Positions 1 through 64,000 of a stretch of 64,000 nt of DNA are shown piece after piece (positions within the stretch are counted from its first letter, which is position 1; each line of letters opens with the position of its first letter). A model generated the notes under the pieces. That model saw only the letters and a program-made list of their open reading frames with translations. It was not told the DNA's origin and did no database searches. The stretch is from contig DATAST010000091.1 in assembly GCA_036269115.1 (NCBI GenBank), positions 24,889-88,888 of the forward strand, written 5' to 3'. The stretch comes from Verrucomicrobiia bacterium (GTDB lineage: Bacteria > Verrucomicrobiota > Verrucomicrobiia > Limisphaerales > UBA11358). The position numbers and the translations under genes are program-made.

Positions 1-455
1 GGCCAATGAAGCGTTGGTGCGCTCATCAGAATGCTGGCAAACGTCCCGAGCATCGGTAATATCGGGTTCTCTAACAGGAAAATCAAAATAATGCACGTGA
101 ACAGGTAAATTAGGGCATTGTAAGACGCAAAGGCAAAGGCATACATGTCCTGGTATTTTGGCGCCCAAACGAGCGATGTGGTATCTTTTTGGAAGTCCAT
201 ACCAGCGGCTTTGGCAATCAACTGAACGTGAAGCATTTGGGCCCACTCGGCTGAAAGTTTCATTGAAAGCGCTCTGCACCTCCAGTTTGGCGGAACTATC
301 TGGAGCCCGTTTTCCGTATCTATGCACACGAACAAAGCCCACGGAAAGGCGTTGTCGTTCTCTATCCTGGGGAATGCGCCCATCTTTAATTCAGCGAAAA
401 GTCCAACGGAAAGTACTGCGGCCAGGAAAAAATGAATAATTTTCGCTTTCAGCAT
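1..455 (-). CDS. hypothetical exported/membrane protein (partial; 3' end lies beyond window start)
   Basis: Own translation of the minus strand: ATG at 455-453, frame open to nt 1 (151 codons). It is missing from the ORF track because no stop lies inside the window. N-terminus MLKAKIIHFFLAAVLSVGLFA resembles a signal peptide or anchor, and there is a later hydrophobic run LIYLFTCIILIFLL. No family recognised. Confidence 0.4.
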   Translation of the reverse strand, partial: MLKAKIIHFFLAAVLSVGLFAELKMGAFPRIENDNAFPWALFVCIDTENGLQIVPPNWRCRALSMKLSAEWAQMLHVQLIAKAAGMDFQKDTTSLVWAPKYQDMYAFAFASYNALIYLFTCIILIFLLENPILPMLGTFASILMSAPTLHW

Positions 456-591
456 TTCGCAAGCCCAATTGCAATTGAAATTCGCCATTTTGTCATCTGC
501 CAAATTCTAAAGAACCGTGCAAAAACCAATAGCTTCGGGCCGGGTGAGGGCGCTCTCGTCAGCGATGGAACAAGGCTCCGAAACCAACAAA

Positions 592-891
592 TCACGCTGC
601 CAAAACCTTCACTTCGCGTTCCAAACGTCGCCCCAGGCGGCCTTCCTCCACTTCCAAGTCGTAGTGTGATTGGAGATTCAGCCAGAATTGCGCCGACATC
701 TTGAAATAGCGCCCCAACCGCAAAGCCGTGTCTGCGGAAATAGCACGCGTACCGTTCACAATCTCATTGATCCGGCGGGCTGGCACGCATATATCTTTTG
801 CCAATCGGTACTGCGTCAAGCCCAACGGCTTCAAAAAATCTTCCTCCAGGACTTCTCCCGGCGTGATATTGGCCAGTGATATGTTTTTCAT
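592..891 (-). CDS. higA: HigA-type antitoxin (XRE-family HTH)
   Basis: 99-aa ORF. PGEVLEEDFLKPLGLTQYRLAKDICVPARRINEIVNGTRAISADTALRLGRYFKMSAQFWLNLQSHYDL matches the HigA/VapI consensus. It starts 4 nt after the higB stop (toxin-first order typical of higBA). Confidence 0.9.
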   Translation of the reverse strand: MKNISLANITPGEVLEEDFLKPLGLTQYRLAKDICVPARRINEIVNGTRAISADTALRLGRYFKMSAQFWLNLQSHYDLEVEEGRLGRRLEREVKVLAA

Positions 892-895
892 AAGC

Positions 896-1174
896 TTAAT
901 GATAATCTACAATTTCAACCTGATGCGCACCAGATTCCCAGTGGAAACAAATCCGCCATTGGTCGTTGATGCGGATGCTGTGTTGTCCGGCGCGTCTGCC
1001 TTTCAGCGCTTCCAGCCGGTTGCCCGGCGGTACTGCTACGTCTGACAACTGGGTCGCTGCATGCAATTGCAATAGCTTGCGGCGTGCCGTTCTCTGGATG
1101 TCCGGTGGCAGGCGCCGCGACCTCGTCGCATGGAATATTTTTTCTGTCTCCGCGCAGGCGAAACTCTCAATCAT
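896..1174 (-). CDS. higB: HigB-type toxin (RelE/ParE superfamily, plasmid maintenance system killer)
   Basis: Track ORF 896-1279 trimmed to the internal ATG at 1174 (92 aa). MIESF..EKIFH..LPPDIQRTARRKLLQL..PPGNRLEALKGRRAGQHSIRINDQWRICFHWESG..VEIVDYH is the HigB signature. Confidence 0.85.
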   Translation of the reverse strand: MIESFACAETEKIFHATRSRRLPPDIQRTARRKLLQLHAATQLSDVAVPPGNRLEALKGRRAGQHSIRINDQWRICFHWESGAHQVEIVDYH

Positions 1175-1285
1175 CGCCGGGTAATAATAATGCGAGGCGT
1201 TATTAACGTCAAGCGTTATTAGTGAGGCTCGGATGATGATCGCTTCGGGTTGCGGTGGCGGCGCAGGAGCGCCGCCCAACCGGTA

Positions 1286-4200
1286 TCACTTCGAAACCGT
1301 CTCCGTCTGCGCGAAATGCCGGGCGATTTCCTCAATCCACCCGTTGTCGGGCTGCGCGTATGGCCGGAACGTTTCGAGCACGCCTTCGCGTTCGTTGTAA
1401 AAGAGGGCGCGATGGAGGCCCAGGGTGGATGCGTTGGGCGCGTCGATCAGGCTGGCCGAATCGGTTGCGCTCATCTGGAACATGACGCGCATTTCGAATT
1501 CGCTCAACGCTTTTCTTCCCAGATAGCGGCCCACGTTGTTGTAGGTGTCGCAAGTGATGATGACATGAATTCCTCGTCCCGGCCCTTCGGTAATGAGATT
1601 TATCAGGGTCGCGGCGGGAGTGGCTCCTGACTCGGAACTCGAAAAGCTGAATTCATCTTCCTGCCTGAGTTTTTTGAAATTCTGGATGCTCTGGATGAAA
1701 ACAAAAATTTCCGGGGCGTCCGAAATCGCGCCTTCGCCGCGTTTTTTTAACTCTTCAGCCAGGCCCGACATGATTTCCGGAAGCTCGGCGTTTCCAACCA
1801 TGGCAACTTCATGGGGCAGGGCATCTACCGCGTGTTGCAGGAATTCTCTCTGGGGAAAACCAGGCTGGGTACTGTCAAAAACAAAGAAACGCGCCGCGCC
1901 ACGCGGATATTGCGCAGCGAGGGACATGAGAGCGACAGTCAAAATACTCAGCGACCTTTCTTCACTTTGAGCGACGACGAGAAGGTTGCCGCCGCTTTGG
2001 CGAAGGAAAACGGCTTCAGTCGGACCTTTGATGGAATTCGGAGCCCCCAGCCACACGCGCGGCGGTTGCGGCAGGGTTGTGGGAATCACGTCGAGCGCGG
2101 CCTGCAATGGCAAGTTATCCCGCACGTCGGCGGGCGCATTTCCTTCAAACACGATCGGGCCCGGATAGTTATTGTCCGATTTGTCGGCATGGTCACGGAT
2201 GTTTTTCAGCGCAGAATCGCGGACGGTATCGGGCAGCCAGACAGCCTGGAAGGGGCTGTTGCCTTCAATCGCCCCGGCGTCGTCATTATAAATGCCTTCG
2301 CCCGGACGTGACAGGAGCCGCGGCGCGGGATTGTCCTGGTCCATGATGAGGTAGGCATCGGCCTCGTTACATTGGAGGGCGATGCGGATGACCATCTGGC
2401 CAATGGTGGCGCGGGCGAGAGTGTAAGCGCCGCCGAGGGTCTGGGAGCCGAGCAGCACATGAATGCCAAAGGCGCGGCCCTGGCGAACGATGCGATCCAG
2501 TAAAACCGCCGCGCCCTGGGAGACACGATCTTCTTCAACAAAAAATTCCTGGAACTCGTCGATCATCAGCAGCGTGCGCGGGATCGGTTCCGTCCCGCCG
2601 TTGCGTTTGTAGCCGGCGATGTCCTGTGCGCCGACTTTGCGGAACATATCGCCACGCCGGCGCAGTTCATCGTCCACGCGCTGGAGAACGCTCAGGCCAA
2701 ATTCGCGATCGCTTTCGATGGCGACGACTTTGGCGTGGGGCAATTTGCGCGCGCCGTAGCATTTGAATTCTACGCCCTTTTTAAAGTCCACGAGATAAAA
2801 CTCGACCTGTTCCGGGCTGCAACGCAGGGCGAGGTTGGTGATAATAATGTGGAACAGCGTGGATTTGCCCGAACCGGTTTTGCCCGCGATGAGCGCATGC
2901 TGGCGTGTGCCTTTGCCGATGGCGAGATATTGAAGCTTTGTCGCGCCGGACCGGCCGATGGGCACCCGCAATTCCTCGGTCGTGTCCTCAGTCCACAATT
3001 GCGTGGCGGGCGGCGCGACCTGTTCAAAGGGCACCTCCACGCGGGTCGAATCCTTGCTGGTCTTGCCAACCTCATGGAGAAAGCGCGTGACAAATTCGCT
3101 CGAAGGCGCCGCATCCAGAAGCAGCTTTACTCCCGGTGGATGCCAATTGGACAGGACAAAAGAATTTTCGGCGCGTGACAGGCAAACGCTGTTTTTTCGA
3201 AGTTCGTCCGGAACGAAATCCTGCGGCGGGGCAATGCGCGAGTCCCAATGAATAAAAGTGTAAACGCCGCAACGCGCGCCGCTGGCGGCAATGTTGCGCA
3301 GGCGGCGCGCCGCGGTCTCGGTGAAATTTGCGGGAAAGGATGCGATGACGAGGAAATGATATTTTTCCGCCACCGCGCCGGCTTCGGCGTTGTATTCCGT
3401 AATGGTGGCGTACTCATTGCGGAGATACATCTGGATGATTTTCTCCATGTGCTCGTTCAGTTCGGCGAGCTTTTCCTCGAATTGCGCCGATTGGGTCCAG
3501 ATGCGGCTGTTGATGTAGCTTTCCTCGTAATCCGCCAGGTGCATGAGCGACGCGAAATTTTCGCCCAGGCCCACCGGGTCAAAAATCGTGAACATCAGCT
3601 TGCCCGGCGGCGTGGTCGCGAAGACGCGGAAAATAATGTTGTTGATGGCGGCGATCGCTTCCTCGTTTCCGGTCTTGCCGGTTTCAAACAAAATGGAGCC
3701 TTGCGAGGGACAAACGACCGACACTGGTACCGTAAGCACAGGCGGGCAGGGGAGGGCGAGCCGTTTGTCCTTGGGCAATGCGTCGGCGAGTTTGGGAATA
3801 TTGACTTCGAGCCGTCCAAAGGTCGCCACATTTTGAAAATCGCGCGGCGGCGTCCAATTGTTCCAATTTGCAGGCTCCCAGGGCGGAAACATCTTTTCAG
3901 CAGCCGCGGCTCCCGCCTGAAGCTCGCTACAAAGCGGCTCGATGGCGCGTTTCCAGTCGGCCTCAATTTGGACCCACGCGGCGGCGTGTTCCTGTTGCAT
4001 CTGCTGTTTCTTCGATTCGAAATCGTTGAGGAGACGCCGCGTGAGTTCGTCGTATTCCGCCTGCTTCCGTTCCATGGTCTCGTGGTGCTGCGTTTCGATG
4101 CGTTCGAGTTTCTTTGCGCCGGCCGCCATGTTTTTCTGGTGAATGCGAAGGGCTTTGTCGTCGACCTGCATCGGCAGGGATGTGCCCAGGCGCGCGAGGT

Positions 4201-5161
4201 TTCGCGCGCCTTCCTTCCAGCGCTGGTTCAACGCGACTTCGTTGGCCTGAAATTCCGCCTGAATGCGTTCCTGCTCCTGTTGATAGTGAAGCTCAATTTT
4301 TTCCGCGCCGCCGTCCAGCATTTCGTGCGCTTTGACAAAATGATCCGCCACAGTCGCGGCCGCCCCGGCTGCGGCTCCCGCGGCGACAAAAGACAGCACC
4401 AGCAGGATGGCGCACACCGCCAATGCCGCAGTCGCAACAGGAACTGACACCACGTGGAAAACCAGTCCCGCGATCGCAATCCCGAGCAACACAATTGCCA
4501 CCGGCCAGATGGGGACATATCGAAGCAGGCGCGGCAGCAGAACGCTGTCGAATTTGTTCAAGTCGGTTACGATTTTAGACTGATATTGCCCAAGTCGGGC
4601 GAAGAACGGCGCGCCATCGAATGCGGCGGAAGATTCCTGCCGTTGGCCGCGGCGAAGCAGTCGGCGGAACTTTCCGCTGACATGAAACGCGCGGCGCGCT
4701 TTTTTTTCCAGAAGCGCGAAGGTCGCGCTGGTTTCGGCGAATTGCTGGCGAAAGCCGTCCACGGCCGTGGCGGCGGCGGTCAGGTCCGTATTACGCTGTT
4801 GCTCGGCCTCGGCCAGGCCGGTCTGGACCTCCCCGCGCCAGTGGGCATCCTGTTTCTCGACATTCTTGATGGCACGATCCCGCGCGAGTTTGTAGGCGCG
4901 CTCGATGCGGTCTTTCCGTCCGTCTGTGGTTGATCGGGCGCGCGCTTTGCTTGATTCGAGATCCGCCTCGCCGGCCGTAATGGCCTCGTCCCAGTCCGTC
5001 TCCAGCTTTTCGTTTTGGGTTTCGTAATGCTTGAGCGCGGCGGAGGAACGGGCCTGGAAATCAGATTCCTGCCGTTCTTCGCGCGCGGCGAAATCTCGGA
5101 CGGTCTGCTTCAATTTCTCCAGAAGCGCGAGGGTATCGTTGACGGCGGGAATATTATTCAC
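1286..5161 (-). CDS. FtsK/SpoIIIE-family membrane ATPase with three P-loop-like modules (EssC/EccC-like architecture)
   Basis: 1291 aa. GTG start at 5161 is preceded by AGGAG (5-nt spacer) and overlaps the upstream stop by 8 nt (GTGAATAA). About 215 aa of charged coiled-coil-like N-terminus are followed by two adjacent hydrophobic helices (VPIWPVAIVLLGIAIAGLVFHVV / VPVATAALAVCAILLVLSFVAAG) and a second coiled-coil-like stretch. Then come a degenerate P-loop module (ETGKTGNEEA), a canonical FtsK/SpoIIIE module (Walker A GKTGSGKST near nt 2862-2888, Walker B LLMIDEFQEF, GIHVLLGSQ) and a degenerate C-terminal module (LLVVAQSEERS..GIHVIITCD). No FtsK gamma domain recognised at the C-terminus. Confidence 0.85.
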   Translation of the reverse strand: MNNIPAVNDTLALLEKLKQTVRDFAAREERQESDFQARSSAALKHYETQNEKLETDWDEAITAGEADLESSKARARSTTDGRKDRIERAYKLARDRAIKNVEKQDAHWRGEVQTGLAEAEQQRNTDLTAAATAVDGFRQQFAETSATFALLEKKARRAFHVSGKFRRLLRRGQRQESSAAFDGAPFFARLGQYQSKIVTDLNKFDSVLLPRLLRYVPIWPVAIVLLGIAIAGLVFHVVSVPVATAALAVCAILLVLSFVAAGAAAGAAATVADHFVKAHEMLDGGAEKIELHYQQEQERIQAEFQANEVALNQRWKEGARNLARLGTSLPMQVDDKALRIHQKNMAAGAKKLERIETQHHETMERKQAEYDELTRRLLNDFESKKQQMQQEHAAAWVQIEADWKRAIEPLCSELQAGAAAAEKMFPPWEPANWNNWTPPRDFQNVATFGRLEVNIPKLADALPKDKRLALPCPPVLTVPVSVVCPSQGSILFETGKTGNEEAIAAINNIIFRVFATTPPGKLMFTIFDPVGLGENFASLMHLADYEESYINSRIWTQSAQFEEKLAELNEHMEKIIQMYLRNEYATITEYNAEAGAVAEKYHFLVIASFPANFTETAARRLRNIAASGARCGVYTFIHWDSRIAPPQDFVPDELRKNSVCLSRAENSFVLSNWHPPGVKLLLDAAPSSEFVTRFLHEVGKTSKDSTRVEVPFEQVAPPATQLWTEDTTEELRVPIGRSGATKLQYLAIGKGTRQHALIAGKTGSGKSTLFHIIITNLALRCSPEQVEFYLVDFKKGVEFKCYGARKLPHAKVVAIESDREFGLSVLQRVDDELRRRGDMFRKVGAQDIAGYKRNGGTEPIPRTLLMIDEFQEFFVEEDRVSQGAAVLLDRIVRQGRAFGIHVLLGSQTLGGAYTLARATIGQMVIRIALQCNEADAYLIMDQDNPAPRLLSRPGEGIYNDDAGAIEGNSPFQAVWLPDTVRDSALKNIRDHADKSDNNYPGPIVFEGNAPADVRDNLPLQAALDVIPTTLPQPPRVWLGAPNSIKGPTEAVFLRQSGGNLLVVAQSEERSLSILTVALMSLAAQYPRGAARFFVFDSTQPGFPQREFLQHAVDALPHEVAMVGNAELPEIMSGLAEELKKRGEGAISDAPEIFVFIQSIQNFKKLRQEDEFSFSSSESGATPAATLINLITEGPGRGIHVIITCDTYNNVGRYLGRKALSEFEMRVMFQMSATDSASLIDAPNASTLGLHRALFYNEREGVLETFRPYAQPDNGWIEEIARHFAQTETVSK

Positions 5162-5366
5162 AATCGCTCCTGATCTTTTTCAGCAATTCATCGAGCTTTT
5201 CAAGCACGACCACTGTTTTATTTGTAAAAACAAACAGTTCATCAAGATATTTTTTCTCGAACTCGGCGCTCTTGTGATCGCGCCAGAAATCTTTCGTGTG
5301 TTCCCATTGCAATGAAAGCTCCCGGACCGAGCCCGTGAGACGTCCTTTGTTTGCGCTCAGGCTCAT
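5154..5366 (-). CDS. 70-aa helical protein, short WXG100-like paralogue
   Basis: Track ORF 5154-5609 trimmed to ATG 5366 (GGGAG 8 nt upstream). The rest of the track ORF is read-through of a REPIN-like repeat. It shares D-x-W-x-D-x5-F-x3-[FY] with the 90-aa protein (DFWRDHKSAEFEKKY vs DTWQDQEHEKFSEEF). Its stop overlaps the ATPase start. Confidence 0.5.
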   Translation of the reverse strand: MSLSANKGRLTGSVRELSLQWEHTKDFWRDHKSAEFEKKYLDELFVFTNKTVVVLEKLDELLKKIRSDCE

Positions 5367-5383
5367 AGAGAGGCTCCCGTCGT

Positions 5384-5534
5384 GGTAGGGACAGCGCGCT
5401 GCGCTGTCCGCGCCCGTAAAGCGGGCGCAACGAGCGCAGTCGGGTGTCCTATTGTCCCAAGTCGCGGAATTCCGCCCGCTATACGGGCGGTGACGGCGGT
5501 GGCAGCGCCACTTGCGAATAGCGCCGTTCCTACC
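5384..5534. repeat. REPIN-like element copy 1 (GTAG-headed inverted REP doublet)
   Basis: Bounded by inverted GGTAGGGAC / GTTCCTACC ends. The left arm is GTAG plus hairpin GGACAGCGC-GCT-GCGCTGTCC; the right arm is the long type containing GGCAGCGCCACTTGC. It lies between two genes of the T7-like operon. Confidence 0.8.
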
Positions 5535-5550
5535 ATTTTTGCGATCCGGC

Positions 5551-6042
5551 TCATTCCGCCTCTTCCCCTTTCTGAATATTTGCATACGCTTCAATGGATT
5601 CGATGACACGATCCAGATAGGCGATAGCCCGCGGCATTTCGGTAGTCAAAAATGTTTCGAATTGCCCGATCTGTTTCACGAGCGGGTCCGTTTTATCGTC
5701 CAGGTCACGCGACCATTTTTTCAGCAGGGCGAGTTTGGTCTCGCATTCGCGGACAGATCGGTCCGCCCGTTGGACGGCCATGGTTTGCAGCGAACTGGCT
5801 TCCTGTAATTTGGACAGCCTCGCGTTAAAGAGTTCCGCCTTGGCCTCCTCCAGCTTGCGCCAGGACACGCGGAACTGGCGGTCCCAGTGCCGGCGCTGGT
5901 CTTCCTCGACCCATTGCCGGGTCCGGGTGATTTCGCCCGAAGTTTCCTCCAGCAAAGGACGGACTTTGCTGAGGCAAACAATCAGCGCAGCCCGAAACGC
6001 GGCAATCGCCTCGGAGGAAGTAATATGGGCTGTCTCGGCCAT
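5551..6042 (-). CDS. 163-aa predicted all-helical protein of unknown function (T7-like operon member)
   Basis: ATG at 6042, 18 nt after the stop of the WXG100-like gene. Charged heptad-like sequence throughout, no TM segment or signal peptide. No family recognised. Confidence 0.55.
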   Translation of the reverse strand: MAETAHITSSEAIAAFRAALIVCLSKVRPLLEETSGEITRTRQWVEEDQRRHWDRQFRVSWRKLEEAKAELFNARLSKLQEASSLQTMAVQRADRSVRECETKLALLKKWSRDLDDKTDPLVKQIGQFETFLTTEMPRAIAYLDRVIESIEAYANIQKGEEAE

Positions 6043-6060
6043 GGAAGTATATTTCGTTGG

Positions 6061-6333
6061 TTATCGCTGGTTGAGATATTCCTCGATGCGTTGCGCTTTG
6101 CGCATCAGGTATGGCGTGTGCACCTTGGAAGCCTCGACGAATTTCTTCAGGGCTTTCATCGCGGACTTGAATTCCTCGGAAAACTTTTCGTGCTCCTGGT
6201 CCTGCCAGGTATCGCCCAGCGCGGCGAATCGGGCCATCAACAGCACCAGGCGATTTTCGAGGTCGGTGTTAAAGCGTTGCAGTTCCTCGGCGAACCGCCG
6301 CACCTTTTCCGGATCCATGATTGCTTGAGCCAT
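6061..6333 (-). CDS. WXG100 (ESAT-6/EsxA)-like small helical hairpin protein, W-x-D variant
   Basis: Track ORF 6061-6660 trimmed to ATG 6333 (90 aa). Compared from memory with S. aureus EsxA: N-terminus MAMIKMSPEEIR vs MAQAIMDPEKVR here, and central ANWEGQAFSRFEEQF vs DTWQDQEHEKFSEEF here. W0, Q+3, F+8, E+10 and F+12 are kept; G+2 is replaced by D. Length, W at about residue 43, and position upstream of an FtsK/SpoIIIE ATPase all fit the family. Confidence 0.6.
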   Translation of the reverse strand: MAQAIMDPEKVRRFAEELQRFNTDLENRLVLLMARFAALGDTWQDQEHEKFSEEFKSAMKALKKFVEASKVHTPYLMRKAQRIEEYLNQR

Positions 6334-6440
6334 TGGCGTACCTTTCGTTGGTTGCGTTGCAATTGCAGTTCTTTGAATATCGCAAATAATTGAGTGCTGG
6401 GCAACTATGCATGCGGAATTGGATTTCGCGTGGGCGCATC

Positions 6441-7316
6441 TCAGTTTCTTGCAGTGCGGATGAATGGGGGAGAACACGCGCCTCGCGTGCAGCGGTTGCC
6501 CCATTTGCAGGCGTTCAGCAACCCAGCGCAACGACACGGTCCGCCGAACGTCTCTTTCAAGCGGGATTGAAAGCTCTGCGAGCAGCTGCGTCGTGCGCTT
6601 CCCCGCGCCGCACCACTGTGCGATTGCCGATAGCGACCCTTCACTGTCCGCTCCAGCCATGCTTCCAGTTTATCCAGAAAGGACGGTTCGCCCAGATACC
6701 AGCCCCGCCGAATCGCCTTCCAGCTCTGTTCCAGCTCTTTGCGGCCAGTCTTCATTCCCAGCTCAAGCACCCGTCCTTCAATAGACGCCTCATAACCGCG
6801 GCGATCCGCGGGCCGCAAGCGCAGGCTGCCCATCACCCGCCGCCGTTCCAGGCAAAACGGCGCTTTACCGCGACGAACTAAATACCACCGATAGCTGCTC
6901 CATTTGTAGCCCTTGAGCCGTTGCTGTCCAACCCGAACGAGCCCGGCGCGCACAGGATTCAAATGAATGTATGTGCTGAGGACCTGAAAATACATCGGCT
7001 CGCGCTCGTCCACAATCACCGCCTTGTAGCGACCCTGGAAAAGATGTCCGAATAATTTGCGGCGCCGATTATAGCGTTGCGTGTAAGCGCTTTGCAGCCA
7101 CTTCATTCCCGCCACCAAGTTCCCTTCCGGCGTCTCAATCAGCAAATGATAATGATTGCCCATCAGGACATAAGCGCGAACAAGCCATCCGGTCCTTTGG
7201 CAGGCTTCGGCCAGTGTCTCCAAAAACCGCTTGCGATCCTGGTCATCGGCGAAAATCGCCTGACCCTGAGTACCGCGAGCCATCACATGGTAAACCGCTC
7301 CGAGGTAATCTCGCAT
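6441..7316 (-). CDS. REP-associated tyrosine transposase (RAYT / TnpA_REP, IS200-like Y1 HUH enzyme)
   Basis: ATG at 7316 (the track start at 7370 is TTG). YHVMARG, HUH motif in LMGNHYHLLIETP, GHLFQGRYK, and catalytic-Tyr context STYIHLNPVRAGLV. Single gene with no tnpB or IS ends. GTAG-headed REP doublets are present elsewhere in the window. Confidence 0.85.
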   Translation of the reverse strand: MRDYLGAVYHVMARGTQGQAIFADDQDRKRFLETLAEACQRTGWLVRAYVLMGNHYHLLIETPEGNLVAGMKWLQSAYTQRYNRRRKLFGHLFQGRYKAVIVDEREPMYFQVLSTYIHLNPVRAGLVRVGQQRLKGYKWSSYRWYLVRRGKAPFCLERRRVMGSLRLRPADRRGYEASIEGRVLELGMKTGRKELEQSWKAIRRGWYLGEPSFLDKLEAWLERTVKGRYRQSHSGAARGSARRSCSQSFQSRLKETFGGPCRCAGLLNACKWGNRCTRGACSPPFIRTARN

Positions 7317-7354
7317 TGCCGGCCGTCCGAGTTGCGGTACAATTGCGCGACGTT

Positions 7355-8857
7355 GTGACAGTCGCCACAAAAAACCTGGAAGATCGACGTAGGATCTGTC
7401 GGCCCGATGAGGTTCGGAAACACGAACTCGGCCAGTTTCTGACGCCGAGTCCTGTGGCGAATTTCATGGCGTCGCTGTTTGAGTCGCGCTGGCAGGAGTG
7501 GGATTTGCTCGACGCCGGGGCCGGAAGCGGGGCATTGTCGGCAGCGTTGGTGAGGCGGCTGTGCGCCTCACCCCACAAACCCAAAAGAATTTCGATTACA
7601 GCCTGCGAACTGGATGGCGCAATACTTGGATCGCTTCGCAGTGCGCTTGTTGAGTGCGGGCACGCATGCGAGGGCGCGGGTATCCGCTTCTCCGCGACAG
7701 TGCTCCACGAGGATTTCGTCGCTTTCGCTGCGCCCCTGGTGCGCGGCGACTTGTTTACTTCGCACCAGCCGCGTTTCAACGCCGCTATTGTCAACCCGCC
7801 TTACCGGAAGGTTAGGACTGAATCCTCCACGCGGCTGTTGCTTCGGTCAGCTGGCATCGAGACTAGCAACCTCTACACCGGGTTTGTAGCGCTCATCACA
7901 AAGTTGCTTGCGGAGCGCGGAGAATTGGTGGCCATCACGCCACGAAGTTTTTGCAATGGGCCATATTTCAAACCGTTCAGGACAGATTTCCTCCAAGCCA
8001 TGTCGCTACGGAAGCTGCACGTTTTTGAATCACGCTCCGCAGCGTTCAGCCGCGATGAGATTCTCCAGGAAAACATCATCTTCCGCGCTGTCAAAGATTC
8101 AGCGAATTCGGAGAGCATCGTCATTTCCAGCAGCAGCGGCGCTCCTGGCGATGTTATTTCGGAACGAAAAGTGGCTTACAGTGACGTGGTTTCCCCAGAC
8201 GACCCGGAGCAATTCATCCACTTGGCCAAGGACGAAGCGCACGACAATGCAAGATCAATCATGTCTCGGTTATCAGCGACCCTGCCGGACTTAGGTGCGT
8301 CTGTTTCCACCGGTCGCGTAGTGGATTTTCGGGCAAAGGAATTTTTGCGACAGCAGCCCGAACACAACACTGCGCCATTGATTTACCCATGCCACTTCAA
8401 CTGCGGCTTCGTGCATTGGCCGAAAGAGAAGGCGCGGAAGCCGAACGCCATCGTCAGCAACGAACAAACACGGGAGTTGCTCGTGCCGGCAGGCGTGTAT
8501 GTCCTGGTGAAGCGATTCACAACGAAGGAAGAACGAAAACGCATCGTGGCATGCATCTACGACTCGAGCCAGATTCACTCGGCGCTTGTTGGCTTCGAGA
8601 ACCACCTGAATTATTTCCACATCAACGGTCATGGTCTGCCGATCGCTCTGGCAAAGGGCCTGGCTGCATTCCTAAATTCGACAATCGTGGATGTCTATTT
8701 TCGGCGGTTCAACGGCCACACCCAGGTGAACGCGACCGACCTGCGAAGCCTGAACTATCCAACGAAAGCAGAGCTTGAAAGTTTGGGCCGCGGGATTACC
8801 GACCCGGGCTTGCCGCAAGCAGAACTCGACGCTTTGGTAGCGGGCGAACTTTTCTGA
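7355..8857 (+). CDS. N6-adenine DNA methyltransferase (motif I before NPPY; Eco57I / BsuBI-PstI M-like)
   Basis: GQFLTPSPVANFM, AdoMet motif LLDAGAGSGALS, catalytic AIVNPPYRKV. Start is uncertain: track GTG 7214 would overlap the divergent RAYT by more than 100 nt, and in-frame TTG 7316/7343 or GTG 7355 are alternatives. The stop overlaps the R-gene ATG (TGATG). Confidence 0.85.
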   Translation: MTVATKNLEDRRRICRPDEVRKHELGQFLTPSPVANFMASLFESRWQEWDLLDAGAGSGALSAALVRRLCASPHKPKRISITACELDGAILGSLRSALVECGHACEGAGIRFSATVLHEDFVAFAAPLVRGDLFTSHQPRFNAAIVNPPYRKVRTESSTRLLLRSAGIETSNLYTGFVALITKLLAERGELVAITPRSFCNGPYFKPFRTDFLQAMSLRKLHVFESRSAAFSRDEILQENIIFRAVKDSANSESIVISSSSGAPGDVISERKVAYSDVVSPDDPEQFIHLAKDEAHDNARSIMSRLSATLPDLGASVSTGRVVDFRAKEFLRQQPEHNTAPLIYPCHFNCGFVHWPKEKARKPNAIVSNEQTRELLVPAGVYVLVKRFTTKEERKRIVACIYDSSQIHSALVGFENHLNYFHINGHGLPIALAKGLAAFLNSTIVDVYFRRFNGHTQVNATDLRSLNYPTKAELESLGRGITDPGLPQAELDALVAGELF

Positions 8858-9879
8858 TGGCAAAGTCGAAACAACCGGGCCTGGCAAAAGCGCGCGCGGC
8901 GAAGCTTCGCGATGCGATGACAATTCTGGAGGCACTCGGCTTCGCCGCGCGGCAAAGCAACGAAGTGGCTGCCTACAGCTTTCTCGCCCTGATTGACCTC
9001 AAGCCGTTTCAGCTGTGGAATGAAGCTGCCGAACCGTTGCGGGGCATCACGCCCATCATTGATTTCGTGGCCGAAGCGTATGGCGTTCGCTACGCGCCGA
9101 ACACCCGTGAAACGATTCGCGATGAGGCAGTGAAGTATTTCGTCGAGGCCGGAATGCTGATTCGGAACCCGGATGCCCCAAACCGCCCAACGAATAGCGG
9201 GAAGACAGTCTATCAAATCGAGCCAACGGCGCTCGAATTGTTTCGCTCGTTCGGCGGTTTGGAATGGAGCGGAAAACTGAAATCGTATTTGGTTGAGCGC
9301 GGGCGCATCCGCAATGAGTTGCTTCGCGAAAGAAAGCTATCAAGAATTCCGGTCAGGCTCCCGTCGGGCGCAACTGTGACTATATCGCCAGGTGGGCAGA
9401 ATCCGCTTATGAAGACCGTGATTGAGGAATTCTGCCCTCGTTTCGCGCCCGGTGGCACGGTCGTTTATATCGGTGACGCGGAGGACAAGTTTCTGCATTT
9501 GGACGCGGATTATCTGTGGCGGCTCGGCGTCGAAATTCCGGCGCCAGCCAAAATGCCCGACGTGATCGTCCATGACACGAAACGGAACTGGCTTTTGCTC
9601 ATTGAAGCCGTAACCAGTGCCGGGCCGGTTGACGGCAAACGGCGGAAAGAGTTGGCGCAGTTATTTGCGGGATGCAAAGCGGGTCTGGTTTTCGTCACGG
9701 CGTTTTCAACTCGCGACGCGATGCGGACCTTTCTGACGCAGATTTCCTGGGAGACGGAAGTGTGGGTCGCGGAAGACCCGGAGCACATGATTCATTTCAA
9801 TGGCGAAAGGTTTCTCGGCCCTTACCCTGATGTGATGCCGAAAGTCACAAAGACTACAAAGAGCTTCCCGCGAAGATGA
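8857..9879 (+). CDS. BsuBI/PstI-family type II restriction endonuclease
   Basis: 340 aa. N-terminal ILEALGFAARQSNEVAAYSFLALIDLKP and C-terminal MPDVIVHDTKRNWLLLIEAVTSAGPVDGKRRKEL..FVTAF..WETEVWVAEDPEHMIHFNGERFLGPY match my memory of the BsuBI/PstI REase N- and C-terminal domains. Translationally coupled to the upstream methyltransferase. Confidence 0.75.
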   Translation: MAKSKQPGLAKARAAKLRDAMTILEALGFAARQSNEVAAYSFLALIDLKPFQLWNEAAEPLRGITPIIDFVAEAYGVRYAPNTRETIRDEAVKYFVEAGMLIRNPDAPNRPTNSGKTVYQIEPTALELFRSFGGLEWSGKLKSYLVERGRIRNELLRERKLSRIPVRLPSGATVTISPGGQNPLMKTVIEEFCPRFAPGGTVVYIGDAEDKFLHLDADYLWRLGVEIPAPAKMPDVIVHDTKRNWLLLIEAVTSAGPVDGKRRKELAQLFAGCKAGLVFVTAFSTRDAMRTFLTQISWETEVWVAEDPEHMIHFNGERFLGPYPDVMPKVTKTTKSFPRR

Positions 9880-9887
9880 ACAATTTC

Positions 9888-9936
9888 CAGCCGAGGTACG
9901 AGGCTCTAAACGAGTGCCCTGAATGGCATAACCCTT
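9888..9936 (-). repeat. partial copy of repeat family C (tail segment)
   Basis: CAGCCGAGGTACGAGGCTCTAAACGAGTGCCCTGAATGGCATAACCC aligns with the 50275-50320 end of the family C copy (CAGCCGAGGTATGAGGCTCTAACTGAAAGCCCTGATAAGGGC). Confidence 0.6.
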
Positions 9937-10051
9937 CGCGTTCATCGCGGCCTTCGCGCGAAACATTTTCGTCCCGTCGGCGCCCGAATTTGGGGCTCCA
10001 GAATCTGCGAAAATCTGCGTAATCTGCGGATAGAACTTTTGGTTCAAAAAA

Positions 10052-10092
10052 GTTCTAAAAAGTGTCAAAAGGTGGCAAATAAACCCGTTGAA
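10052..10092 (+). repeat. 41-nt block identical to 59924-59964 (head of the two-copy noncoding module)
   Basis: GTTCTAAAAAGTGTCAAAAGGTGGCAAATAAACCCGTTGAA is identical at both sites, same orientation. In this copy its first bases also form a 10-bp perfect inverted repeat with 10031-10040 (TAGAACTTTT / AAAAGTTCTA). Confidence 0.9.
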
Positions 10093-10429
10093 TCCACCGT
10101 CGCTAAAGCTATTCTATACGTTGGGGTGTCGAAGTGTTAAAGCCGTGAATCGATTTGCGGATTATCCATCGCTTGAAAGCTATGGGGGACAGGCATGCCC
10201 GGTTCTTTGTGCTTATGATATTGAGAATGAAGAAAACTGCCAAAACAACCAGAGACGTTAGGCCCAGACTGTGCCGCGAGACGATACTTGTCTGCCCGCC
10301 CGTCCTGTCCGCCATAGTCGCAGCGGCGACGGCGGAAGTCTTGGCCAAGTTGGGTCATCCTTTTCCTCATCGTCATCGTCAATTTGCTCTTATGTCTTGC
10401 CGCGCCGTTTGCCCGTTTCAACCCAGGAA

Positions 10430-10600
10430 GGGTTTCTATAATTTTTCTTCCCAGGTTTTCCCCCATTTCGAACTGTCCCACCTTCAATCGAATGGGACAG
10501 TTGCTGGTCCGTCGCAAGAATTTAAAAAACAACAAGTTGCGCAAAAATGGAGTATTCGAAACACAAAAAAAATTCCCGATTGATGGTGGGACAGTTGCCC
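10430..10600 (+). other. conserved noncoding module, copy 1 (candidate structured RNA or protein-binding region)
   Basis: Aligns with 60078-60246. Shared blocks are GGGTTTCTATAAT, TTTTCTTCC, CCATTTCGAACTGTC, GGGACAGTT, TCGCAAG, AAAAACAA, GTTGCGCAAAA, ACAAAAAAATTCCC and GGGACA. A 10-bp stem (10471-10480 / 10493-10502) with a 12-nt loop is conserved in both copies. Confidence 0.6.
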
Positions 10601-10974
10601 TGGTCATTGCTTGACAAACTATAAGATTCAGTTGCCCTCATTGTCATCGTGATTGTACCATGCAATACAGATTTTCACCGCGGATCAGATTCGCGGTGGC
10701 AGCCATCCGCGATCTTTTGGGTAAAAAATTCGGACCATTTTTGAGGATGACGATGACGATGAGAATGAGAATGAGCCCTTACACCCGGTTGGGTTTGCTC
10801 TCCCGAGGTTTTGGCGTGTTGTCGTGGGACTGAGTTGGAGGTGAGATCAAATGGGCGTGGCGACGAGCCGTCGCCACCCCCGCTGCGCAATTGCTGCTCG
10901 TTTCGGTTTCCACGTCGCGCAGATTTTGCGCACTTGCAGTTCCAATTTCCAAGGAAAACGCAATTTTCCACCGT

Positions 10975-10990
10975 TGGTATGTGAATTGCA
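10975..10990 (+). promoter_or_regulatory. candidate sigma54 (-24/-12) promoter upstream of the T2SS-like operon
   Basis: TGGTATGTGAATTGCA vs consensus TGGCAC-N5-TTGCA: GG and GC have the exact 10-nt spacing and the -12 TTGCA is perfect. It lies 77 nt upstream of ATG 11067. A GAFTGA-containing sigma54 activator is encoded at the end of the cluster. Confidence 0.5.
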
Positions 10991-11066
10991 GGGGAGCGGT
11001 TTTGAACAATAACCGGTCTCACGCGAGTGAGCCGAAAACATCAACCATAACCGATAGGACAGCTCG

Positions 11067-11639
11067 ATGAAAATGAAACACATATTCGCGGTATGCGGAA
11101 TGGCTCTGGCGCTCATTTGTGGCGCGGGCGCCGCTTCCGCACAGGACAACAACGGCGGCGGCGGCGGTGGTTTCCGGCGCGGTGGCGGCAATTTTAATCC
11201 CGAGGAAATGCGGGCGCATTACATGGACTTTATCCGTAACTATATCGGTTTCACCAATGACGCCGATTGGAGCGCGGTCCAGCCGCTGGTGCAAAAAGTT
11301 TTGGACGCCCAGCGCGACATGGGTTCGGCCATGGGCAACGGTTTCAGAATGTTTATTGAGCAGCAGCGCGGCGACCGTGGCGGTGACCAAAACGGCAGCA
11401 ATCGTCGTTCCCGCGGCGGTGGAATGTTTGGCGCGCAGCCTGGCCCTGAATACACGGCGTTGCAGGACGCGATCAATAACAATGCCCCAGCCGCTCAAGT
11501 GAAGGAATTACTGACGCGCTACAATGCCGCCCAAAAAGCCAAGCAAGACAAATTGAAATCGGCCCAGGACGGCCTGCGCGCAGTGTTGGAGCCCGGTACC
11601 CAGGAAGCAAAAGCGACATTGCTTGGATTAATTAATTGA
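11067..11639 (+). CDS. secreted Gly-rich helical protein of unknown function (first gene of T2SS-like operon)
   Basis: 190 aa. AGGA sits 8 nt upstream of the ATG. Signal peptide MKMKHIFAVCGMALALICGAGAASAQ, then NNGGGGGGFRRGGGNF and RGDRGGDQNGSNRRSRGGGMFG low-complexity stretches flanking helical segments. The stop lies 4 nt before the gspE ORF. Confidence 0.7.
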   Translation: MKMKHIFAVCGMALALICGAGAASAQDNNGGGGGGFRRGGGNFNPEEMRAHYMDFIRNYIGFTNDADWSAVQPLVQKVLDAQRDMGSAMGNGFRMFIEQQRGDRGGDQNGSNRRSRGGGMFGAQPGPEYTALQDAINNNAPAAQVKELLTRYNAAQKAKQDKLKSAQDGLRAVLEPGTQEAKATLLGLIN

Positions 11640-11643
11640 TCAG

Positions 11644-13410
11644 GTGTTATCAACATATGAGCAGGTTATGAGTGAGACCGCGATCAAAGAGTCTTCGGCG
11701 AAGGGGTTGCTCGAGCGCATGGTCGCCAACCGGCAGCTTTCGGCGATTGATGCGGAGATATTAGCCAAAGAAAAGTCGGCTGTTCAAAGCGAGGAAGACG
11801 TTTTGCGCTGGCTCGCCAAGGAATATGGACTGGCCTTTACCACGCTTGATGACGTGGACCCGGATCGGCAGTTGCTCTCGCTCTTTCCCGCGCGGTTATT
11901 GTTGAAGGAAGAGTTGCTTCCCTTAAAGCGGGACAATGGAACCGTGGAAGTGGCCACGAGCCGCCTCTTTGCGACTCAGGGCCTGGACGCACTTAAGACA
12001 ATGACCGGCTTGCATCTCAAGCCGGTCATTGCCTCCACGGAAGCTATCCAACGCGAAATCAAGAAGCGGCTCGGCGTCGGCGCCGATACCATCGGTACCC
12101 TTGACGAAGAAAAAGGATTCCAGGTCGTCGATGAAAACGCCGAGGACACGGACCTGGACGGAGCCGAAGAGGACGAGGCTTCGATCATCCGGTTCGTCAA
12201 CCAGGTGCTCAAGGACGCCATCGAGTTGCGCGCATCCGACATTCATCTGGAGCCCTTCGAGGATGAATTCCGGATTCGTTACCGCATTGACGGTGTTTTG
12301 CAGGATGTTCCGGTGCCGGCGCAGTTGAAACGCTTTCAACCGGCGATCGTCTCGCGCATTAAGATTCTGAGCCATTTGAACATTGCAGAAAAGCGCTTGC
12401 CGCAGGACGGGCGCATCAGGGTCCGCATTGAAGATGCCGAGGTGGATATCCGTGTTTCAATCATTCCCATGCTGCATGGCGAGGCGGTGGTCATGCGTTT
12501 GCTGCGTCAAAATTCCACGTTGCGCGGCATGGGCGAACTCGACATGGCCCGGCGTGAATTGGATTGTTTCGATCGCGTGTTGGAATTGCCTCACGGCATC
12601 ATCCTGGTTACCGGGCCGACCGGCAGCGGCAAGACTTCGACGCTTTACACCGCCTTGAACGAGATCAACGATTCGGAACGCAAAATTATCACGATCGAAG
12701 ACCCGGTTGAATACCAACTCAAAGGCGTCAATCAAATCCAGGTTAATGAAAAGTCGGGCCTCACATTTGCGCGCGGTTTGCGGTCCATTTTGCGCCATGA
12801 CCCGGATGTCATTCTCATCGGCGAAATTCGTGACCAGGAAACGGCGCAAATTGCCGTGCAAGCTTCGTTGACCGGTCACCTGGTTTTTTCCACGCTGCAC
12901 ACCAACGACGCGCCCGGCGCGGTGACGCGGTTGGTCGACATGGGAGTCGAGCCGTACCTGGTGGCGTCCTCTCTCGAAGCTGTGCTCGCGCAACGTCTCG
13001 TGCGCGTTCTTTGCAAACATTGCCGGCAGCCGGACGATTCGCCCACGGCACAGGCCCTCAAGGTGCAATTGGATATCCCCGCCAACACGACGATCTACAA
13101 GTCCGTTGGTTGTCGCGAATGTCGCAACACGGGTTTCTTCGGCCGGCACGCGATTTTTGAATGGATGGATACGGACAATGAAATCCGGCAGCTGATTTTA
13201 AAGAACGCCTCGACGGACCAGGTCCGTGACGCGGCCCGTCGGCAGGGAATGACAACGCTCGCCGAAGACGGCTGGCGCCTCGTGCGCCTTGGAATCACCA
13301 CGGTCGAAGAAGTCCTGAGCGTGACCACCGCCAAGGAAGTCGCCCGCACAACCAAGAACGAAACCCTGGATGCAACGGCGGGGCCGCAAGGAATCGCGCT
13401 GGCAAGGTGA
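11644..13410 (+). CDS. gspE: type II secretion / type IV pilus assembly ATPase GspE/PilB
   Basis: 588 aa. N-terminal T2SSE_N-like region, Walker A GPTGSGKTST, and tetracysteine motif CKHC..CRECRNTG typical of GspE/PilB. Track start 11644 is GTG; an ATG alternative lies at 11668. Confidence 0.95.
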   Translation: MLSTYEQVMSETAIKESSAKGLLERMVANRQLSAIDAEILAKEKSAVQSEEDVLRWLAKEYGLAFTTLDDVDPDRQLLSLFPARLLLKEELLPLKRDNGTVEVATSRLFATQGLDALKTMTGLHLKPVIASTEAIQREIKKRLGVGADTIGTLDEEKGFQVVDENAEDTDLDGAEEDEASIIRFVNQVLKDAIELRASDIHLEPFEDEFRIRYRIDGVLQDVPVPAQLKRFQPAIVSRIKILSHLNIAEKRLPQDGRIRVRIEDAEVDIRVSIIPMLHGEAVVMRLLRQNSTLRGMGELDMARRELDCFDRVLELPHGIILVTGPTGSGKTSTLYTALNEINDSERKIITIEDPVEYQLKGVNQIQVNEKSGLTFARGLRSILRHDPDVILIGEIRDQETAQIAVQASLTGHLVFSTLHTNDAPGAVTRLVDMGVEPYLVASSLEAVLAQRLVRVLCKHCRQPDDSPTAQALKVQLDIPANTTIYKSVGCRECRNTGFFGRHAIFEWMDTDNEIRQLILKNASTDQVRDAARRQGMTTLAEDGWRLVRLGITTVEEVLSVTTAKEVARTTKNETLDATAGPQGIALAR

Positions 13411-13437
13411 TATGAGATCTCTCCACGAGCGGCACTT

Positions 13438-13510
13438 CCGTAGCGCAGGTTTCCAAACCTGCTGTATCGCCGATTTCCAAATCGGCGTGCCGTTCGAACG
13501 CCGGTGCCGG
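13438..13510 (+). repeat. repeat family E (tandem perfect hairpins)
   Basis: GCAGGTTTCCAAACCTGC and CGCCGATTTCCAAATCGGCG palindromes in tandem. Related copies lie at 46298-46371 and 50061-50150. Confidence 0.85.
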
Positions 13511-13573
13511 TCAGGATTTTCAAGTTCATGGTCCCTCCTCGTGAACCGGATCGAATATCCGCATCAAAACGAC

Positions 13574-13728
13574 TCTCCCTCACCCCGGCCCTCTCCCGTC
13601 CACCCTCCGCAGTATCACCAGTCCGCGGTTCTCCGTAGTGCGGGGTATTATGTGCTCGTCCGAAAGCAATGTAATGCGCAATGCTACGGAGGACGGGCAA
13701 GGAGAGGGGGAATAGTCGTCCGACGGTT
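13574..13728 (-). repeat. repeat family F, expanded copy with a nested insertion in its loop
   Basis: The arms CTCTCCCTCACCCCGGCCCTCTCCC and GGCAAGGAGAGGGGGAA are the reverse complement of the GGGAGAGGGCAGGGGTGAGGGAGAG / TTCCCCCTCTCCTTGC family. They are separated by about 90 nt that carries its own CTCCGTAG..CTACGGAG stem. Confidence 0.7.
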
Positions 13729-13800
13729 GGAAACCACGGTCGATTACATCGGTTCGGGAGTACGCGGCGCAAATCACAAATCGCCAATCCAAAATAGATA

Positions 13801-15048
13801 ATGCCTACGTTTTCCTACAGAGCTTTACAGACAAACGGCGCGATCGCCGAAGGGGTGCTTGATGCTCCGGGCCGTCCGGATGCTTTGCGGCAGATCGAGA
13901 CGCTGGGATTGCGCCCGGTGCATGTATCGGAAAAAGCCGGCGCGACCGCCAAAAACGGCGCGGCTTCGGCGGGAAATTTTTCCCTCAACTCGTTCAAGTT
14001 CGAATCCAGAAAAGTTTCCGCGAAGGCACTGGAAAATTTTACGCGTTTGTTGTCGAGCCTTCTGGCGGCGGGCGTGCCGCTAAGCCGCGCGCTCGTGATT
14101 TTGTGCAAGGAAGCGAGTGCCCCAGTGGTCGCGGCGAAATGGAGGGAGATTCATGACTATGTCGTCGACGGCATGTCGTTGGCCAATGCCATGGCAAAAT
14201 CGCCGGAGACTTTCCCTCGCGTGTATGTCGCGATGGTGGAGGCGGGTGAGGCCGGTGGATTTCTGGATGTGGTGCTGGCGCAAATCGCGGATTTTCAATC
14301 GCGCCAAAAAGAATTGAAATCCAAGGTGGTCACGGCGATGACTTATCCCTGCATTTTGTTTATTGTTTCGACGATCATCCTTACGGCCTTGCTGGTATTT
14401 TTCGTTCCCAAACTGCAACAGGTATTTAAAACACTCCATGGTTCATTGCCTTTGATCACTCAAATCATCATCAACACGAGCGACGCATTGCGCTCTTACG
14501 GGCTATTCATTCTCGTTGGCGCGGCCATTCTTGCGATCGCCGCGAGCACATGGTTTCGTTCGGAAAAAGGAAAGCGCATCTGGGAAGGATTTATTTTGCG
14601 CGTGCCCCTGGTCGGCCCGCTGCTGGCGCAATTCGCCATGGCGCGCTTTTGCCGGATGCTTGGCACGCTGTTGGGCGCGGGCGTGCCACTGGTGCAAAGC
14701 CTCAATGTCGCCCGCCGCTCCATCGGCAATCAAATCCTCGTGGATGCTGTGGGACAATCAATTGAGCGCGTGCAGCAGGGCGGACGCCTCGGCCAAAGCC
14801 TTGCCGACTGTAAAATCCTTTTCACCGGGTCGGTGCTGGAAATGATCTCGGTGGCTGAGGAAAGCGGCCGGCTGGATTCTGAGTTAATAAGAGTTTCCAC
14901 CGTGACCGAAGGCGACCTGGACCGGGGCTTGAAAACGGCGGTTTCCGTCGCCGAACCTATGTTGCTCTTTTTCATCGCCGTTTTCATCGGCCTCATTTTC
15001 ATCGGCATGCTATTGCCTGTGCTGTCCATGAGCCAATATGTCCACTAA
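13801..15048 (+). CDS. gspF: type II secretion platform protein GspF/PilC
   Basis: 415 aa. Duplicated T2SSF-type domains (AGVPLSRALVIL.. and AGVPLVQSLNVARRSIGN..) and three hydrophobic segments in the usual positions. Confidence 0.95.
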   Translation: MPTFSYRALQTNGAIAEGVLDAPGRPDALRQIETLGLRPVHVSEKAGATAKNGAASAGNFSLNSFKFESRKVSAKALENFTRLLSSLLAAGVPLSRALVILCKEASAPVVAAKWREIHDYVVDGMSLANAMAKSPETFPRVYVAMVEAGEAGGFLDVVLAQIADFQSRQKELKSKVVTAMTYPCILFIVSTIILTALLVFFVPKLQQVFKTLHGSLPLITQIIINTSDALRSYGLFILVGAAILAIAASTWFRSEKGKRIWEGFILRVPLVGPLLAQFAMARFCRMLGTLLGAGVPLVQSLNVARRSIGNQILVDAVGQSIERVQQGGRLGQSLADCKILFTGSVLEMISVAEESGRLDSELIRVSTVTEGDLDRGLKTAVSVAEPMLLFFIAVFIGLIFIGMLLPVLSMSQYVH

Positions 15049-15167
15049 AACACTTTCAAAATGACAATTTATAAAATCAAAACGACAACTAACATGAACC
15101 TACCAACCCATCCTCGTGCGTCCCGTGAAACAGCGTCGTCGAACGAGACAAAAACACAGAAGATGCC

Positions 15168-15302
15168 GCAGTTCAAATTCGCGCTGTCGCGCGGCTTATC
15201 ATTCAGCGGCTTATTTTCGGGTGCTGTTACCCAGGGCGTCGCGCTCGCGGACTCGCGCTTTGCCCTGGGCTATTATCGTCCGCCCTTTCAGGGCTTTCAG
15301 TT
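15168..15302 (+). repeat. repeat family C copy (135 bp)
   Basis: Aligns along its whole length with the reverse complement of 50295-50430 (shared CGCGCTNTCGCGCGGCT, CAGCGGCTTAT, TTACCCNGGGCG, GACTCGCGCT, GCCCNGGGCT, CAGGGCTTTCAGTT). It lies between gspF and the gspG prepilin motif, and the frame stays open across it. Confidence 0.85.
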
Positions 15303-15354
15303 TGCTGCTTCGCAGACAAGTGGGAATACGACAGGGTTGCACGCCTGTACGACG

Positions 15355-15780
15355 TTGGCGCAACCTGCAGTCCGTCGTCGGGTTTCCCGCGCGTTTACTT
15401 TGATCGAAATCATGCTCGTAGTCGCGATCATCGGCATTTTGGCGGCCATCGTGGTTCCCAAAATTGCCGGACGCAGCGAAGAGGCGCGTGTGACCCGTGT
15501 GCAGACGGACATTAAAGGCGGCATTGCGACGGCCGTGGGCGCATTCGAGGTGGACAACGGATTTTATCCCAAGAGCCTGCAGGATTTGCTGCAGAAGCCC
15601 CGCAACGCCCGGAATTGGCACGGTCCTTATCTGGATTCGGCTCCAGTAGATCCGTGGGGTAATGCCTATCTCTATGCTTATCCCGGAAAACACAACTCAA
15701 CCGGTTACGACCTTTGGTCCGTCGGGCCGGATGGTAAATCAGGAACAGCTGATGACATTGGAAACTGGACAACACAATAG
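15355..15780 (+). CDS. gspG: major pseudopilin GspG
   Basis: Prepilin motif SRA|FTLIEIMLVVAIIGILAAIVVP, then GspG-type body (RVQTDIKG..FEVDNGFYP..WHGPYL..DPWGNAYLY..YDLWSVGPDGKSGTADDI). Start is uncertain. TTG 15355 gives a 13-aa basic leader, TTG 15337 is an alternative, and the frame is open from ATG 15061 through a 135-bp repeat. Confidence 0.9.
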   Translation: MAQPAVRRRVSRAFTLIEIMLVVAIIGILAAIVVPKIAGRSEEARVTRVQTDIKGGIATAVGAFEVDNGFYPKSLQDLLQKPRNARNWHGPYLDSAPVDPWGNAYLYAYPGKHNSTGYDLWSVGPDGKSGTADDIGNWTTQ

Positions 15781-16279
15781 CAATAGGTCGCGAAACCAAT
15801 GTGCTTTTACGCTCATCGAATTGGTCCTGGTGATGGCGTTGCTCGTGGTGGCCGTCTCCATCGTCGCGCCCCGGTTCTCGGATTTTATTCGCGGCCGGGA
15901 CCTGGATTCGGAGGCGCGCAGGTTGTTGGCGCTCGCGGATGCGGGGGAATCGCGCGCAGTGTCCGAAGGGATGCCGATGGTGTTGTGGTTCAACGCGAAG
16001 CAGAACACTTGCGGACTTGAGGCGGAGACGCCGCCCAAAGGCGGGGATACCAAAGCGGAAGATTTATCCATCAGTGAAAGCGTGGCCATCACGCCGGTCA
16101 ACACAGGCGCACCGGCAACGACCACGTTTAATCATTTGCCGGCAATCCGTTTTTTGCCGGATGGCACGGTGGATTTAAGCAGCCCACGCACGATTCAATT
16201 GACTGAAGGCGATGACAAGCTGTGGATGCTCGAATTGCAAAATCGCACAGGCTATGAAATTAGCGACAGTTCAAAATAG
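15752..16279 (+). CDS. gspH: minor pseudopilin, GspH/FimU-like
   Basis: Track ORF trimmed to ATG 15752 (29-nt overlap with gspG). The 18-aa leader ends in QCA|FTLIELVLVMALLVVAVSIVAPRF, followed by DLDSEARRLLALADAGESRAV, as in GspH-type proteins. Confidence 0.75.
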   Translation: MTLETGQHNSNRSRNQCAFTLIELVLVMALLVVAVSIVAPRFSDFIRGRDLDSEARRLLALADAGESRAVSEGMPMVLWFNAKQNTCGLEAETPPKGGDTKAEDLSISESVAITPVNTGAPATTTFNHLPAIRFLPDGTVDLSSPRTIQLTEGDDKLWMLELQNRTGYEISDSSK

Positions 16280-16796
16280 GGTAGGGACGGCGCGCCGCGC
16301 CGTCACCGCCCGTACAGCGGGCGGAACGCACGCTGTTGAACGTCCCACGCCCACGGATTGCGCCGCTAAACGCGGCGCTGACGCCGCAGCGCGGCGTCCC
16401 TACCAGTCTGCATTCACCCTGGCGGAGACGCTGGCGGCGCTGGTGTTTATGGCGATTTTGATCCCGGCCGTGGTTGAGGCCCTGCACGTCGCCAGTGGCG
16501 CGGGCGAAATCGCCGTGCGCAAAGGCGAAGCCGCGCACGTGGCCGACCGCGTTTTGAACCAAAGCCTGGTGATGACCAATTGGAGTACCGGCGCGCAAAA
16601 CGGCGTTACCGATGTGGGCTCCGATGAATTTCATTGGACGTTAAAAAGCCAAAACTGGCCGCAAGACACCATGCAACTGCTCACAGCCACGGTGAGCTTT
16701 TCCACGCAGGGACACGATTACTCCGTGGAACTGAGCACCCTGGCCAATCTTCAATCCCAGGCTACGCCGGCGGGAACACAAGGGAAGATGCCATGA
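16254..16796 (+). CDS. minor pseudopilin, GspI-like, with a REPIN translated inside its leader
   Basis: Prepilin motif QSA|FTLAETLAALVFMAILIPAVVEAL with F at 16413. The only in-frame ATG/GTG/TTG/CTG codons upstream of the motif are ATG 16254 and ATG 16212, both upstream of the REPIN at 16280-16404. The small body ends in a GspI-like beta region. Confidence 0.65.
   Translation: MKLATVQNRVGTARRAVTARTAGGTHAVERPTPTDCAAKRGADAAARRPYQSAFTLAETLAALVFMAILIPAVVEALHVASGAGEIAVRKGEAAHVADRVLNQSLVMTNWSTGAQNGVTDVGSDEFHWTLKSQNWPQDTMQLLTATVSFSTQGHDYSVELSTLANLQSQATPAGTQGKMP
16280..16404. repeat. REPIN-like element copy 2
   Basis: GGTAGGGAC..GTCCCTACC inverted ends. Arms are GTAG plus GGACGGCGCG-C-CGCGCCGTC and GACGCCGC-AGC-GCGGCGTCC plus CTAC. 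Starts 1 nt after the gspH TAG stop. Confidence 0.85.
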
Positions 16797-17620
16797 ATTT
16801 CAAAAGCGTTGAAACGTTGAAGCGGGCAGCATCTTCGGAGCGCGGCTGGGTCGGAGACCAGCCGCAGCGCGTCGTAACTTTCGTGAGTGCTGCCCCGAAA
16901 GCTTTCGGGGGTGCCCTTTTGCCCCCACACAGCCGCGCTCCGTCACCTCAACACGCGTTTACACTCATCGAAATGATCCTGGCCATTGGCGTTGCGGCTA
17001 TCGTGCTAATCACGATCTGCAGTGTCTTCTTTGCCGCTCTTCGCCTGCGCAACTCGACCCAGAATTACGTGGACGCGGCAACGCCCGTGGACCAAACGCT
17101 TTCGATAATGAAGCGCGACCTTGCGTGCGTTGTGACGCCAACAAATGGCACGACGAAAGTTTTGTCCGGCGATTTTCGAGTGGGCAACGTCATCAGCACC
17201 GGCAGCGGCATGCCGGCAGCCATTGAAATGTTCACGGCGAGCGGGCAAATCGGCGACCAACAACCCTGGGGCGACATCCAGCGTGTGACCTACGAATTGC
17301 GCGATCCCACCACGCGCGATGCGGTGGGAAAGGATCTGTTCCGCAGTGTCACACGGAATTTGTTGTCTAATACACCCACGACGCCCGAAGACCAGTTGAT
17401 GATGAGTGGCGTCCAGAGCATCGCCTTTTCCTGCTACGATGGCGCGCAGTGGTCGAGCACCTGGGACACGACCGGACTGACTTCGGCAAATACAAACCTG
17501 CCGACGGCAGTTCGGGTGGACATTCAGCCGGCCGGAAACCAAATGGCGCCAATTGAAATGGTCGTGCCTGTCGATTCCCAGGCGCGCACCAACGCCGTCT
17601 TGACCGCGCAAGCGCAATGA
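16793..17620 (+). CDS. minor pseudopilin, GspJ-like
   Basis: ATG 16793 overlaps the upstream stop (ATGA). Prepilin motif QHA|FTLIEMILAIGVAAIVLITICSVFFAALRL with F at 16958. A 105-bp repeat lies between the ATG and the motif; in-frame GTG 16883 and TTG 16919 inside the repeat are alternative starts. Confidence 0.7.
   Translation: MNFKSVETLKRAASSERGWVGDQPQRVVTFVSAAPKAFGGALLPPHSRAPSPQHAFTLIEMILAIGVAAIVLITICSVFFAALRLRNSTQNYVDAATPVDQTLSIMKRDLACVVTPTNGTTKVLSGDFRVGNVISTGSGMPAAIEMFTASGQIGDQQPWGDIQRVTYELRDPTTRDAVGKDLFRSVTRNLLSNTPTTPEDQLMMSGVQSIAFSCYDGAQWSSTWDTTGLTSANTNLPTAVRVDIQPAGNQMAPIEMVVPVDSQARTNAVLTAQAQ
16837..16941 (+). repeat. repeat family D copy (105 bp)
   Basis: Inverted ends GGAGCGCGGCTG / CAGCCGCGCTCC and central hairpin CCCCGAAAGCTTTCGGGGG. 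Related copy at 21071-21197. Confidence 0.8.
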
Positions 17621-19005
17621 AACCGTATCAATCCAGTTCGATTCGCAGGCAGCGCCGCAAGACTGGGGCGGTACTGATCATCGTTCTGTGGATTGCCATC
17701 GGCATGGTCAGCATAGCTTTGTACTTCGCAAACTCGATGACTTACGAATTGCGCGCTTCGGACAATCGCGTGAGCGGACTCGAGGCTGACCAGGCCATCG
17801 AAGGAGCAGCGCGCTATGTGAGTTTTGTTCTCTATAATTATGCCACCAACGGCGCGATGCCGTTGACGAACCAATACCAAACCGCAGCCGTGCCGGTGGG
17901 TGACGCGCATTTTTGGTTCATCGGCCACGACCCGGAGGAGACGCCCAATTTCGACCCGTATTTTGGCCTGGTGGATGAAGCCTCCAAGTTGAATTTGAAT
18001 ACCGTCGGCACCAACACCCTCATGGCCATCCCAAATGTGACGCCGGATTTTGCCGACGCGATCGCGGACTGGCGCAGTACCAATGGGGTGGGAACGTATT
18101 CGTTGAATTATGGGTCGCTCGGTTACGACGACAAAAACCGTGCGTTTGAAACCGTGGATGAATTGAGACTCGTCTACGGGGCCACGATGGAACTTTTGAT
18201 CGGAAACGATGCCAATCTCAACGGCGTTTTGGATTCGAGTGAGAAAGGTTCAGATGCGGGCGCCACGCTTCAATCGGGGCTTTTTCAGATGTGCACTGTC
18301 TATACCCGCGAACCGAATTTTACGACTTATAACGGAGAAACCGTCCTGTTGACCAACGTCAACACCGCAAGCCAGGCGGATCTGCGGGCACTTTTTCAAA
18401 ATGCTACGGTAAATACCTCGTACGTATCTCCCCTTTATACTTATGCTCATCCAAGTGGCCGCGCCGCGGTGACGTTTAAGGGCATCCTGGATTTTTGTGT
18501 TCATTGCAGGAATGCAGGGTTGAGCACGGAGGATTTTGCGAAAATTTATCCCAACGTCACGACCAGCACAGCCAACTATATTCGCGGGCGTATCAACATC
18601 GACACGGCTGGGCCGGCGGTGCTAACGGCGTTGTTTTGGGGCGTTGGCTACAGCCAGGGCGTGGACGAAAGTACAGCCCAAAGCGCGGCGCAATCGGTCA
18701 TCGATTATCGTGTGCAAAACCCGCAGAACCTGACTTCGGTCGGGTGGATCGTCGACGCGCTCGGCACGAGCAGCCCGGTCATCAAAGCGTTGCAAACCGG
18801 GGACTATGTTACCGCGAAGACCTATCAATTTACTGCGGACATCGCCGCAGTCGGTCCCTATGGCCGTGGTTACCGCCGGGTGAAGTTCATTTTCGATACC
18901 AGTGACGGCTCGCCCAAAATCATTTATCGCCAGGATTTATCCAGCCTCGGCTGGGCGCTGGGCGATAAAGCCCGTGAAACCTGGGTCGCCAAGGCAACAC
19001 CATGA
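17617..19005 (+). CDS. gspK: minor pseudopilin GspK
   Basis: 462 aa; ATGA overlap with the upstream gene. N-terminus RRKTGAVLIIVLWIAIGMVSIALYFANSM lacks the Glu5 residue, as in GspK. Large body with DELRLVYGATMELL-type helical repeats. Confidence 0.8.
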   Translation: MKPYQSSSIRRQRRKTGAVLIIVLWIAIGMVSIALYFANSMTYELRASDNRVSGLEADQAIEGAARYVSFVLYNYATNGAMPLTNQYQTAAVPVGDAHFWFIGHDPEETPNFDPYFGLVDEASKLNLNTVGTNTLMAIPNVTPDFADAIADWRSTNGVGTYSLNYGSLGYDDKNRAFETVDELRLVYGATMELLIGNDANLNGVLDSSEKGSDAGATLQSGLFQMCTVYTREPNFTTYNGETVLLTNVNTASQADLRALFQNATVNTSYVSPLYTYAHPSGRAAVTFKGILDFCVHCRNAGLSTEDFAKIYPNVTTSTANYIRGRINIDTAGPAVLTALFWGVGYSQGVDESTAQSAAQSVIDYRVQNPQNLTSVGWIVDALGTSSPVIKALQTGDYVTAKTYQFTADIAAVGPYGRGYRRVKFIFDTSDGSPKIIYRQDLSSLGWALGDKARETWVAKATP

Positions 19006-20483
19006 ATAATGTTTTGAAGATTAATTTTAGAAAACGAAAACGGCTGACCAGCCTGCTGGGCCTGACGCTCGACGGCACCCGGCTCGAGGGAGTCGTGCTG
19101 CGCCGCAACAACGGCTCGGTCAGCGTTCAGCAGACTTTTTCGGTCGTGCTGACGCTGGACCCGCTGACGGCGGCGCCGGAATTGGTTGGCCGCGAAATCC
19201 TGAACCACCTCGAGGCCGCCGAAGTGCGCGAGCGGAATTGCATTCTCGGCCTGCCGTTGAAATGGGTTTTGACCGCAGGCACAGAACTGCCGCCGTTGCC
19301 CGAGGCTGACGCCGTGAACCTGTTACAACTCGAGGCTGAACGAGGTTTTCACAGCGATATCACGACGCTTCAACTGGCTGAATCGCGTTGCGCTTTGGCG
19401 GGTGACAAAAAGCAAGTGACGTTCGCCGCCGTTTCCAAGAGTCAGATCGAACCGCTGATTGCCGTCCTCACCGCGGCCAAATTGAAGCCGGTCAGCTTTT
19501 CGCTGGGACTCACAGCGCTGCAACCGCCGTCAGACACCCGCTCACACACGGTCGGGGCTCAGTCGAATGGCGTGCTCGCTCTGGCGATAGGAGAAACCGG
19601 TGTGGGACTGCAAATCACCTGCAGCGGCGGCGTGGCTGCGCTTCGCGGATTCGAGGGGGCGGTTGGGACCGAAGGAAGCCGGCGCGTATTGCAAGCCGGT
19701 GTCGTGGCGAGAGAAGCGCGAATCACTTTGGGCCAGTTGCCCGCGGAATTGCGCGGTATGGTCAAACACATCCGGATTTTTGGTCCGCAGGATTTGGCCC
19801 GGCAATTGGCTGACGAAATGGAATTGGCGTTTGAGCCAATGGGTATCGACGTCGAAGTCGTTACCGCGTATAAGCCGAATGAAGTTGGTGTCCAGGCGCC
19901 GCCTGATGCGCCAGTCTCGGGGGCTTTCAGCCTGGCGGCGCGCCATCTGGCGGAACTACCCCCGGTATTTGAATTCCTGCCGCCGCGTCCCACGGTGTTC
20001 GAACAATTCGTTACCCGCTATTCATCCGGCAAAACCCGGACTGCCGGCATGGCTGCCGCGGCGGTGGTTGCGATTGTGCTGTGCTTTTTCCTGTTTCAGC
20101 AAATCGAACTGACAATTTTGCGCTCGAAGTGGAAAGCCATGTCCGCGAAGGTGGCTGATTTGTCAGCTTTGCAGGACAAGATTCAGCGGTATCAACCCTG
20201 GTATGACAGTTCATTTCCCGCGCTGACCATTCTGCGCCAGGTCACGATGGCCTTTCCCGAAGACGGCGTGGTAACGGCCAAAGCCATTGAAATTCATAAT
20301 GGCAACCAGGTGACCTGCACGGGCGTGGCGACTGACAGCGGCGGCCTGTTGCGAATGCTCGGGCAATTGCGCGCGACTGCCGGAGTCACCGGTGTGACGG
20401 TGGAACAGATTCGCGGGAAATCGCCCATGCAATTTACGTTTGATTTTCAGTGGAGTGAAAACGGAGGACAAAATGGAAATTAA
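19002..20483 (+). CDS. gspL: GspL-like (PilM-like cytoplasmic domain, one TM, PilN-like periplasmic domain)
   Basis: 493 aa; ATGA overlap with gspK. About 350 aa of cytoplasmic region, then TM AGMAAAAVVAIVLCFFLF, a coiled segment and a C-terminal mixed alpha/beta domain. Position and topology match GspL. Confidence 0.55.
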   Translation: MNNVLKINFRKRKRLTSLLGLTLDGTRLEGVVLRRNNGSVSVQQTFSVVLTLDPLTAAPELVGREILNHLEAAEVRERNCILGLPLKWVLTAGTELPPLPEADAVNLLQLEAERGFHSDITTLQLAESRCALAGDKKQVTFAAVSKSQIEPLIAVLTAAKLKPVSFSLGLTALQPPSDTRSHTVGAQSNGVLALAIGETGVGLQITCSGGVAALRGFEGAVGTEGSRRVLQAGVVAREARITLGQLPAELRGMVKHIRIFGPQDLARQLADEMELAFEPMGIDVEVVTAYKPNEVGVQAPPDAPVSGAFSLAARHLAELPPVFEFLPPRPTVFEQFVTRYSSGKTRTAGMAAAAVVAIVLCFFLFQQIELTILRSKWKAMSAKVADLSALQDKIQRYQPWYDSSFPALTILRQVTMAFPEDGVVTAKAIEIHNGNQVTCTGVATDSGGLLRMLGQLRATAGVTGVTVEQIRGKSPMQFTFDFQWSENGGQNGN

Positions 20484-21003
20484 AAATCGCCAGCAACGCC
20501 TGCTTGTAGTGACGCTCGTCGTCGCGGGACTCTACATCGCCAACCTGGCGATTTACGGGCCGCTGGTCAAATGGTGGAAATCACGGCAAGCAGATGTTGC
20601 CGAGCTGAAACAGGAGGTCAACGACGGGAACGCATTGATTCGCCGCGAATCGGCCATTCGAGACAAGTGGCAGCACATCCAGTCGAATGCCCTGGCCAAT
20701 GACCCATCGCAGGCTGAACAAAAGGTGCTCAAGGCGTTTGACAGCTGGGCCAGCTACACCGGTGTGAACGTCGAAAGCATCACCCCTCAATGGCAAAATG
20801 ACCAAAATGATTATTCGACCCTGGATTGCCGCGTGGAAGCTTCCGGCGACCTCGAGACCCTGAGCCGTTTTGTCTATCAAATTGAAAATGACCCGATGGA
20901 CCTTCAACTTGAGTCCGTCGAGCTGACCGCCAGCGACGACAAAGGCCGGCAACTGACGCTCGGTCTCCAAATCAGCGGCCTTGCCCTTGTTACGACACAA
21001 TAA
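20473..21003 (+). CDS. gspM: GspM/PilO-like bitopic inner-membrane protein
   Basis: Track ORF trimmed to ATG 20473 (GGAGGA 4 nt upstream; 11-nt overlap with gspL). MEIKNRQQRLLVVTLVVAGLYIANLAIYGPL TM, then a coiled coil and a ferredoxin-like C-terminus. Confidence 0.55.
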   Translation: MEIKNRQQRLLVVTLVVAGLYIANLAIYGPLVKWWKSRQADVAELKQEVNDGNALIRRESAIRDKWQHIQSNALANDPSQAEQKVLKAFDSWASYTGVNVESITPQWQNDQNDYSTLDCRVEASGDLETLSRFVYQIENDPMDLQLESVELTASDDKGRQLTLGLQISGLALVTTQ

Positions 21004-21004
21004 C

Positions 21005-21871
21005 ATGAATTTACTGGAATCATTCTCAATCAGGTTTTACGCTCCTTTTTCCTATTTCGCGAAGCGTCATGGAGTGCGGCGGCAACCCCGAAAGCTTTCG
21101 GGGGACGCCGCTTTCGACCAACATTCAACGCACGTTACTGAAACCCTCTGCGAACCGGCAACAGCGTTTCAAAGCGGTGTCACAGCCACCGCACTCCAAG
21201 ACCGTGCGGTGGTTCGACAGGTTGTTGGACAGGCCGGTCATTGGACTTGTTTCTCGAAACTTTTTTTCAATAAATCAGCCTTTTTCCTTTTTCCTCTCTC
21301 CTTTTTCCTTATCACCGCCGTCCTCGTCGCGCCCGCCCAATCCACCAACGACTCCGACACAACCACGACGGACTTCTCCTCCTTTCAGGTCATTTCAGAG
21401 CGCAACATTTTCAATCCAGACCGCTATGGCCGGACTACCACTCGTCATTACGAGTCGCGCTCCGTGCCGACCTTTTCATTGGCCGGCACCATGAGCTATC
21501 GCAAGGGGATGTTTGCTTTCTTTGATGGCACTCGGGAGGAATACCGGAAAGCGCTGCAACAGGGAGGAATCATCGCCGGATATACCATCGGGAAAATCAA
21601 TTTCGACGGCGTGGAATTACGGGCTTCCGGCATAACGAATTACATGAGAGTCGGCGCGGCGATGCGGCGTGAGGGAGATGCCTGGGAAATGAGCGCGCCG
21701 GGCGAGTGGGGGGATATGGCGTCTGCAAATGGAACCGGATCGGGCTCGGGGAGTGATACGAACAACGGAACGTCCACCAATTCCAATTCCAATACCGCTT
21801 TGCCCTCCGGCGGCGAACAGAATGACGTCTTAAAACGATTAATGGAGAAACGAGAACAGGAACTAAAATGA
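21005..21871 (+). CDS. GspC/PilP-like secretin-interacting protein
   Basis: ATG 21005 lies 1 nt after the gspM stop. TM FFLFPLSFFLITAVLVAP, then ISERNIFNPDR and a beta-rich region (FSLAGTMSYRKGMFAFFDG..GGIIAGYTIGKINFDGVELR), as in GspC HR / PilP domains. The cytoplasmic N-terminus contains a family D repeat. Confidence 0.5.
   Translation: MNLLESFSIRFYAPFSYFAKRHGVRRQPRKLSGDAAFDQHSTHVTETLCEPATAFQSGVTATALQDRAVVRQVVGQAGHWTCFSKLFFNKSAFFLFPLSFFLITAVLVAPAQSTNDSDTTTTDFSSFQVISERNIFNPDRYGRTTTRHYESRSVPTFSLAGTMSYRKGMFAFFDGTREEYRKALQQGGIIAGYTIGKINFDGVELRASGITNYMRVGAAMRREGDAWEMSAPGEWGDMASANGTGSGSGSDTNNGTSTNSNSNTALPSGGEQNDVLKRLMEKREQELK
21071..21197 (+). repeat. repeat family D copy
   Basis: Inverted ends GGAGTGCGGCGG / CCACCGCACTCC and the same CCCCGAAAGCTTTCGGGGG hairpin as 16837-16941. 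Lies inside the 5' part of the GspC/PilP-like ORF. Confidence 0.8.
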
Positions 21872-23307
21872 AAAAATTGATTCTACCAATAATGTCCATG
21901 TGCTTGGCTGGGCTTTTAGTCCCTGCCCACGCCCAAAATGGCGGCAGCGAACCGCCGGACAACGGCGGTGGCCCGCCCATGCAAGCGCCGTCGCCCGATG
22001 AACCGGGCGCGCCGGCTGACTCTGGAGCGCCTGGAGCGTCCGATCAAACTGGCCAAACCGGCCCGGGCCCGCGACGTGCGCCTTTGCCGGCTGGCGCCAT
22101 TCATTTCGTTCAACCTGGGAGTGCCGCGGCAGCCAGCTTATCCCAGGTCCCGGGACAATCCACCACCATGCATGCATCGTCAGTATTTATGCCGCCGGAT
22201 GACGCCGGCGGCGCGGCCAATCCGGATCAATTGCGCCTGAATTTTAACAATGTTCCCCTGGACATGGTCCTCAATTATTTGAGCGACGCCGCCGGGTTTA
22301 TCATCGTGATGAACACATCGGTGCACGGAAACGTCAGCGTCATCAGCAGCCATCCAATGACCCGCGACGAAGCGGTGAACTTGCTGAATGCGGTTCTTAA
22401 TCAAAACGGCTATGCCGCAGTCCGCAACGGGCGCACCCTCACGATCATGGAAAAAAGCGCCGCTAAAAACAGTGATATCCCCGTGCAGATCGGCAACAAT
22501 CCCGCGGGCATTCCCAGAAACGATGAAATCGTCACCCAAATCATTCCCGTCCGATACGTGGATGCGAGCCAATTGGTCTCGGACTTGTCATCGTTTGTCT
22601 CACCCGAGGCAACGATTGTTGCCAATCAGGCCGGCAATTCCATCGTGGTCACCGACACGCAGCAAAACATCCATCACCTGGTCGAGATCATCGCGGCCAT
22701 CGATCAAAGCGCCGCCGGTGAAACGGAAATCCAGGTCTTCCCTCTCAAGTATGCCAATCCCAATGACGTGGCGACTGAGTTGGGCGAAATCTTTCCGTCC
22801 GGAAATCCGACCAGCACTGGTGGTTCGCCCATCCGTTTCGGTGGATTTGGCGGCGGCGGATTCTTTGGACGAATGATGGCAGCCGCCCAGGCCAACAACA
22901 GTGGCAACGGCAACCGCGCGCAAAAACAATCCCAGGTCACGGCGGTGGCCGATGCGCGCACGCAGTCCGTCATTGTCATGGCTTCGAAGGATTTGATGGT
23001 TGAAATTACAGGTATGATGCAGAGCCTGGACGTGGCTTCCACTCGCGACCAGGGCGTGTATGCCTTTCATCTGCACAACGCCGACCCGCAGGAAGTGGCG
23101 CAGGTCCTGCAAAGTATGTTCCAGTCCGGCAGTTCGGGCCGTGGCAGCGCCCAAAACTCATCGCAGCAGCCTGAAACCAGCGCGCGAATGAATCGCGTGG
23201 CGCAAAATGCTCAGACTGTGAGCACGACCTCCTCAACGATCAGTTCCGGCACGGGCACCGGCGTAGGCCGCGGCGGTGGCGGCGGTGGCGGCCTGGGAGC
23301 ACCTTAA
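21868..23307 (+). CDS. gspD: secretin, N-terminal half (signal peptide, N0-N1-N2 domains and first half of N3)
   Basis: Signal peptide MKKLILPIMSMCLAGLLVPAHAQ and a Pro/Gly-rich linker. Then N0-like LRLNFNNVPLDMVLNYLSDAAGF and repeated secretin N-domains (IVTQIIPVRYVDASQLV..; EIQVFPLKYANPNDVA..VTAVADARTQSVIVMA..). It ends after VYAFHLHNADPQEVAQVLQSMF plus a Gly-rich tail, with no secretin C-domain. Confidence 0.85.
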   Translation: MKKLILPIMSMCLAGLLVPAHAQNGGSEPPDNGGGPPMQAPSPDEPGAPADSGAPGASDQTGQTGPGPRRAPLPAGAIHFVQPGSAAAASLSQVPGQSTTMHASSVFMPPDDAGGAANPDQLRLNFNNVPLDMVLNYLSDAAGFIIVMNTSVHGNVSVISSHPMTRDEAVNLLNAVLNQNGYAAVRNGRTLTIMEKSAAKNSDIPVQIGNNPAGIPRNDEIVTQIIPVRYVDASQLVSDLSSFVSPEATIVANQAGNSIVVTDTQQNIHHLVEIIAAIDQSAAGETEIQVFPLKYANPNDVATELGEIFPSGNPTSTGGSPIRFGGFGGGGFFGRMMAAAQANNSGNGNRAQKQSQVTAVADARTQSVIVMASKDLMVEITGMMQSLDVASTRDQGVYAFHLHNADPQEVAQVLQSMFQSGSSGRGSAQNSSQQPETSARMNRVAQNAQTVSTTSSTISSGTGTGVGRGGGGGGGLGAP

Positions 23308-23320
23308 AAAGTTTGAACGA

Positions 23321-24601
23321 ATGGATAAAATTATGAAAACAAAATTCAAAATATTCGGAAGCATCTTCATCCTGACGGCGTTCGCTGCCATGCAATTGTG
23401 GGCGCAACGGACCGGCGGTTATGGCGGCGGCGGCGGTTATGGCGGCGGCTTTGGTGGCGGTTTCAACCGCGGCGGCTTTGGCGGCTTTGGTGGTAGCAGC
23501 GCCGCCGCTTCGACTAGCAGCCAATACAATAATAACGGCACCGTCGGAAACGCGACCATCGAAGTGGACCCGGACACGGGAAATATCATGGTCATTGCTG
23601 ACCAGCAGACGAGCATGGCCATCAGCAACGTCATTGCGAACATGGACCGGCCAAAGCCCCAGGTGCTTATCAAAGTGGTGTTTTTGGAAGTCCAGTTGGA
23701 CAACGCCGAAGCTCTCGGCGTGCAGGGCTCGTACACGCCTCAGGAAAGTTGGTTCTCTCAAATCACGGGTTTAGTGACGAATACATTTAATGTCACCAGC
23801 AATGGAACGGTGGTTCCGGGTACCGTATCGCCGACCCGCCAAACCTTTAATGTGAACAATGGTTTCGGTTTGCCCCAAACGCTTGCAGGCGCGACTGGAA
23901 ACGCCGGTGTTTATTCAGTCCTGGGCAGCGACTTCACGGCCACATTGCAGGCCATTGCTACTTCGGGTAAGGCGCAAATTGTCTCGCGCCCATCCATCCT
24001 GGCGCGCGACGGCCAGCCGGCCACTATTCTGGTGGGATCGGAAGTCCCGCTCGTCACCGGCATCAGCTATGAAACCGTTGGCGCCAACACGGTCCCCATC
24101 AACAATGTCACCTATACGCCCGTGGGCATCCAGGTGAACGTCACACCTTATGTTTCCCCGGATAATTATGTGGAAATGATCGTCACGCCCCAGGACTCGG
24201 AAGTGGATCCCACCCAAACCGAACCCATTGGCGGCGGCGTCAATGCGCCCGTCATTGACACGCGCTCGGCAGATACTGTGGTCCTCACGCCCGACGGCCA
24301 AACCGTCGTCATCGGCGGTCTCATCGCAAACGACAAACAATCCGCTGCGACTAAAATTCCGCTTCTTGGCGATATTCCCATCCTCGGCGCACTCTTCCGC
24401 TACAAAGCCAATTCCGATGATAAGAATGAGCTGATGATCTTTATGACGCCGCATATCGTCCATGCTCCGATGGAACTGGCCAGCGCCGTCAACGCGCCTA
24501 ATCTTACCAGCGGATTTATCACCAATTCTGTCACTGAACAGCAATTGGACAAATTCCTCGAAAATATTCCGGAAAAGCAGGGGACGAAACACTGGCATTA
24601 A
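23321..24601 (+). CDS. gspD: secretin, C-terminal half (own signal peptide, second half of N3, secretin pore domain)
   Basis: ATG 23321 (or 23333) lies 13 nt after the upstream stop. Signal peptide MKTKFKIFGSIFILTAFAAMQLWAQ, then a GGYGGGGGYGGGFGGGFNRGGFGGFGG tract. ATIEVDPDTGNIMVIADQQTSMAISNVIANMDRPKPQVLIKVVFLEV follows, then the secretin domain (IVSRPSILARDGQPATILVGSEVP..IPLLGDIPILGALFRYK..ELMIFMTPHIV). Confidence 0.85.
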   Translation: MDKIMKTKFKIFGSIFILTAFAAMQLWAQRTGGYGGGGGYGGGFGGGFNRGGFGGFGGSSAAASTSSQYNNNGTVGNATIEVDPDTGNIMVIADQQTSMAISNVIANMDRPKPQVLIKVVFLEVQLDNAEALGVQGSYTPQESWFSQITGLVTNTFNVTSNGTVVPGTVSPTRQTFNVNNGFGLPQTLAGATGNAGVYSVLGSDFTATLQAIATSGKAQIVSRPSILARDGQPATILVGSEVPLVTGISYETVGANTVPINNVTYTPVGIQVNVTPYVSPDNYVEMIVTPQDSEVDPTQTEPIGGGVNAPVIDTRSADTVVLTPDGQTVVIGGLIANDKQSAATKIPLLGDIPILGALFRYKANSDDKNELMIFMTPHIVHAPMELASAVNAPNLTSGFITNSVTEQQLDKFLENIPEKQGTKHWH

Positions 24602-24629
24602 TATACAATGGTTCGCAGATAACCACCGC

Positions 24630-26198
24630 ATGGAACTCAAACGCCGCGATACATTCGTTTACGGGATCCTCCTGGGAATCTGGTTGCTGGTCGTGGGTTG
24701 GCAGGTTGAAGAGCACCTCCGCGTCGAATCCGCAGCCAGGACGGATTTGCGCAATCGTTCCACCGAAATCGCCGATACACTCAGCGCGGTCGTTCACGCA
24801 ACGCGTTTTCGTGGAACGGTCTTGCAGGATCGTCTCGGCCTGGTTCTCAATGAATTGGCAAACGTTCACACGAACGAGTTGCTAAGCTCTCCCGGCGTCT
24901 TGTCTATCGCTCTGCTCAATACTGCTGGCGATCCCGTCGTCGCCGGTGGCGATACCAACTTGATTCCGAAGGCGGCGTTGTCCGAAGGCGAATTGTGGAC
25001 CCACGACAATGTAACCTTTGTAAATCCGGTGTGGTTCGCGAGCATCGGTCCCGAAAACGCGTCCAACGCCACTGTCGTTCTGCCGCCGCCTGAGGATTTT
25101 TCCAATTCAATCCCGCGTGGTGAACGATTCGAGGGCCGCGAATTCCGAACCAACGGGATCGTCTTTTACAGTTCAACCAATCCGCCGCCGACGAACGGCG
25201 AGGGCGGCTTCTTCGGGGTTCAGCCGCCGCCTGATGACGGAAATACTAACGGCCCGCGTCGCTTTGTATTCATGGAACGTCGCAACATGCGTCGTCCGCC
25301 CTGGTTGCGCTGGATGAGCGAGGACCAGTTTAAGGCGCTGACTGCCAAACGCGAACTGCATGGGTTAGTCCTCACCATGTCCACCGAAAATCTGCTCGCG
25401 GTTTCGCGGGATGATTTGTGGATGCGCGCGATCATCGTCTTTTTCGCCGGCATTTCGGCCGTCGGCATCGGCCTGGCCTGGCGCAATTTATCGAAAACGT
25501 CTGAGCTTCAAATCCGGCTTGTTCGTGCCAGCGAATTGAATTCGCATTTGCGCGAAATGAACCTCGCGGCAGCCGGCCTCGCCCATGAAACCCGCAATCC
25601 CCTGAATATCATTCGCGGCATGGCTCAAATGATTTCAAAGTCCGATGGGTCCCCGGATCTTAAGGAAAAATCCAGGGCCATCGTGGATGAAACGGACAAA
25701 GTCACCGCGCAATTGAATGAGTTCATCAACTACTCCCGTCCGCGCGAAGTCCGCCGGGCCAGGGTCGATCTTAATGCCGTGGTTGCCGAAGTCGTCCGCG
25801 CCCTCGGCTACGACATCGAAGAAAAGAAAATCCGGGTCGAAACAAAGAAGGACCCGCTTTTTATTGAAGCGGATGAGCAATTGCTCCGGCAGGCGTTGTT
25901 CAATCTTCTTCTCAACGCCATTCAGGCGGTCGGAGAGAACGGCCAAATTCAATTTGCCGCCCGCAAAGAAAACGCCTCGGGAGCGGAACTGGAAATTCGC
26001 GACAATGGCTCCGGCGTGCCGCCCGAGCAACGCAAAGAAATCTTTAAGCCTTATTTCACCACCCATCAAAAAGGCACCGGCCTGGGATTGGCGATTGTGC
26101 AGCAGATCGTCCTGGCCCACGGCTGGGAAATCGAGTGTCTGCCCAACGAGCCTAAGGGGGCTCTGTTCCGCATCAGCCACTTAAAAGCCGCAGGGTAG
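24630..26198 (+). CDS. sensor histidine kinase (NtrB/PilS-like)
   Basis: Track ORF trimmed to ATG 24630. N-terminal TM, periplasmic region and second TM. H-box LAHETRNPLNII, N-box LLLNAIQAV, G-boxes IRDNGSGV and GTGLGLAIV. The TAG stop lies inside the head of a REPIN. Confidence 0.9.
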   Translation: MELKRRDTFVYGILLGIWLLVVGWQVEEHLRVESAARTDLRNRSTEIADTLSAVVHATRFRGTVLQDRLGLVLNELANVHTNELLSSPGVLSIALLNTAGDPVVAGGDTNLIPKAALSEGELWTHDNVTFVNPVWFASIGPENASNATVVLPPPEDFSNSIPRGERFEGREFRTNGIVFYSSTNPPPTNGEGGFFGVQPPPDDGNTNGPRRFVFMERRNMRRPPWLRWMSEDQFKALTAKRELHGLVLTMSTENLLAVSRDDLWMRAIIVFFAGISAVGIGLAWRNLSKTSELQIRLVRASELNSHLREMNLAAAGLAHETRNPLNIIRGMAQMISKSDGSPDLKEKSRAIVDETDKVTAQLNEFINYSRPREVRRARVDLNAVVAEVVRALGYDIEEKKIRVETKKDPLFIEADEQLLRQALFNLLLNAIQAVGENGQIQFAARKENASGAELEIRDNGSGVPPEQRKEIFKPYFTTHQKGTGLGLAIVQQIVLAHGWEIECLPNEPKGALFRISHLKAAG

Positions 26199-26353
26199 GG
26201 ACTCCGCTTTTGGCAAGTGGCGCTGCCAACGGCGTCCGCGCCGCGTTGAGCGGGCTAAACATGAGCGGTACAGATCCCGCGACTCTCGTTGCGCCGCTGC
26301 ACGCGGCGTGGACAGCGGTGGCAGCGCCACTTGCAAAGAGCGCCGTCCCTGCC
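26194..26353. repeat. REPIN-like element copy 3 (long-arm subtype)
   Basis: GGTAGGGAC..GTCCCTGCC ends. Both arms are the long type (GGCAAGTGGCGCTGCC / GGCAGCGCCACTTGC). Fills the kinase-regulator intergenic space. Confidence 0.8.
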
Positions 26354-26393
26354 GATTAGGTCTTATTTGTCCTATTTGCCCCGTTTGTGTACC

Positions 26394-27761
26394 ATGGCGG
26401 CAGGCATGAAAAACGGAAATAAAATTGTCCGCATCCTGATCGTGGACGACGACCCAGGCCAGCGCAGCCTGCTCAATTCCTTTTTAAAAAGCCAACGCTT
26501 CGAAACCGTGACGGCCGATTCCGGCGAGCATGCCCTGGAACTCCTGCGCGGAGGCAAATTCGACATGATGATATCGGACGTTCGAATGCCTGGTCTTTCC
26601 GGACTGGAAACACTCCGCCTGGCTCGCAAGGAACATGTTACGCTGCCCGTGCTTCTGGTGACCGCTTTCACCGACGTTCGTGACGCAGTGGCCGCGATGC
26701 GCGACGGCGCGGTTAACTATCTTGCCAAGCCGATTGACCTTGATGAACTGCTCGCCTCCGTGCGCAACGCCGTGGGCATCGCCGAGACCGCGGCCCCGGT
26801 TGGCCAGGTAGACAAACCATTGCCGGATTTCCTGGTCGCGCGCAGTCCGTTGATGCAGGCCGTCCTGCGCGATGCCTCGCTCATCGCTCCCTCCGAAACG
26901 CGAGTGCTCATCACTGGCGAGAGCGGCGTGGGCAAGGAAGTGCTGGCGGATGTCGTTCATTCGTGGAGTCCACGCGCATCCGGTCCGATCATTAAAGTCA
27001 ACTGCGCCGCCATTCCTGAAACGCTCCTGGAAAGCGAACTGTTCGGGCACGAGCGCGGTGCTTTTACTGGAGCCCATGCCCAGCGCATCGGCCGTTTTGA
27101 AAAAGCTTCCGACGGCTCGATTTTTCTCGATGAAATCGCCGAAATGTCCCCGTCCCTTCAGGCGAAATTACTGCGCGTGACCCAGGACGGCCGCTTTCAG
27201 CGCATTGGTTCGAACACGGAAATACAAACTTTCGCCCGCATCATTGCCGCCAGCAATCGCAATCTCGAGGATGAAGTCAAAGCGGGCCGTTTCCGTGAAG
27301 ATTTGTTTTATCGGCTCAACGTCGTGGAATTGTGCATTCCGCCATTACGGGAGCGGCGCGAGGACATCCTGCCGCTGGCCAGCGGTTTTATCGAAGAATT
27401 TGCCAAAGGCCGGGCGCGGTTTTCCGAAACCGTGGCCGCGTGTCTGGAGGGGTATCGCTGGCCGGGTAACATCCGTGAATTGCGAAATGCCATGGAGCGC
27501 GCGGTGCTTCTCTCACGCAGCGAATTGATTTTGCCGGAGCATTTGCCGTCGCGTGTCCGCGAGGCGAGCGGGCAGGGTGCAACGTCGCTTAAAACGACCG
27601 AAGCCGAAAGCTGGGACGATATCGAGCGCAACGCCATTCTCCAGGCGTTGCGCCAGCATCATTTCAATCGAACGGAAACCGCTAAAGCGCTCAGTATCAG
27701 CCGCCGCGCGCTCCTCTACAAATTGCAGCGCTTCCGCGAACAAGGGTTCGAGGTGGAATAG
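26394..27761 (+). CDS. sigma54-dependent response regulator (NtrC/PilR family)
   Basis: Track ORF trimmed to ATG 26394. Receiver (ILIVDDDPGQ..MMISDVRMPGLSG), AAA+ domain with GESGVGKE and the GAFTGA loop (ERGAFTGA), and C-terminal Fis-type HTH (RTETAKALSISRRALLYKLQRF). Confidence 0.95.
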   Translation: MAAGMKNGNKIVRILIVDDDPGQRSLLNSFLKSQRFETVTADSGEHALELLRGGKFDMMISDVRMPGLSGLETLRLARKEHVTLPVLLVTAFTDVRDAVAAMRDGAVNYLAKPIDLDELLASVRNAVGIAETAAPVGQVDKPLPDFLVARSPLMQAVLRDASLIAPSETRVLITGESGVGKEVLADVVHSWSPRASGPIIKVNCAAIPETLLESELFGHERGAFTGAHAQRIGRFEKASDGSIFLDEIAEMSPSLQAKLLRVTQDGRFQRIGSNTEIQTFARIIAASNRNLEDEVKAGRFREDLFYRLNVVELCIPPLRERREDILPLASGFIEEFAKGRARFSETVAACLEGYRWPGNIRELRNAMERAVLLSRSELILPEHLPSRVREASGQGATSLKTTEAESWDDIERNAILQALRQHHFNRTETAKALSISRRALLYKLQRFREQGFEVE

Positions 27762-27863
27762 GGGACTTAGAATCATTCTCACCTGCCCACCGTAGCTTCT
27801 GAGCGAAGGTTGGGTCCTCATCGTCATCGCCATCCTCAAAATTGATGGTCGTTGAACAGTGTT

Positions 27864-30161
27864 TCAACGTTTCGATACATCGTCGCTTTCCGCACCCTCC
27901 GTTCCCCAATTCTTGTTCGGCAACAGCCCCATATCTAACTCCAGCGTACCACCTTTGATGATGTCATCTTTGGTAATCCACGGATGGTTCAATGGCTGCC
28001 CGTTCAGCGTGGCCGACTGCACGTAGCAATATTGCTTGGTGCAATTGTGCGCGATGATCGTGAATGTCCCGCCCTTGTAATATTTCGGGTCGAGGTTGAT
28101 GACCGCTTTTTGTACCAGCGGGCTGCCAATCACATAAATTCCGTTGGCCGGGTTCGCCGGATATAGTCCCAGGGCGCTCCAGACGTACCATGCGGAAATC
28201 TGTCCGCAATCATCGTTTCCATCCAGTCCTTCCGGCGTGTTGTCATATTGCGTCAGCTGAATTTCACGAACGATCCAGGCCGTTTTGTACGGCGCGCCTG
28301 CGAGCGAGTACAGGTAAGGTGTGGCTTCGTCCGGTTCGTTGCCGTGCGAGTATTGGCCGATCAGGCCGGTCGTGTCTGAACGCCAGTCCGACATGTACGA
28401 GTCCGCATCAAAGAGTTCGTCCAGTCTGGCGATGAACGGGTGGTTCCCACCGTAAAGTGCAATCATTCCCGGGATATCCTGGAGCGCTCCGAAAGCATAT
28501 TGCCAGGCGTCTGCCTCCGTGTAATAGCGTGCGGCGTCATTGCCGCCTTGCACCACCTGGCGGTCATTAAACGGTTCGTGATATGTGCCGTCTGCTTGTT
28601 TCGAACGGAAAAACCGTGTCGACGGGTCCCAGACATTCTTGTAGTAATCGGCGCGCTTGCTGAACAAGGCCGTTTCGTCGGCCTTGCCCAGGTCTTTGGC
28701 CATCTGCGCAATGCACCAGTCATCGTAGCTCAATTCGATTGTGCGCGAAGTCGCCGCGCCCTGGCCTTTTTCCCACGGGATATATCCGTATTTTTGATAT
28801 TCATCCTGCCGGTTGCGTCCGTTCGTGGCCGTGTCCACCATCGCCGTGAGAGCGAGGTTCGGGTCGAATCCGCGGAAACCCATGAAATAGGCGTCGCGAA
28901 TGATTGGGATAGAATGGTACCCGATCATGCAGCCCGTTTCATAATTGAAGAGAGGCCAGACCGGCAGCGCGTGATCGGGCGATTCCTGGTAAAACGCCAG
29001 CATGCTTTGAATGAAATCATTGATCCTCTCGGGTTCGGTGAACATCAACAAAGGCGCTTCCGCCCGGTAAATGTCCCACATTGAAAAAGTCGAGTATTCC
29101 TGAAAATTCGCCGTATGCACTTCTTTGTCCGGGCCGCGATAGGTGCCGTCGGCATTGTTGCACAACTGCGGCGCAATCATTGAATGGTACATGCACGAAT
29201 AAAACGTCTGGCGTATGTCCGGATTGGAGGCTTCGATTTGAATGCGGGACAGGTTCTCATTCCAGGTATTCCGCGCCGCTTCGCGAACGGCGTCAAAATT
29301 GTCGTTGGGCAACTCTGTTTCCAGGTTTTTTTCAGCTTCGTCCACGCTGGTGGGGGAGATGCCGATGCGCAAGATGATTTGCTCGCCTTTGGAAGTGCGG
29401 AAATCGAGATGGCCGCGGACTCCCTTGCCTTTAGCATCGGTCGCTCCCGGCGCCAATGGTTTGCCGTCCGCTTCGAGGCCGAAATCCTTTATGGGGCGGG
29501 ATGTTTCGAGCGCGAAATAAATCAGCCGGCCTTTGGCCCATCCATTTGCACATTTGAAGCCCGTTACCAGGTGCTTGTTCACGACGGTCATTTCTTCTGA
29601 GACAGGGGTGTTTCCGATACCGTGAACTAAATCAATCAGGATGTGGCTCTGACGCGATGCGGGAAAAGTATAGCGATGCATGCCGCAGTGCGTTGTCGCC
29701 GTCAGTTCCGCAAGGATATTGTAAGTGTCGAGCTTCACGCGGTAATAGCCCGGTTGTGCAAGTTCCTCATCGTGCGAAAAATTGGATTTAAACCGGGCGG
29801 AATCCAAAGGCTGGTAGTCTCCTGGCGTATTGAGTTCGCCGGTCATCGGCAAAACCAGAACGTCTCCCAGGTCCGTGCAACCAGTCCCGGACAGATGCGT
29901 ATGGCTGAAGCCATCAATTGTATTGTCCGTGTAATAATAACCGCCGCAGGCGTCCCAGCCCCGGTCGCGGGTGTCCGGGCTCAATTGAACAAAACCAAAC
30001 GGCAGGGTCGCACCGGGAAAAGTATGGCCGTGCGCATCGGTGCCGACCATCGGCAAGGCATCGTCCACGGGCAATTCCGCCTTCAATGACAGTGCAAGGA
30101 ATAGAGTTGCAGCCGCGGCGCAAGAGCCCACCCTGGAAAAACTTATCGATTTGGAACTCAT
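27864..30161 (-). CDS. GH92 family alpha-mannosidase
   Basis: Track ORF trimmed to ATG 30161 (signal peptide MSSKSISFSRVGSCAAAATLFLALSLKA). GTDAHGHTFPGATLPFGFVQLSPDT and GFSHTHLSGTGC are GH92 hallmarks. Confidence 0.9.
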   Translation of the reverse strand: MSSKSISFSRVGSCAAAATLFLALSLKAELPVDDALPMVGTDAHGHTFPGATLPFGFVQLSPDTRDRGWDACGGYYYTDNTIDGFSHTHLSGTGCTDLGDVLVLPMTGELNTPGDYQPLDSARFKSNFSHDEELAQPGYYRVKLDTYNILAELTATTHCGMHRYTFPASRQSHILIDLVHGIGNTPVSEEMTVVNKHLVTGFKCANGWAKGRLIYFALETSRPIKDFGLEADGKPLAPGATDAKGKGVRGHLDFRTSKGEQIILRIGISPTSVDEAEKNLETELPNDNFDAVREAARNTWNENLSRIQIEASNPDIRQTFYSCMYHSMIAPQLCNNADGTYRGPDKEVHTANFQEYSTFSMWDIYRAEAPLLMFTEPERINDFIQSMLAFYQESPDHALPVWPLFNYETGCMIGYHSIPIIRDAYFMGFRGFDPNLALTAMVDTATNGRNRQDEYQKYGYIPWEKGQGAATSRTIELSYDDWCIAQMAKDLGKADETALFSKRADYYKNVWDPSTRFFRSKQADGTYHEPFNDRQVVQGGNDAARYYTEADAWQYAFGALQDIPGMIALYGGNHPFIARLDELFDADSYMSDWRSDTTGLIGQYSHGNEPDEATPYLYSLAGAPYKTAWIVREIQLTQYDNTPEGLDGNDDCGQISAWYVWSALGLYPANPANGIYVIGSPLVQKAVINLDPKYYKGGTFTIIAHNCTKQYCYVQSATLNGQPLNHPWITKDDIIKGGTLELDMGLLPNKNWGTEGAESDDVSKR

Positions 30162-30258
30162 AGAACGAAATTTTAGCCGCAGCCCCTTGCGCCGTCCAAC
30201 CTTTCTTGTATTGATCAATTTTCTTTTTTTCTTTTGCCTGTTTCCGTTAACTTTTCGT

Positions 30259-32475
30259 GTGTTGCCAAAACGATCTGTCCTGCTCCTGGTCTTGCTGTGT
30301 CGCGCTGCCTGGGCGTCTCCGGAAGTTAATTCTTCGACAAACGCCATCGCCGTCGAACCCGCAACCATTCCAATTGGCCTGGACGCCTACCGGCAATGGG
30401 AGCGCTGGCCGTTTCAACGCATCGGTATGCGGGCTTACATGCGCGGCACCTATGACCGCAGCGGCGGCAACGAAGGCGCCGACGCCAGCCACTTTCTTTA
30501 TCAATTGGCTGATGACGACAATGTCACGCTCGATGTCGAGGGGTCGGGGGTTCTCAATTTTGTTCGTTTTAATCACTGGCACGGAAGTCCCTGGCATTTC
30601 GACGTGGACGGAACGGACCATTTAATTTGTGAAAGCAGCACGACCGATCCAACGCATCCGACGACGAATTCTGTTTTCCTTCCGGCGGACGTTTTTCCAA
30701 CGCCGTTGGGAGTTACGTGGTCGGAGACAAAAGGCGCCGATTTGTCCTGGGTACCAATCGAATTCGAAAAATCGTTTCGCCTGGGCTATTCGCGGACTCA
30801 TTACGGGACGGGCTATTACATTTACGACCAATTTGTGTCCGGTACGCCATTATCGCAGCCGTTGCGGGCATGGGACGGACGGACTGCCCCGAACCAAGAC
30901 GTGCTGGACCTCATCAATCGCGCGGGGAGAAATATAGCGCCGACAAATCTGATTTATTTGAATAATAAAATTAGAAGGCTTCAGGCCAACGAGACGAATC
31001 TGGTCTTCAATATGACCACTACGCCCTCGATGGTGCGTAAACTGACCTTTCGAATTTCGCGTGACCAGGCCGTCGCATTTGGCCACGCGCGGCTTCGAAT
31101 GACTTGGGACGGCCGCACGGATCCGTCGGTGGACGCGCCCGTGGCACTATTCTTCGGAACCGGCACCTTGTACAACCGGGACAATCGCCAATACCTGGTC
31201 AAGGCATTCCCTTGCTACGTTCGGTTTGGCCAAACGAATGTTAATTTGGCCTGTTTTTTTCCGATGCCATTTTTTAAGTCTGTGAAGGTCGAATTAATTG
31301 GCCCGCCGCAGGAAAGCCTGAGCAATGTTGTTTGTCGTCTTGGCACTGAATCTTTCGATGGTAGTCCGGCGCAAGTGGGCTATTTTCACGCGACCTATCG
31401 TGACCATCCGCATCCGGTAGACGGTCATGACCTGATTTTGCTCGATACTCGTGAAACTGAAGGTGGCGGGAACTGGTCTGGCAGCTTTATTGGCACGAGT
31501 CTGATTTTTTCCGACCGCGCAATTCTCAGTACGCTTGAAGGCGATCCGAGATTTTTCTTTGATGACAGCCAGACCCCGCAAGCCTACGGCACGGGTACAG
31601 AAGAATGGGGCGGGGGAGGGGACTATTGGGGAGGCCGAAACATGACTCTGCCGTTTGCCGGGCATCCCACGGGCGCGCACAAGCCAGCTGAGGCGCAAAA
31701 TGCCGAAGATGAAATCGAATCTGCCTACCGTTTTTTGTTGGCCGATCTGATGCCTTTCGGCAAAAACGCGCGCATTCAGCTGGAACATGGCGGGACGGAC
31801 AATTCAACTGAGCATTATCAAACCGTCGCCTATTGGTATGGCGCCCCCGCCGCCGCGCTTATGAAAACCGACGAACTAAAAGTCGGCGACCCGGCCAGTG
31901 AATCGGCCCACGGCTATGTTTCGCCCCGGGCTTCCGCGCCTTATGCAATTACGTCCCGCTATGAATGGGGTGTGGATACTATCGGCTCCCATGAAGTTTT
32001 TCCGGCGACGACAGATTACGGGCGAAAGACGGCCGGCACCTCGGAATTCACTCTCCAAATTGATCCGGATAATCGTGGCGTTATGTTGCGGCGAAAGTTG
32101 GATTATCAATTTCCCAATCAAAGGGCTGAAGTCTTTGTCGCTGACGGCGACGGGCCGACCGACAAACCCAACTGGAAGCCCGCGGGCGTTTGGTACCTTG
32201 CCGGCGGCAATACGTGTGTCTATTCCAATCCAAAAGGCGAACTGGGCGCGACCCAACACAAGATAGAAACCTCCAATCGCCGATTCCGCGATGATGAATT
32301 TTTGTTGCCGCTGGACTTGACGCGAAATCGTTCTTCCATCCGGATAAAAATTAAATTCATCCCCGTGACAATACCCCTATTTCCCGGAGCACCCCTGACG
32401 GAACTAGCGTGGAGCGAAATTCGATATGACGCCTACTGCTTTGTCATGCCGCAGTGGAATCCGACAGGGCACTAA
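30259..32475 (+). CDS. DUF2961 / GH172-family glycoside hydrolase-like protein with long C-terminal extension
   Basis: GTG 30259 gives the signal peptide (M)LPKRSVLLLVLLCRAAWA. TYDRSGGNEGADASHF and AYGTGTEEWGGGGDYW resemble the DUF2961 SxDRxGGNxD and GTGTEDYF motifs. Divergent from the GH92 gene. Confidence 0.7.
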   Translation: MLPKRSVLLLVLLCRAAWASPEVNSSTNAIAVEPATIPIGLDAYRQWERWPFQRIGMRAYMRGTYDRSGGNEGADASHFLYQLADDDNVTLDVEGSGVLNFVRFNHWHGSPWHFDVDGTDHLICESSTTDPTHPTTNSVFLPADVFPTPLGVTWSETKGADLSWVPIEFEKSFRLGYSRTHYGTGYYIYDQFVSGTPLSQPLRAWDGRTAPNQDVLDLINRAGRNIAPTNLIYLNNKIRRLQANETNLVFNMTTTPSMVRKLTFRISRDQAVAFGHARLRMTWDGRTDPSVDAPVALFFGTGTLYNRDNRQYLVKAFPCYVRFGQTNVNLACFFPMPFFKSVKVELIGPPQESLSNVVCRLGTESFDGSPAQVGYFHATYRDHPHPVDGHDLILLDTRETEGGGNWSGSFIGTSLIFSDRAILSTLEGDPRFFFDDSQTPQAYGTGTEEWGGGGDYWGGRNMTLPFAGHPTGAHKPAEAQNAEDEIESAYRFLLADLMPFGKNARIQLEHGGTDNSTEHYQTVAYWYGAPAAALMKTDELKVGDPASESAHGYVSPRASAPYAITSRYEWGVDTIGSHEVFPATTDYGRKTAGTSEFTLQIDPDNRGVMLRRKLDYQFPNQRAEVFVADGDGPTDKPNWKPAGVWYLAGGNTCVYSNPKGELGATQHKIETSNRRFRDDEFLLPLDLTRNRSSIRIKIKFIPVTIPLFPGAPLTELAWSEIRYDAYCFVMPQWNPTGH

Positions 32476-32482
32476 GACCACT

Positions 32483-33535
32483 TCAGCGATTCAACGTGGT
32501 CACACCATTCGTCTCTTCCGCCAATATCTTTCGCGCACCATCCACTACATAATCCCATTGAAACGCCGGACCTGGATCCACTTTGTCGGTCTGCACGTGG
32601 TAATGTCCCAGAATGCCTTCATAATTGGTGAGCACCTCGTCCGGTAATTTGGAGGTAATCGATTGGCCCGAATCATTGGTCGGATACTGGCACCGGATTT
32701 TTGGGAAAATTTTGCACAGCGTGGCCGTGAGTTTGACAAGAGCGTTGTATTGCTCGGGTGTGAAATCGTACTGGACCAGGTCCTTGCCCTGAATGTTGCC
32801 CTCGATCGGGGCGGGCCGCGCCGGATGCCCGACGAAATTGGGAGTCAAAATGCCGGCTGCGCCAAAGGCGTCGGGCACCGTCAAAACCGTCTGGCCGTTG
32901 GTTTGTTGATACCACGCATCGAGGAGATTCGATTCGGTCAATTGATACGCGCCGACATTGGCGATTTCTATTCCGATGGATCGGCTGTTGGCGATCGTAG
33001 CCTGCCAGGCCCGCTCCTTCAAATCCAGTGTCTGGTAGATCGTTCCGTCCACATCCAGCATGAATTGCACGCTCAACCCGCGCACGTCCTGCAGCGTGTG
33101 AAAGCAGCGGCGACTTGTCCCCGCTACGTCAAAGTGAATGACAAACTGATCTACGATCCGTTGCAGCATTGGCAAGTCCCAATTGCCCGACTGCACCGCT
33201 GCAAATTCCTCAGGCGTCATGTTGTGGTCACGCACATTATAATGGATGCCGTTGTACAATTGAGGTGGATCATTCGATAGACCAGTGAAACGCGGGGTTA
33301 TGCGGTAAGCGTCGTAGCCATTTGGGTCCAGCCACAGCACCACGCGCGTGCCGGTGTGGAAAAACTGTCCGGCGGCCACAATTTCATCGCCAGTTCGCGG
33401 CTCCGGAGTGCCCGGTCCGGGAGTCTTGTTTGGTTTATCGGTCTTGTTACCGGGGAGGAAAAATAGAAGACACGCTACCACCAACAATGGGATAAAAACC
33501 CACAGCCGGCTGAGAGGAACAGTGGAACGATTCAC
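32483..33535 (-). CDS. N-acetylmuramoyl-L-alanine amidase (Amidase_2/PGRP domain), membrane anchored
   Basis: N-terminal TM LWVFIPLLVVACLLFFL. FVIHFDVAGTSRRCFHTL, RSIGIEIANVG and ILGHYHVQTDKVDPGPAFQW fit the amidase_2 family. Confidence 0.8.
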   Translation of the reverse strand: MNRSTVPLSRLWVFIPLLVVACLLFFLPGNKTDKPNKTPGPGTPEPRTGDEIVAAGQFFHTGTRVVLWLDPNGYDAYRITPRFTGLSNDPPQLYNGIHYNVRDHNMTPEEFAAVQSGNWDLPMLQRIVDQFVIHFDVAGTSRRCFHTLQDVRGLSVQFMLDVDGTIYQTLDLKERAWQATIANSRSIGIEIANVGAYQLTESNLLDAWYQQTNGQTVLTVPDAFGAAGILTPNFVGHPARPAPIEGNIQGKDLVQYDFTPEQYNALVKLTATLCKIFPKIRCQYPTNDSGQSITSKLPDEVLTNYEGILGHYHVQTDKVDPGPAFQWDYVVDGARKILAEETNGVTTLNR

Positions 33536-33584
33536 CTGTATGGGCCGCGAGTTTGGACATTCCGCGGGCCCGATACAATAAGAA

Positions 33585-34589
33585 TTATTTCAACAACTCT
33601 TCCGCAATCTGCACTGCGTTTAGCGCCGCGCCTTTGAGCAATTGGTCTCCGCTCACCCAAAACGCCAGGCCGTTTTCAAACGCGCAATCCTTCCGGATGC
33701 GGCCCACTTCGCAGTTATATTTTTCCGAGGTGAACAGCGGCATTGGATACTTTTTGTTTTCCGGCTCGTCGACCAGGTCCAGGCCCGGCGCGCTTTTCAA
33801 GACGGTCCGCGCGGCTTCTACCGTGACGGCTTTGTCAAATTCCGCATTCACCGCGACTGAATGCGAGCGATAGACCGGTACCCGCACGCATGTCACACTG
33901 GCGTGAAAATCGGGGTGATGCATGATTTTGCGGCCTTCGTTTTCCATCTTCATTTCTTCCTTGGTATAACCATTTGCCAAAAACGAATCCACGTGGGGCA
34001 AAACATTGAAGGCGATTTGATGGGGATACACCTCTTTCGTCACCGGCCTGCCGGAAATGACTTCGCCCACCTGACGCTTCAATTCCTCGATGGCCTTGGC
34101 ACCGGTGCCGCTCACGGCCTGGTAGCTGGATGCAAAAATCCGCTTCACGTGGAAAGCCTGGTGTAACGGGTACAGTGCCATCAATGTCACCGCCGTGGTG
34201 CAATTCGGATTGGCAATGATGCCCTTGTGCCGTTTCACATCCGCCGCGTTGATTTCAGGAATCACCAGCGGCACAGCGTCATCCATGCGGAATGCACTGG
34301 AATTGTCAATGACCACACATCCTGCCGCCGCTGCGATGGGGGCAAGTTCCTTCGAAATGCTTCCCCCGGCGCTGAAGAGGGCAATGTCAATGCCGCCAAA
34401 GGAATCCCGCGTCAATTCCCTGACTACAACCTCCGCGCCACGAAAAGTCTGCATCTTTCCGGTCGAACGGGCTGAGGCCAGCAAAGTCAATTTGCCCACT
34501 GGAAAATTGCGTTTTTCCAATGTTTTAATCATTTCAACGCCGACGGCGCCAGTTGCGCCCACGATCGCCACGCTCGGATTCTTGTTCAT
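33585..34589 (-). CDS. asd: aspartate-semialdehyde dehydrogenase
   Basis: 334 aa. VAIVGATGAVG NAD(P) motif, active-site region IIANPNCTT, full-length colinearity with Asd. Confidence 0.95.
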   Translation of the reverse strand: MNKNPSVAIVGATGAVGVEMIKTLEKRNFPVGKLTLLASARSTGKMQTFRGAEVVVRELTRDSFGGIDIALFSAGGSISKELAPIAAAAGCVVIDNSSAFRMDDAVPLVIPEINAADVKRHKGIIANPNCTTAVTLMALYPLHQAFHVKRIFASSYQAVSGTGAKAIEELKRQVGEVISGRPVTKEVYPHQIAFNVLPHVDSFLANGYTKEEMKMENEGRKIMHHPDFHASVTCVRVPVYRSHSVAVNAEFDKAVTVEAARTVLKSAPGLDLVDEPENKKYPMPLFTSEKYNCEVGRIRKDCAFENGLAFWVSGDQLLKGAALNAVQIAEELLK

Positions 34590-34829
34590 AAAAGGGGAAC
34601 GATTCTAACACGAAAGGCCCAAGTGTCAATGAGCCGGTACCGTAGGTCAGGCGGCTTTCAAGCGGCGTGTTTTGCATCAATCCATCATCCATCCATCCAT
34701 TAATCCAACCGCTCTGGCCCACCGCTGCTGTCCTGGTAACTGTTTGTGAGTGATTGTGCATAAATTTCTTCGCTTTATGATTGACCATGACCGTTGAGTA
34801 TGAGGAAATAATGATTCTATAGTAATCAA

Positions 34830-37800
34830 ATGCCGAAATTTCCAGTCAGAACCGCCAACGGGCATAAAGCCGGTACAACCAAATACGACGCACATCATAA
34901 AGTGCTTACGCAAACCTACGGAGCGTTTGCAGACCTGCGGCGGGAATTGTCGGATTCAAAAGAAACAGTAGGTGGACGCGAGGATATCCTGCGCAGCTTC
35001 GCCGCCTGTGTCGATTCCCAACGCTCATGGCTCCTGTTGGAAGATTATTTTGAAAAGCTCTCTCTTTCCCGCAAAGATTTTCCCGATAACAGCTGGTGGC
35101 CGCGGTTGTTGAACGCGCAGGGCACCTCGCGCCTCGAGGAATTGGCCTTCCTCTTCTTGCGCGCCAAGCGCTCTGTGCCTCCTGAATTGCAGTCTCACGC
35201 CAGCCTGGAACATTTCGCCAGGGCGGAGGAAGCCGAGAAGGAATTGAAACTGGTCCAGGAACTCGAGAACTGGCTCTCGCCGCTGGCTATGCCTTTACTG
35301 GATACTCCGCGCGCCAGCCTCCGGGTTGTGTGCCGCCCTCAGTCCGACGAAGAGGACGGCTCACGTCAGCGCCTCACGGTCCAGTTCCTGTTGTCTCGTC
35401 CCCGCACCGGCGAGAAAGCGCGCTCGCTTCACGACCTGATTGACCTCGTTGTTCGCGCCACTCACGAACAGGAGCTTTTTGCGCCCCATGACTGGGAATT
35501 CATTCAATGGCTCGCGGCCACTCATCGCAATCGGGCTGATGGCGCCGATACGCTGATACTCACCGACACGGAGTTGATGCAATGGCTCGCGCGCTGGGGC
35601 CACACCAACCGGCTGGAGCTATGCGGCTCAACGCAGCCGTTGCAATTCCACGGGCAAATCATTGCGCTCTCGCCTCACCTGGAAAACGGAGATAAAGAGT
35701 TGTCATTTACGCACCGTTTCGTCCTGCCATGCGGCAATTCTCAATCCGTCGCGGACGCCAAATTTTTTAATCACCAGCCGCCGCTGGCCCTGGTGGGAGG
35801 CACCTTTTTCTTAATGCGCAACGCGCCGCCGCCGCGCGTTCTGAAATATCTGGCCAACAAGCCCTCCGTGCCGGTCCGCAAATTGAGCCATCGCCTGCTT
35901 CTGCACCTGCGCAAAACGCAGTCCGCAAACGGCGTGGATTGGGAACAGCTTTGCGTGACCCACAAGGCCACGCCGCAATTTGTCTTCGAATTGCTCGATG
36001 AAACTGTCCGCCTGCGCCTCCTCGCCAAAAGCCAGCGTGACCAGAGCGTCTGGTTTTGGACCGGCCAGGAATGGCAGTCCAACGACGTCAAAAAACGGCC
36101 GCACGACAAACCCGAAATTCTTGACGATCCCCGCCTGGAACCCGCCGCCCAATGGCTGCGTAAGCTGGATTGGTTCACCCCCGAACCCGGCCTGTGGATC
36201 GGCGACGCAAACGAAAATTTCCTCGGTCTCCTGGCCGAAGCCTGGGGCACGCGGCCGTCGGAACCCGAATACCTTGGCAACCCCGCCTTTCACCGTCTCT
36301 TCCTCACGCCCCGGCAGCTCAAACCCAAATTGATCATCAAAGGCAGCGGCATTGACTGGCTGTCTGTCTCCGCCGAGTGGGAAGCCGAAGGTTTGAAACT
36401 TACCAAAGCCGATTTGGATCGCCTGGCCTCGGCCAGTGGACGGTTTGTTAAATTGCCAAATTCCGGCTGGGTCGAACTGGATGCCTCAGCCGTTCAGAAC
36501 GCGCACGAGGTCATGGCGGACATGGGGGTCGAAGGCATCGTCGCCATTCCGCAAAAAGTCGGAATGGAACACGTCGCGCACCTGGGTGAAGAAGGATTCT
36601 CTCGTTTCACCGACACACAGGAAGCAAAGGAACTTCGCAAACGCCTCACTCAATTCCGCGGTGTGCCCTCTGCCGGTTTGCCGCGCGGCCTGGTCGCCGA
36701 GTTGCGTCCGTATCAAAAGGATGGTTACGATTTTCTGGCCCATCTCGCTGAAATCAAACTCGGCGGCATTTTGGCGGACGACATGGGCCTGGGCAAAACT
36801 CTCCAAACCCTGACATGGCTGGCCTGGCTCAAAGAACGCAATGCGAAGAATGCCAAGCCGTCCCTGGTCATTTGTCCGGCATCGGTCCTGCATAACTGGC
36901 GCCGCGAAGCTGAGAAATTCACGCCGGACATGCGGGTGTTGGTCCTGGAAAGCGGCGCTGCCCGGCATAATCTGCGCAAATTGATTCCCCAGCGCGACTT
37001 GATCGTCACCAATTATGCCCTGTTGCGACGCGACCTCGAGGAACTCCAAAAATTTTCCTTCCGGGCCGTAATCCTGGACGAAGCCCAATTTATTAAAAAT
37101 CCCGGCGCGCAAGTCACCCAATCGGTCAAGCAATTGAAGTGCGAACATAAACTCGCGCTGACTGGCACGCCGCTGGAAAATCGCCTGCTCGACCTGTGGA
37201 GCATAGTGGATTTCATCCAGCCGGGTTATCTGGGCACCCAGGAACAATTTCTCGAAACTTACGAACCGCGCGGTGAAAACGCCGAAAGCGAACAGCGCAT
37301 CGCTCGCCGCCGCCTCTCCTCCAAATTGCGTCCGCTCCTCCTGCGCCGTCTCAAGAAACACGTTGCCAAGGACCTGCCGGATCGTATCGAGGAACGCCGC
37401 GATTGCCCGCTGGGCGATGAGCAGCGCAAATTGTACCTGGCCGAATTGCGCCGCAGCCGCGAGCAGGTCATGAAGGCCGTAGAAACCCAGGGCCTGAACA
37501 AATCCAAAATGCACGTCCTGGCTGCGCTCACCCGCTTGCGCCAGATTTGCTGCCATCCCTCTCTCGTCGGCAGCGACACGGCCAGCGGCAAGACCGAAAC
37601 GCTCTTCGAATTGCTCGACCCGCTTATTGCCGACGGACAAAAAGTCCTGGTCTTTTCACAATTCGTGCAAATGCTCCAATTGCTTGAAAAAGAATGTGCC
37701 TTGCGAAACATCCATACGCACGTGCTGACCGGCCAGACCAAAGGCCGGCAGGAAGTCGTCAATGCCTTCCAGACCGATACAAAGGCTGGGGTGTTTCTCC

Positions 37801-38093
37801 TAAGCTTGCGCGCCGCCGGGACTGGGCTGAATCTGACCAACGCCAGTTATGTGGTGCTTTATGACCCCTGGTGGAATCCCGCTGTGGAAGCCCAGGCCAT
37901 CGACCGTTCTCACCGGATTGGCCAGACCCAAACCGTCAACGCGTATCGTTTGATCGCGCCCGGTACGGTGGAAGAAAAAATCTGGGAACTGCAGCAGAGC
38001 AAAGCCCAAACCATTGCCGACGTGCTCGGCGAAGAAGGCTTCGCCCGCAGCCTCACCGCTACGGACCTCGAATACCTCTTTTCGGAAGACTAG
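34830..38093 (+). CDS. SNF2-family helicase/translocase with ~600-aa uncharacterised N-terminal region
   Basis: 1087 aa. Motif I LADDMGLGKTLQ, motif II ILDEAQFIKN, and helicase-C region GTGLNLTNASYVVLYDPWWNPAVEAQAIDRSHRIGQ. Confidence 0.9.
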   Translation: MPKFPVRTANGHKAGTTKYDAHHKVLTQTYGAFADLRRELSDSKETVGGREDILRSFAACVDSQRSWLLLEDYFEKLSLSRKDFPDNSWWPRLLNAQGTSRLEELAFLFLRAKRSVPPELQSHASLEHFARAEEAEKELKLVQELENWLSPLAMPLLDTPRASLRVVCRPQSDEEDGSRQRLTVQFLLSRPRTGEKARSLHDLIDLVVRATHEQELFAPHDWEFIQWLAATHRNRADGADTLILTDTELMQWLARWGHTNRLELCGSTQPLQFHGQIIALSPHLENGDKELSFTHRFVLPCGNSQSVADAKFFNHQPPLALVGGTFFLMRNAPPPRVLKYLANKPSVPVRKLSHRLLLHLRKTQSANGVDWEQLCVTHKATPQFVFELLDETVRLRLLAKSQRDQSVWFWTGQEWQSNDVKKRPHDKPEILDDPRLEPAAQWLRKLDWFTPEPGLWIGDANENFLGLLAEAWGTRPSEPEYLGNPAFHRLFLTPRQLKPKLIIKGSGIDWLSVSAEWEAEGLKLTKADLDRLASASGRFVKLPNSGWVELDASAVQNAHEVMADMGVEGIVAIPQKVGMEHVAHLGEEGFSRFTDTQEAKELRKRLTQFRGVPSAGLPRGLVAELRPYQKDGYDFLAHLAEIKLGGILADDMGLGKTLQTLTWLAWLKERNAKNAKPSLVICPASVLHNWRREAEKFTPDMRVLVLESGAARHNLRKLIPQRDLIVTNYALLRRDLEELQKFSFRAVILDEAQFIKNPGAQVTQSVKQLKCEHKLALTGTPLENRLLDLWSIVDFIQPGYLGTQEQFLETYEPRGENAESEQRIARRRLSSKLRPLLLRRLKKHVAKDLPDRIEERRDCPLGDEQRKLYLAELRRSREQVMKAVETQGLNKSKMHVLAALTRLRQICCHPSLVGSDTASGKTETLFELLDPLIADGQKVLVFSQFVQMLQLLEKECALRNIHTHVLTGQTKGRQEVVNAFQTDTKAGVFLLSLRAAGTGLNLTNASYVVLYDPWWNPAVEAQAIDRSHRIGQTQTVNAYRLIAPGTVEEKIWELQQSKAQTIADVLGEEGFARSLTATDLEYLFSED

Positions 38094-38226
38094 ACTAACT
38101 TGCGTAGCAGCGGACATAAGTCCGCTCTGATTGATTCGGCGATGCAACGACGAGGAATCATTGCCGCGTGATCCCACAAATTATCGGTGGTCTCGGCGAA
38201 GCTTCGGGTGCCTGCCGTCCAACCGC

Positions 38227-38583
38227 TCACTTCGCATCCGCAGCCGCCACAATCTTCGTGGGCGTCAGAACTTCCTTGCCGTGTTTCTCTTTCACGGTCC
38301 CGGTTACAGTCGCCTTTTCTCCGTCGGTCGTGCAAATGTTGGAGTGAAAATCCTTGCTCACCTGATTTTGAGTGAGGAAGTAGTCGATGTTTGTGCCGTT
38401 GCTTTCCACCTCAAGGACATTTTGGCAGGCCTTGGTAACGTGCAGCTTGCATTTGCCGCAGACCATTGTGCCGCTCAGCGTTACTTCATTTTTGGTATCG
38501 TCCGCCAGCGCGGCCAACCCAAGGGTTGCCGCTACAAATCCGACGGCCAATGTGGGGAGTCTTTTCGATATTTTCATAAACAA
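38227..38583 (-). CDS. small secreted protein, unknown function
   Basis: 118 aa. Signal peptide ..KRLPTLAVGFVAATLGLAALA; Cys pairs (CGKCKL, KACQ, NICT). No family recognised. Confidence 0.6.
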   Translation of the reverse strand: MFMKISKRLPTLAVGFVAATLGLAALADDTKNEVTLSGTMVCGKCKLHVTKACQNVLEVESNGTNIDYFLTQNQVSKDFHSNICTTDGEKATVTGTVKEKHGKEVLTPTKIVAAADAK

Positions 38584-38714
38584 TCCTTTTTACATACCGC
38601 ACAACGTCAGCATGACGTTGCTTTTGAATGAACCGGACAACCCTATTAACATTACATTTACGAATAAATCCGCAAGTATTTTTTTATTCATTTCCGTCTT
38701 CCAGGCGCGAGCCT

Positions 38715-40202
38715 CTATTTCTCCCATGCGCGTGCGCGCTTCAATGCCTCCGCCCATCGGTTCCGGCGATGCGCCACCTCATCCGCGCTAATGGCCGGTT
38801 CGAAGATCCGTTCCGCTTTCCAGGCCGTCTTGAGCGACGCCTGGTGCTTCCAATAACCCACCGCCAATCCGGCAAGGTGCGCCGCCCCGAGCGCGGTCGT
38901 CTCGATGACCGCGGGCCGGGCCACCGGCGCCTGTAAGAGGTCAGCTTGAAATTGCATCAACAGATTGTTCGCGCACGCCCCGCCATCGACTCGCAGCTGT
39001 TTCGGTTGGATTCCCGAATCCTCGCGCATCGCGTCCAGCACGTCGGCCACCTGAAAGGCGATCCCCTCCAAAGCCGCGCGGGCAATGTTCCCCGCCGTGG
39101 TGCCGCGCGTCAGGCCGGCAATGGAACCGCGCGCATATTGGTCCCAATGCGGCGCGCCCAGCCCTGCGAACGCGGGAACAAAATAGACTCCGCCGCAATC
39201 CGGTACGCTCGCCGCCAGCGCCTCAATTTCGCCCGAAGATTTGATTATTCCCAGCCCGTCGCGCAGCCATTGCACCACCGCGCCGCCAACAAAGACACTG
39301 CCTTCCAGGGCGTATTCGGTTCGGCCATCTGCGTTCGCCGCCACAGTCGTAATCAGCCGGTTCCGCGATGCCACGGGCTCGCTCCCCAAATTCATCAGCA
39401 TAAAGCAGCCAGTGCCGTAAGTATTCTTGGCTTGCCCGCGGTCAAAACAATTCTGGCCAAACAACGCTGCCTGTTGATCGCCGGCTACGCCTGCAATCCT
39501 GATCGGCGCTCCGAAAATGTCCCCGCTGCTTTCGCCGAAAATTCCGCTCGACGGACGCACCTCTGGCAACATTTCCCTGGGTATATCCAAAAGGCGAAGC
39601 AATTCATCATCCCAATCGCCGGTGCGAATGTTGAAAAGCATCGTGCGCGAGGCGTTTGTTACGTCCGTCGCGTGCAGCGTGCCGCCCGTAAGTTTCCAGA
39701 GCAGCCACGAATCCACCGTGCCAAAGGCCAGTTCGCCACGACTCGCGCGTTCACGTGTGCCCGGCACCTGATCGAGAATCCAGCGCAATTTGCTGCCACT
39801 GAAATAAGCGTCAATCACCAACCCCGTTTTTTCTCCTATCAATTGGCCCTTTCCAGCCCGGCTTAGTTCATCGCAGAAGCCGGCCGTCCGGCGGTCCTGC
39901 CAGACGATCGCGTTGTACACAGGGTTGCCATTGCGGCGGTCCCAGACAATCGCCGTTTCGCGCTGGTTCGTGATCCCGATGGCAGCGATCTCCGCCGCAG
40001 TTACCCGCGCCTCGGCCAGCGCCTTGCGCGCTACTTCCAACTGGCTTTGCCAAATCTGTTCCGGGTCATGCTCGACCCATCCGGCTTTTGGAAAGATCTG
40101 TTGGAACTCCTTCTGCGCCACACCCCGGATTTTCCCGCCTTGATCAAACAGAATCGCCCGGGAACTCGTCGTCCCCTGGTCTAGTGCCAAAATGAGAGAC
40201 AT
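38715..40202 (-). CDS. glpK: glycerol kinase
   Basis: 495 aa. [16 protein letters not shown] start, FGGY-family motifs, colinear with GlpK. Confidence 0.95.
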
Positions 40203-40413
40203 AAGTTAAGGGTTAAAGAGTTGAAGCGCTGAATCAACATTTTTTGGAGAGTCCCGGTCTCCAACGTCGAACAGCAGACCTGTCGGCCACCCCTTCGATG
40301 TTGGGCGTTCGATGTTCAGTGTTCGATGTTTTTGGAGCTTCATGGATACCTGCCTTGTGACCAGCCCTTGTGACCAGCTTGACCGGCGCGTCCCTTGGCC
40401 TTACCCTGAATCA

Positions 40414-40698
40414 ATGTCAAAGGCGAACAAAAAGGGCAAAGCCATTATGTTTGGCGTTGGGCTGGATTCCGATGGTCATAAACGGATTACCACCGGCGAA
40501 AACTTTGCCCTCGTTGGCGGGACAGCGGAAACTCACGACGTGATGACTGAGAAAGTCATCAAGATCAACGAGAAAATCAAATCACGCGGCAAGCAACTGG
40601 AAACCATCACCGGCAAGGAATTAGACGACATCGCCGAAGAAGTCGGCCTCAAAAAAGTCCCGTCCCGAAAGTCAAAACAACCTAATTCGCTGGAGTGA
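40414..40698 (+). CDS. small hypothetical protein (94 aa)
   Basis: Track ORF trimmed to ATG 40414. MSKANKKGKAIMFGVGLDSDGHKRITTGENFALVGGTAETHDVMTEK.., soluble and Lys-rich. No family recognised. Confidence 0.5.
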   Translation: MSKANKKGKAIMFGVGLDSDGHKRITTGENFALVGGTAETHDVMTEKVIKINEKIKSRGKQLETITGKELDDIAEEVGLKKVPSRKSKQPNSLE

Positions 40699-40728
40699 TT
40701 TCGGCGCTTGCTGATTCGCCCCTGGGCA

Positions 40729-40763
40729 GGGTAGGGCGGAAGTGCCCTTCCGCCAGGGCACCC
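40729..40763 (+). repeat. single GTAG-headed REP unit (second subtype)
   Basis: GGTAGGGCGGAAG-TGCC-CTTCCGCCAGGGCACCC: GTAG followed by an 8-bp perfect hairpin. Same design as 54906-54942. Confidence 0.7.
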
Positions 40764-40781
40764 GTCTCAGACGGGCGCCAG

Positions 40782-41999
40782 TCAACCAATAAACGCCGCA
40801 TGAACGGCTTTTACCGCCGTTTCGCCCTTGGCCAGGTCAATCACCACGGAGATTTTTATTTCGCTCGTCGAAATCATATCAATGTTCACACCCGCTTCCG
40901 CCAGCGTTTCGAACATTTTGCCGGCCACTCCCGTGTGCGATTTCATTCCCACGCCCACGATCGAAAGCTTCCCAATCTTTTCGGACGTGATCACGTCGCG
41001 CAGCCCGACTTTGCTCTTAAGTGACTCGATGACTTTTTGGGCTTTGAGCAGGTCTGCCTTTTCAACCGTGAATGAAATGTCCGTTTGCGGCGCGCCGGAG
41101 CCGTGGCTGATGTTTTGAACGATCATGTCGATGTTCACTGCGGCATCGCCCAACGCTTTGAAAATTTTGGCCGCGACGCCGGGTTTGTCCGGCACGCCTA
41201 CGAGCGTCACTTTTGCCTGGTTCCTGTCGAGCGCCACGCCGCGCACGACGACGCCTTCCATGCTTTTCGTTTCTTCTTTCACAATGGTTCCGGGGTTATC
41301 GTTTAGACTGGAACGGACTTCAAATACAACTCCAAATTTTTTCGCAAATTCCACCGATCGTGACTGCATTACCTTCGCGCCCAGGCTGGCAAGCTCGAGC
41401 ATTTCGTCGTAGGAAATCTCCGAGAGCTTTTGTGCCGTCGGCACAATCCGCGGGTCGGTCGTATAGACGCCGTCCACGTCCGTGTAAATCTGGCAAAGGT
41501 CCGCCTTGAGCGCCGCCGCCAGCGCAATCGCTGTCAAATCCGATCCGCCGCGGCCCAGGGTGGTTACCTGGCCTTCAGGAGTTTCGCCCTGGAAACCTGC
41601 CACAATAACCACGTGGCCCTGGTTCAAAAGCTCGTGAACTTTTTTGGGCGTGATATTGTGGATCTTGGCCTTTGTGTGGACGCCATCTGTCGTAATGCCC
41701 GCTTGTGCCCCGGTCATTGACACTGCTGGCACATTCAAGGCGTGTAGCGCAATTGCGGTCAGCGCGATCGTTTGCTGTTCGCCCGTGGCCAACAGTACGT
41801 CCATCTCCCGCTCGCTCGGCAGCGGCATGATTTCACGCGCCAGCTTGATCAAATTATCCGTCACTCCACTCATCGCCGACACCACCACCACCGTCTGGTC
41901 GCCACGAGAGCGATAATCGGCTATGCGCCGGGCCACATTCTTGATGCGCTCGGGATTCCCGACGGACGTGCCGCCGTATTTTTGGACGATCAGGGCCAT
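40782..41999 (-). CDS. lysC: aspartate kinase
   Basis: 405 aa. MALIVQKYGGTSVG start, two C-terminal ACT domains. Starts 1 nt after the aspS stop. Confidence 0.95.
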   Translation of the reverse strand: MALIVQKYGGTSVGNPERIKNVARRIADYRSRGDQTVVVVSAMSGVTDNLIKLAREIMPLPSEREMDVLLATGEQQTIALTAIALHALNVPAVSMTGAQAGITTDGVHTKAKIHNITPKKVHELLNQGHVVIVAGFQGETPEGQVTTLGRGGSDLTAIALAAALKADLCQIYTDVDGVYTTDPRIVPTAQKLSEISYDEMLELASLGAKVMQSRSVEFAKKFGVVFEVRSSLNDNPGTIVKEETKSMEGVVVRGVALDRNQAKVTLVGVPDKPGVAAKIFKALGDAAVNIDMIVQNISHGSGAPQTDISFTVEKADLLKAQKVIESLKSKVGLRDVITSEKIGKLSIVGVGMKSHTGVAGKMFETLAEAGVNIDMISTSEIKISVVIDLAKGETAVKAVHAAFIG

Positions 42000-42000
42000 G

Positions 42001-43800
42001 TCACTCCTTCTTCTGAGCCTTCACTTCGATGTAAAGATCCCGCAATTGCCGCGGCGACACCGGCGCCGGTGAATCTGTCATCAAATCCACGCCTTTGGCC
42101 GTCTTCGGAAACGCAATCACATCCCGGATGCTTGGCGTGCCGCAAAGAATGGCAATCAGCCGGTCAAAACCCAGCGCAATGCCGCCATGCGGTGGCGCTC
42201 CGTAACGGAACGCCTCGAGCATGTAGCCAAACCGCAGTTTTGTCTCGTCCGGTGAAATTTGCAGGACGTCCTCGAAAATCGTCTTCTGAACGTCCGGCTG
42301 ATGAATACGAATGGACCCGCCGCCAAGCTCCACGCCGTTTACTACGATGTCATAGTGCTGGCCGCGAACGCGTTTGGGTTCGGTCTTCAAAAACGGGATG
42401 TCTTCCGCCACCGCCGCGGTAAATGGATGATGGCTCGAATACCAGCGATTCTGCTCCTTATCGAAGCTCAACAACGGAAAATCCACGACCCACAGAAAAT
42501 CAAAGCGATGGGGGTCAATTACCAGTTTACCCTGTTCGCGCAAAACGTCCGCGCAGTAGAGCCGGATTTTTCCAAGTATCTCGCAGGCATTCAGCCATTG
42601 GTCCGCCGCGAACAAAATTAAATCGCCTTCCTCAATCTTTAATTTCGATATCAGCGCCGCTTTCTCCGCCTCGCTGAAAAACTTCACGATCGGCGATTTC
42701 CATTCACCGTTCTCCACCTTGATATAGGCGAGGCCCTTTGCGCCGAAGCTCTTCGCGTATTCGGTCATCGTCTCGATCTGTCCTTGCGTCGCGCCGGCCA
42801 GACCCTTTGCGTTGAGCGCCTTGACCACGCCGCCATTGGCAATGGCGCCGGCAAACACCTTGAAAGCGCTGCTGCGAAATTCCTCGGTAAAATCCCCCAG
42901 TTCCATTCCAAAGCGTGTGTCAGGCTTATCAATGCCGAAGCGATTCAAAGCTTCTTCAAATCGCAGCCGCTTGAACGGTGTCGGAATCTCCACGCCCAGC
43001 GCCGCTTTCCAAATCCGTTTAAGCAGCCCTTCGATTAGAGCATAAATGTCCTCGCGCTCGATGAACGACATTTCGATGTCCACCTGAGTGAATTCGAGCT
43101 GCCGGTCCGCCCGCTGGTCCTCGTCCCGAAAACAGCGCGCAATTTGAAAATATCGCTCGATTCCGCCCACCATCAGGATTTGCTTAAACTGCTGCGGAGA
43201 TTGCGGCAGCGCGTAGAACGTCGCCGGTTCGCGGCGATTCGGCACCAGGAACTCCCGGGCGCCTTCCGGCGTGGACTTAAACAAAATCGGCGTCTCGACT
43301 TCCAGAAAGCCTTGTTCATCCATGAACTGCCGCAAAGTAATGGCCACCTTGCTGCGCAGCCTCAAATTGCGAGCCATCTCAGGCCGGCGCAAATCCAGGT
43401 AACGATATTTCAGCCGCAACTCTTCATTCACCTTGTTTGACACTTCCGGATCATCCACCGGAAACGGCAGCACATCCGCCATATTCAGGACTTCCAACGT
43501 CAGCGCCATGACTTCGACTTCACCGGTGGGAATCTTTGAATTGTTCGTTCCAGCGGGACGCTGGCGAACTTTGCCCGAAATGCTCACCACGCATTCGCTG
43601 CGCAATTTTTCCGCGCGGGCGAATAGTTCCGCCGGCAAATCCGAAGGATCAAAAACCGTTTGGGTGCGGCCTTCACGGTCGCGAATATCGATAAAAATCA
43701 GGCCCCCAAGGTCGCGCCGGGAATGGACCCAGCCCGAGAGGGTCACCGACTGCCCGATGTGCGATGGGCGCAGTTCATTGCAATGATGCGTGCGTTTCAT
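42001..43800 (-). CDS. aspS: aspartyl-tRNA synthetase
   Basis: 599 aa. N-terminal OB fold (GWVHSRRDLGGLIFIDIRDREG), class II motifs, GAD insertion domain. Confidence 0.95.
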   Translation of the reverse strand: MKRTHHCNELRPSHIGQSVTLSGWVHSRRDLGGLIFIDIRDREGRTQTVFDPSDLPAELFARAEKLRSECVVSISGKVRQRPAGTNNSKIPTGEVEVMALTLEVLNMADVLPFPVDDPEVSNKVNEELRLKYRYLDLRRPEMARNLRLRSKVAITLRQFMDEQGFLEVETPILFKSTPEGAREFLVPNRREPATFYALPQSPQQFKQILMVGGIERYFQIARCFRDEDQRADRQLEFTQVDIEMSFIEREDIYALIEGLLKRIWKAALGVEIPTPFKRLRFEEALNRFGIDKPDTRFGMELGDFTEEFRSSAFKVFAGAIANGGVVKALNAKGLAGATQGQIETMTEYAKSFGAKGLAYIKVENGEWKSPIVKFFSEAEKAALISKLKIEEGDLILFAADQWLNACEILGKIRLYCADVLREQGKLVIDPHRFDFLWVVDFPLLSFDKEQNRWYSSHHPFTAAVAEDIPFLKTEPKRVRGQHYDIVVNGVELGGGSIRIHQPDVQKTIFEDVLQISPDETKLRFGYMLEAFRYGAPPHGGIALGFDRLIAILCGTPSIRDVIAFPKTAKGVDLMTDSPAPVSPRQLRDLYIEVKAQKKE

Positions 43801-43984
43801 TTAGTTCTCTGCCGCTATGAAGCGAACGCACAGACTGCCTGAAAATTGAACGAATTTCAATCCATTTCGATGAGTCACGCAGCAGCTGCCCCTCCTGTGC
43901 CGCAGAACGAAGGCGAGCGAAGGGATTCTGACTTTTTACGATTCGGCCCTGGTGTTAAGCCCGCCTCGTCGCTCTCCGTCTTTT

Positions 43985-44010
43985 AAATCGTAAATCGCAA
44001 ATCGCAAATC
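43985..44010 (+). repeat. short heptamer tandem repeat
   Basis: AAATCGT AAATCGC AAATCGC AAATC, immediately downstream (3') of the minus-strand gene that ends at 44019. Confidence 0.7.
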
Positions 44011-44018
44011 CCCCAGGC

Positions 44019-44423
44019 TCATTTCGCCCGTTTTCGATCGTTCAAGAGCTTAGTCGTGTCTGCATGGGCCAGCACCACGTCCGGGTCGCGCTGCAACGCT
44101 TCGAAATAATGACGCCCAAAACCTTGGCCCTCCTCCGAGGCCACAATCAGACGCCTGGCTTGTTGAATCAGCGCCAGCGCGCCTGAATCCGTCGCCGGCT
44201 TTTTGGAGTCCTGTGCCTCATCCATGGCAACAATCAATTGAGAAAGCGGTTGCAACCATCCGAACCAGGGGTCGTCGATGAGAAGTTGGAGAAACCGGTT
44301 CGGAGATTGAATAGGACCGACGACTTTTTCATAAGTCACGCGCTCCGACTCGACCAGTACCTTGTGCAGGCGCAACAGCGCGTCACGCACTTCCTGCAAT
44401 CGTTGGCCAGTGGCTTTCGTCAC
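44019..44423 (-). CDS. hypothetical protein (134 aa)
   Basis: Clean ORF with helical composition (..LLRLHKVLVESERVTYEKVVGPIQSPNRFLQLLIDDPWFGWLQPLSQLIV..). No family recognised. Confidence 0.6.
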   Translation of the reverse strand: MTKATGQRLQEVRDALLRLHKVLVESERVTYEKVVGPIQSPNRFLQLLIDDPWFGWLQPLSQLIVAMDEAQDSKKPATDSGALALIQQARRLIVASEEGQGFGRHYFEALQRDPDVVLAHADTTKLLNDRKRAK

Positions 44424-44548
44424 CCGGAAGCAGAATCGCCCTTTCTCCCCTCAGAGTCAACGGACAAACTATTCCCCGAAGGCCGTTTCGCGAATCGAAA
44501 CTCCTGAACCGCTGAAATGCTTCGGCGTATCAAACCATCTGACGGCAA

Positions 44549-44589
44549 TTCCCCCTCTCCTTGCGGGAGAGGGCAGGGGTGAGGGAGAG
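44549..44589 (+). repeat. repeat family F copy
   Basis: TTCCCCCTCTCCTTGCGGGAGAGGGCAGGGGTGAGGGAGAG hairpin. Its flanks (ATCAAACCATCTGACGG / GTCTTCCGTACG) also match the copy at 55763-55832. Confidence 0.85.
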
Positions 44590-44758
44590 TCTTCCGTACG
44601 CAGATGATTGTTCCCTGATCATGGGGCTTTCAGAATCGAAAACCGCTTCAACGTTCTTGCCGCGGCGTAGCTCAGCGAAGACGGGTCAACATTTCAACAG
44701 TTCAACATCCCAACCTTTTTCACTCGCATTTCCTGCTCAACGGAGTTAATTTATACTA

Positions 44759-45703
44759 ATGAGGGATTTACAGCCGCCAGAAGTCATTTTCACGCATGAA
44801 AGCGATTTGGACGGATTGCTTTCGGGCGTCCTCCTCAAGCGACTTGCAAAGAAACTGTTCAATACCGAAGTCCGCATCGAAGCCTTCCATTACAATTACT
44901 GGAAACAGCGCGACTTGCGGGAACGCGCCGCCTGGGTCGCCGATTTTACCTTCGAAACGCGCATGGACAAACCCGAATGGCTTGTCGTGGACCATCATGT
45001 CACCGACGCCTCGCCCAAATACACTCGTTTCATCCACGATCTGAACAAATCCGCGGCCACCCTCTGCTACGAGTTATGCAAGGAAAGCGGCATCCAATCG
45101 CCGGCGCTCGATCGCCTCGTCCATTTGAATAACGTCGCAGACCTGTTCCTTGTGGATGACCCGGACTTTGTCCTAGCCACCGATTACGCCAGCCTCGTCA
45201 AATCCTATCAATTTTGGAACCTGCATACCCTCATCGGTGGCGACATCGAAAAACTGGTCGACCATCCGCTGCTCGAAGTTATGGCGGTGAGGAGGCGCGT
45301 GGAAAATCCGCTCGGCTTCGAATGGAGCAAATCGAACGTTAGCGAAATTTCTTCCACTGTCGGCTTCGTCGACACCGTCATTGGCAACAACAACTTGGTT
45401 GTGCATCAACTCCTGGAACAGCACGCCACGAAGTATCCCGTCCTGGTGACGCTCTTTCGCCGCGGCAGCCTCGTATTTGCCAGTTTTCGGAGTCACAACG
45501 GCGAAGCGCTCAAAGTCGCCGAAAAATTCCAGGGCGGCGGCCATGCCAACGCCGCGGGCGCGCTTCTGCCCAAATCCATTCGTACCGTCCCTGACGGAGT
45601 CGACTACCTGCGCCAGATCCTGAACGTGAAAAACCACGTCCGCCATTCCCCGCTCAATAGCCTCGAAAACCTTTTCGCCGCCGTAGAGGCAAAGAAAACC
45701 TAG
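44759..45703 (+). CDS. DHH/DHHA1 phosphoesterase (NrnA-like)
   Basis: 314 aa. HESDLDGLLS (DxD), VVDHHVT (DHH) and GGGHANAAG (DHHA1) motifs. Confidence 0.85.
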   Translation: MRDLQPPEVIFTHESDLDGLLSGVLLKRLAKKLFNTEVRIEAFHYNYWKQRDLRERAAWVADFTFETRMDKPEWLVVDHHVTDASPKYTRFIHDLNKSAATLCYELCKESGIQSPALDRLVHLNNVADLFLVDDPDFVLATDYASLVKSYQFWNLHTLIGGDIEKLVDHPLLEVMAVRRRVENPLGFEWSKSNVSEISSTVGFVDTVIGNNNLVVHQLLEQHATKYPVLVTLFRRGSLVFASFRSHNGEALKVAEKFQGGGHANAAGALLPKSIRTVPDGVDYLRQILNVKNHVRHSPLNSLENLFAAVEAKKT

Positions 45704-45718
45704 TTTATTGGGCATTGG

Positions 45719-48700
45719 ATGTTGGATCTTCCGTGGTGCTTGGAGATTGGAGATTTTCCGCTCCATCCGTCCTATGCGTCTCATATGTCCCGCCTCAGGA
45801 CTGTGGACTGTGGACTGCGGACGGTTTATTCTTCTTCCGTGGACATCGCAGGCACGGAAAAAAATTCCCTCACGCCATCACAACAGGAAGCCGTAGCAGC
45901 GCGCGGCAATGTTTTGGTCATGGCGGGTGCGGGCACGGGTAAGACGCACACGCTCGTGGAACGCTGTCTTGATCTGATCTGCAACGACCGCGTTTCGCTC
46001 GACGAAATGCTGATCGTTACTTTCACCGAAGCCGCGGCTGCGGAAGTGCGCGAGCGTCTCCGCGAGGGATTGGGAAAAGCGGCGGCTAAAGCGCCTTCCG
46101 ATATGCATCTGCCGGAGCAGTTGGCGCTGTTCGACGCCGCGCACATCGGCACCCTGCATAGTTTTTGTTTCAAACTTGTGCGCGAACATTTTCATGCGCT
46201 GGGTTTGGACCCTCAACTCGCCGTGCTCGACGAAGCCCAGTCCCGCCTGCTCGCAGATGAAATCCTCGAGGAACAATTCCAATCGCACTATGAATATGTA
46301 CCGCAGGTTTCCAAACCTGCTGTATCGCCGATTTCCAAATCGGCAAGTCGTCCGAATGCTGATTCAGCCGGGAGTAATCAGTTTGACGTGCCATCGCCCG
46401 AGGGTTTCGCGGATAATTTCCAGGAATTGATAACTGTCTATGGCAACGGCCGTGACGATACAATTCGCGCGCTCGTGCTGCGGTTGCACCATTACGTCCA
46501 AACACGGGCGGATGCCGAAAGCTGGCTGCAACGGCAAATTGAAGGTTTTTCCTCTGCTGAACCGGCCCAATGGCGGGTATGGTATTTACAGGCAGTTCAG
46601 CAATGGCGGGACGAGTGGCTGGCAATTCTTAAAGATCTTCGTGCCGAAAATATTAAAGCCGCAGAATGCCTGGAGTTCTTGGAGCAGATCGAAACGGTGA
46701 ATCCGGGAGGCGGCGCCCTGTCCACCGTAGCCTTGGCGAAGGTGGATGCCCGCGTAGAGGGGGCGGAAGCTTTCAAGCCCATGACTCGTATGTTTGGCCC
46801 GTTATTTAGAAAAATCGCGGCAGCGGACCGAACGGAGAGTTATCCATACCGAAAGAAAACGATTTTGCGCAAGCCGTTGGAACGATTTTTTGATGATGCT
46901 GAGTTTTTGGGGTCGCTGGTTCCGGATGTGCCGCCTCGGCCGGCCGCGAACACCGAAGATTCGCAGGTCGAGGATGAGGCGGAGAAACCGGAGACACCCG
47001 TCAAAACCGCTTCCATTCCGCAAAACACGACGAATGCCAAACCGGCTCTTGCTACCCCGCCGGTCCGCCTTCGCAAATCTGCTGCGGCCCGGAAAGCCGA
47101 AGCCGAGCTGGAATTTCAGTTGGATTTTTTTGTTCGGCCGGAAGTTGGCAAGCAGGCGCCGGGACCGGGCGATCAAGGCACCCCTTCAGAGACGCGAGCG
47201 GACCCACAAATCCAGGAACCCGCCCTCCGTAGCCCAGGCGAAGGAGCGTCCAGGAACCGGCCCCCCGGCGCCTTGGCGAAGGAGGGCCTGCCCGCCGTAG
47301 CCTTGGCGAAGGAGGGTCCATTAATCCAAAATCCCACCGGCCCGCAACTAATCAAAGATGATTCTCCCGATCCTTTGCGCGAGGATTGGGAGTGGAGCAG
47401 GGGACACATGAAGACTCTGCTGCTGCTGGCAAAGGAATTTTCCGAAAAATTCGCCGCTCGCAAACGCGCCGACGGCGTCGTGGATTTCCACGACCTGGAG
47501 CAATTTTCGATTCAATTACTGGCAGGTACATCGCATGTGACAGATGCTGTTACCCCCACCGCTGCCGAATGGCGGCAAAAACTCCGCTTCACCTTCGTTG
47601 ACGAATACCAGGACATCAATGCCGCGCAGGACAAAATTATTTCCGCCCTGGGCGCCGACAACCGGTTTCTGGTCGGCGACGTCAAGCAAAGCATCTACCG
47701 TTTTCGCCTGGCTGACCCCGCCATTTTCCGGAATTACGCGAAGAGCCCCGGCGATTGGAATGCCCGGGTCCTTTCCCTCACGGAAAATTTCCGCAGCCGC
47801 GAAGGATTGCTGGATTTTGTGAACTCGATCTTCGAGCCCCTCATGACCGAAGACATGGGCGGCGTGCCATATGACGAGTTGGCGAAATTGAAATTTGGGG
47901 CGCCGGCCACTCGGGCCGCTTTGGCAGTCAGTCAAAATTCGGGGCTCCGGGTTGAGATGTTATTGCGCGAAAAGAAACGCAGTGAAAATGCCGACGCGGC
48001 GGTCGGCGACGACCCGCTTGCGGATTTGCAGGAATCTGAACTGGAAGCCCTGGCGCTGGCGGCCCGTCTGCGCGAGTTAAAGGAGTCAGGCGAGACGGTT
48101 TGGGACAACGGCACGATGCGCCCGGCCAAATGGAGCGACTTCGCCGTGCTGTTGCGGTCGCCGGGCAGCAAGGCGGAAGTCTATGCGAAACAATTCGATC
48201 GCGCCGGCGTGCCGTTGTTGGTTGAACGCGGCGGATTTTATGACAGCAGCGAAATTTCGGATTTATTAAGCGTGCTGCAACTCGCCGATAATCCATTGCA
48301 GGACGTGCCGTGCATCGCTGTTTTGCGCTCGCCGCTCGTTGGCTGTTCGCTGGACGAACTTGCGGAAATTCGCCTGGCTGCGTCCGGCCATTTTTGGCTC
48401 GCCCTGAATCGCGCTGCCACTCCCGGCTCAGGCGTCACAGATGATACGCGGCTAAAGATCGAAAAATTTCTGCGGCGATTTTCAGGATGGCGAAAGCTCG
48501 CCCGGCAGACCTCGCTCTCCGAATGCCTCGACGCCATCCTGACCGACACGCATTACGACGACTGGCTGCAGTCGCGTCCGCGTGGCGCGCATCGGTACGC
48601 AAACGTCCAGCGTTTTTTGCGCCTGGCCGAACAGTTCGACGACTTTCAACGCCAGGGACTTTTCCGGTTTTTAAAATTTGTCGAAGCCCAGCGCAAGATT

Positions 48701-50056
48701 GAGGCCGAGCCGGACGTGGCGCCTCTGGCGGAAGAAGACGTCGTGCGGCTGATGAGCATTCACCAGAGCAAAGGTCTGGAATTTCCCGTGGTGGCCTTGC
48801 CGGATCTCGGCAAAACCTTCAATGAACAGGACTTGCGCGGCGATATTATTTTAGACGAACAATTCGGCTTGTGTCCGAAGGTGAAACCGCCATCCAGCGG
48901 CGGTCGTTATCCAAGCCTGGCGTACTGGCTGGCCCGGAAAAATCAGCGGCGCGAATTGCGCGGCGAGGAATTGCGACTGCTTTACGTCGCTCTCACGCGC
49001 GCGCGGGACAAGCTCATCTTGAGCGGCGGCGTTTCGATAAAAAAATGGGATGCCTGGTTTGCGGACGGCGCCGCGCCTGGCCCGCGCGAAATTCTGTCCG
49101 CCAATAGTTGCATGGATTGGTTTGGCATGTGGTTTGCAATCCAGGGTCTAAATGTCACGCTTGAAGCCGGGGCGCATGGCGAATCGCCTCTTCTGCGCTG
49201 GCGCGTAGTGGACGATCGGTTGGCAAGTCCAGGCGTCGCCGTTACAAGCCACCGGACGATAATTCCCCCTCTCCCTCAGGGAGAGGGCAGGGGTGAGGGT
49301 GGGTCGGACCCAAGACTGACACGCTTATCCTCGACCGAGCTGTCCAAAAAACTAAACTGGAAATATCCATTCGAGGCGGCGACTCGGAGCAAAGCCAAAA
49401 AATCGGTGACAGCGTTACGCCGTGAAATGGCGGATGATGAGGCCGAACAACCGTATCGCCAGCCCATTCGGCGCGCGCCCGCGGTCAGGATCTCGAGCCG
49501 GCAGCGGACGACGTCGCGTCTAAATGCCGCCGATACCGGTTTGGCGCACCATAAATTCCTTCAACACTTCGCATTTGAAACCACGATCGACTTAAAATCA
49601 TTTGCAGCGGAAGCGAACCGGCTGGAAGAGGCAAATTATCTTTCCACGGATGAAGTAAAGGCGCTGGATCTGGAAGCGCTCGCTGATTTTTGGAATTCGG
49701 AGATGGGAAAGCGGGTCCGGTCCAATGCGGCGCACGTGCACCGCGAGCTTGCGTTCACGGCCGGTTTCGCGCCCGGGGAATTGGATAAAATTTTTGGGAA
49801 AGAGCCGGGCACGGACTTGAACGGCGAAATGATTGTGGTCCAGGGCATCGCCGATTTGGCGGTGCTGCTCGATAAAGAAATCTGGTTGGTGGATTTCAAA
49901 ACCGATGAGGTGACGCTGAAGGATATGGCGGAAAAAGTCGCTCTCTATTCACCGCAGTTGAAGCTCTACGCGCGCGCCCTCGAGAAGATTTATTCCCGTC
50001 CAGTCACCGATTGCCGCCTGCATTTCCTGGCCGTGAGAAAAACCGTCGCAATCTGA
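45719..50056 (+). CDS. UvrD/Rep-family helicase fused to PD-(D/E)XK nuclease (AddA/RecB-like)
   Basis: Walker A MAGAGTGKTHTL and UvrD motifs. C-terminal RecB-type nuclease (VVQGIADLAVLLDKEIWLVDFKTD, QLKLYARAL). GTG 45839 (MDIAGTEKNSLTPSQQEAV) is a likelier start than ATG 45719, whose extension is repeat-derived. Contains several in-frame repeat insertions. Confidence 0.85.
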   Translation: MLDLPWCLEIGDFPLHPSYASHMSRLRTVDCGLRTVYSSSVDIAGTEKNSLTPSQQEAVAARGNVLVMAGAGTGKTHTLVERCLDLICNDRVSLDEMLIVTFTEAAAAEVRERLREGLGKAAAKAPSDMHLPEQLALFDAAHIGTLHSFCFKLVREHFHALGLDPQLAVLDEAQSRLLADEILEEQFQSHYEYVPQVSKPAVSPISKSASRPNADSAGSNQFDVPSPEGFADNFQELITVYGNGRDDTIRALVLRLHHYVQTRADAESWLQRQIEGFSSAEPAQWRVWYLQAVQQWRDEWLAILKDLRAENIKAAECLEFLEQIETVNPGGGALSTVALAKVDARVEGAEAFKPMTRMFGPLFRKIAAADRTESYPYRKKTILRKPLERFFDDAEFLGSLVPDVPPRPAANTEDSQVEDEAEKPETPVKTASIPQNTTNAKPALATPPVRLRKSAAARKAEAELEFQLDFFVRPEVGKQAPGPGDQGTPSETRADPQIQEPALRSPGEGASRNRPPGALAKEGLPAVALAKEGPLIQNPTGPQLIKDDSPDPLREDWEWSRGHMKTLLLLAKEFSEKFAARKRADGVVDFHDLEQFSIQLLAGTSHVTDAVTPTAAEWRQKLRFTFVDEYQDINAAQDKIISALGADNRFLVGDVKQSIYRFRLADPAIFRNYAKSPGDWNARVLSLTENFRSREGLLDFVNSIFEPLMTEDMGGVPYDELAKLKFGAPATRAALAVSQNSGLRVEMLLREKKRSENADAAVGDDPLADLQESELEALALAARLRELKESGETVWDNGTMRPAKWSDFAVLLRSPGSKAEVYAKQFDRAGVPLLVERGGFYDSSEISDLLSVLQLADNPLQDVPCIAVLRSPLVGCSLDELAEIRLAASGHFWLALNRAATPGSGVTDDTRLKIEKFLRRFSGWRKLARQTSLSECLDAILTDTHYDDWLQSRPRGAHRYANVQRFLRLAEQFDDFQRQGLFRFLKFVEAQRKIEAEPDVAPLAEEDVVRLMSIHQSKGLEFPVVALPDLGKTFNEQDLRGDIILDEQFGLCPKVKPPSSGGRYPSLAYWLARKNQRRELRGEELRLLYVALTRARDKLILSGGVSIKKWDAWFADGAAPGPREILSANSCMDWFGMWFAIQGLNVTLEAGAHGESPLLRWRVVDDRLASPGVAVTSHRTIIPPLPQGEGRGEGGSDPRLTRLSSTELSKKLNWKYPFEAATRSKAKKSVTALRREMADDEAEQPYRQPIRRAPAVRISSRQRTTSRLNAADTGLAHHKFLQHFAFETTIDLKSFAAEANRLEEANYLSTDEVKALDLEALADFWNSEMGKRVRSNAAHVHRELAFTAGFAPGELDKIFGKEPGTDLNGEMIVVQGIADLAVLLDKEIWLVDFKTDEVTLKDMAEKVALYSPQLKLYARALEKIYSRPVTDCRLHFLAVRKTVAI
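46298..46371 (+). repeat. repeat family E copy inside the AddA-like CDS
   Basis: GTACCGCAGGTTTCCAAACCTGCTGTATCGCCGATTTCCAAATCGGCAAG.., translated in frame as VPQVSKPAVSPISKSASRPNADSAG. Confidence 0.85.
49263..49303 (+). repeat. repeat family F copy inside the AddA-like CDS
   Basis: TTCCCCCTCTCCCTCAGGGAGAGGGCAGGGGTGAGGGTGGG, translated in frame as IPPLPQGEGRGEGGS. Confidence 0.85.
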
Positions 50057-50060
50057 CAAA

Positions 50061-50150
50061 GCCGTACCGCAGACTTCCAAGTCTGCTGTATCGCAGGTTT
50101 CCAAACCTGCAAGGCGTGCGCGGTGGTGATCCGTCCGATTTGGATGTCAG
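50061..50150 (+). repeat. repeat family E copy
   Basis: GCAGACTTCCAAGTCTGC and GCAGGTTTCCAAACCTGC hairpins in tandem, starting 5 nt after the AddA-like stop. Confidence 0.85.
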
Positions 50151-50274
50151 CGATGCAAAAGTCTTCCACCATCTCCCGCTTCAACGCTTCAACCCGGATT
50201 TGCGTTAGACATTGTCGTTTCGAACCATTGGACGACAATTCCATCTACTGAGTGGCTGGTTGAAGACCTCTTTT

Positions 50275-50430
50275 CAGCCGAGGTATGAGGCTCTAACTGA
50301 AAGCCCTGATAAGGGCGCAATATAACAGCCCGGGGCAGAGCGCGAGTCGGCGAGTGCGCCGCCCCGGGTAAAACGCCCCAAATATAAGCCGCTGACTGCG
50401 GAGCCGCGCGATAGCGCGAGTTTGATCTGC
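50275..50430 (-). repeat. repeat family C copy
   Basis: The reverse complement aligns with 15168-15302, and its tail matches 9888-9936. Confidence 0.85.
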
Positions 50431-50600
50431 GGCCTTTTCCCTGCTCTCTCCGTCAAACGCCGGGCGAGCGCCAGAACCGTTTTGTGCAACTCTAATGCAA
50501 CGCAATTGGAATTCACGTCCCAAAGCGGCTTTGGCTGTGACACTTGCCTTGAAGCGAACCACCCCAACGCAAAATCCGGGTTTCAACGTTTTAGCGTACT

Positions 50601-51503
50601 TCAATCCGCCTCAAGCGCCAGCGTATCCTGGCTCGGTGCTGCACCGTTGGATGCATTCGAAATTTCCGGGCTCTCTGCCGGTGTTTCCGGTGATGATTCG
50701 GTTTCGGGTGCGGCAGGAGCGGGAGTCTCTTCGCGGACGTGGACCAGGGCTGGTCGCAGCATTTTTCCCTGAAACGTATAGCCCAGTGCCAAAGTCTCCG
50801 AAATGACCGCACCCTCGGCGGGTTGTTTCGTATCCACTGGTTTATGCCGAGCGGCGTCAAACGGTTCATTGGGTTGCGCTACATAACCATTGAGGCCCAA
50901 ACGGCGTACGGCGCCCTGGCAGGCATTTTGAAATTGTGAAATCTGCTCGGCCACTTTTGGCTGGTCGGACCGAACAGCGGCCACGTGCATGGCGAAAGTA
51001 TGATCCAGGATGCGTACCAGCACTTGCAGCCATTCGGATTCACCGCGACGAAGTTTTTCCACTTCCAGCCGCATGGCCGCCTTTTCGCTGTCGTTCATCT
51101 TCTTCATGAACTCCGAAAACTCGCGAACTTCCGCGCCCATTTTGTCGGCGATTTGACGCGCAGACGTCGCGGTCTTTTCCGCGTTTTCTCCGACAAACTC
51201 CTGCACCGCCGCCCACCGCCCGGTGGCCGCGGAAATTTGGGCGCAAAATTGATCCAGGTTTTGGATTTTTTCGGCCACGGCTCCCAGGGCATTGATCTCG
51301 ATGACTTTGCCCATCGCCCGGTAATCCAGGATGAATGGAATAATCCCTATGCCCGCGCCCAGTGCAACGCAGACCACAAACACTTCCCAATGCCGGATAG
51401 CATGCGGGGCCTGGACGGCAAAAATATAGCCACCTACGACCAGCAACAGTTGAGCTGTTATAAACGGCCACTTCGGCACTTCCCATTTTAGAGCATCGTT
51501 CAT
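50601..51503 (-). CDS. membrane-anchored protein with C-terminal GrpE-like domain
   Basis: 300 aa with two N-terminal TM helices (WPFITAQLLLVVGGYIFAV; VFVVCVALGAGIGIIPFIL) and a coiled coil. Then LVRILDHTFAM..VRRLGLNGYVAQPNEPFDAARHKPVD..GAVISETLALGYTFQGKMLRPALVHV, which follows the GrpE pattern (G..FDP..H.AV...G.V....GY.L.GR.LRPA.V.V). Confidence 0.6.
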   Translation of the reverse strand: MNDALKWEVPKWPFITAQLLLVVGGYIFAVQAPHAIRHWEVFVVCVALGAGIGIIPFILDYRAMGKVIEINALGAVAEKIQNLDQFCAQISAATGRWAAVQEFVGENAEKTATSARQIADKMGAEVREFSEFMKKMNDSEKAAMRLEVEKLRRGESEWLQVLVRILDHTFAMHVAAVRSDQPKVAEQISQFQNACQGAVRRLGLNGYVAQPNEPFDAARHKPVDTKQPAEGAVISETLALGYTFQGKMLRPALVHVREETPAPAAPETESSPETPAESPEISNASNGAAPSQDTLALEAD

Positions 51504-51674
51504 GTTGAACAGTTTCAGCTAAAGTTACAGCAAGTGCAACGCCAACTTTCCGAATGTCGGGTGTCCGATTTTTGGGCAATGAGGGGAGTCCGGATATTGT
51601 TCGCCCTAACGAACTTGCGCATTGAACCCTTGAACCACCCTCGTCTTTAACCGCATCAAATAATCGGACGATTA

Positions 51675-51715
51675 TTCTCCCTCTCCTTGCGGGAGAGGGC
51701 AGGGGTGAGGGAGAG
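51675..51715 (+). repeat. repeat family F copy
   Basis: TTCTCCCTCTCCTTGCGGGAGAGGGCAGGGGTGAGGGAGAG, upstream of gltX. Confidence 0.85.
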
Positions 51716-51821
51716 CCTCCCGGATGATAACTTCTGCCGATTCATAGAAACCCATTTTCACCCGCCCTTGCGAACGTTTTTGATTTCTAATTTTTTATTT
51801 TTCTCCTTTAATTCTTGTTCG

Positions 51822-53171
51822 ATGAAACCTCGTGTTCGTTTTGCTCCGTCGCCGACAGGATTTTTGCATATCGGCGGCGCCCGCACCGCATTGTTCAACT
51901 GGCTCTACGCCCGGCATACCGGTGGCACATTTATTTTGCGTATCGAAGATACCGATGCCGCCCGCAATTCGCAGGAAGCGGTGGCCGTCATTCTCGACGG
52001 CCTTCGCTGGCTTGGGCTCGATTGGGATGAGGGCCCGATCGCCGCGGACGTGACGGGTCCTGGCAAAGGCGATTGCGGACCGTATTTTCAATCGCAACGC
52101 AAGGAGAACTATCAGCGGCGGGTCGAGGCGCTGTTGTCCAGGGGACTGGCCTACGAGCACGAGGGAGCGGTGAAATTCAAGATGCAGCGCGAACCCGTGG
52201 TCATCAACGACGTCGTCGTGGGTGACGTCGTTCGCAAGTTGACTGATCGCGAGGAAGTAGACCCGGATTTTGTCATTATGCGTTCGGACGGCCAGCCCGT
52301 GTTTCACCTGGTGAACGTGGTCGACGACATTGAAATGAACATCACCCACGTCATTCGCGGCGAAGACCATTTGAGCAACACCGCCAAACATATCGCGTTA
52401 TTCCGGGCCTTTGGTGTCCCGGCGCCGCTCTATGCTCATATCCCGCTGATTCTCAATGCGGACGGCTCCAAGATGAGCAAACGCGACAAAGGCGCGTCGC
52501 TGGCCGGTTATTTGGATGAAGGATTTTTGCCCGAAGCCGTCGTGAACTATCTCTGCCTGCTCGGATGGTCCCCCAAGGACAATCGTGAAAAACTTTCCCT
52601 GGCCGACACGATCGAGCGGTTCGACCTGCCGCAAATCCTCCGCCACAATGCGCGGTTCGATTATGAAAAGCTGCTCTGGTTGCAAGGCGAATACGCGCGC
52701 GAACTGCCCGATGATCGCCTTTACGAAATGGCCGTTCACGCGTTCAGCAAAGCCGGCGTCGATACGAACCAATTTCCGTTGCCTTACGTGAAGGCCGCTG
52801 TGGATACGTGCAAAGGAAAGTTCAAAACGTTCAAGGAATTGCCTGCTTACGCCGGGTTTTATTTTCGAGACGAGTTTGATTACAACGCGGACGGCGTAAA
52901 AAAAGATTTTGTTCCGGAAAACAAACCGCGCCTGCAGAAACTCCGGGACGCTTTCGCCAAAGTCGAGCCATTCGCCGCCGCGAACCTGGAAACGACGCTG
53001 AAAGCCATCGCCACCGAACTCGGCGTTAAAGCCGGCGTCCTGGTCCATCCCTGCCGTTTGGCAGTCACCGGCAACACCGCCGGCCCAAGCTTGTATCATT
53101 TGCTGGAAGTCATGGGCCCCAAAAAATCCCTGGCGCGAATCGACAAAGCCCTTGCCCGGATAACCGGATAA
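51822..53171 (+). CDS. gltX: glutamyl-tRNA synthetase
   Basis: Track ORF trimmed to ATG 51822 (MKPRVRFAPSPTGFLHIGGART = HIGH motif). KMSKS motif is GSKMSKRD. Confidence 0.95.
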   Translation: MKPRVRFAPSPTGFLHIGGARTALFNWLYARHTGGTFILRIEDTDAARNSQEAVAVILDGLRWLGLDWDEGPIAADVTGPGKGDCGPYFQSQRKENYQRRVEALLSRGLAYEHEGAVKFKMQREPVVINDVVVGDVVRKLTDREEVDPDFVIMRSDGQPVFHLVNVVDDIEMNITHVIRGEDHLSNTAKHIALFRAFGVPAPLYAHIPLILNADGSKMSKRDKGASLAGYLDEGFLPEAVVNYLCLLGWSPKDNREKLSLADTIERFDLPQILRHNARFDYEKLLWLQGEYARELPDDRLYEMAVHAFSKAGVDTNQFPLPYVKAAVDTCKGKFKTFKELPAYAGFYFRDEFDYNADGVKKDFVPENKPRLQKLRDAFAKVEPFAAANLETTLKAIATELGVKAGVLVHPCRLAVTGNTAGPSLYHLLEVMGPKKSLARIDKALARITG

Positions 53172-53203
53172 TTGACATTGGGCGCCTGACCGCCGCCTCC
53201 GCT

Positions 53204-53860
53204 TCAACGCTTCAACGCTTCAACGTCTGAAGACACCAACGGCATAAACTGCCGTGATTCCGGGTCATAGGCGAATAACTCTGCGCTGGCGATTTTAAAA
53301 AACCAGCCGTGAAGACTGAGCGAACCGTCGGCGAGACGTTCCTGCACGCAGGAATAACTGTGCAGGTTGTCGAGGCTGTAGAGCACGTTTTCCTCGGCGG
53401 CGGCAGTGCTCTGGGCGTCGCCCTCGTTAAGGTGTTGGTAATCGCGTTTCAGAGTTTCCAATACCGGTGTCGCGAGCTTAAGCCAGTCACGCAAGTGCGG
53501 TGTGGAATCCTTCACAACTGTGCGCCCCAGCAAAGCATCAATGGCCCCGCATTGCGAATGGCCGCAAATGACGATGTCGTTCACGCGCAAATTTTCCACG
53601 GCAAATTCGATCGCCGCAGCCGTGGAGTTCGTGTCGCCAGTGGCCGAGGCCGGCGGAACGATATTGCCGATGTTCTTTACCACGAACAGGTCGCCTGGCT
53701 TGCTTTGGGTAATGAGTTCGGCCAAAACGCGGGAATCTGAACAGGTAATGAAAAGAGTATGCGGATTCTGGCCGTCCTGCGAAAGCCGGCGAAATAGCTT
53801 CCGATAGTTGCCAAATTCGTCAGTGCGGAACTTGTGAACTCCTTCAATTAAGCGCTGCAT
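53204..53860 (-). CDS. beta-class carbonic anhydrase
   Basis: 218 aa. CSDSR and CGHSQCGA zinc-ligand motifs; colinear with CynT/Can-type enzymes. Confidence 0.9.
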   Translation of the reverse strand: MQRLIEGVHKFRTDEFGNYRKLFRRLSQDGQNPHTLFITCSDSRVLAELITQSKPGDLFVVKNIGNIVPPASATGDTNSTAAAIEFAVENLRVNDIVICGHSQCGAIDALLGRTVVKDSTPHLRDWLKLATPVLETLKRDYQHLNEGDAQSTAAAEENVLYSLDNLHSYSCVQERLADGSLSLHGWFFKIASAELFAYDPESRQFMPLVSSDVEALKR

Positions 53861-53948
53861 CGGTCAATTAAAAATTAAAAAGGAAAAATTAAAAAGGCAA
53901 AAGGAAGGATATCTCTTTGTATAAATTGAGTCGCCCTCTCCAAACAGC

Positions 53949-56786
53949 GTGATAAATTATTCCCTGCCGATGAATGCTTCGGACCAAGCAATTTCGCTGA
54001 TGCCTGCCACTAACCGCGCAGGGCCGCGTTCGCCTCTGCCCGAATTGCTCGCGCCCGCCGGCGATTGGGATTGTGCCCGCGCCGCCGTCGAAAATGGCGC
54101 CGACGCTATCTACTTCGGCCTCGAAAAATTTAACGCGCGCATGCGGGCGCAGAATTTTACCCGGGACGACTTGCCTAAGCTCGTGGAATTTCTCCATCGG
54201 CGCGGCGTCAAAGGCTATGTCACGTTCAACACGCTCGTCTTCGAAAACGAAATGGCCGCGGCTGAAGAATGCCTCCGCGACATTATCACTGCGGGCGTGG
54301 ACGCGGCGATCGTTCAGGATGTGGGCATCTGCCGGCTCATCCGGTCGGTATCTCCGGATTTTCCGATCCATGTTTCCACGCAAATGACCGTGACCAGCGC
54401 GGCAGGCGTCGAGTTCGCGCGAGAATTGGGCTGTCAACTGGTCGTCCTGGCCCGTGAATGCTCGCTGAAGGAAATTGAAAAAATTCGTTCTGTCGCGCCG
54501 GTTCCCGCATTGCCGCTTGAAGTCTTTGTCCACGGCGCGCTCTGTGTGGCTTACTCCGGCCAATGCCTTACTAGCGAATCCCTTGGCGGCCGCTCAGCCA
54601 ATCGCGGGGTTTGCGCGCAAGCCTGCCGGTTGCCGTATGAATTGGTCAGTGATGGCCGGCAAGTCCCGCTCGGCGACCGCAAATACTTGCTCAGCCCCCA
54701 GGACCTGGCCGGACTCGAACTGCTTCCCGATTTGATTCGTTCAGGCGTCGCTTCGCTCAAAATCGAAGGCCGCCTCAAATCTCCCGAATACGTCGCCAAT
54801 ATTACCCGAATCTACCGCCAGGCCCTCGATCAATTTTCATCTTCTATTGGGCAAATTGGGCAAAGGGGCTCATCCTCATCGTCCTCCTCCTCCTCATCCT
54901 CGAACGGTAGGGCGGACCTCCCGGTCCGCCAGGGCGCATCCCAGGTGGCCCCGGTGCAAACCGGATACGAAATGGAAATGGCCTTCTCACGCGGCCTACA
55001 CACCGGCTGGTTCCGCGGCATTAACAATCAGGAACTCGTTCATGCGCGATTTGGAAAGAAGCGCGGCGTTTATCTCGGTGAAATTGCCGGTATCGAAGGC
55101 CGCCATGTGCGTCTGGCGCTGCAAGGCCCGCTCAAGGCCGGCGACGGTGTGGTTTTTGACGCCGGTCATCCGGAAGACGCCGAAGAAGGCGGCCGCGTAT
55201 ATACCGTCGAGCAACGCGGGCCGGATACATTGCTCAGCTTTGGCCCGGGCATTAATTTCGCGCGGGTTCATCGCGGCGACAAACTTTGGAAAACCAGCGA
55301 CCCGGAACTCGATCGCCGCCTGCGCCAGACTTTTGATGGCGACAGCCCAAAATTTCAGCGTCCGATTTCACTGGAAGTGAGCGGCGCCGCCGGCGAACCG
55401 CTCAATATCATCGCTCGCGATGACGAAGGCCACGAGGTCCGGGTTCAGTCAAATATGGCTTTGGACCGAGCCGACAAACAGCCGCTCACACCCGAACGAC
55501 TGCGCACCCAACTCGGCCGCCTGGGCGGAACACCATTTAAATTGGGACAATTAAAATGTAACATTGACGGCAACGTCATGCTCCCCGTGAGCGAATTGAA
55601 TCGCCTCCGCCGCGCGATCGTCGATGAACTACTGGCCCTCCGGTCTCACCCAGAGCGCTGGAAAATCAATCCACCAAAGCCGGCAGAAGAGGTTCAAGCT
55701 GAGATTTCCCCAAAGGCCGGTTCGCGCATTGAACCCCTGAAGCGCTGCGATGCTCCGGCGTATCAAACCATCAGACGACCATTCTCCCTCTCCCAGCGGG
55801 AGAGGGCAGGGGTGAGGGAGGGTCTTCCGGACGAAGATATTCGCCCTCCGCTTCATCGTGAGGTGACGGCTGGGGAAGGAGAAGACTCATTAACCACAAA
55901 TCCACACATCCAACAATCCACTAATCCAACCCTGATCGCCCTGGTCCGCTCAATGCCTCAACTCGAAGCAGCAATGGAAAGTGACATCCAAACCATTTAT
56001 TGCGAATTCGAAGACCCCAAAAAATATCGCGACGCCACCCGCCTATTTCGCTCTCGCCGGCCATCCTCGATTATCAATTCTCAATCTTCGACGCCAGAAA
56101 TCTTTGTCGCCCCGCCCCGCATCTTCAAAATGGGCGAAGAATGGATTCTCAAACAGGTCCGTTCCAGCGAAGCCGATGGCTATTTAATCCGCAATTACGA
56201 TCACTTGCAGTACTTCGGCTCCGACCGTTGTATTGGCGACTATTCACTGAACATCGCCAACGCACTTTCGGCTGATTATTTCAAAAACAAGTTCCGGCTC
56301 GAACGCATTACCGCTTCTTACGACCTGAATTTTGAGCAACTCGAAGCGCTGCTGCGCGGCGCGCCGCCGGAGTGGTTTGAAATTACGATTCATCAGCACA
56401 TTCCCATGTTTCATATGGAGCATTGCGTCTTTTGCGCTTTTTTATCGTCCGGCACCGATTACACCAACTGCGGTCGTCCCTGTGACAAGCACGACGTCCA
56501 ACTCCGCGACCGCGTCGGCGCGCTGCATCCCCTCAAAGCCGATGCCGGCTGCCGCAACACCGTGTTCAATGCCCTGGCCCAAACCGGCGCGGATTATGTT
56601 CCTAAAATGCTTGCCCTCGGCGCGCGCCATTTCCGTTTGGAATTCCTGAACGAAACCCCCGGGCAACTGACGCGAACGGTTTCCCGATACCGCCAATTAC
56701 TCCGCGGCGAAATCACCGGCCCCGAGCTTTGGAGGGAGCTGAAGCTGTTAAATCAGCTAGGCGTCACCCGCGGAGCGATGCGCTAA
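53949..56786 (+). CDS. peptidase U32 family protein (long form with C-terminal extension)
   Basis: ELLAPAGDWDCARAAVENGADAIYFG and the U32 signature LEVFVHGALCVAYSGQCL. Start options are GTG 53949, ATG 53970 and ATG 54000. Carries two in-frame repeat insertions. Confidence 0.85.
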   Translation: MINYSLPMNASDQAISLMPATNRAGPRSPLPELLAPAGDWDCARAAVENGADAIYFGLEKFNARMRAQNFTRDDLPKLVEFLHRRGVKGYVTFNTLVFENEMAAAEECLRDIITAGVDAAIVQDVGICRLIRSVSPDFPIHVSTQMTVTSAAGVEFARELGCQLVVLARECSLKEIEKIRSVAPVPALPLEVFVHGALCVAYSGQCLTSESLGGRSANRGVCAQACRLPYELVSDGRQVPLGDRKYLLSPQDLAGLELLPDLIRSGVASLKIEGRLKSPEYVANITRIYRQALDQFSSSIGQIGQRGSSSSSSSSSSSNGRADLPVRQGASQVAPVQTGYEMEMAFSRGLHTGWFRGINNQELVHARFGKKRGVYLGEIAGIEGRHVRLALQGPLKAGDGVVFDAGHPEDAEEGGRVYTVEQRGPDTLLSFGPGINFARVHRGDKLWKTSDPELDRRLRQTFDGDSPKFQRPISLEVSGAAGEPLNIIARDDEGHEVRVQSNMALDRADKQPLTPERLRTQLGRLGGTPFKLGQLKCNIDGNVMLPVSELNRLRRAIVDELLALRSHPERWKINPPKPAEEVQAEISPKAGSRIEPLKRCDAPAYQTIRRPFSLSQRERAGVREGLPDEDIRPPLHREVTAGEGEDSLTTNPHIQQSTNPTLIALVRSMPQLEAAMESDIQTIYCEFEDPKKYRDATRLFRSRRPSSIINSQSSTPEIFVAPPRIFKMGEEWILKQVRSSEADGYLIRNYDHLQYFGSDRCIGDYSLNIANALSADYFKNKFRLERITASYDLNFEQLEALLRGAPPEWFEITIHQHIPMFHMEHCVFCAFLSSGTDYTNCGRPCDKHDVQLRDRVGALHPLKADAGCRNTVFNALAQTGADYVPKMLALGARHFRLEFLNETPGQLTRTVSRYRQLLRGEITGPELWRELKLLNQLGVTRGAMR
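54906..54942 (+). repeat. single GTAG-headed REP unit inside the U32 CDS
   Basis: GGTAGGGCGGACC-TCC-CGGTCCGCCAGGGCGCATCCC, preceded by a CTCATC/CTCCTC triplet-rich tract (54868-54900). Together they translate as GSSSSSSSSSSSNGRADLPVRQGAS. Confidence 0.75.
55782..55822 (+). repeat. repeat family F copy inside the U32 CDS
   Basis: TTCTCCCTCTCCCAGCGGGAGAGGGCAGGGGTGAGGGAGGG, translated in frame as FSLSQRERAGVREG. Confidence 0.85.
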
Positions 56787-56927
56787 CCGGGCGTAAGGGC
56801 TCATTCTCATCCTCGAAGCAGGGTGGGCTGTTTGTTCGGTGTCCACCCTTCAGGGTGTCTGTGCCCGGTTTTCGCTGTGTCGAGCCTTGGCAAATGGCGC
56901 TGCCACCTGTTATTAATTTCCACCACT

Positions 56928-57407
56928 ATGAATAAGCGTGCGCTCATCAAAAAAATCGTCGCCCAATTGGCGAACGAATTGGAGGTCTATTTCCGGGCGG
57001 CTGCGGCCTCGCGCACAGAAGCTACTCACGAACAAAGCAAGGCTGAGAACAAGTACGATACTCGCGGTCTCGAAGCCTCTTATCTGGCCCGTGGACAATC
57101 TCGTCAGGCCGCGGAAATTCAGGGTGCCATCGCCGCGTTTGAAGACCTGGCTCCACGCCGTTTCGGCGATGCCGAACCGGTTGATGTGGGGGCATTTGTG
57201 GAGTTGGAAACCAATGGCGAGAAAGCCGCCTATTTCATCGGCCCGCGGGCGGGAGGTACGGAAGTGGTCCATGACCGGCAGAGCGTGTTGGTGATTACCC
57301 CGGAATCGCCATTGGGAAAACAGCTCATCGGGCGAAAGCAGGGGGACGTCCTGAAACTAATCCTGGCCAACGCGCAAAATCAATGCCGGTTGAACCTTGT
57401 GGCTTGA
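56928..57407 (+). CDS. GreA/GreB-family domain protein
   Basis: Track ORF trimmed to ATG 56928 (159 aa). N-terminal helical part, then VDVGAFVELETNGEKAAYFIGP..VITPESPLGKQLIGRKQGDVLKL, which matches the GreA/B C-terminal domain pattern. Confidence 0.7.
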   Translation: MNKRALIKKIVAQLANELEVYFRAAAASRTEATHEQSKAENKYDTRGLEASYLARGQSRQAAEIQGAIAAFEDLAPRRFGDAEPVDVGAFVELETNGEKAAYFIGPRAGGTEVVHDRQSVLVITPESPLGKQLIGRKQGDVLKLILANAQNQCRLNLVA

Positions 57408-57466
57408 GGTACGGGCATATGGGAATCATTCTCATCCTCATCCTCAACCCGTCCGTCCTCATCGCA

Positions 57467-58147
57467 TTATTTTGCGCCAAGCCACTTCAGTGCGCGGCGG
57501 CCCAAAGATTTTCGTCCTAACAAGGCAGCCCCGGTCGCCAGCGTGGCTGCGCCGCCCAAAGCGGTCACGCCCCACGCCATCGGATGCTCTTTCATATGCC
57601 GCACCGCCCGCTTTCTCAAGTCCCGTGGACTCAACTTGGATGCCAATTCCTCGGCGGTTCCGATGACAGATTTATGGAGCTCCGCCGCCGAGCGCGGGTC
57701 TTCAGTTCGCGACGGCTTCGTCTTCGGCGTTTCAAAGCCTCTGCCATCCGCGCCGCTGCCAATTTGCCTGAACGTATCAATCGTCTTTTCCGGCATGGGC
57801 GGAGTTGCCGAAATGACTTTGATGCCATGAAGCACCATGAACGCTCCGATCGCGCCGGCCAACAAACCGACAATAGCCAACCCGATGAACACCGCCAGCA
57901 CAGGATCCAGGCCGAGCCTTTCAAAGCCGAACCCAATAATCAATCCGATGCCCGCCAGGAACACGATTAGGCCCGCATATGCGATAAATCCTCCGACGGC
58001 AAGCTTCACACCGTTCCGGACATAAGTAGACGCTTTTTCCGACATTTCTTTTTTCACGAGTTCAATCTCCTCGCGAATGAACGTCGTGAGGTTGTCCTTG
58101 ATATCGGCGACCAAATCGTGGATGGAATCCGAAATGAAGTTTCGCAT
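57467..58147 (-). CDS. Holin-X/DUF1469-like (phage holin family) membrane protein
   Basis: Track ORF trimmed to ATG 58147. An amphipathic N-terminal helix (FIREEIELVKKEMSEKAS) is followed by two long TM helices (LAVGGFIAYAGLIVFLAGIGLIIGF; VLAVFIGLAIVGLLAGAIGAFMVL). Confidence 0.55.
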   Translation of the reverse strand: MRNFISDSIHDLVADIKDNLTTFIREEIELVKKEMSEKASTYVRNGVKLAVGGFIAYAGLIVFLAGIGLIIGFGFERLGLDPVLAVFIGLAIVGLLAGAIGAFMVLHGIKVISATPPMPEKTIDTFRQIGSGADGRGFETPKTKPSRTEDPRSAAELHKSVIGTAEELASKLSPRDLRKRAVRHMKEHPMAWGVTALGGAATLATGAALLGRKSLGRRALKWLGAK

Positions 58148-58222
58148 ATTATAATCTCCCTTTATATTGCACTTGCTCCCCACTCAACCTGTGCCACAAG
58201 GAATCGCGGAGTCAAGTGGGCC

Positions 58223-58248
58223 GTTCGGTGTCCACCCTTTAGGGTGTC
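58223..58248 (+). repeat. repeat family G representative (GTTCGGTGTCCACCCTTTAGGGTGTC)
   Basis: Near-identical copies at 56834-56859 (+), 60845-60870 (+) and 62455-62480 (-). Core palindrome is CACCCTTTAGGGTG. Confidence 0.8.
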
Positions 58249-58468
58249 AGTGTGCGCCGTGCCCTCTATAGACACGTATGTGCTGCACTGTGCCAGGGAC
58301 CCTCTAACGGAGGCAAAAGTATGGTGGGCCACGACGTGCCCGTCGTGACAGCACACGCCCCCGGCGCGTGCGAGTTCCTTGGCAGGTCTGACAGTCTCAC
58401 GCTCTCAGCTCCGTCCCCTCCGTCCCATTTGTCCCATGTCCATAATGTCCATAATGTCCACCCTCCCG

Positions 58469-58509
58469 AAAAAAAATCAGAGGGTTGGACCGTATTTGTC
58501 CAACCCTCT
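58469..58509 (-). terminator. rho-independent terminator on the minus strand with no obvious gene upstream
   Basis: On the minus strand, a 12-bp perfect stem (58509-58498 / 58490-58479) with a 7-nt loop is followed by GA + T8. It lies about 90 nt upstream of, and antisense to, the start of the 58599 gene. Confidence 0.6.
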
Positions 58510-58598
58510 CCCTCAAAATGGCCGCGTTACTAACAATAAACAAAACCGGTAAGGCGGCGCTCCAGCGCCGCACTGACTAATAAAATAAAGAAAATCAT

Positions 58599-59690
58599 AT
58601 GAACACAACCCAGGCAAAAGCAGCCATCGAAAGCATCCTAAACGGCGAAGCCCAGCGAAAAGCCGATGCAGACCAAACAGCCGAATGGCGGGATCACCTC
58701 GAAAAAGCAATCAAATCCCCATCCGGACTCGCCGGCGTAACCGTGCCTCCACGCGAAGCCATCGTCGGCAATTGGTTCCGGCAGGGTGATCTCGGCTTCA
58801 TCTGCGGCGAACGCGGCTCAGGCAAAACCTGGCTCGGCCTCTTCCTCGCCCGCAAATGCGCCGAAGGCGCAGGCCTCGGCGGACTCGCCGAGTGGAACAT
58901 CCACGCCCCGCGCCGCGTCCTTTACGTGGACGGCGAAATGCCCATCGACGGCATCCGCGAGCGCGACACCGCTTTATCGACAGGCACGGCCCCCGGCATG
59001 TTCTACCTGCAACACGAAGCCTTGTTCCATCTCACCGGCAAAGCCTTGAACCTCACTGACCCAATCGCGCAGACCGCAGTTTTAGAAAAATGCAAACGCG
59101 ACAAAATCGATATCGTCTTTCTCGACAACCAATCCTGCCTGTTCGTCGGCATGCGTGAAAATGATGCCGACGCGTGGGACCTTGTGTTGCCCTGGCTGCT
59201 GGAAATGCGACGCAATCGGATCGCCGTCGTCTTCATCGTTCACGCCGGCCGCAATGGCGCGATGCGCGGCTCATCGCGCCGCGAAGACTCAGCGTTCTGG
59301 ATCATGAGCCTTGCCGAACCCAGGGACCCCGTCGAAAACCAGCACGGCGCAAAATTCGTCACGCGTTTTATTAAAAACCGCAACGCCACCGAAGCCGAAA
59401 CCCCTGCGCTCGAATGGACGTTCTTCAAACCACCCGGCGACCCCAAAGCGCACGTCTCCTGGAAAAAATTGTCCGCCGGCCAACTATTCCGCGACTGCAT
59501 CGAGAAAGGCCTTGGCAGAGCCACTGACATCGCCCAGGAAATGGGCATTACCCCCGGCCGCGTCTCCCAACTAGCCGGCAAAGCCATCAAAGAAGGCTGG
59601 CTAAAAAAGAGTGGCCGAACCTACTCCATAAAACCGCCGGCCCACTGGACCAAACCTCCAAGCGAACCAGAACTAACTAAAACTGAATGA
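58599..59690 (+). CDS. RecA-fold AAA_25/RepA-like ATPase with C-terminal HTH
   Basis: 363 aa. Walker A GERGSGKTW, Walker B IDIVFLDNQS, IVHAGRNGAMRGSSRRED. The C-terminal ATDIAQEMGITPGRVSQLAGKAIKEGWL is HTH-like. Such ATPases are typical of integrative elements, plasmids and phages. Confidence 0.6.
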   Translation: MNTTQAKAAIESILNGEAQRKADADQTAEWRDHLEKAIKSPSGLAGVTVPPREAIVGNWFRQGDLGFICGERGSGKTWLGLFLARKCAEGAGLGGLAEWNIHAPRRVLYVDGEMPIDGIRERDTALSTGTAPGMFYLQHEALFHLTGKALNLTDPIAQTAVLEKCKRDKIDIVFLDNQSCLFVGMRENDADAWDLVLPWLLEMRRNRIAVVFIVHAGRNGAMRGSSRREDSAFWIMSLAEPRDPVENQHGAKFVTRFIKNRNATEAETPALEWTFFKPPGDPKAHVSWKKLSAGQLFRDCIEKGLGRATDIAQEMGITPGRVSQLAGKAIKEGWLKKSGRTYSIKPPAHWTKPPSEPELTKTE

Positions 59691-59923
59691 CGCGGGGAAG
59701 AGGCTGTTCCCATCGTCAAATTAGACTGCTGTCCACGGGGCCGGGAAGCCGTTTCCTTTCCCGGCCCCAGCCTCACGTTCTTACAAACTCGCAACCATCT
59801 GTCTCATCCGTCCCGTCCGTCCCATAAACCCGAAATCCGATCCGCCAGATCCGCCAGCTATATCAGATATATCCAGCCACCCGCACTCGGTGTCCGCGCT
59901 TTTTCTACACCGCCCAAAAATGG

Positions 59924-59964
59924 GTTCTAAAAAGTGTCAAAAGGTGGCAAATAAACCCGTTGAA
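59924..59964 (+). repeat. 41-nt block identical to 10052-10092
   Basis: Perfect 41/41 identity, same orientation. Confidence 0.9.
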
Positions 59965-60077
59965 GATGCCTTGGTGCCATGAGAAAATTCCACTGTGAAG
60001 CATACTGTTACCGGGGTTATGTCTAGCGGACCTATTATTGACTGTGAACTTCAGACTGCGGATTCTGGACTGCCCCG

Positions 60078-60246
60078 GGGTTTCTATAATCTTTTTCTTC
60101 CAGTTTTCCGCCATTTCGAACTGTCTCTGCCGAAAATTGAAGGGACAGTTACAATTTATCGCAAGCGCTTGAAAAACAATGCGTTGCGCAAAAGCAGGAC
60201 AACGAGACTACAAAAAAATTCCCTCACGGGTGGGGGGACAATTCCC
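60078..60246 (+). other. conserved noncoding module, copy 2
   Basis: Aligns with 10430-10600. Stem 60119-60128 / 60141-60150 with a 12-nt loop corresponds to the copy-1 hairpin, with one compensatory pair swap and one C-to-T change giving G-U. Confidence 0.6.
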
Positions 60247-61085
60247 TCAACCAATCTCTTGCATCTTTTAAATGATCGGTCGGATCCGCCAGATACGTCA
60301 GATTCAATTCCCAACACACAAATCTTCGCCGGTGGCTGTGCCGGCTTGCCGCGCTGTAGCCGTGGCGAACGCGGGCCGTTTAGCAACCCCTACACGAACG
60401 CTAATCTAAACCCAATTTTCACCCAAAAAGGTCCAACCCACTCGTTTAGATGAAACCCTCGAATTTCCCAACAAACCCCCGCCGGTTTAGATCCTCAAAA
60501 AATACGTTTAGCATTTCGTGTACTCCCGTTAAATCGCTAATCCCACGCACACCTCTTTTGATTAAACGAAGCCATCGGGGCAGCAGGGAATCATTCTCAT
60601 CGTCATCGTCATCCTCCGGATTCGATGTACAGCGTTCGACGTTCAGCGTTGGGCGTTCAGCGTTTTCCCCGAAAGCATCCCCATTCACACCCGAAAAATG
60701 CTCGAATCGCCAATAAAACCGGCCCAATCGACTTCAGTTTTCTTCCCGTTTACCCGTTTACTTTCCTATATACACAAAATGTGCAGCGCGAGGAAAACCA
60801 ACTGCCACATCATAGCGAAGCGACGGCTGGGTCTTGCCGCATCCGTTCTGTGTCCACCCTTTAGGATGTCCGCACCGTCTCCCTCACGGTCGCGGCTCTG
60901 TGAATTGCAAATTGCAGCCAACAGTTTCAAATGGATTGCGCGCCGCACGTTCGTGGCCGACGCGATATCTTCGTTTTCATGGAATCATTGGTTTTTTCGA
61001 GGTTTTCAGACGCGGCACAGCCGTTGCTTAAACCGTGGCAGATCTTGCCGGTGCGAATCAAGTAGCGCCAGTTACCCCCCGAAAA

Positions 61086-61122
61086 GGGCCGGAAGTTGCC
61101 TGTATTCCGGCCCATTTTTTTT
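61086..61122 (+). terminator. orphan rho-independent terminator (+ strand)
   Basis: GGGCCGGAA-GTTGCCTGTA-TTCCGGCCC followed by ATTTTTTTTC. The nearest credible + strand CDS ends 1.4 kb upstream. Confidence 0.6.
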
Positions 61123-61428
61123 CTTTAAAGATGGAGAAGGCAGCTGCAAAAGAACGCAAAGAACACAGAGATATTTTATCCGCAAGTTGTGCCGATTTTC
61201 ACAGGTTTTTTTGGATGGTGAGCCGCACATCAAATTCGCGGTGGTGGCGCCACTTGCGGTGCGAGCCGCACTTGCGATACGGGCACGAGCCGGCAGAGCG
61301 GCAGATCTGCCCTGCTTTACCTTGCTTCGTGTTCTGCCACCAAAAATCTGCGAAATCTGCGGATTCCAGTAATTGAATGATTCCCAAACCCGCTTGTCAA
61401 AGAGGCTGGCGTCAATTATTATTGTCAA

Positions 61429-62400
61429 ATGTCGTTTAAGAAACATCTCACGTGGCCGCTGATTTTTTGCGCGGCGAATATCGCTTTTGCCGATACGGTT
61501 CAGCTTAAGGATTCAGCGTCGCTGACAGGGAAAATTCTCGCTGAAAAGACCGATTCGGTTGTGGTGGACGTCGGTTATACCGTCCTGATCGTGCCGCGCG
61601 CTTCAATTGCAGGTATTTCAAAGGCCACGGCTGCGACTGCATCGGGTTCCGCCGCGGCTCCGCTGCTGGACGCAACGCCGCAATTTTATACCGCAGGAGC
61701 CACGGCGTCGTCCGCCCAGGACGTGCAGGATCTGGTGAAGCAACTGGGCCAGGCAGTCGTGCAGGTGCGTACGCCCGGAGGCCTGGGCTCGGGATTTTTC
61801 GTCAACTCAGACGGCTATCTCATCACCAATTTTCACGTGATCGAAGGGGACACCGAAATTTCGGTCGAGGTTTACAGCCAGGACAGCAACGGCCAGCTTG
61901 ACCGGGATACCTACAAAAAGGTCCGCATCGTGGCCATCAACAAGTTTCACGATCTGGCATTGCTCCATATCGAAGATAAAAACGCCCCGAAATTCAAATA
62001 CCTCACGCTCGGCAGTTCGGACTCCTTGAATGTCGGTGACCAGGTTTTTGCGGTCGGCAGTCCGATGGGACTGGAGCGGACGGTGACCGAGGGAATCTTG
62101 AGCACCAAGACGCGCGAACTTGAGGGCGAACTTTATTTGCAGACGACTGCGCAAATCAATCCAGGCAACAGCGGCGGACCGCTCTTCAATCTGGCCGGCC
62201 AGGTCGTTGGCGTGACGAACATGAAGATTATGTTCGGCGAAGGCCTTGGGTTTGCCATCCCGGTGGAACTGGTCAGGAATTTCCTGGATCATCGCGATGC
62301 ATTTGCTTACTCGACCGATAACCCGAACAATCCGTACAGGTATCTGGCGCCGCCGACAACGACTAAAGCCCCGGGCCACGTTGAAACGGTGAAACGTTGA
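61429..62400 (+). CDS. trypsin-like serine protease (S1C/HtrA-like, no PDZ seen)
   Basis: 323 aa. Signal peptide MSFKKHLTWPLIFCAANIAFA. Catalytic His (ITNFHVIEG), Asp (HDLALLHI) and Ser (GNSGGPL). Confidence 0.85.
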   Translation: MSFKKHLTWPLIFCAANIAFADTVQLKDSASLTGKILAEKTDSVVVDVGYTVLIVPRASIAGISKATAATASGSAAAPLLDATPQFYTAGATASSAQDVQDLVKQLGQAVVQVRTPGGLGSGFFVNSDGYLITNFHVIEGDTEISVEVYSQDSNGQLDRDTYKKVRIVAINKFHDLALLHIEDKNAPKFKYLTLGSSDSLNVGDQVFAVGSPMGLERTVTEGILSTKTRELEGELYLQTTAQINPGNSGGPLFNLAGQVVGVTNMKIMFGEGLGFAIPVELVRNFLDHRDAFAYSTDNPNNPYRYLAPPTTTKAPGHVETVKR

Positions 62401-62586
62401 AACGGTGAATCGGAAAACATCGAACATCGAATTGAAATTTAGCGGACACCCTAAAGGGTGGACACTAAACGGGTCTCTTGGATTAACAGGATTATAAATC
62501 GATTTCTTTGCAACTTTTAGTTGTTGGTGAGCTTTAATCAATCAATGAAACTGAAGTTTTCCGTGATTTGCGCGGCCGGGCGCTGT

Positions 62587-62711
62587 GGTAGGGACGGCGC
62601 GCTGCGCCGTCTGCGCCGCGAGCAGCGGCGCAACACGCGTGGTGGGACGACCTATCGCGGGCGGTTCCGCGCGGCATACGCGCGGTGACGCCGCAGCGCG
62701 GCGTCCCTACC
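62587..62711. repeat. REPIN-like element copy 4
   Basis: GGTAGGGAC..GTCCCTACC ends with short-arm hairpins on both sides. Flanked by a diverged duplication of the downstream gene start. Confidence 0.85.
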
Positions 62712-62734
62712 AAGGAACAGTGCCTCCTTTATCA

Positions 62735-64000
62735 ATGAAACTGAAAATTCTCTTAATTTGCGCGGCTATTTCTCTGATGGCCGCGTCATTCGTTTCCGCC
62801 CAGATTCCATCCGCTGACGCCCTCCTGCCCGCGGATACGCTGCTTGTCTTTAGTGTGCCCGATTGTTCAGCGATGCGGGGCACGATGCAACAATCTCCGC
62901 AATGGCTTTTGTGGAACGACCCGTCCATGAAGTCGTTTCGAAATGATTTTACGGCCAAGTGGAACCAAAAATTTGTCAGGCCGTTCGAACAAAGCCTCGG
63001 CATTCGGATCGCGGATTACCTGCCGCTGTTGCAGGGGCAATTGACGTTTGCGATCACGGGAAATGGATGGGGCAAATCGCGAACGGCCGCGCCCGCAATG
63101 GTGTTGTTGCTGGACGCAGGGAGCAAAGGCAATTTGCTGGCCACAAACCTGGCCGCGTTAAAGGACCACTGGACGGCATCCGGCAAAGGATTGCGGACAG
63201 AAACGCTCGAAGACGTGAAGTTTTCTGTGCTCCTGCTATCCAGCAATTCGCCCATGCCGTTTTCTACCGTTCTGCCAACGGGCGGAAATACGGGCACAGC
63301 GCCTGCGATCTATATCGGCCAATACAAATCATTGTTGATCATGGGAACGTCTGAAGGTGTCGTTGGGAATGTGGCGGCGCACCTCCACGGCGGGGCCAAT
63401 CCGTCGCTGGGCCAAAACGCCCAATTCGCCGCGGACAAGCTGGCGCAGTTTTACCAAGCGCCGCTGTATTACGGCTGGTTTGACGCAAAAACATTTTTGG
63501 ACGGATTATCGAAACTTCCATTCGCGCGAGCATCCTCGCTGCCGGTCACGATGGGCGATATCATGACTGCTTCCGGTTTGGGCGGTTTGAAAAGTGTCAG
63601 TTTAACCTACCGCGAATCGCGTGACGGCGCGCAGGTAGAACTTTACGCGGACGCGCCGGAGTCGGGCCGGCAGGGCTTATTGAAGATGGTGACGGCGGCC
63701 CCGAAAGACGCCAATCCGCCACCGTTTGTGCCCGCGGGCGCCGCGAAGTTCATGCGCTGGCGAATTGATGGCCAGAAATCGTGGGGCGAACTGCAAAAGA
63801 CTCTCGAAGCGATTTCGCCCTCGGCATTGGACAGGCTGAACGCGTTCATTGCGATCGCCAACGCCACGGGCCAGCAGCAAGACCCGGATTTTGATATCCG
63901 CAAAGACCTGCTTTCCAACCTGGGTGACGACTGGATTTCATACAGTATGGCGCCCAACGGCAAAACTCTGGCGGATATGAATGCCGCGCCCTGGTTGTTT
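62735..64000 (+). CDS. secreted hypothetical protein (partial; continues past window end)
   Basis: Own translation: ATG 62735, 422 codons open to nt 64000 (absent from the track, which lists only closed ORFs). Signal peptide MKLKILLICAAISLMAASFVSAQ, then soluble-looking sequence. The track ORFs on both strands here are shadows. Confidence 0.7.
   Translation, partial: MKLKILLICAAISLMAASFVSAQIPSADALLPADTLLVFSVPDCSAMRGTMQQSPQWLLWNDPSMKSFRNDFTAKWNQKFVRPFEQSLGIRIADYLPLLQGQLTFAITGNGWGKSRTAAPAMVLLLDAGSKGNLLATNLAALKDHWTASGKGLRTETLEDVKFSVLLLSSNSPMPFSTVLPTGGNTGTAPAIYIGQYKSLLIMGTSEGVVGNVAAHLHGGANPSLGQNAQFAADKLAQFYQAPLYYGWFDAKTFLDGLSKLPFARASSLPVTMGDIMTASGLGGLKSVSLTYRESRDGAQVELYADAPESGRQGLLKMVTAAPKDANPPPFVPAGAAKFMRWRIDGQKSWGELQKTLEAISPSALDRLNAFIAIANATGQQQDPDFDIRKDLLSNLGDDWISYSMAPNGKTLADMNAAPWLF

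Follow-up and report, generated by a model that had tools for sequence, protein, structure and literature searches.

A GTAG-tagged palindromic repeat in frame within the predicted leader of the pseudopilin GspI in a Limisphaerales bacterium

In the type II secretion (T2SS) operon of a Verrucomicrobiia bacterium of the order Limisphaerales, a large palindrome stands between the stop codon of gspH and the codons for mature GspI. The locus raises the question of whether this repeat is translated and, if so, how the pseudopilin gene that contains it could still yield a normal product. The window, which is the whole stretch of 64,000 nucleotides that was analyzed, carries the operon genes in the order gspE-F-G-H-I-J-K-L-M (Pfam, NCBIfam), with ATGA overlaps at I/J, J/K and K/L and overlaps of 29 nt at G/H and 26 nt at H/I. 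The features of the gspH-gspI junction are:

15752 to 16279, forward strand: gspH, encoding minor pseudopilin H (Pfam N_methyl and GspH, NCBIfam gspH)
16254 to 16796, forward strand: gspI coding sequence, 180 codons plus a TGA stop (ORF listing)
16254 to 16412, forward strand: predicted GspI leader of 53 aa, consisting of MKLATVQNR, 41 aa from the element and QSA, with Ala at position -1
16413 to 16793, forward strand: mature GspI (FTLAETL...), 127 aa (FTLAE motif, dN/dS, fold)
16280 to 16404, no strand assigned: GTAG-tagged REP doublet (REPIN-like palindrome), 125 nt (inverted repeat, fold, family alignment, conserved stems)
16280 to 16310, no strand assigned: left REP arm, GGTAGGGACGGCGCGCCGCGCCGTCACCGCC, a small hairpin by itself (inverted-repeat pairs)
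16374 to 16404, no strand assigned: right REP arm, GGCGCTGACGCCGCAGCGCGGCGTCCCTACC, in inverted orientation, its terminal 25 nt identical to the copy at 62687-62711

The initial annotation of this DNA claimed that gspI has no in-frame start after 16257, that its frame is open through the element and that the leader is therefore 53 aa long. A codon scan of the window agrees. None of the codons ATG, GTG, TTG, CTG, ATT, ATC or ATA occurs in the gspI frame from 16257 to 16412, and the 53 codons that begin with ATG 16254 and precede the Phe codon at 16413 include no stop. Upstream, in a frame that is open from 16203 onward, the start candidates are limited to CTG 16203, ATG 16212, ATC 16242 and ATG 16254. 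The last of these lies 23 nt ahead of the gspH stop codon, a distance shared by 141 of 155 related loci, and NCBI and JGI annotate the identical 180-aa protein (P0001). Because this ATG overlaps conserved gspH codons (Tyr-Glu), its conservation is by itself weak evidence. The TAG stop of gspH (16277-16279) directly abuts the 5' edge of the element. Judged from the reading frame, translation of gspI would begin at ATG 16254 and proceed through the palindrome.

The element has the architecture of a REP doublet. Its 31-nt arms are 87% complementary and 63 nt apart, and as RNA it has a minimum free energy of -80.3 kcal/mol (z = -4.8), with none of 200 shuffles folding equally well. Each arm is a small hairpin beside a terminal GTAG/CTAC, the left end reading G-GTAG-GGACGGCGCG/CGCGCCGTC and the right end GACGCCGC..GCGGCGTC-CCTACC. 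Both the GC-rich palindromic unit with a GTAG terminus that characterizes REPs and the two inverted units forming one larger hairpin that characterize REPINs are therefore present. REPINs are also expected to be extragenic, whereas this element lies within the sole readable gspI ORF, and the strict REPIN label would be a putative one here. A reading as an intrinsic terminator was rejected, there being no T-run after the element. An Rfam scan of 15000-17800 gave no match for the element, and a weak STnc70 match in the same range (E = 0.35) was put down to chance.

Further members of the same family, and a gene that might mobilize them, are found elsewhere in the window:

5384 to 5534, no strand assigned: GTAG-family copy, intergenic, 151 nt (terminal 15-mer scan, family alignment)
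26194 to 26353, no strand assigned: GTAG-family copy, 160 nt (repeat search, family alignment)
62587 to 62711, no strand assigned: GTAG-family copy, 125 nt (repeat search, family alignment)
6441 to 7370, reverse strand: IS200-like Y1 transposase, candidate RAYT for the GTAG elements (Pfam Y1_Tnp)

Counting the one in gspI, the 64-kb window holds four dispersed copies of the GTAG family, so the multiple dispersed copies expected of a REP occur within it. The terminal 15-mer of the family has 12 matches against 3.0 expected, a number reached in 0 of 100 shuffles. The protein encoded at 6441-7370 scores 45.2 bits with Pfam Y1_Tnp (cut-off 23) and 59.6 bits, below the cut-off of 80, with the NCBIfam REP-associated tyrosine transposase (E = 3e-16). 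The copy at 5384-5534 sits ~900 nt from this gene; none was found on the gene's other side. Mobilization of the GTAG element by a RAYT may be envisaged from this arrangement. For a comparison of length modulo 3 beyond the pseudopilin block, 1.1 Mb of fetched sequence yielded only three further members of this family and no member of five other families, numbers too small for the purpose, the loci being short and the families genome-specific.

The assignment of the gene as gspI depends on its position and on its predicted fold. Scores against the GspI families are all below cut-off (Pfam T2SSI, 22.8 bits against 25; NCBIfam gspI, 18.4 against 44.35; XpsI, 19.7 against 150), and a profile of the orthologues found no match among PDB sequences. 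The gene does occupy the expected gspH-gspI-gspJ position within the gspE-M operon. The AlphaFold model has a helix over residues 56-106 followed by a four-stranded sheet, with pLDDT means of 64-86 for 10-residue blocks over residues 51-170 and values below 50 in the leader. This predicted fold corresponds to the one typical of GspI, in which a long N-terminal helix packs against a small antiparallel sheet. The best ten Foldseek matches in the PDB are all GspI proteins, namely XcpV (9a1f, 5bw0, 5vtm) and EpsI (2ret, 3cfi), with target TM-scores of 0.55-0.67 and a probability of 1.00, but E-values of only 6e-3 to 6e-2.

The comparison set consists of 160 related Limisphaerales loci from soil and peat, drawn from MAGs and metagenomes, and the gspI frame counts refer to 155 of them. 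From the conserved ATG to FTLAE the frame is intact and free of stops in 154 of the 155. The spacers range from 10 to 244 nt, and in 153 of 155 loci their length is congruent to 1 modulo 3. Inserts of 40-244 nt, which fall into 40 sequence clusters, are present at 110 loci. Because the loci are phylogenetically related, the figure of 154/155 overstates their independence, and counting by the 40 clusters is safer; an intact frame is found in 39 of them, with binomial probabilities of ~7e-18 for frame alone and ~1e-27 when stop-freeness is included. When 51 representative inserts were read in the other five frames, stops occurred in 19-27 of them (37-53%), against 0/51 in the frame used. The peptides are otherwise much alike, with a mean charge of +3.9 in the used frame and +3.6 in the others, and all are Arg-rich and non-hydrophobic and have no TM-like stretch. 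A special charge or hydrophobicity of the used frame was thus ruled out, and stop-freeness is its sole distinguishing property.

The initial annotation had proposed comparison with orthologues lacking the insertion, and these were found. Among orthologues at 80-87% identity, some sites are empty, some carry the same net insertion of 41 codons, and others retain in-frame deletion remnants of 52-82 nt. Independent assemblies, at least three in number (WIN, L081, L001), share the insert. Relatives with an empty site have a predicted 12-aa leader, MKLATVQNNRSG, followed by FTLAETL. The earlier statement that deleting the element restores a textbook leader therefore stands as regards the short leader of these relatives, but not as regards the exact segment, since removal of precisely 125 nt shifts the frame. 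Measured against the closest empty sites, where 10 nt separate the gspH stop from the Phe codon, the 133-nt spacer of this gene represents a net insertion of 123 nt. A permissive landing site had also been suggested; with spacers longer than 22 nt in 122 of the 155 gspI leaders, and gspJ behaving alike, the pattern proves broader than proposed. The comparison of sequences supports the view that the gspI leader region routinely hosts such repeats, nearly always in frame.

The same comparison bears on whether translation might instead start at a non-canonical codon or at one carried by the element, in which case the real leader would be short and the repeat mostly 5' untranslated. Such a case does exist: L046 has a broken upstream frame and an ATG within the insert that gives a 15-aa leader. 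Possible internal starts also exist in neighboring genes of the window (gspJ, TTG 16919 with a 13-aa leader; gspG, TTG 15355 and TTG 15337), and Di Nocera et al. suspected mis-called starts for many N-terminal intragenic REPs (PMC3733652). In the window, however, gspI has no in-frame NTG or ATH codon past 16254, and 38 of 109 insert-bearing gspI loci contain no internal ATG, GTG or TTG. Initiation after the insert was rejected because the window offers no candidate codon there and because the conservation of frame from the upstream ATG in 154/155 loci would then have no cause, and this alternative retains hardly any probability.

An equally direct concern is that the gene is a pseudogene, or that the long-leader prepilin is made yet left unprocessed, so that the lineage has no functional GspI. 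The leader is of unprecedented length and, as noted, the family scores fall short of their cut-offs. Yet in three lineages that carry the same 41-codon net insertion, mature GspI has a dN/dS of 0.09-0.11, with dS of 0.58-0.88, across its 127 codons. Because dN/dS is ~0.1 in these insert-bearing lineages, gspI is not decaying. The neighboring T2SS genes are all intact and translationally coupled, the GspI fold is retained in the model, and long leaders are the majority condition of the clade, with more than 26 aa in 95 of 154 orthologues. The initial annotation had kept a dead gene as its alternative; this was rejected on the purifying selection and the matched fold, and loss of GspI function is very unlikely.

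Based on this evidence, it is quite likely that the GTAG doublet is translated inside a long GspI leader, that the leader is removed and that mature GspI is normal. A GTAG-tagged REP doublet would have inserted into the 10-16 nt between the gspH stop and the GspI cleavage site. Because the gspI start lies upstream and overlaps the end of gspH, ribosomes would have to read through the element, and for this reason the insert would persist only if it lengthens the gene by whole codons and introduces no stop. The product would be a prepilin with a hydrophilic, Arg-rich, disordered leader of 53 aa, which the positive-inside rule would keep cytoplasmic, and prepilin peptidase would cut after Ala-1 to release normal mature GspI.

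The predicted precursor resembles proteins with class III signal peptides in its hydrophilic, positively charged leader, the Gly/Ala end, Phe at +1, Glu at +5, the hydrophobic helix and the T2SS operon. The cleavage site lies between QSA and FTLAETLAALVFMAILIPAVV, and ~20 hydrophobic residues follow. Gly or Ala is allowed as the last leader residue (PMC10191384), and among 154 orthologues 131 have Ala and 23 have Gly at position -1, while 146 have FTLAE. The 53-aa leader is positively charged overall and lacks any TM-like stretch. It differs in length, since such leaders are put at 6-26 aa in reviews, rising to ~30 aa in type IVb (PMC4471445), while the clade median for GspI is 31.5 aa and the maxima are 90 aa for GspI (L028) and ~100 aa for GspJ. 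Because leaders of 53 aa, and of 90 aa in L028, exceed the reviewed range, tolerance by prepilin peptidase is assumed, and cleavage of the 53-aa leader is a prediction from its sequence. Among the subset of window ORFs scanned against family libraries, none matched a prepilin peptidase family.

The insert itself evolves differently from the protein that follows it. In the same three lineages the insert peptide has a dN/dS of 0.56-1.14, close to free evolution, but its dS is 0.21-0.31, as compared with 0.58-0.88 in the flanking gene. Within the element, 19% of the columns vary in the stems and 47% in the loops, and three compensatory pairs occur (WIN, L081, L001). The hairpin thus appears to be under constraint as a nucleotide sequence, and it may have a role at the RNA or DNA level. 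A hairpin of -80 kcal/mol located 26 nt past the gspI start codon could cause a strong drop in translation.

These observations invite the view that the hairpins are selected cis-elements and not passengers, acting on the ratio of gspH to gspI/gspJ/gspK output or on the stability of the upstream mRNA, and that translatability is simply the cost of a position downstream of the upstream start codon. Besides divergence far below neutral, it would account for the prevalence of long spacers filled by many families that turn over, and for the strong hairpin predicted in nearly all inserts. Liang, Rudd and Deutscher (2015) reportedly found that REPs within ~15 nt of a stop codon reduce the output of the upstream gene. 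An RNA-level role has also been proposed for REPs near stop codons (PMC3733652). On the other hand, the 33 loci with an empty site indicate that the insert is dispensable, many of the inserts have decayed to remnants of 40-52 nt, and other operon junctions are often occupied too, as they would be under genome-wide repeat saturation. Concerted evolution with other genomic copies could also explain the slow divergence. Selection as a cis-element is thus considered unlikely, although it is compatible with a translated and discarded leader. More doubtful still is an extension in which the leader hairpins form a selected, lineage-wide regulatory layer, with passage through the -80 kcal/mol stem, possibly combined with stalling at the upstream stop, setting the stoichiometry or timing of the H/I/J/K tip. 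In this reading a repeat would recur after the stop of one pseudopilin and inside the leader of the next, with families changing and structure kept.

Translation of the repeat within a leader need not be confined to gspI. The neighboring gene provides a second case:

16793 to 17620, forward strand: gspJ (Pfam T2SSJ and N_methyl)
16836 to 16942, no strand assigned: second palindrome, in the gspJ leader (inverted repeat, 19-nt arms, 89% complementary)

The coupled start of gspJ, ATG 16793, overlaps the stop codon of gspI (ATGA); counted from it to the Phe codon at 16958, the leader would be 55 aa long. The case is less strict than that of gspI because the in-frame TTG at 16919 lies inside the element and could give the shorter leader mentioned above. 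Among related loci the coupled start is in frame in 141 of 153, and 87 of the 95 gspJ leaders that carry inserts are in frame with it. In-frame leader inserts are probably present in gspK, gspH and gspG as well. In the spacer between gspF and gspG the modulo 3 classes are 63/39/26; this spacer spans genuine untranslated DNA ahead of the gspG start and is silent on inserts in the gspG leader, so that its use as a control is limited to showing that spacers have no inherent tendency to come in multiples of three. The gspJ palindrome, which was absent from the initial annotation, is unrelated to the gspI element and has a fold z-score of only -1.8.

The arrangement is a variant of three known systems, namely intragenic REPs, the RPEs of Rickettsia and the class III signal peptides discussed above. 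Intragenic GTAG REPs, most numerous in the verrucomicrobium Opitutus terrae, are likewise GTAG palindromes, often dimers, that lie within ORFs near the 3' end of an upstream ORF, encode 20-30 aa or more and are linked to RAYT transposases (Di Nocera, De Gregorio and Rocco, 2013; PMC3733652). That survey took N-terminal cases as probable mis-annotated starts, whereas here the start is fixed upstream, conservation of the frame in ~150 loci supports translation, and the repeat lies in a leader predicted to be discarded after synthesis. A term search of its supplementary tables returned no pilin or pseudopilin entry. RPEs (Ogata et al., 2000) are described as mobile palindromes of ~100-150 bp that are inserted in frame in coding genes and translated, with function spared (PMC10969869, PMC3184786). 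An RPE stays in the mature protein, at positions that are predicted to suit the fold; here the insert occupies a removable part of the precursor, and many unrelated families have repeatedly hit one site of 10-16 nt. The REPINs and RAYTs of Pseudomonas and E. coli (Bertels and Rainey; PMC8049555, PMC5581495) share the two inverted REPs, the larger hairpin, the dispersed family and a Y1 transposase gene in the genome. Classical REPINs are extragenic by definition, and the present family is tied to the gene at 6441-7370 only as a candidate. No published repeats in prepilin leaders were found in the open-access literature.

If the long leaders are indeed processed, these loci amount to a natural experiment on how far prepilin peptidase and SRP/Sec targeting tolerate changes in leader length and sequence. 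Some 40 unrelated inserts, with leaders of up to ~90-100 aa, appear compatible with a conserved and selected pseudopilin, which would extend the 6-30 aa range about threefold and suggests that a prepilin leader can bear arbitrary cargo. Selfish palindromes in a tightly packed, coupled operon would then survive in a coding segment that is discarded after synthesis. For N-terminal intragenic REPs in general, a kept frame and absent stops offer a sequence signature that distinguishes true translation from mis-annotation, a point on which the earlier survey was undecided. In practice, prepilins of this kind may be overlooked or cut short by gene callers and PilFind-type predictors in which a short leader is assumed. 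Elsewhere in the window, a suspected frameshift in gspD at ~23290 was rejected, as the second ORF starts at an ATG of its own (23333) and carries a signal peptide.

The type II secretion operon occupies 11.6-21 kb of the window, with ATGA overlaps at the I/J, J/K and K/L junctions and gene overlaps of 29 nt for G/H and 26 nt for H/I.

Genes of the type II secretion operon (window positions)
11644-13410, gspE
13801-15048, gspF
15394, start of the mature part of gspG
15752-16279, gspH
16254-16796, gspI
16793-17620, gspJ
17617-19005, gspK
19002-20483, gspL
20440-21003, gspM (PilO-like)

The gspI frame opens at 16203, and the sole upstream start candidates are CTG 16203, ATG 16212, ATC 16242 and ATG 16254. 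From ATG 16254 to the mature Phe codon at 16413 it runs through 53 codons with zero stops, in agreement with the initial annotation, which had described a leader of about 53 aa open through a REPIN (inverted REP pair). The same source held that ATG, GTG, TTG and CTG are missing in frame between 16257 and the Phe codon. This was confirmed for the whole leader past 16254, where in-frame ATG, GTG, TTG, CTG, ATT, ATC and ATA are all absent.

GspI sequence models match the gspI product below their cut-offs, and a profile search with its orthologues against PDB sequences gave no match. An AlphaFold model built on an alignment of 76 orthologues predicts a long helix (residues 56-106) and a four-stranded sheet, the mean pLDDT of 10-residue blocks being 64-86 for residues 51-170 and below 50 for the 53-residue leader. 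Its best ten PDB matches are GspI proteins only (XcpV, EpsI; TM to target 0.55-0.67). Given these matches to the predicted structure and the location between gspH and gspJ, the assignment of 16254-16796 as GspI holds.

The element within the leader (16280-16404) has 31-nt arms that are 87% complementary and spaced 63 nt, and its RNA fold of -80.3 kcal/mol (z = -4.8) was equalled in stability by 0 of 200 shuffles. Either arm is a small hairpin adjoining a terminal GTAG/CTAC, the signature of GTAG-type REPs (PMC3733652).

Copies of the element family and candidate REP-associated tyrosine transposase (RAYT) in the window
5384-5534, family copy
16280-16404, family copy in the gspI leader
26194-26353, family copy
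62587-62711, family copy
6441-7370, minus strand, Y1 (IS200-like) transposase gene

The palindrome, its GTAG/CTAC ends and the four copies speak for the name REPIN. Because the transposase passes the Pfam model yet matches the NCBIfam RAYT model below its cut-off, the name is reasonable, short of full proof. The candidate RAYT, some 900 nt away from the copy at 5384-5534, is adjoined by a type II restriction-modification pair (7214-9879), which consists of a methylase resembling Eco57I/N6_Mtase and an endonuclease of the BsuBI/PstI family. The gspE-gspF intergenic region (13411-13800, 390 nt) contains several stable hairpins and appears to carry more repeat elements, including a unit of the type GCAGGTTTCCAAACCTGC.

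A protein search returned 667 relatives of the gspI product, and a Verrucomicrobiae MAG already has the identical 180-aa protein in its annotation. The nearest relatives, at 80-87% identity, are most often 139 aa long and have the leader MKLATVQNNRSG/FTLAETL (slash, cleavage site), which is the empty site that had been predicted for orthologues. Others are 150-197 aa long, with the additional residues located precisely where the window insert sits; two of the relatives, P0002 and P0009, share the insertion itself. Close relatives also retain remnants of the window family of 82, 73 and 52 nt after in-frame deletion. Compared with the empty sites, the net insertion is 123 nt rather than 125 nt. 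The earlier proposal that deleting the element leaves a textbook leader is borne out by the short leaders of empty-site relatives, but excision of exactly 125 nt would break the frame.

To escape gene-caller bias, DNA was analyzed directly in 160 loci collected by tblastn with mature GspI (80 from species-representative genomes, 80 from metagenome contigs; most carry the label Verrucomicrobia or Limisphaerales). The gspI counts rest on the 155 loci in which the gspH stop and the start were both located. The gspI ATG lies 23 nt ahead of the gspH stop in 141 of the 155 and no more than a few codons from that point in nearly all others. Between the gspH stop and the Phe codon, the spacer measures as little as 10 and as much as 244 nt; it is 22 nt or shorter in 33 loci, counted as empty, and at least 40 nt long in 110. 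Spacer length is 1 mod 3 in 153/155 loci, and the frame from the conserved ATG is whole and stop-free in 154/155. The inserts form 40 sequence clusters, including GTAG-tagged types and tandem-heptamer hairpins, and most of those of at least 60 nt form strong hairpins. With clusters counted as independent events, the probability that 39 of 40 would be intact is about 7e-18 for frame alone and about 1e-27 with stop-freeness. Stops occur in each of the other five frames in 37-53% of 51 representatives, and in the used frame in none. Overall, it is quite likely that the element is translated as a portion of a functional precursor, as the initial annotation had suggested.

Translation from a downstream or non-canonical start would make read-through unnecessary. 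The sole gspI locus with a broken conserved-ATG frame (L046, 504-620; a 72-nt spacer containing stops) fits this, since an insert-internal ATG restores a 15-aa leader, MKISHHASRITHQSA/F, and the element thereby provides the start. Internal ATG, GTG and TTG were absent from 38 insert-bearing gspI loci (11 clusters), and the window gene has no NTG or ATH codon in frame after 16254, which makes such a start highly improbable.

The alternative that gspI is a dead gene, raised when the insertion was first described, is scarcely more credible. In the window and two orthologous loci with the same insertion (L081, L001), mature GspI has a dN/dS of 0.09-0.11 at a dS of 0.58-0.88, so the gene is not decaying. 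The insert has a dN/dS of 0.56-1.14, indicating that the encoded peptide is nearly unconstrained and fitting a discarded leader. Its nucleotide divergence is unexpectedly low (dS 0.21-0.31), only 19% of columns vary in stems versus 47% in unpaired positions, and of 43 base pairs 32 are invariant and 3 show compensatory change. These values are the main support for a selected, perhaps regulatory, role of the hairpin, which would be compatible with translation of the element. The low divergence may equally reflect homogenization with other genomic copies, and a selected role is rather unlikely.

Under the favored reading of a translated leader, a mobile palindrome would insert directly 3' of the gspH stop, a location typical of REPs, which usually adjoin ORF 3' ends (PMC3733652). 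Because the gspI start lies upstream, an insertion, or its later adjustment, would survive only if it added whole codons and no stops. The long leader that results, rich in Arg, not hydrophobic and with a net charge of 0 to +8, would remain cytoplasmic and be removed after Ala-1. Cleavage of leaders so long is inferred from selection acting on the mature protein. Leaders with Ala as their last residue are known to be accepted (PMC10191384), and position -1 of GspI orthologues is Ala in 131/154 and Gly in 23. Ala instead of Gly also precedes the mature Phe in all four pseudopilins of the window operon, which suggests a clade-wide shift in the substrate preference of the prepilin peptidase.

Residues preceding the predicted cleavage sites
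15388-15393, SRA/F
15800-15805, QCA/F
16407-16412, QSA/F
16952-16957, QHA/F

In-frame palindromic elements are known from the Rickettsia RPEs (PMC10969869, PMC3184786) and from GTAG REPs inside genes, of which the verrucomicrobium Opitutus terrae has the largest number (PMC3733652). The gspI insert resembles both, and it is a variation on known kinds of element rather than a fresh category. The GTAG REP survey took N-terminal intragenic cases for likely mis-called starts, and no pilin or pseudopilin entries turned up when its supplementary tables were searched by term (PMC3733652). Reviews put prepilin leaders at 6-26 aa, with an upper limit near 30 aa (PMC4471445), in contrast to 53 aa here, and no reports of repeats in prepilin leaders were found in the searchable open-access literature. 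Comparative support for a translated insert is unusually strong, and the case offers a clear handle for experiment.

The pattern extends to gspJ and probably to further genes of the operon. In gspJ, a palindrome unrelated to the gspI element lies between the ATGA-coupled start and the Phe codon at 16958.

Palindrome in the gspJ leader
16836-16942, palindromic element

The gspJ leader (16793-16957) would be 55 aa from the coupled ATG, and an in-frame TTG within the element (16919) could yield 13 aa. Across loci, 141/153 gspJ genes (87/95 of those bearing inserts) have an open, in-frame route to the mature part when translation begins at the gspI stop, with a median leader of 34 aa and a maximum of 101 aa. 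The gspK N-termini also contain in-frame inserts, 66 of 71 insert-bearing loci being open back to the gspJ stop. In gspH and gspG, inserts are accommodated in two ways, either by reading through from the conserved start or by a start carried on the element; in gspH and gspJ, some 'MKLRITN..'-type elements seem to supply or keep an ATG of their own. Occupancy is high at junctions along the whole operon, so the gspI leader is not singled out as a target; it is where the need to translate the insert is clearest. Palindromic inserts are common in gspK N-terminal tails and gspH leaders throughout the fetched loci (L001-L160). Many gspI and gspJ inserts (L008-L160; e.g., L012, L052, L057, L068) are hairpins made up of tandem heptamers or comparable short units arranged in inverted arrays. 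Heptamer-type units include GTCACNN, ATTGCCA/ATTGCCG and ATTTCGG, encoding peptides such as SRVTCHVSA and IGNRQSAIGN, and these array hairpins look like a class apart from GTAG REPs.

Upstream of Phe 15394, the window gspG has 111 codons of open frame, running through a repeat. Its orthologues have a conserved 'MN/MK-I' start that corresponds in alignment to ATG 15094, from which the leader would be 100 aa; from TTG 15355 or TTG 15337 it would be 13 or 19 aa long. The repeat has a core (15263-15295) that scores 30.1 bits against Rfam Acido-Lenti-1 (E = 3e-4), under the gathering threshold of 37, and this Rfam family may be a dispersed repeat of the leader-insert kind too.

Beginning 2 nt past the gspM stop, a gene at 21005-21871 carries a strong in-frame palindrome (21066-21202, -68 kcal/mol) in the N-terminal tail that precedes a hydrophobic and probably membrane-spanning stretch; GTG 21209, directly after the palindrome, is an alternative in-frame start. 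Downstream of gspM, the secretin is in two separate genes (21868-24601). The first encodes a 479-aa product with N0 and Secretin_N domains and without the secretin domain. The second has a Gly/Tyr-rich stretch (GGYGGGGGYGGG) ahead of the secretin domain, and a frameshift was rejected because this gene has its own ATG (23333) and signal peptide.

Follow-up and report, generated by a model that had tools for sequence, protein, structure and literature searches.

Two adjacent genes together encode the parts of a type II secretin in Verrucomicrobiota, with the break inside one periplasmic domain

The window, by which we mean the whole stretch of 64,000 nucleotides of Verrucomicrobiia DNA analysed here, contains a complete type II secretion (T2SS) operon of a Verrucomicrobiota genome (Limisphaerales / subdivision 3 group). 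The T2SS core genes, encoding GspE, F, G, H, I, J and K, occupy 11644-19005 on the same strand as the two secretin genes and directly upstream of them. The upstream genes, assigned from Pfam matches and the ORF list, are:

11644-13410, + strand: GspE (Pfam / ORF list)
13801-15048, + strand: GspF (Pfam / ORF list)
15061-17620, + strand: pseudopilins GspG/H/I/J (Pfam / ORF list)
17617-19005, + strand: GspK (Pfam / ORF list)
19002-20483, + strand: 493-aa protein without a Pfam match (ORF list)
20440-21003, + strand: PilO/GspM-like protein (Pfam / ORF list)
20981-21871, + strand: 296-aa protein without a Pfam match (ORF list)

The secretin is distributed over the next two ORFs, here called gene 1 and gene 2, whose features are:

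21868..23307, + strand: gene 1, N-terminal secretin polypeptide, 479 aa, stop TAA at 23305-23307 (Pfam, TIGR02517, PDB alignment)
21868..21933, + strand: predicted signal peptide of gene 1, MKKLILPIMSMCLAGLLVPAHA, next residue Q (read from the sequence; kept in homologs)
22237..23043, + strand: intact periplasmic domains N0 (aa 124-188), N1 (aa 223-282) and N2 (aa 289-392) (Pfam PF21305 and PF03958; alignment to 5wq7)
gene 1 aa 312-355, + strand: Gly/Phe-rich loop of N2
23053..23121, + strand: N3a, the beta1-alpha1 half of N3, aa 396-418, GVYAFHLHNADPQEVAQVLQSMF (aligns to beta1-alpha1 of E. coli GspD N3)
23122..23304, + strand: Ser/Gly/Thr-rich C-terminal tail of gene 1, predicted disordered (composition; pLDDT <50)
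23308..23332, + strand: intergenic spacer, 25 nt, AT-rich
23333..24601, + strand: gene 2, C-terminal secretin polypeptide, 422 aa from ATG 23333
23333..23404, + strand: predicted signal peptide of gene 2, MKTKFKIFGSIFILTAFAAMQLWA, next residue Q
23405..23521, + strand: tract rich in Gly, Phe and Tyr that opens the mature gene 2 product, predicted disordered (composition; pLDDT <50)
23525..23647, + strand: YNNNG motif and N3b, the beta2-beta3-alpha2 half of N3, aa 65-105 (aligns to N3 beta2-beta3-alpha2 of GspD, XcpQ and PulD)
23954..24460, + strand: secretin pore domain, aa 208-376 (Pfam PF00263, E 2.3e-49)
24461..24598, + strand: C-terminal tail of gene 2; conserved motif ITNSVSEQELDxFLE (13-sequence alignment)

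Gene 1 is read in frame 1 and gene 2 in frame 2, and a preliminary description of this DNA had correctly placed the first ORF at 21868..23307 and the end of the second at 24601. The gene 1 product is 100% identical to NCBI HEX3625477.1, named there 'secretin N-terminal domain-containing protein'. The same description had put 13 nt between the genes. An in-frame ATG does lie at that distance (23321, MDKIMKTKF...), but the likely start, judged from homologs, is ATG 23333 (MKTKF...), 25 nt past the stop, because the homologs start at MKT.... The spacer has a GC content of ~0.32, compared with 0.68-0.75 in its flanks, and spacers in relatives are mostly 14-65 nt long. No terminator-like site was found between gene 1 and gene 2. 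The gene 1 tail consists of 23% Ser, 21% Gly and 15% Thr, and its length ranges from 43 to 70 aa across relatives; the Gly/Phe tract of gene 2 is 16-44 aa long in relatives (45% Gly, 11% Phe). For the predicted signal peptide of gene 2, all 13 aligned sequences share A24 and Q25, and the ending ...h-x-A-Q recurs in nearly all of 74 loci. We considered a lipoprotein signal for gene 2 and rejected it: a Cys in the hydrophobic core, common in relatives, is absent from the window and from P0097, and it stands 8 residues ahead of the conserved A-Q site. The C-terminal tail of gene 2 occupies the position of the S-domain in other secretins.

We located the break by comparing both products with secretin profiles and solved structures. 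In gene 1, Pfam profiles match N0 (aa 124-188) and three stretches of Secretin_N; in gene 2 they match the Secretin domain (aa 208-376) and, weakly, Secretin_N over profile positions 25-69 only. On the 600 positions of TIGR02517, the NCBIfam model of GspD, gene 1 covers 1-301 and gene 2 covers 278-597. They score 199.9 and 236.5 bits, a sum of 436. The equivalog cut-off is 351 bits; in place of one polypeptide reaching at least this score there are two ORFs, each below it. Against E. coli GspD (5wq7), gene 1 aa 358-450 align with residues 206-294, and gene 2 from aa 66 aligns with residue 280 onward. The break therefore falls in the alpha1-beta2 loop of N3, a site corresponding to loop 288-303 of PulD, which is unbuilt in the cryo-EM structure. 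Gene 1 thus encodes N0, N1, N2 and the beginning half of N3, whereas its other half and the C-terminal PF00263 pore domain come from gene 2. Jointly the two products hold every part of GspD without overlap, and the gaps comprise disordered sequence only. The proposal that a secretin is divided here into two secreted polypeptides, with the break within an N-domain loop, is upheld by the TIGR02517 coverage, the PDB alignments and the signal peptide predicted on each. So is the description of an GGSPIRFGGFGGGGFFG loop at the equivalent position of the preceding intact N2, where the PDB alignment skips aa 312-357.

We then consider how far the arrangement extends. Identity falls to ~53% among the best 120 matches listed for each half, and every one of these 240 proteins is half-length; many of the gene 1 and gene 2 homologs among them share a contig as a pair. 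Among species-level genomes we inspected the best 80 of 574 that matched. Both halves are intact in 73 of these genomes, and in 73/73 the gene 2 homolog directly follows the gene 1 homolog as a separate ORF; the remaining inspected loci that hold both halves have the same two-part order. A continuous ORF was sought in the relatives with both halves present, within the same best 80 of 574 genomes, and none was found, so the fused gene that would have counted against the split did not appear. Gene 2 may be in the same frame as gene 1 or shifted by +1 or +2, depending on the relative. Three loci (L009, L016 and L025) carry extra, error-like breaks in gene 1. Mean identity across the 73 genomes is 59% for N3a, 62% for N3b and 58-70% for the intact N-domains, compared with 33-36% for the tail and head (33% for the tail). 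Judged by these alignments, N3a and N3b are both under purifying selection, and a deep clade has kept the two-gene arrangement. In the genomes compared, the secretin of a large group of Verrucomicrobia is always encoded by two adjacent genes, each with a predicted export signal.

Single-chain relatives are more distant. In a library clustered at 50% identity, all complete-length matches above 215 bits are of the short, split type (400-480 aa), and single-chain proteins, from Planctomycetota, do not appear until identity has dropped to 40%. The closest single-chain relatives carry a Gly-rich loop of 100-120 aa at the split position. This loop, together with the unbuilt loop of PulD, bears out the earlier suggestion that the split lies within a naturally disordered loop. 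The GspD proteins of Planctomycetota (Phycisphaerae, Tepidisphaeraceae; P0266, P0286 and P0397) share ~40% identity, the domain order and a Gly-rich insertion at N3 alpha1-beta2 with the window proteins, but are encoded by one gene of 800-870 aa in which the loop is unbroken. The well-characterized single-chain secretins GspD, PulD and XcpQ (TIGR02517; 5wq7, 5wln and 6hcg) likewise share the N0-N1-N2-N3-secretin core order, the GspE-K operon, the fold of the pore half (Foldseek E ~1e-20) and a disordered N3 alpha1-beta2 loop. The window secretin differs from them in comprising two polypeptides, with a chain break inside N3, a second signal peptide, and disordered Ser/Gly and Gly/Phe ends in place of the loop.

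To model N3, both window halves were joined in one chain and an AlphaFold2 prediction was made with an alignment of 110 single-chain relatives. In this chimera pLDDT reached 93-96 for beta1 and alpha1 of N3a and 95 for N3b, with values below 50 in the 100-residue linker, and the top Foldseek matches of the model were the T2SS secretins GspD, PulD, ExeD and XcpQ. The prediction shows compatibility of the two halves with an N3 fold, and not binding between separate chains, because the halves were joined and the alignment came from intact single-chain homologs. An earlier chimera model, made with gene 2 homologs only and an alignment without depth over N3a, had a mean pLDDT of 56.7; N3a scored 48-64, its beta1 was unformed and it was not docked. 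We regard this earlier model as uninformative for N3a. Other alignments were discarded. When the chimera was aligned with whole gene 1 and gene 2 homologs, with or without fused relatives, MAFFT placed the second half of N2 onto the second half of N3; 5-20 extra copies of the chimera gave no better alignment, and adding gene 2 homologs to the fused set broke the alignment of N3a.

We consider it likely that GspD is permanently encoded in these bacteria as two adjacent, co-oriented genes, whose products are separately exported chains that complete N3 by docking. We infer that N3 would be rebuilt by fragment complementation in the periplasm. Both chains would be exported separately via Sec. The gene 2 product would form the outer-membrane pore, with its beta2-beta3-alpha2 half of N3 beneath the pore; the C-terminal beta1-alpha1 unit of gene 1 would dock on N3b and complete the beta-alpha-beta-beta-alpha fold. 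Such docking would be a non-covalent tether between the pore and the periplasmic rings of N0, N1 and N2. The split may go back to a single-chain ancestor whose long disordered loop gained a stop codon, a signal peptide and, between them, a short AT-rich spacer.

A divided secretin has a published precedent. The preliminary description knew of no functional secretin assembled from two chains that complement one domain; two-chain secretins as such are known, since a 'split secretin' has been described for the rhizobial and Pseudomonas syringae T3SS-2 clusters, RhcC1/NolW plus RhcC2 (PMC3574062, PMC3973906), but we found no precedent for two chains that complement one domain. RhcC1 (NolW) and RhcC2, like the window pair, divide the secretin function between a periplasmic N-terminal protein and a C-terminal one with the pore, each with a gene to itself. 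However, the rhizobial pair belongs to a type III system, and its genes are non-adjacent, lying among sct and nol genes on pNGR234a, whereas the window genes stand in a T2SS operon. When we checked pNGR234a, NolW comprised N0 and one whole Secretin_N, and RhcC2 comprised PF13629 (pil_N), BON and Secretin, an architecture of the Tad/Cpa type. The rhizobial split thus falls between domains and cuts none, whereas the window proteins share one cut domain and have another architecture; the window genes show neither a T3SS cluster nor the NolW/RhcC2 architecture. We searched the literature for GspD proteins that are split and for split secretins of Verrucomicrobia or Planctomycetes; nothing relevant emerged apart from the rhizobial T3SS case. 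Secretins with short periplasmic regions offer another comparison: Tad RcpA (8odn) and phage pIV (7ofh) resemble gene 2 in having a pore domain, little N-terminal periplasmic region and a similar length. They differ in lacking a partner that carries the missing half-domain, whereas gene 2 retains half of N3 and gene 1 always stands before it.

These cases give some substance to a reading that we regard as rather unlikely, in which two proteins are made but N3 is not rebuilt. Gene 2 would then be a short secretin, and gene 1 a factor free in the periplasm and in contact with the inner-membrane platform or substrates, its beta1-alpha1 remnant serving some other interaction. Secretins with few N-domains that match gene 2 do exist (RcpA, pIV), the rhizobial N0-N1 protein and pore protein are separate and share no domain, and N3a was undocked in our first model, whose alignment lacked depth there. 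Against this, lone beta-alpha and beta-beta-alpha units are unlikely to be stable, yet both are conserved like whole N-domains; the halves align to one N3 of solved GspDs with neither gap nor overlap; pLDDT rises to 93-96 when the alignment comes from single-chain homologs; and gene 1 and gene 2 are always adjacent. It is far less probable that a single polypeptide is made by programmed frameshifting or stop-codon read-through at the junction. The two ORFs are close, and in many relatives they share a frame with one stop codon between them, but no single recoding event is conserved, because the relative frame varies. Moreover, in a read-through product the conserved, hydrophobic segment of the signal peptide would lie midway along a periplasmic loop, and the AT-rich spacer and conserved MKT start resemble an ordinary translation initiation region. 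Least credible of all is that the break is an artefact of sequencing or assembly, or that a single-gene gspD recently became a pseudogene through a nonsense or frameshift mutation: the genes are in different frames, the junction adjoins slippage-prone, repetitive GGC/GGT codons and a few relatives have error-like breaks in gene 1, but as far as sequence data reach this is refuted by the two-gene layout in all 73 genomes with intact halves and among metagenomic proteins, hundreds of them at identities down to ~50%, by the retained signal peptide of gene 2 and the conservation of both half-domains, and by an identical junction, stop included, in an independent assembly (Logan contig L085). A search for public contigs encoding the 479-aa product gave a 1.9-kb Logan contig as its sole match.

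Returning to the two-chain GspD with a docked N3, we can also ask whether the split is of use. We offer the following only as a speculation that is quite improbable as it stands: Ser/Gly/Thr tails, often ending in Phe/Tyr, and Gly/Phe 'FG-like' heads, fifteen of each, would project as free ends at the N3 constriction and, together with the similar N2 loops, might form a disordered plug or selectivity filter in the vestibule, and the non-covalent joint at N3 might let a pre-assembled pore take up and release the periplasmic rings. If true, such a plug with detachable rings would gate and assemble a secretin in a way unseen in studied systems.

Type II and type III secretion, type IV pili and the export of filamentous phage all use secretins as their gates in the outer membrane; the channel is a multimer, about a 15-mer, and in the well-studied systems the pore and the periplasmic rings are on one chain. 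A conserved natural two-chain version would mean that the link between the N0-N2 rings and the pore need not be covalent, and would mark the alpha1-beta2 loop of N3 as a site that tolerates a chain break. Annotation pipelines name the two halves differently because each is below the GspD family cut-off, and genome surveys may therefore record no proper secretin for the T2SS of a large clade from soil and freshwater. The arrangement would also be a rare case of a domain divided between two proteins with separate predicted export, which would have to meet in the periplasm, and it may provide a ready-made system for studying the roles of the periplasmic rings in assembly, gating and contact with the inner-membrane platform.

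A preliminary description had proposed a secretin split into two secreted chains, with the break inside an N-domain loop, and the open reading frames, their domains and the layout in relatives confirmed this observation. The two genes, encoding halves of a type II secretion GspD, are as follows.

21868-23307, + strand: gene 1, N-terminal secretin polypeptide, 479 aa, frame 1, stop codon TAA at 23305-23307
23333-24601, + strand: gene 2, C-terminal pore polypeptide, frame 2, from the likely ATG start at 23333 (MKTKFKIF...) to the ORF end

The ATG at 23333, read 25 nt past the gene 1 stop, is the likely start of gene 2 because homologs begin at MKT...; the 13-nt gap originally described holds for the in-frame ATG at 23321, not for this start. 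On an independent Logan contig carrying the same junction (L085, 1763-1927), the downstream gene was called from a GTG that lies at window 23276 and so overlaps gene 1; public annotations therefore do not agree on where gene 2 starts. A protein of an NCBI Verrucomicrobiae MAG matches gene 1 exactly, and gene 1 is present in a 15-billion-protein collection, from which a gene 2 protein with the MKTKF start was absent. AT predominates at the junction, where GC is about 0.32 against 0.68-0.75 in the flanking Gly-codon tracts, and no terminator-like site was found in it. A listed histidine-kinase ORF (24462-26198) overlaps the final 140 nt of gene 2 (24462-24601); its true start probably lies past the gene 2 stop.

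Pfam, NCBIfam and structural alignments agreed with the domain anatomy first described. In gene 1, Pfam places N0 at aa 124-188 and Secretin_N in three stretches. Gene 2 holds the pore domain at aa 208-376 (E 2.3e-49); its Secretin_N match is weak and covers profile positions 25-69 only. Positions 1-301 of the NCBIfam GspD equivalog were matched by gene 1 (199.9 bits) and 278-597 by gene 2 (236.5 bits), each below the 351-bit cut-off. In alignments to E. coli GspD (5wq7), gene 1 aa 358-450 corresponded to residues 206-294, the second half of N2 plus the beta1-alpha1 half of N3 (N3a), and gene 2 from aa 66 onward to residue 280 onward, the beta2-beta3-alpha2 half (N3b) and then the pore. The gene 2 alignment to PulD (6hcg) began at residue 306, just past loop 288-303, which was left unbuilt in the cryo-EM map (PMC6882859). 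The similar loop previously noted in the preceding intact N-domain is the Gly/Phe loop of N2, at the equivalent topological position in the 5wq7 alignment. This loop (22801-22932) and the mature N-terminus of gene 2 (23405-23521) hold GGFGGFGG-type tracts reminiscent of FG repeats. A YNNNG motif (23525-23539) immediately precedes N3 beta2; it is invariant in a 13-sequence alignment, exact in 41 of 74 loci and absent from fused relatives.

We then considered whether the break could be an artefact. Among the best 120 database matches of each half, with identities down to about 53%, gene 2 homologs were nearly all 400-480 aa (a few were shorter fragments), gene 1 homologs were 340-515 aa, and many pairs shared a contig. 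With one genome scanned per GTDB species, relatives appeared in 574 genomes, the best 80 of which were inspected; all 80 carried a Verrucomicrobiota title or were binned there, and many bore the label Limisphaerales or subdivision 3. None of these 80 had a fused gene, and in all 73 loci with both halves intact a gene 1 homolog was directly followed by a gene 2 homolog, usually after 14-65 nt. The Logan assembly was identical base for base at the junction. Judged from these sequences, the split is not an artefact. The relative frame of the two ORFs differs between genomes, which speaks against any conserved frameshifting or read-through. Three gene 1 homologs (L009, L016 and L025) are themselves broken into two ORFs; these breaks may reflect frameshifts or faulty assembly and not additional natural splitting. 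Seven others (L035, L055, L062, L065, L069, L071 and L076) have about 100 extra residues in the part running from N2 to the C-terminus, which may be one more N-domain.

Every gene 2 homolog opens with a predicted signal peptide whose end reads ...h-x-A-Q and which leads into a stretch that is about 45% Gly and 11% Phe, and every gene 1 homolog ends in a Ser/Gly/Thr tail of 43-70 aa. Mean identity to the window protein across the 73 genomes was 59% for N3a and 62% for N3b, beside 58-70% for the intact N0, N1, N2a and N2b, 33% for the gene 1 tail and 36% for the gene 2 Gly/Phe head. By this measure, both N3 halves are kept up like real domains. In 52 of 74 species-level loci the last residue of the gene 1 product is Phe or Tyr (QF, SF, GF, LF...), and in the window (23290-23304) and its closest relatives it is Pro (AP/LP). 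Such a conserved aromatic end behind a disordered tail hints at a docking motif.

Two models were made of a chimera built solely from window sequence, in which gene 1 aa 389-479 runs on into mature gene 2 aa 25-387. As N2 and N3 are homologous repeats, MAFFT misaligned most of the mixed alignments. With gene 2 homologs only, N3a lacked alignment depth and was undocked (pLDDT 48-64). With a checked alignment of 110 single-chain relatives, beta1 (aa 396-401) and alpha1 (aa 407-418) reached pLDDT 93-96 and beta2, beta3 and alpha2 (gene 2 aa 75-104) 95, while the roughly 100-residue linker of tail and head stayed below 50; the fold matched T2SS secretins (E about 1e-20). The model shows two halves compatible with one N3 domain, and as a single-chain chimera it is no proof of separate-chain binding. 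Most likely, and with fairly high confidence, both chains would be exported separately through Sec, and N3 would then be completed by fragment complementation in the periplasm.

The pair supplies the secretin to a complete type II secretion operon. On the same strand, the upstream genes encode GspE, GspF, GspG, GspH, GspI, GspJ, GspK, a PilO/GspM-like protein and two further proteins without a Pfam match:

19002-20483, + strand: 493-aa protein, by position could be GspL-like
20981-21871, + strand: 296-aa protein, by position could be GspC/PilP-like

The real start of the latter is probably further downstream, since its N-terminal stretch is implausible. A histidine kinase and a sigma-54 response regulator follow downstream of the pair. 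Farther upstream of the operon is a restriction-modification pair (7214-9879), an Eco57I-like or N6 DNA methylase followed by a BsuBI/PstI-family endonuclease.

The initial interpretation was largely right, except in knowing of no precedent: a "split secretin" is described for rhizobial and P. syringae T3SS-2 clusters (PMC3574062, PMC3973906). On pNGR234a, NolW/RhcC1 (234 aa) has N0 and one complete N-domain, and RhcC2 (474 aa), a secretin of the Tad/Cpa type, has pil_N and BON domains and adjoins a CpaD-family lipoprotein.

27670-29097, - strand, and 15373-16077, + strand, of the pNGR234a stretch (L084): genes of the rhizobial split secretin

RhcC2 gives the impression of a Tad-type secretin that was recruited to pair with a T3SS N0-N1 protein, rather than the two being halves of one HrcC. 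The rhizobial split, in a different kind of system with non-adjacent genes, falls between domains, whereas the window split lies inside N3 and its genes are adjacent. In the literature searched, the coverage of which was incomplete, a split GspD was nowhere described.

After clustering of a library at 50% identity, complete-length matches above 215 bits were all short (400-480 aa) and of the split type. Single-chain relatives first turned up at about 40% identity, with 800-930 aa. They have the order N0-N1-N2-N3-secretin, and a Gly-rich loop of 100-120 aa separates N3 alpha1 from beta2, exactly at the position of the split; those named are GspD of Planctomycetota (Phycisphaerae, Tepidisphaeraceae). 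Their loop insert resembles the Gly/Phe tracts of the gene 2 N-terminus and the N2 loop, but Planctomycetota GspD is one chain, whereas the window secretin is two, cut in the corresponding loop. We infer that the stop codon, short spacer and signal peptide would have arisen within an already long disordered loop. The finding is of moderate interest to secretin specialists.
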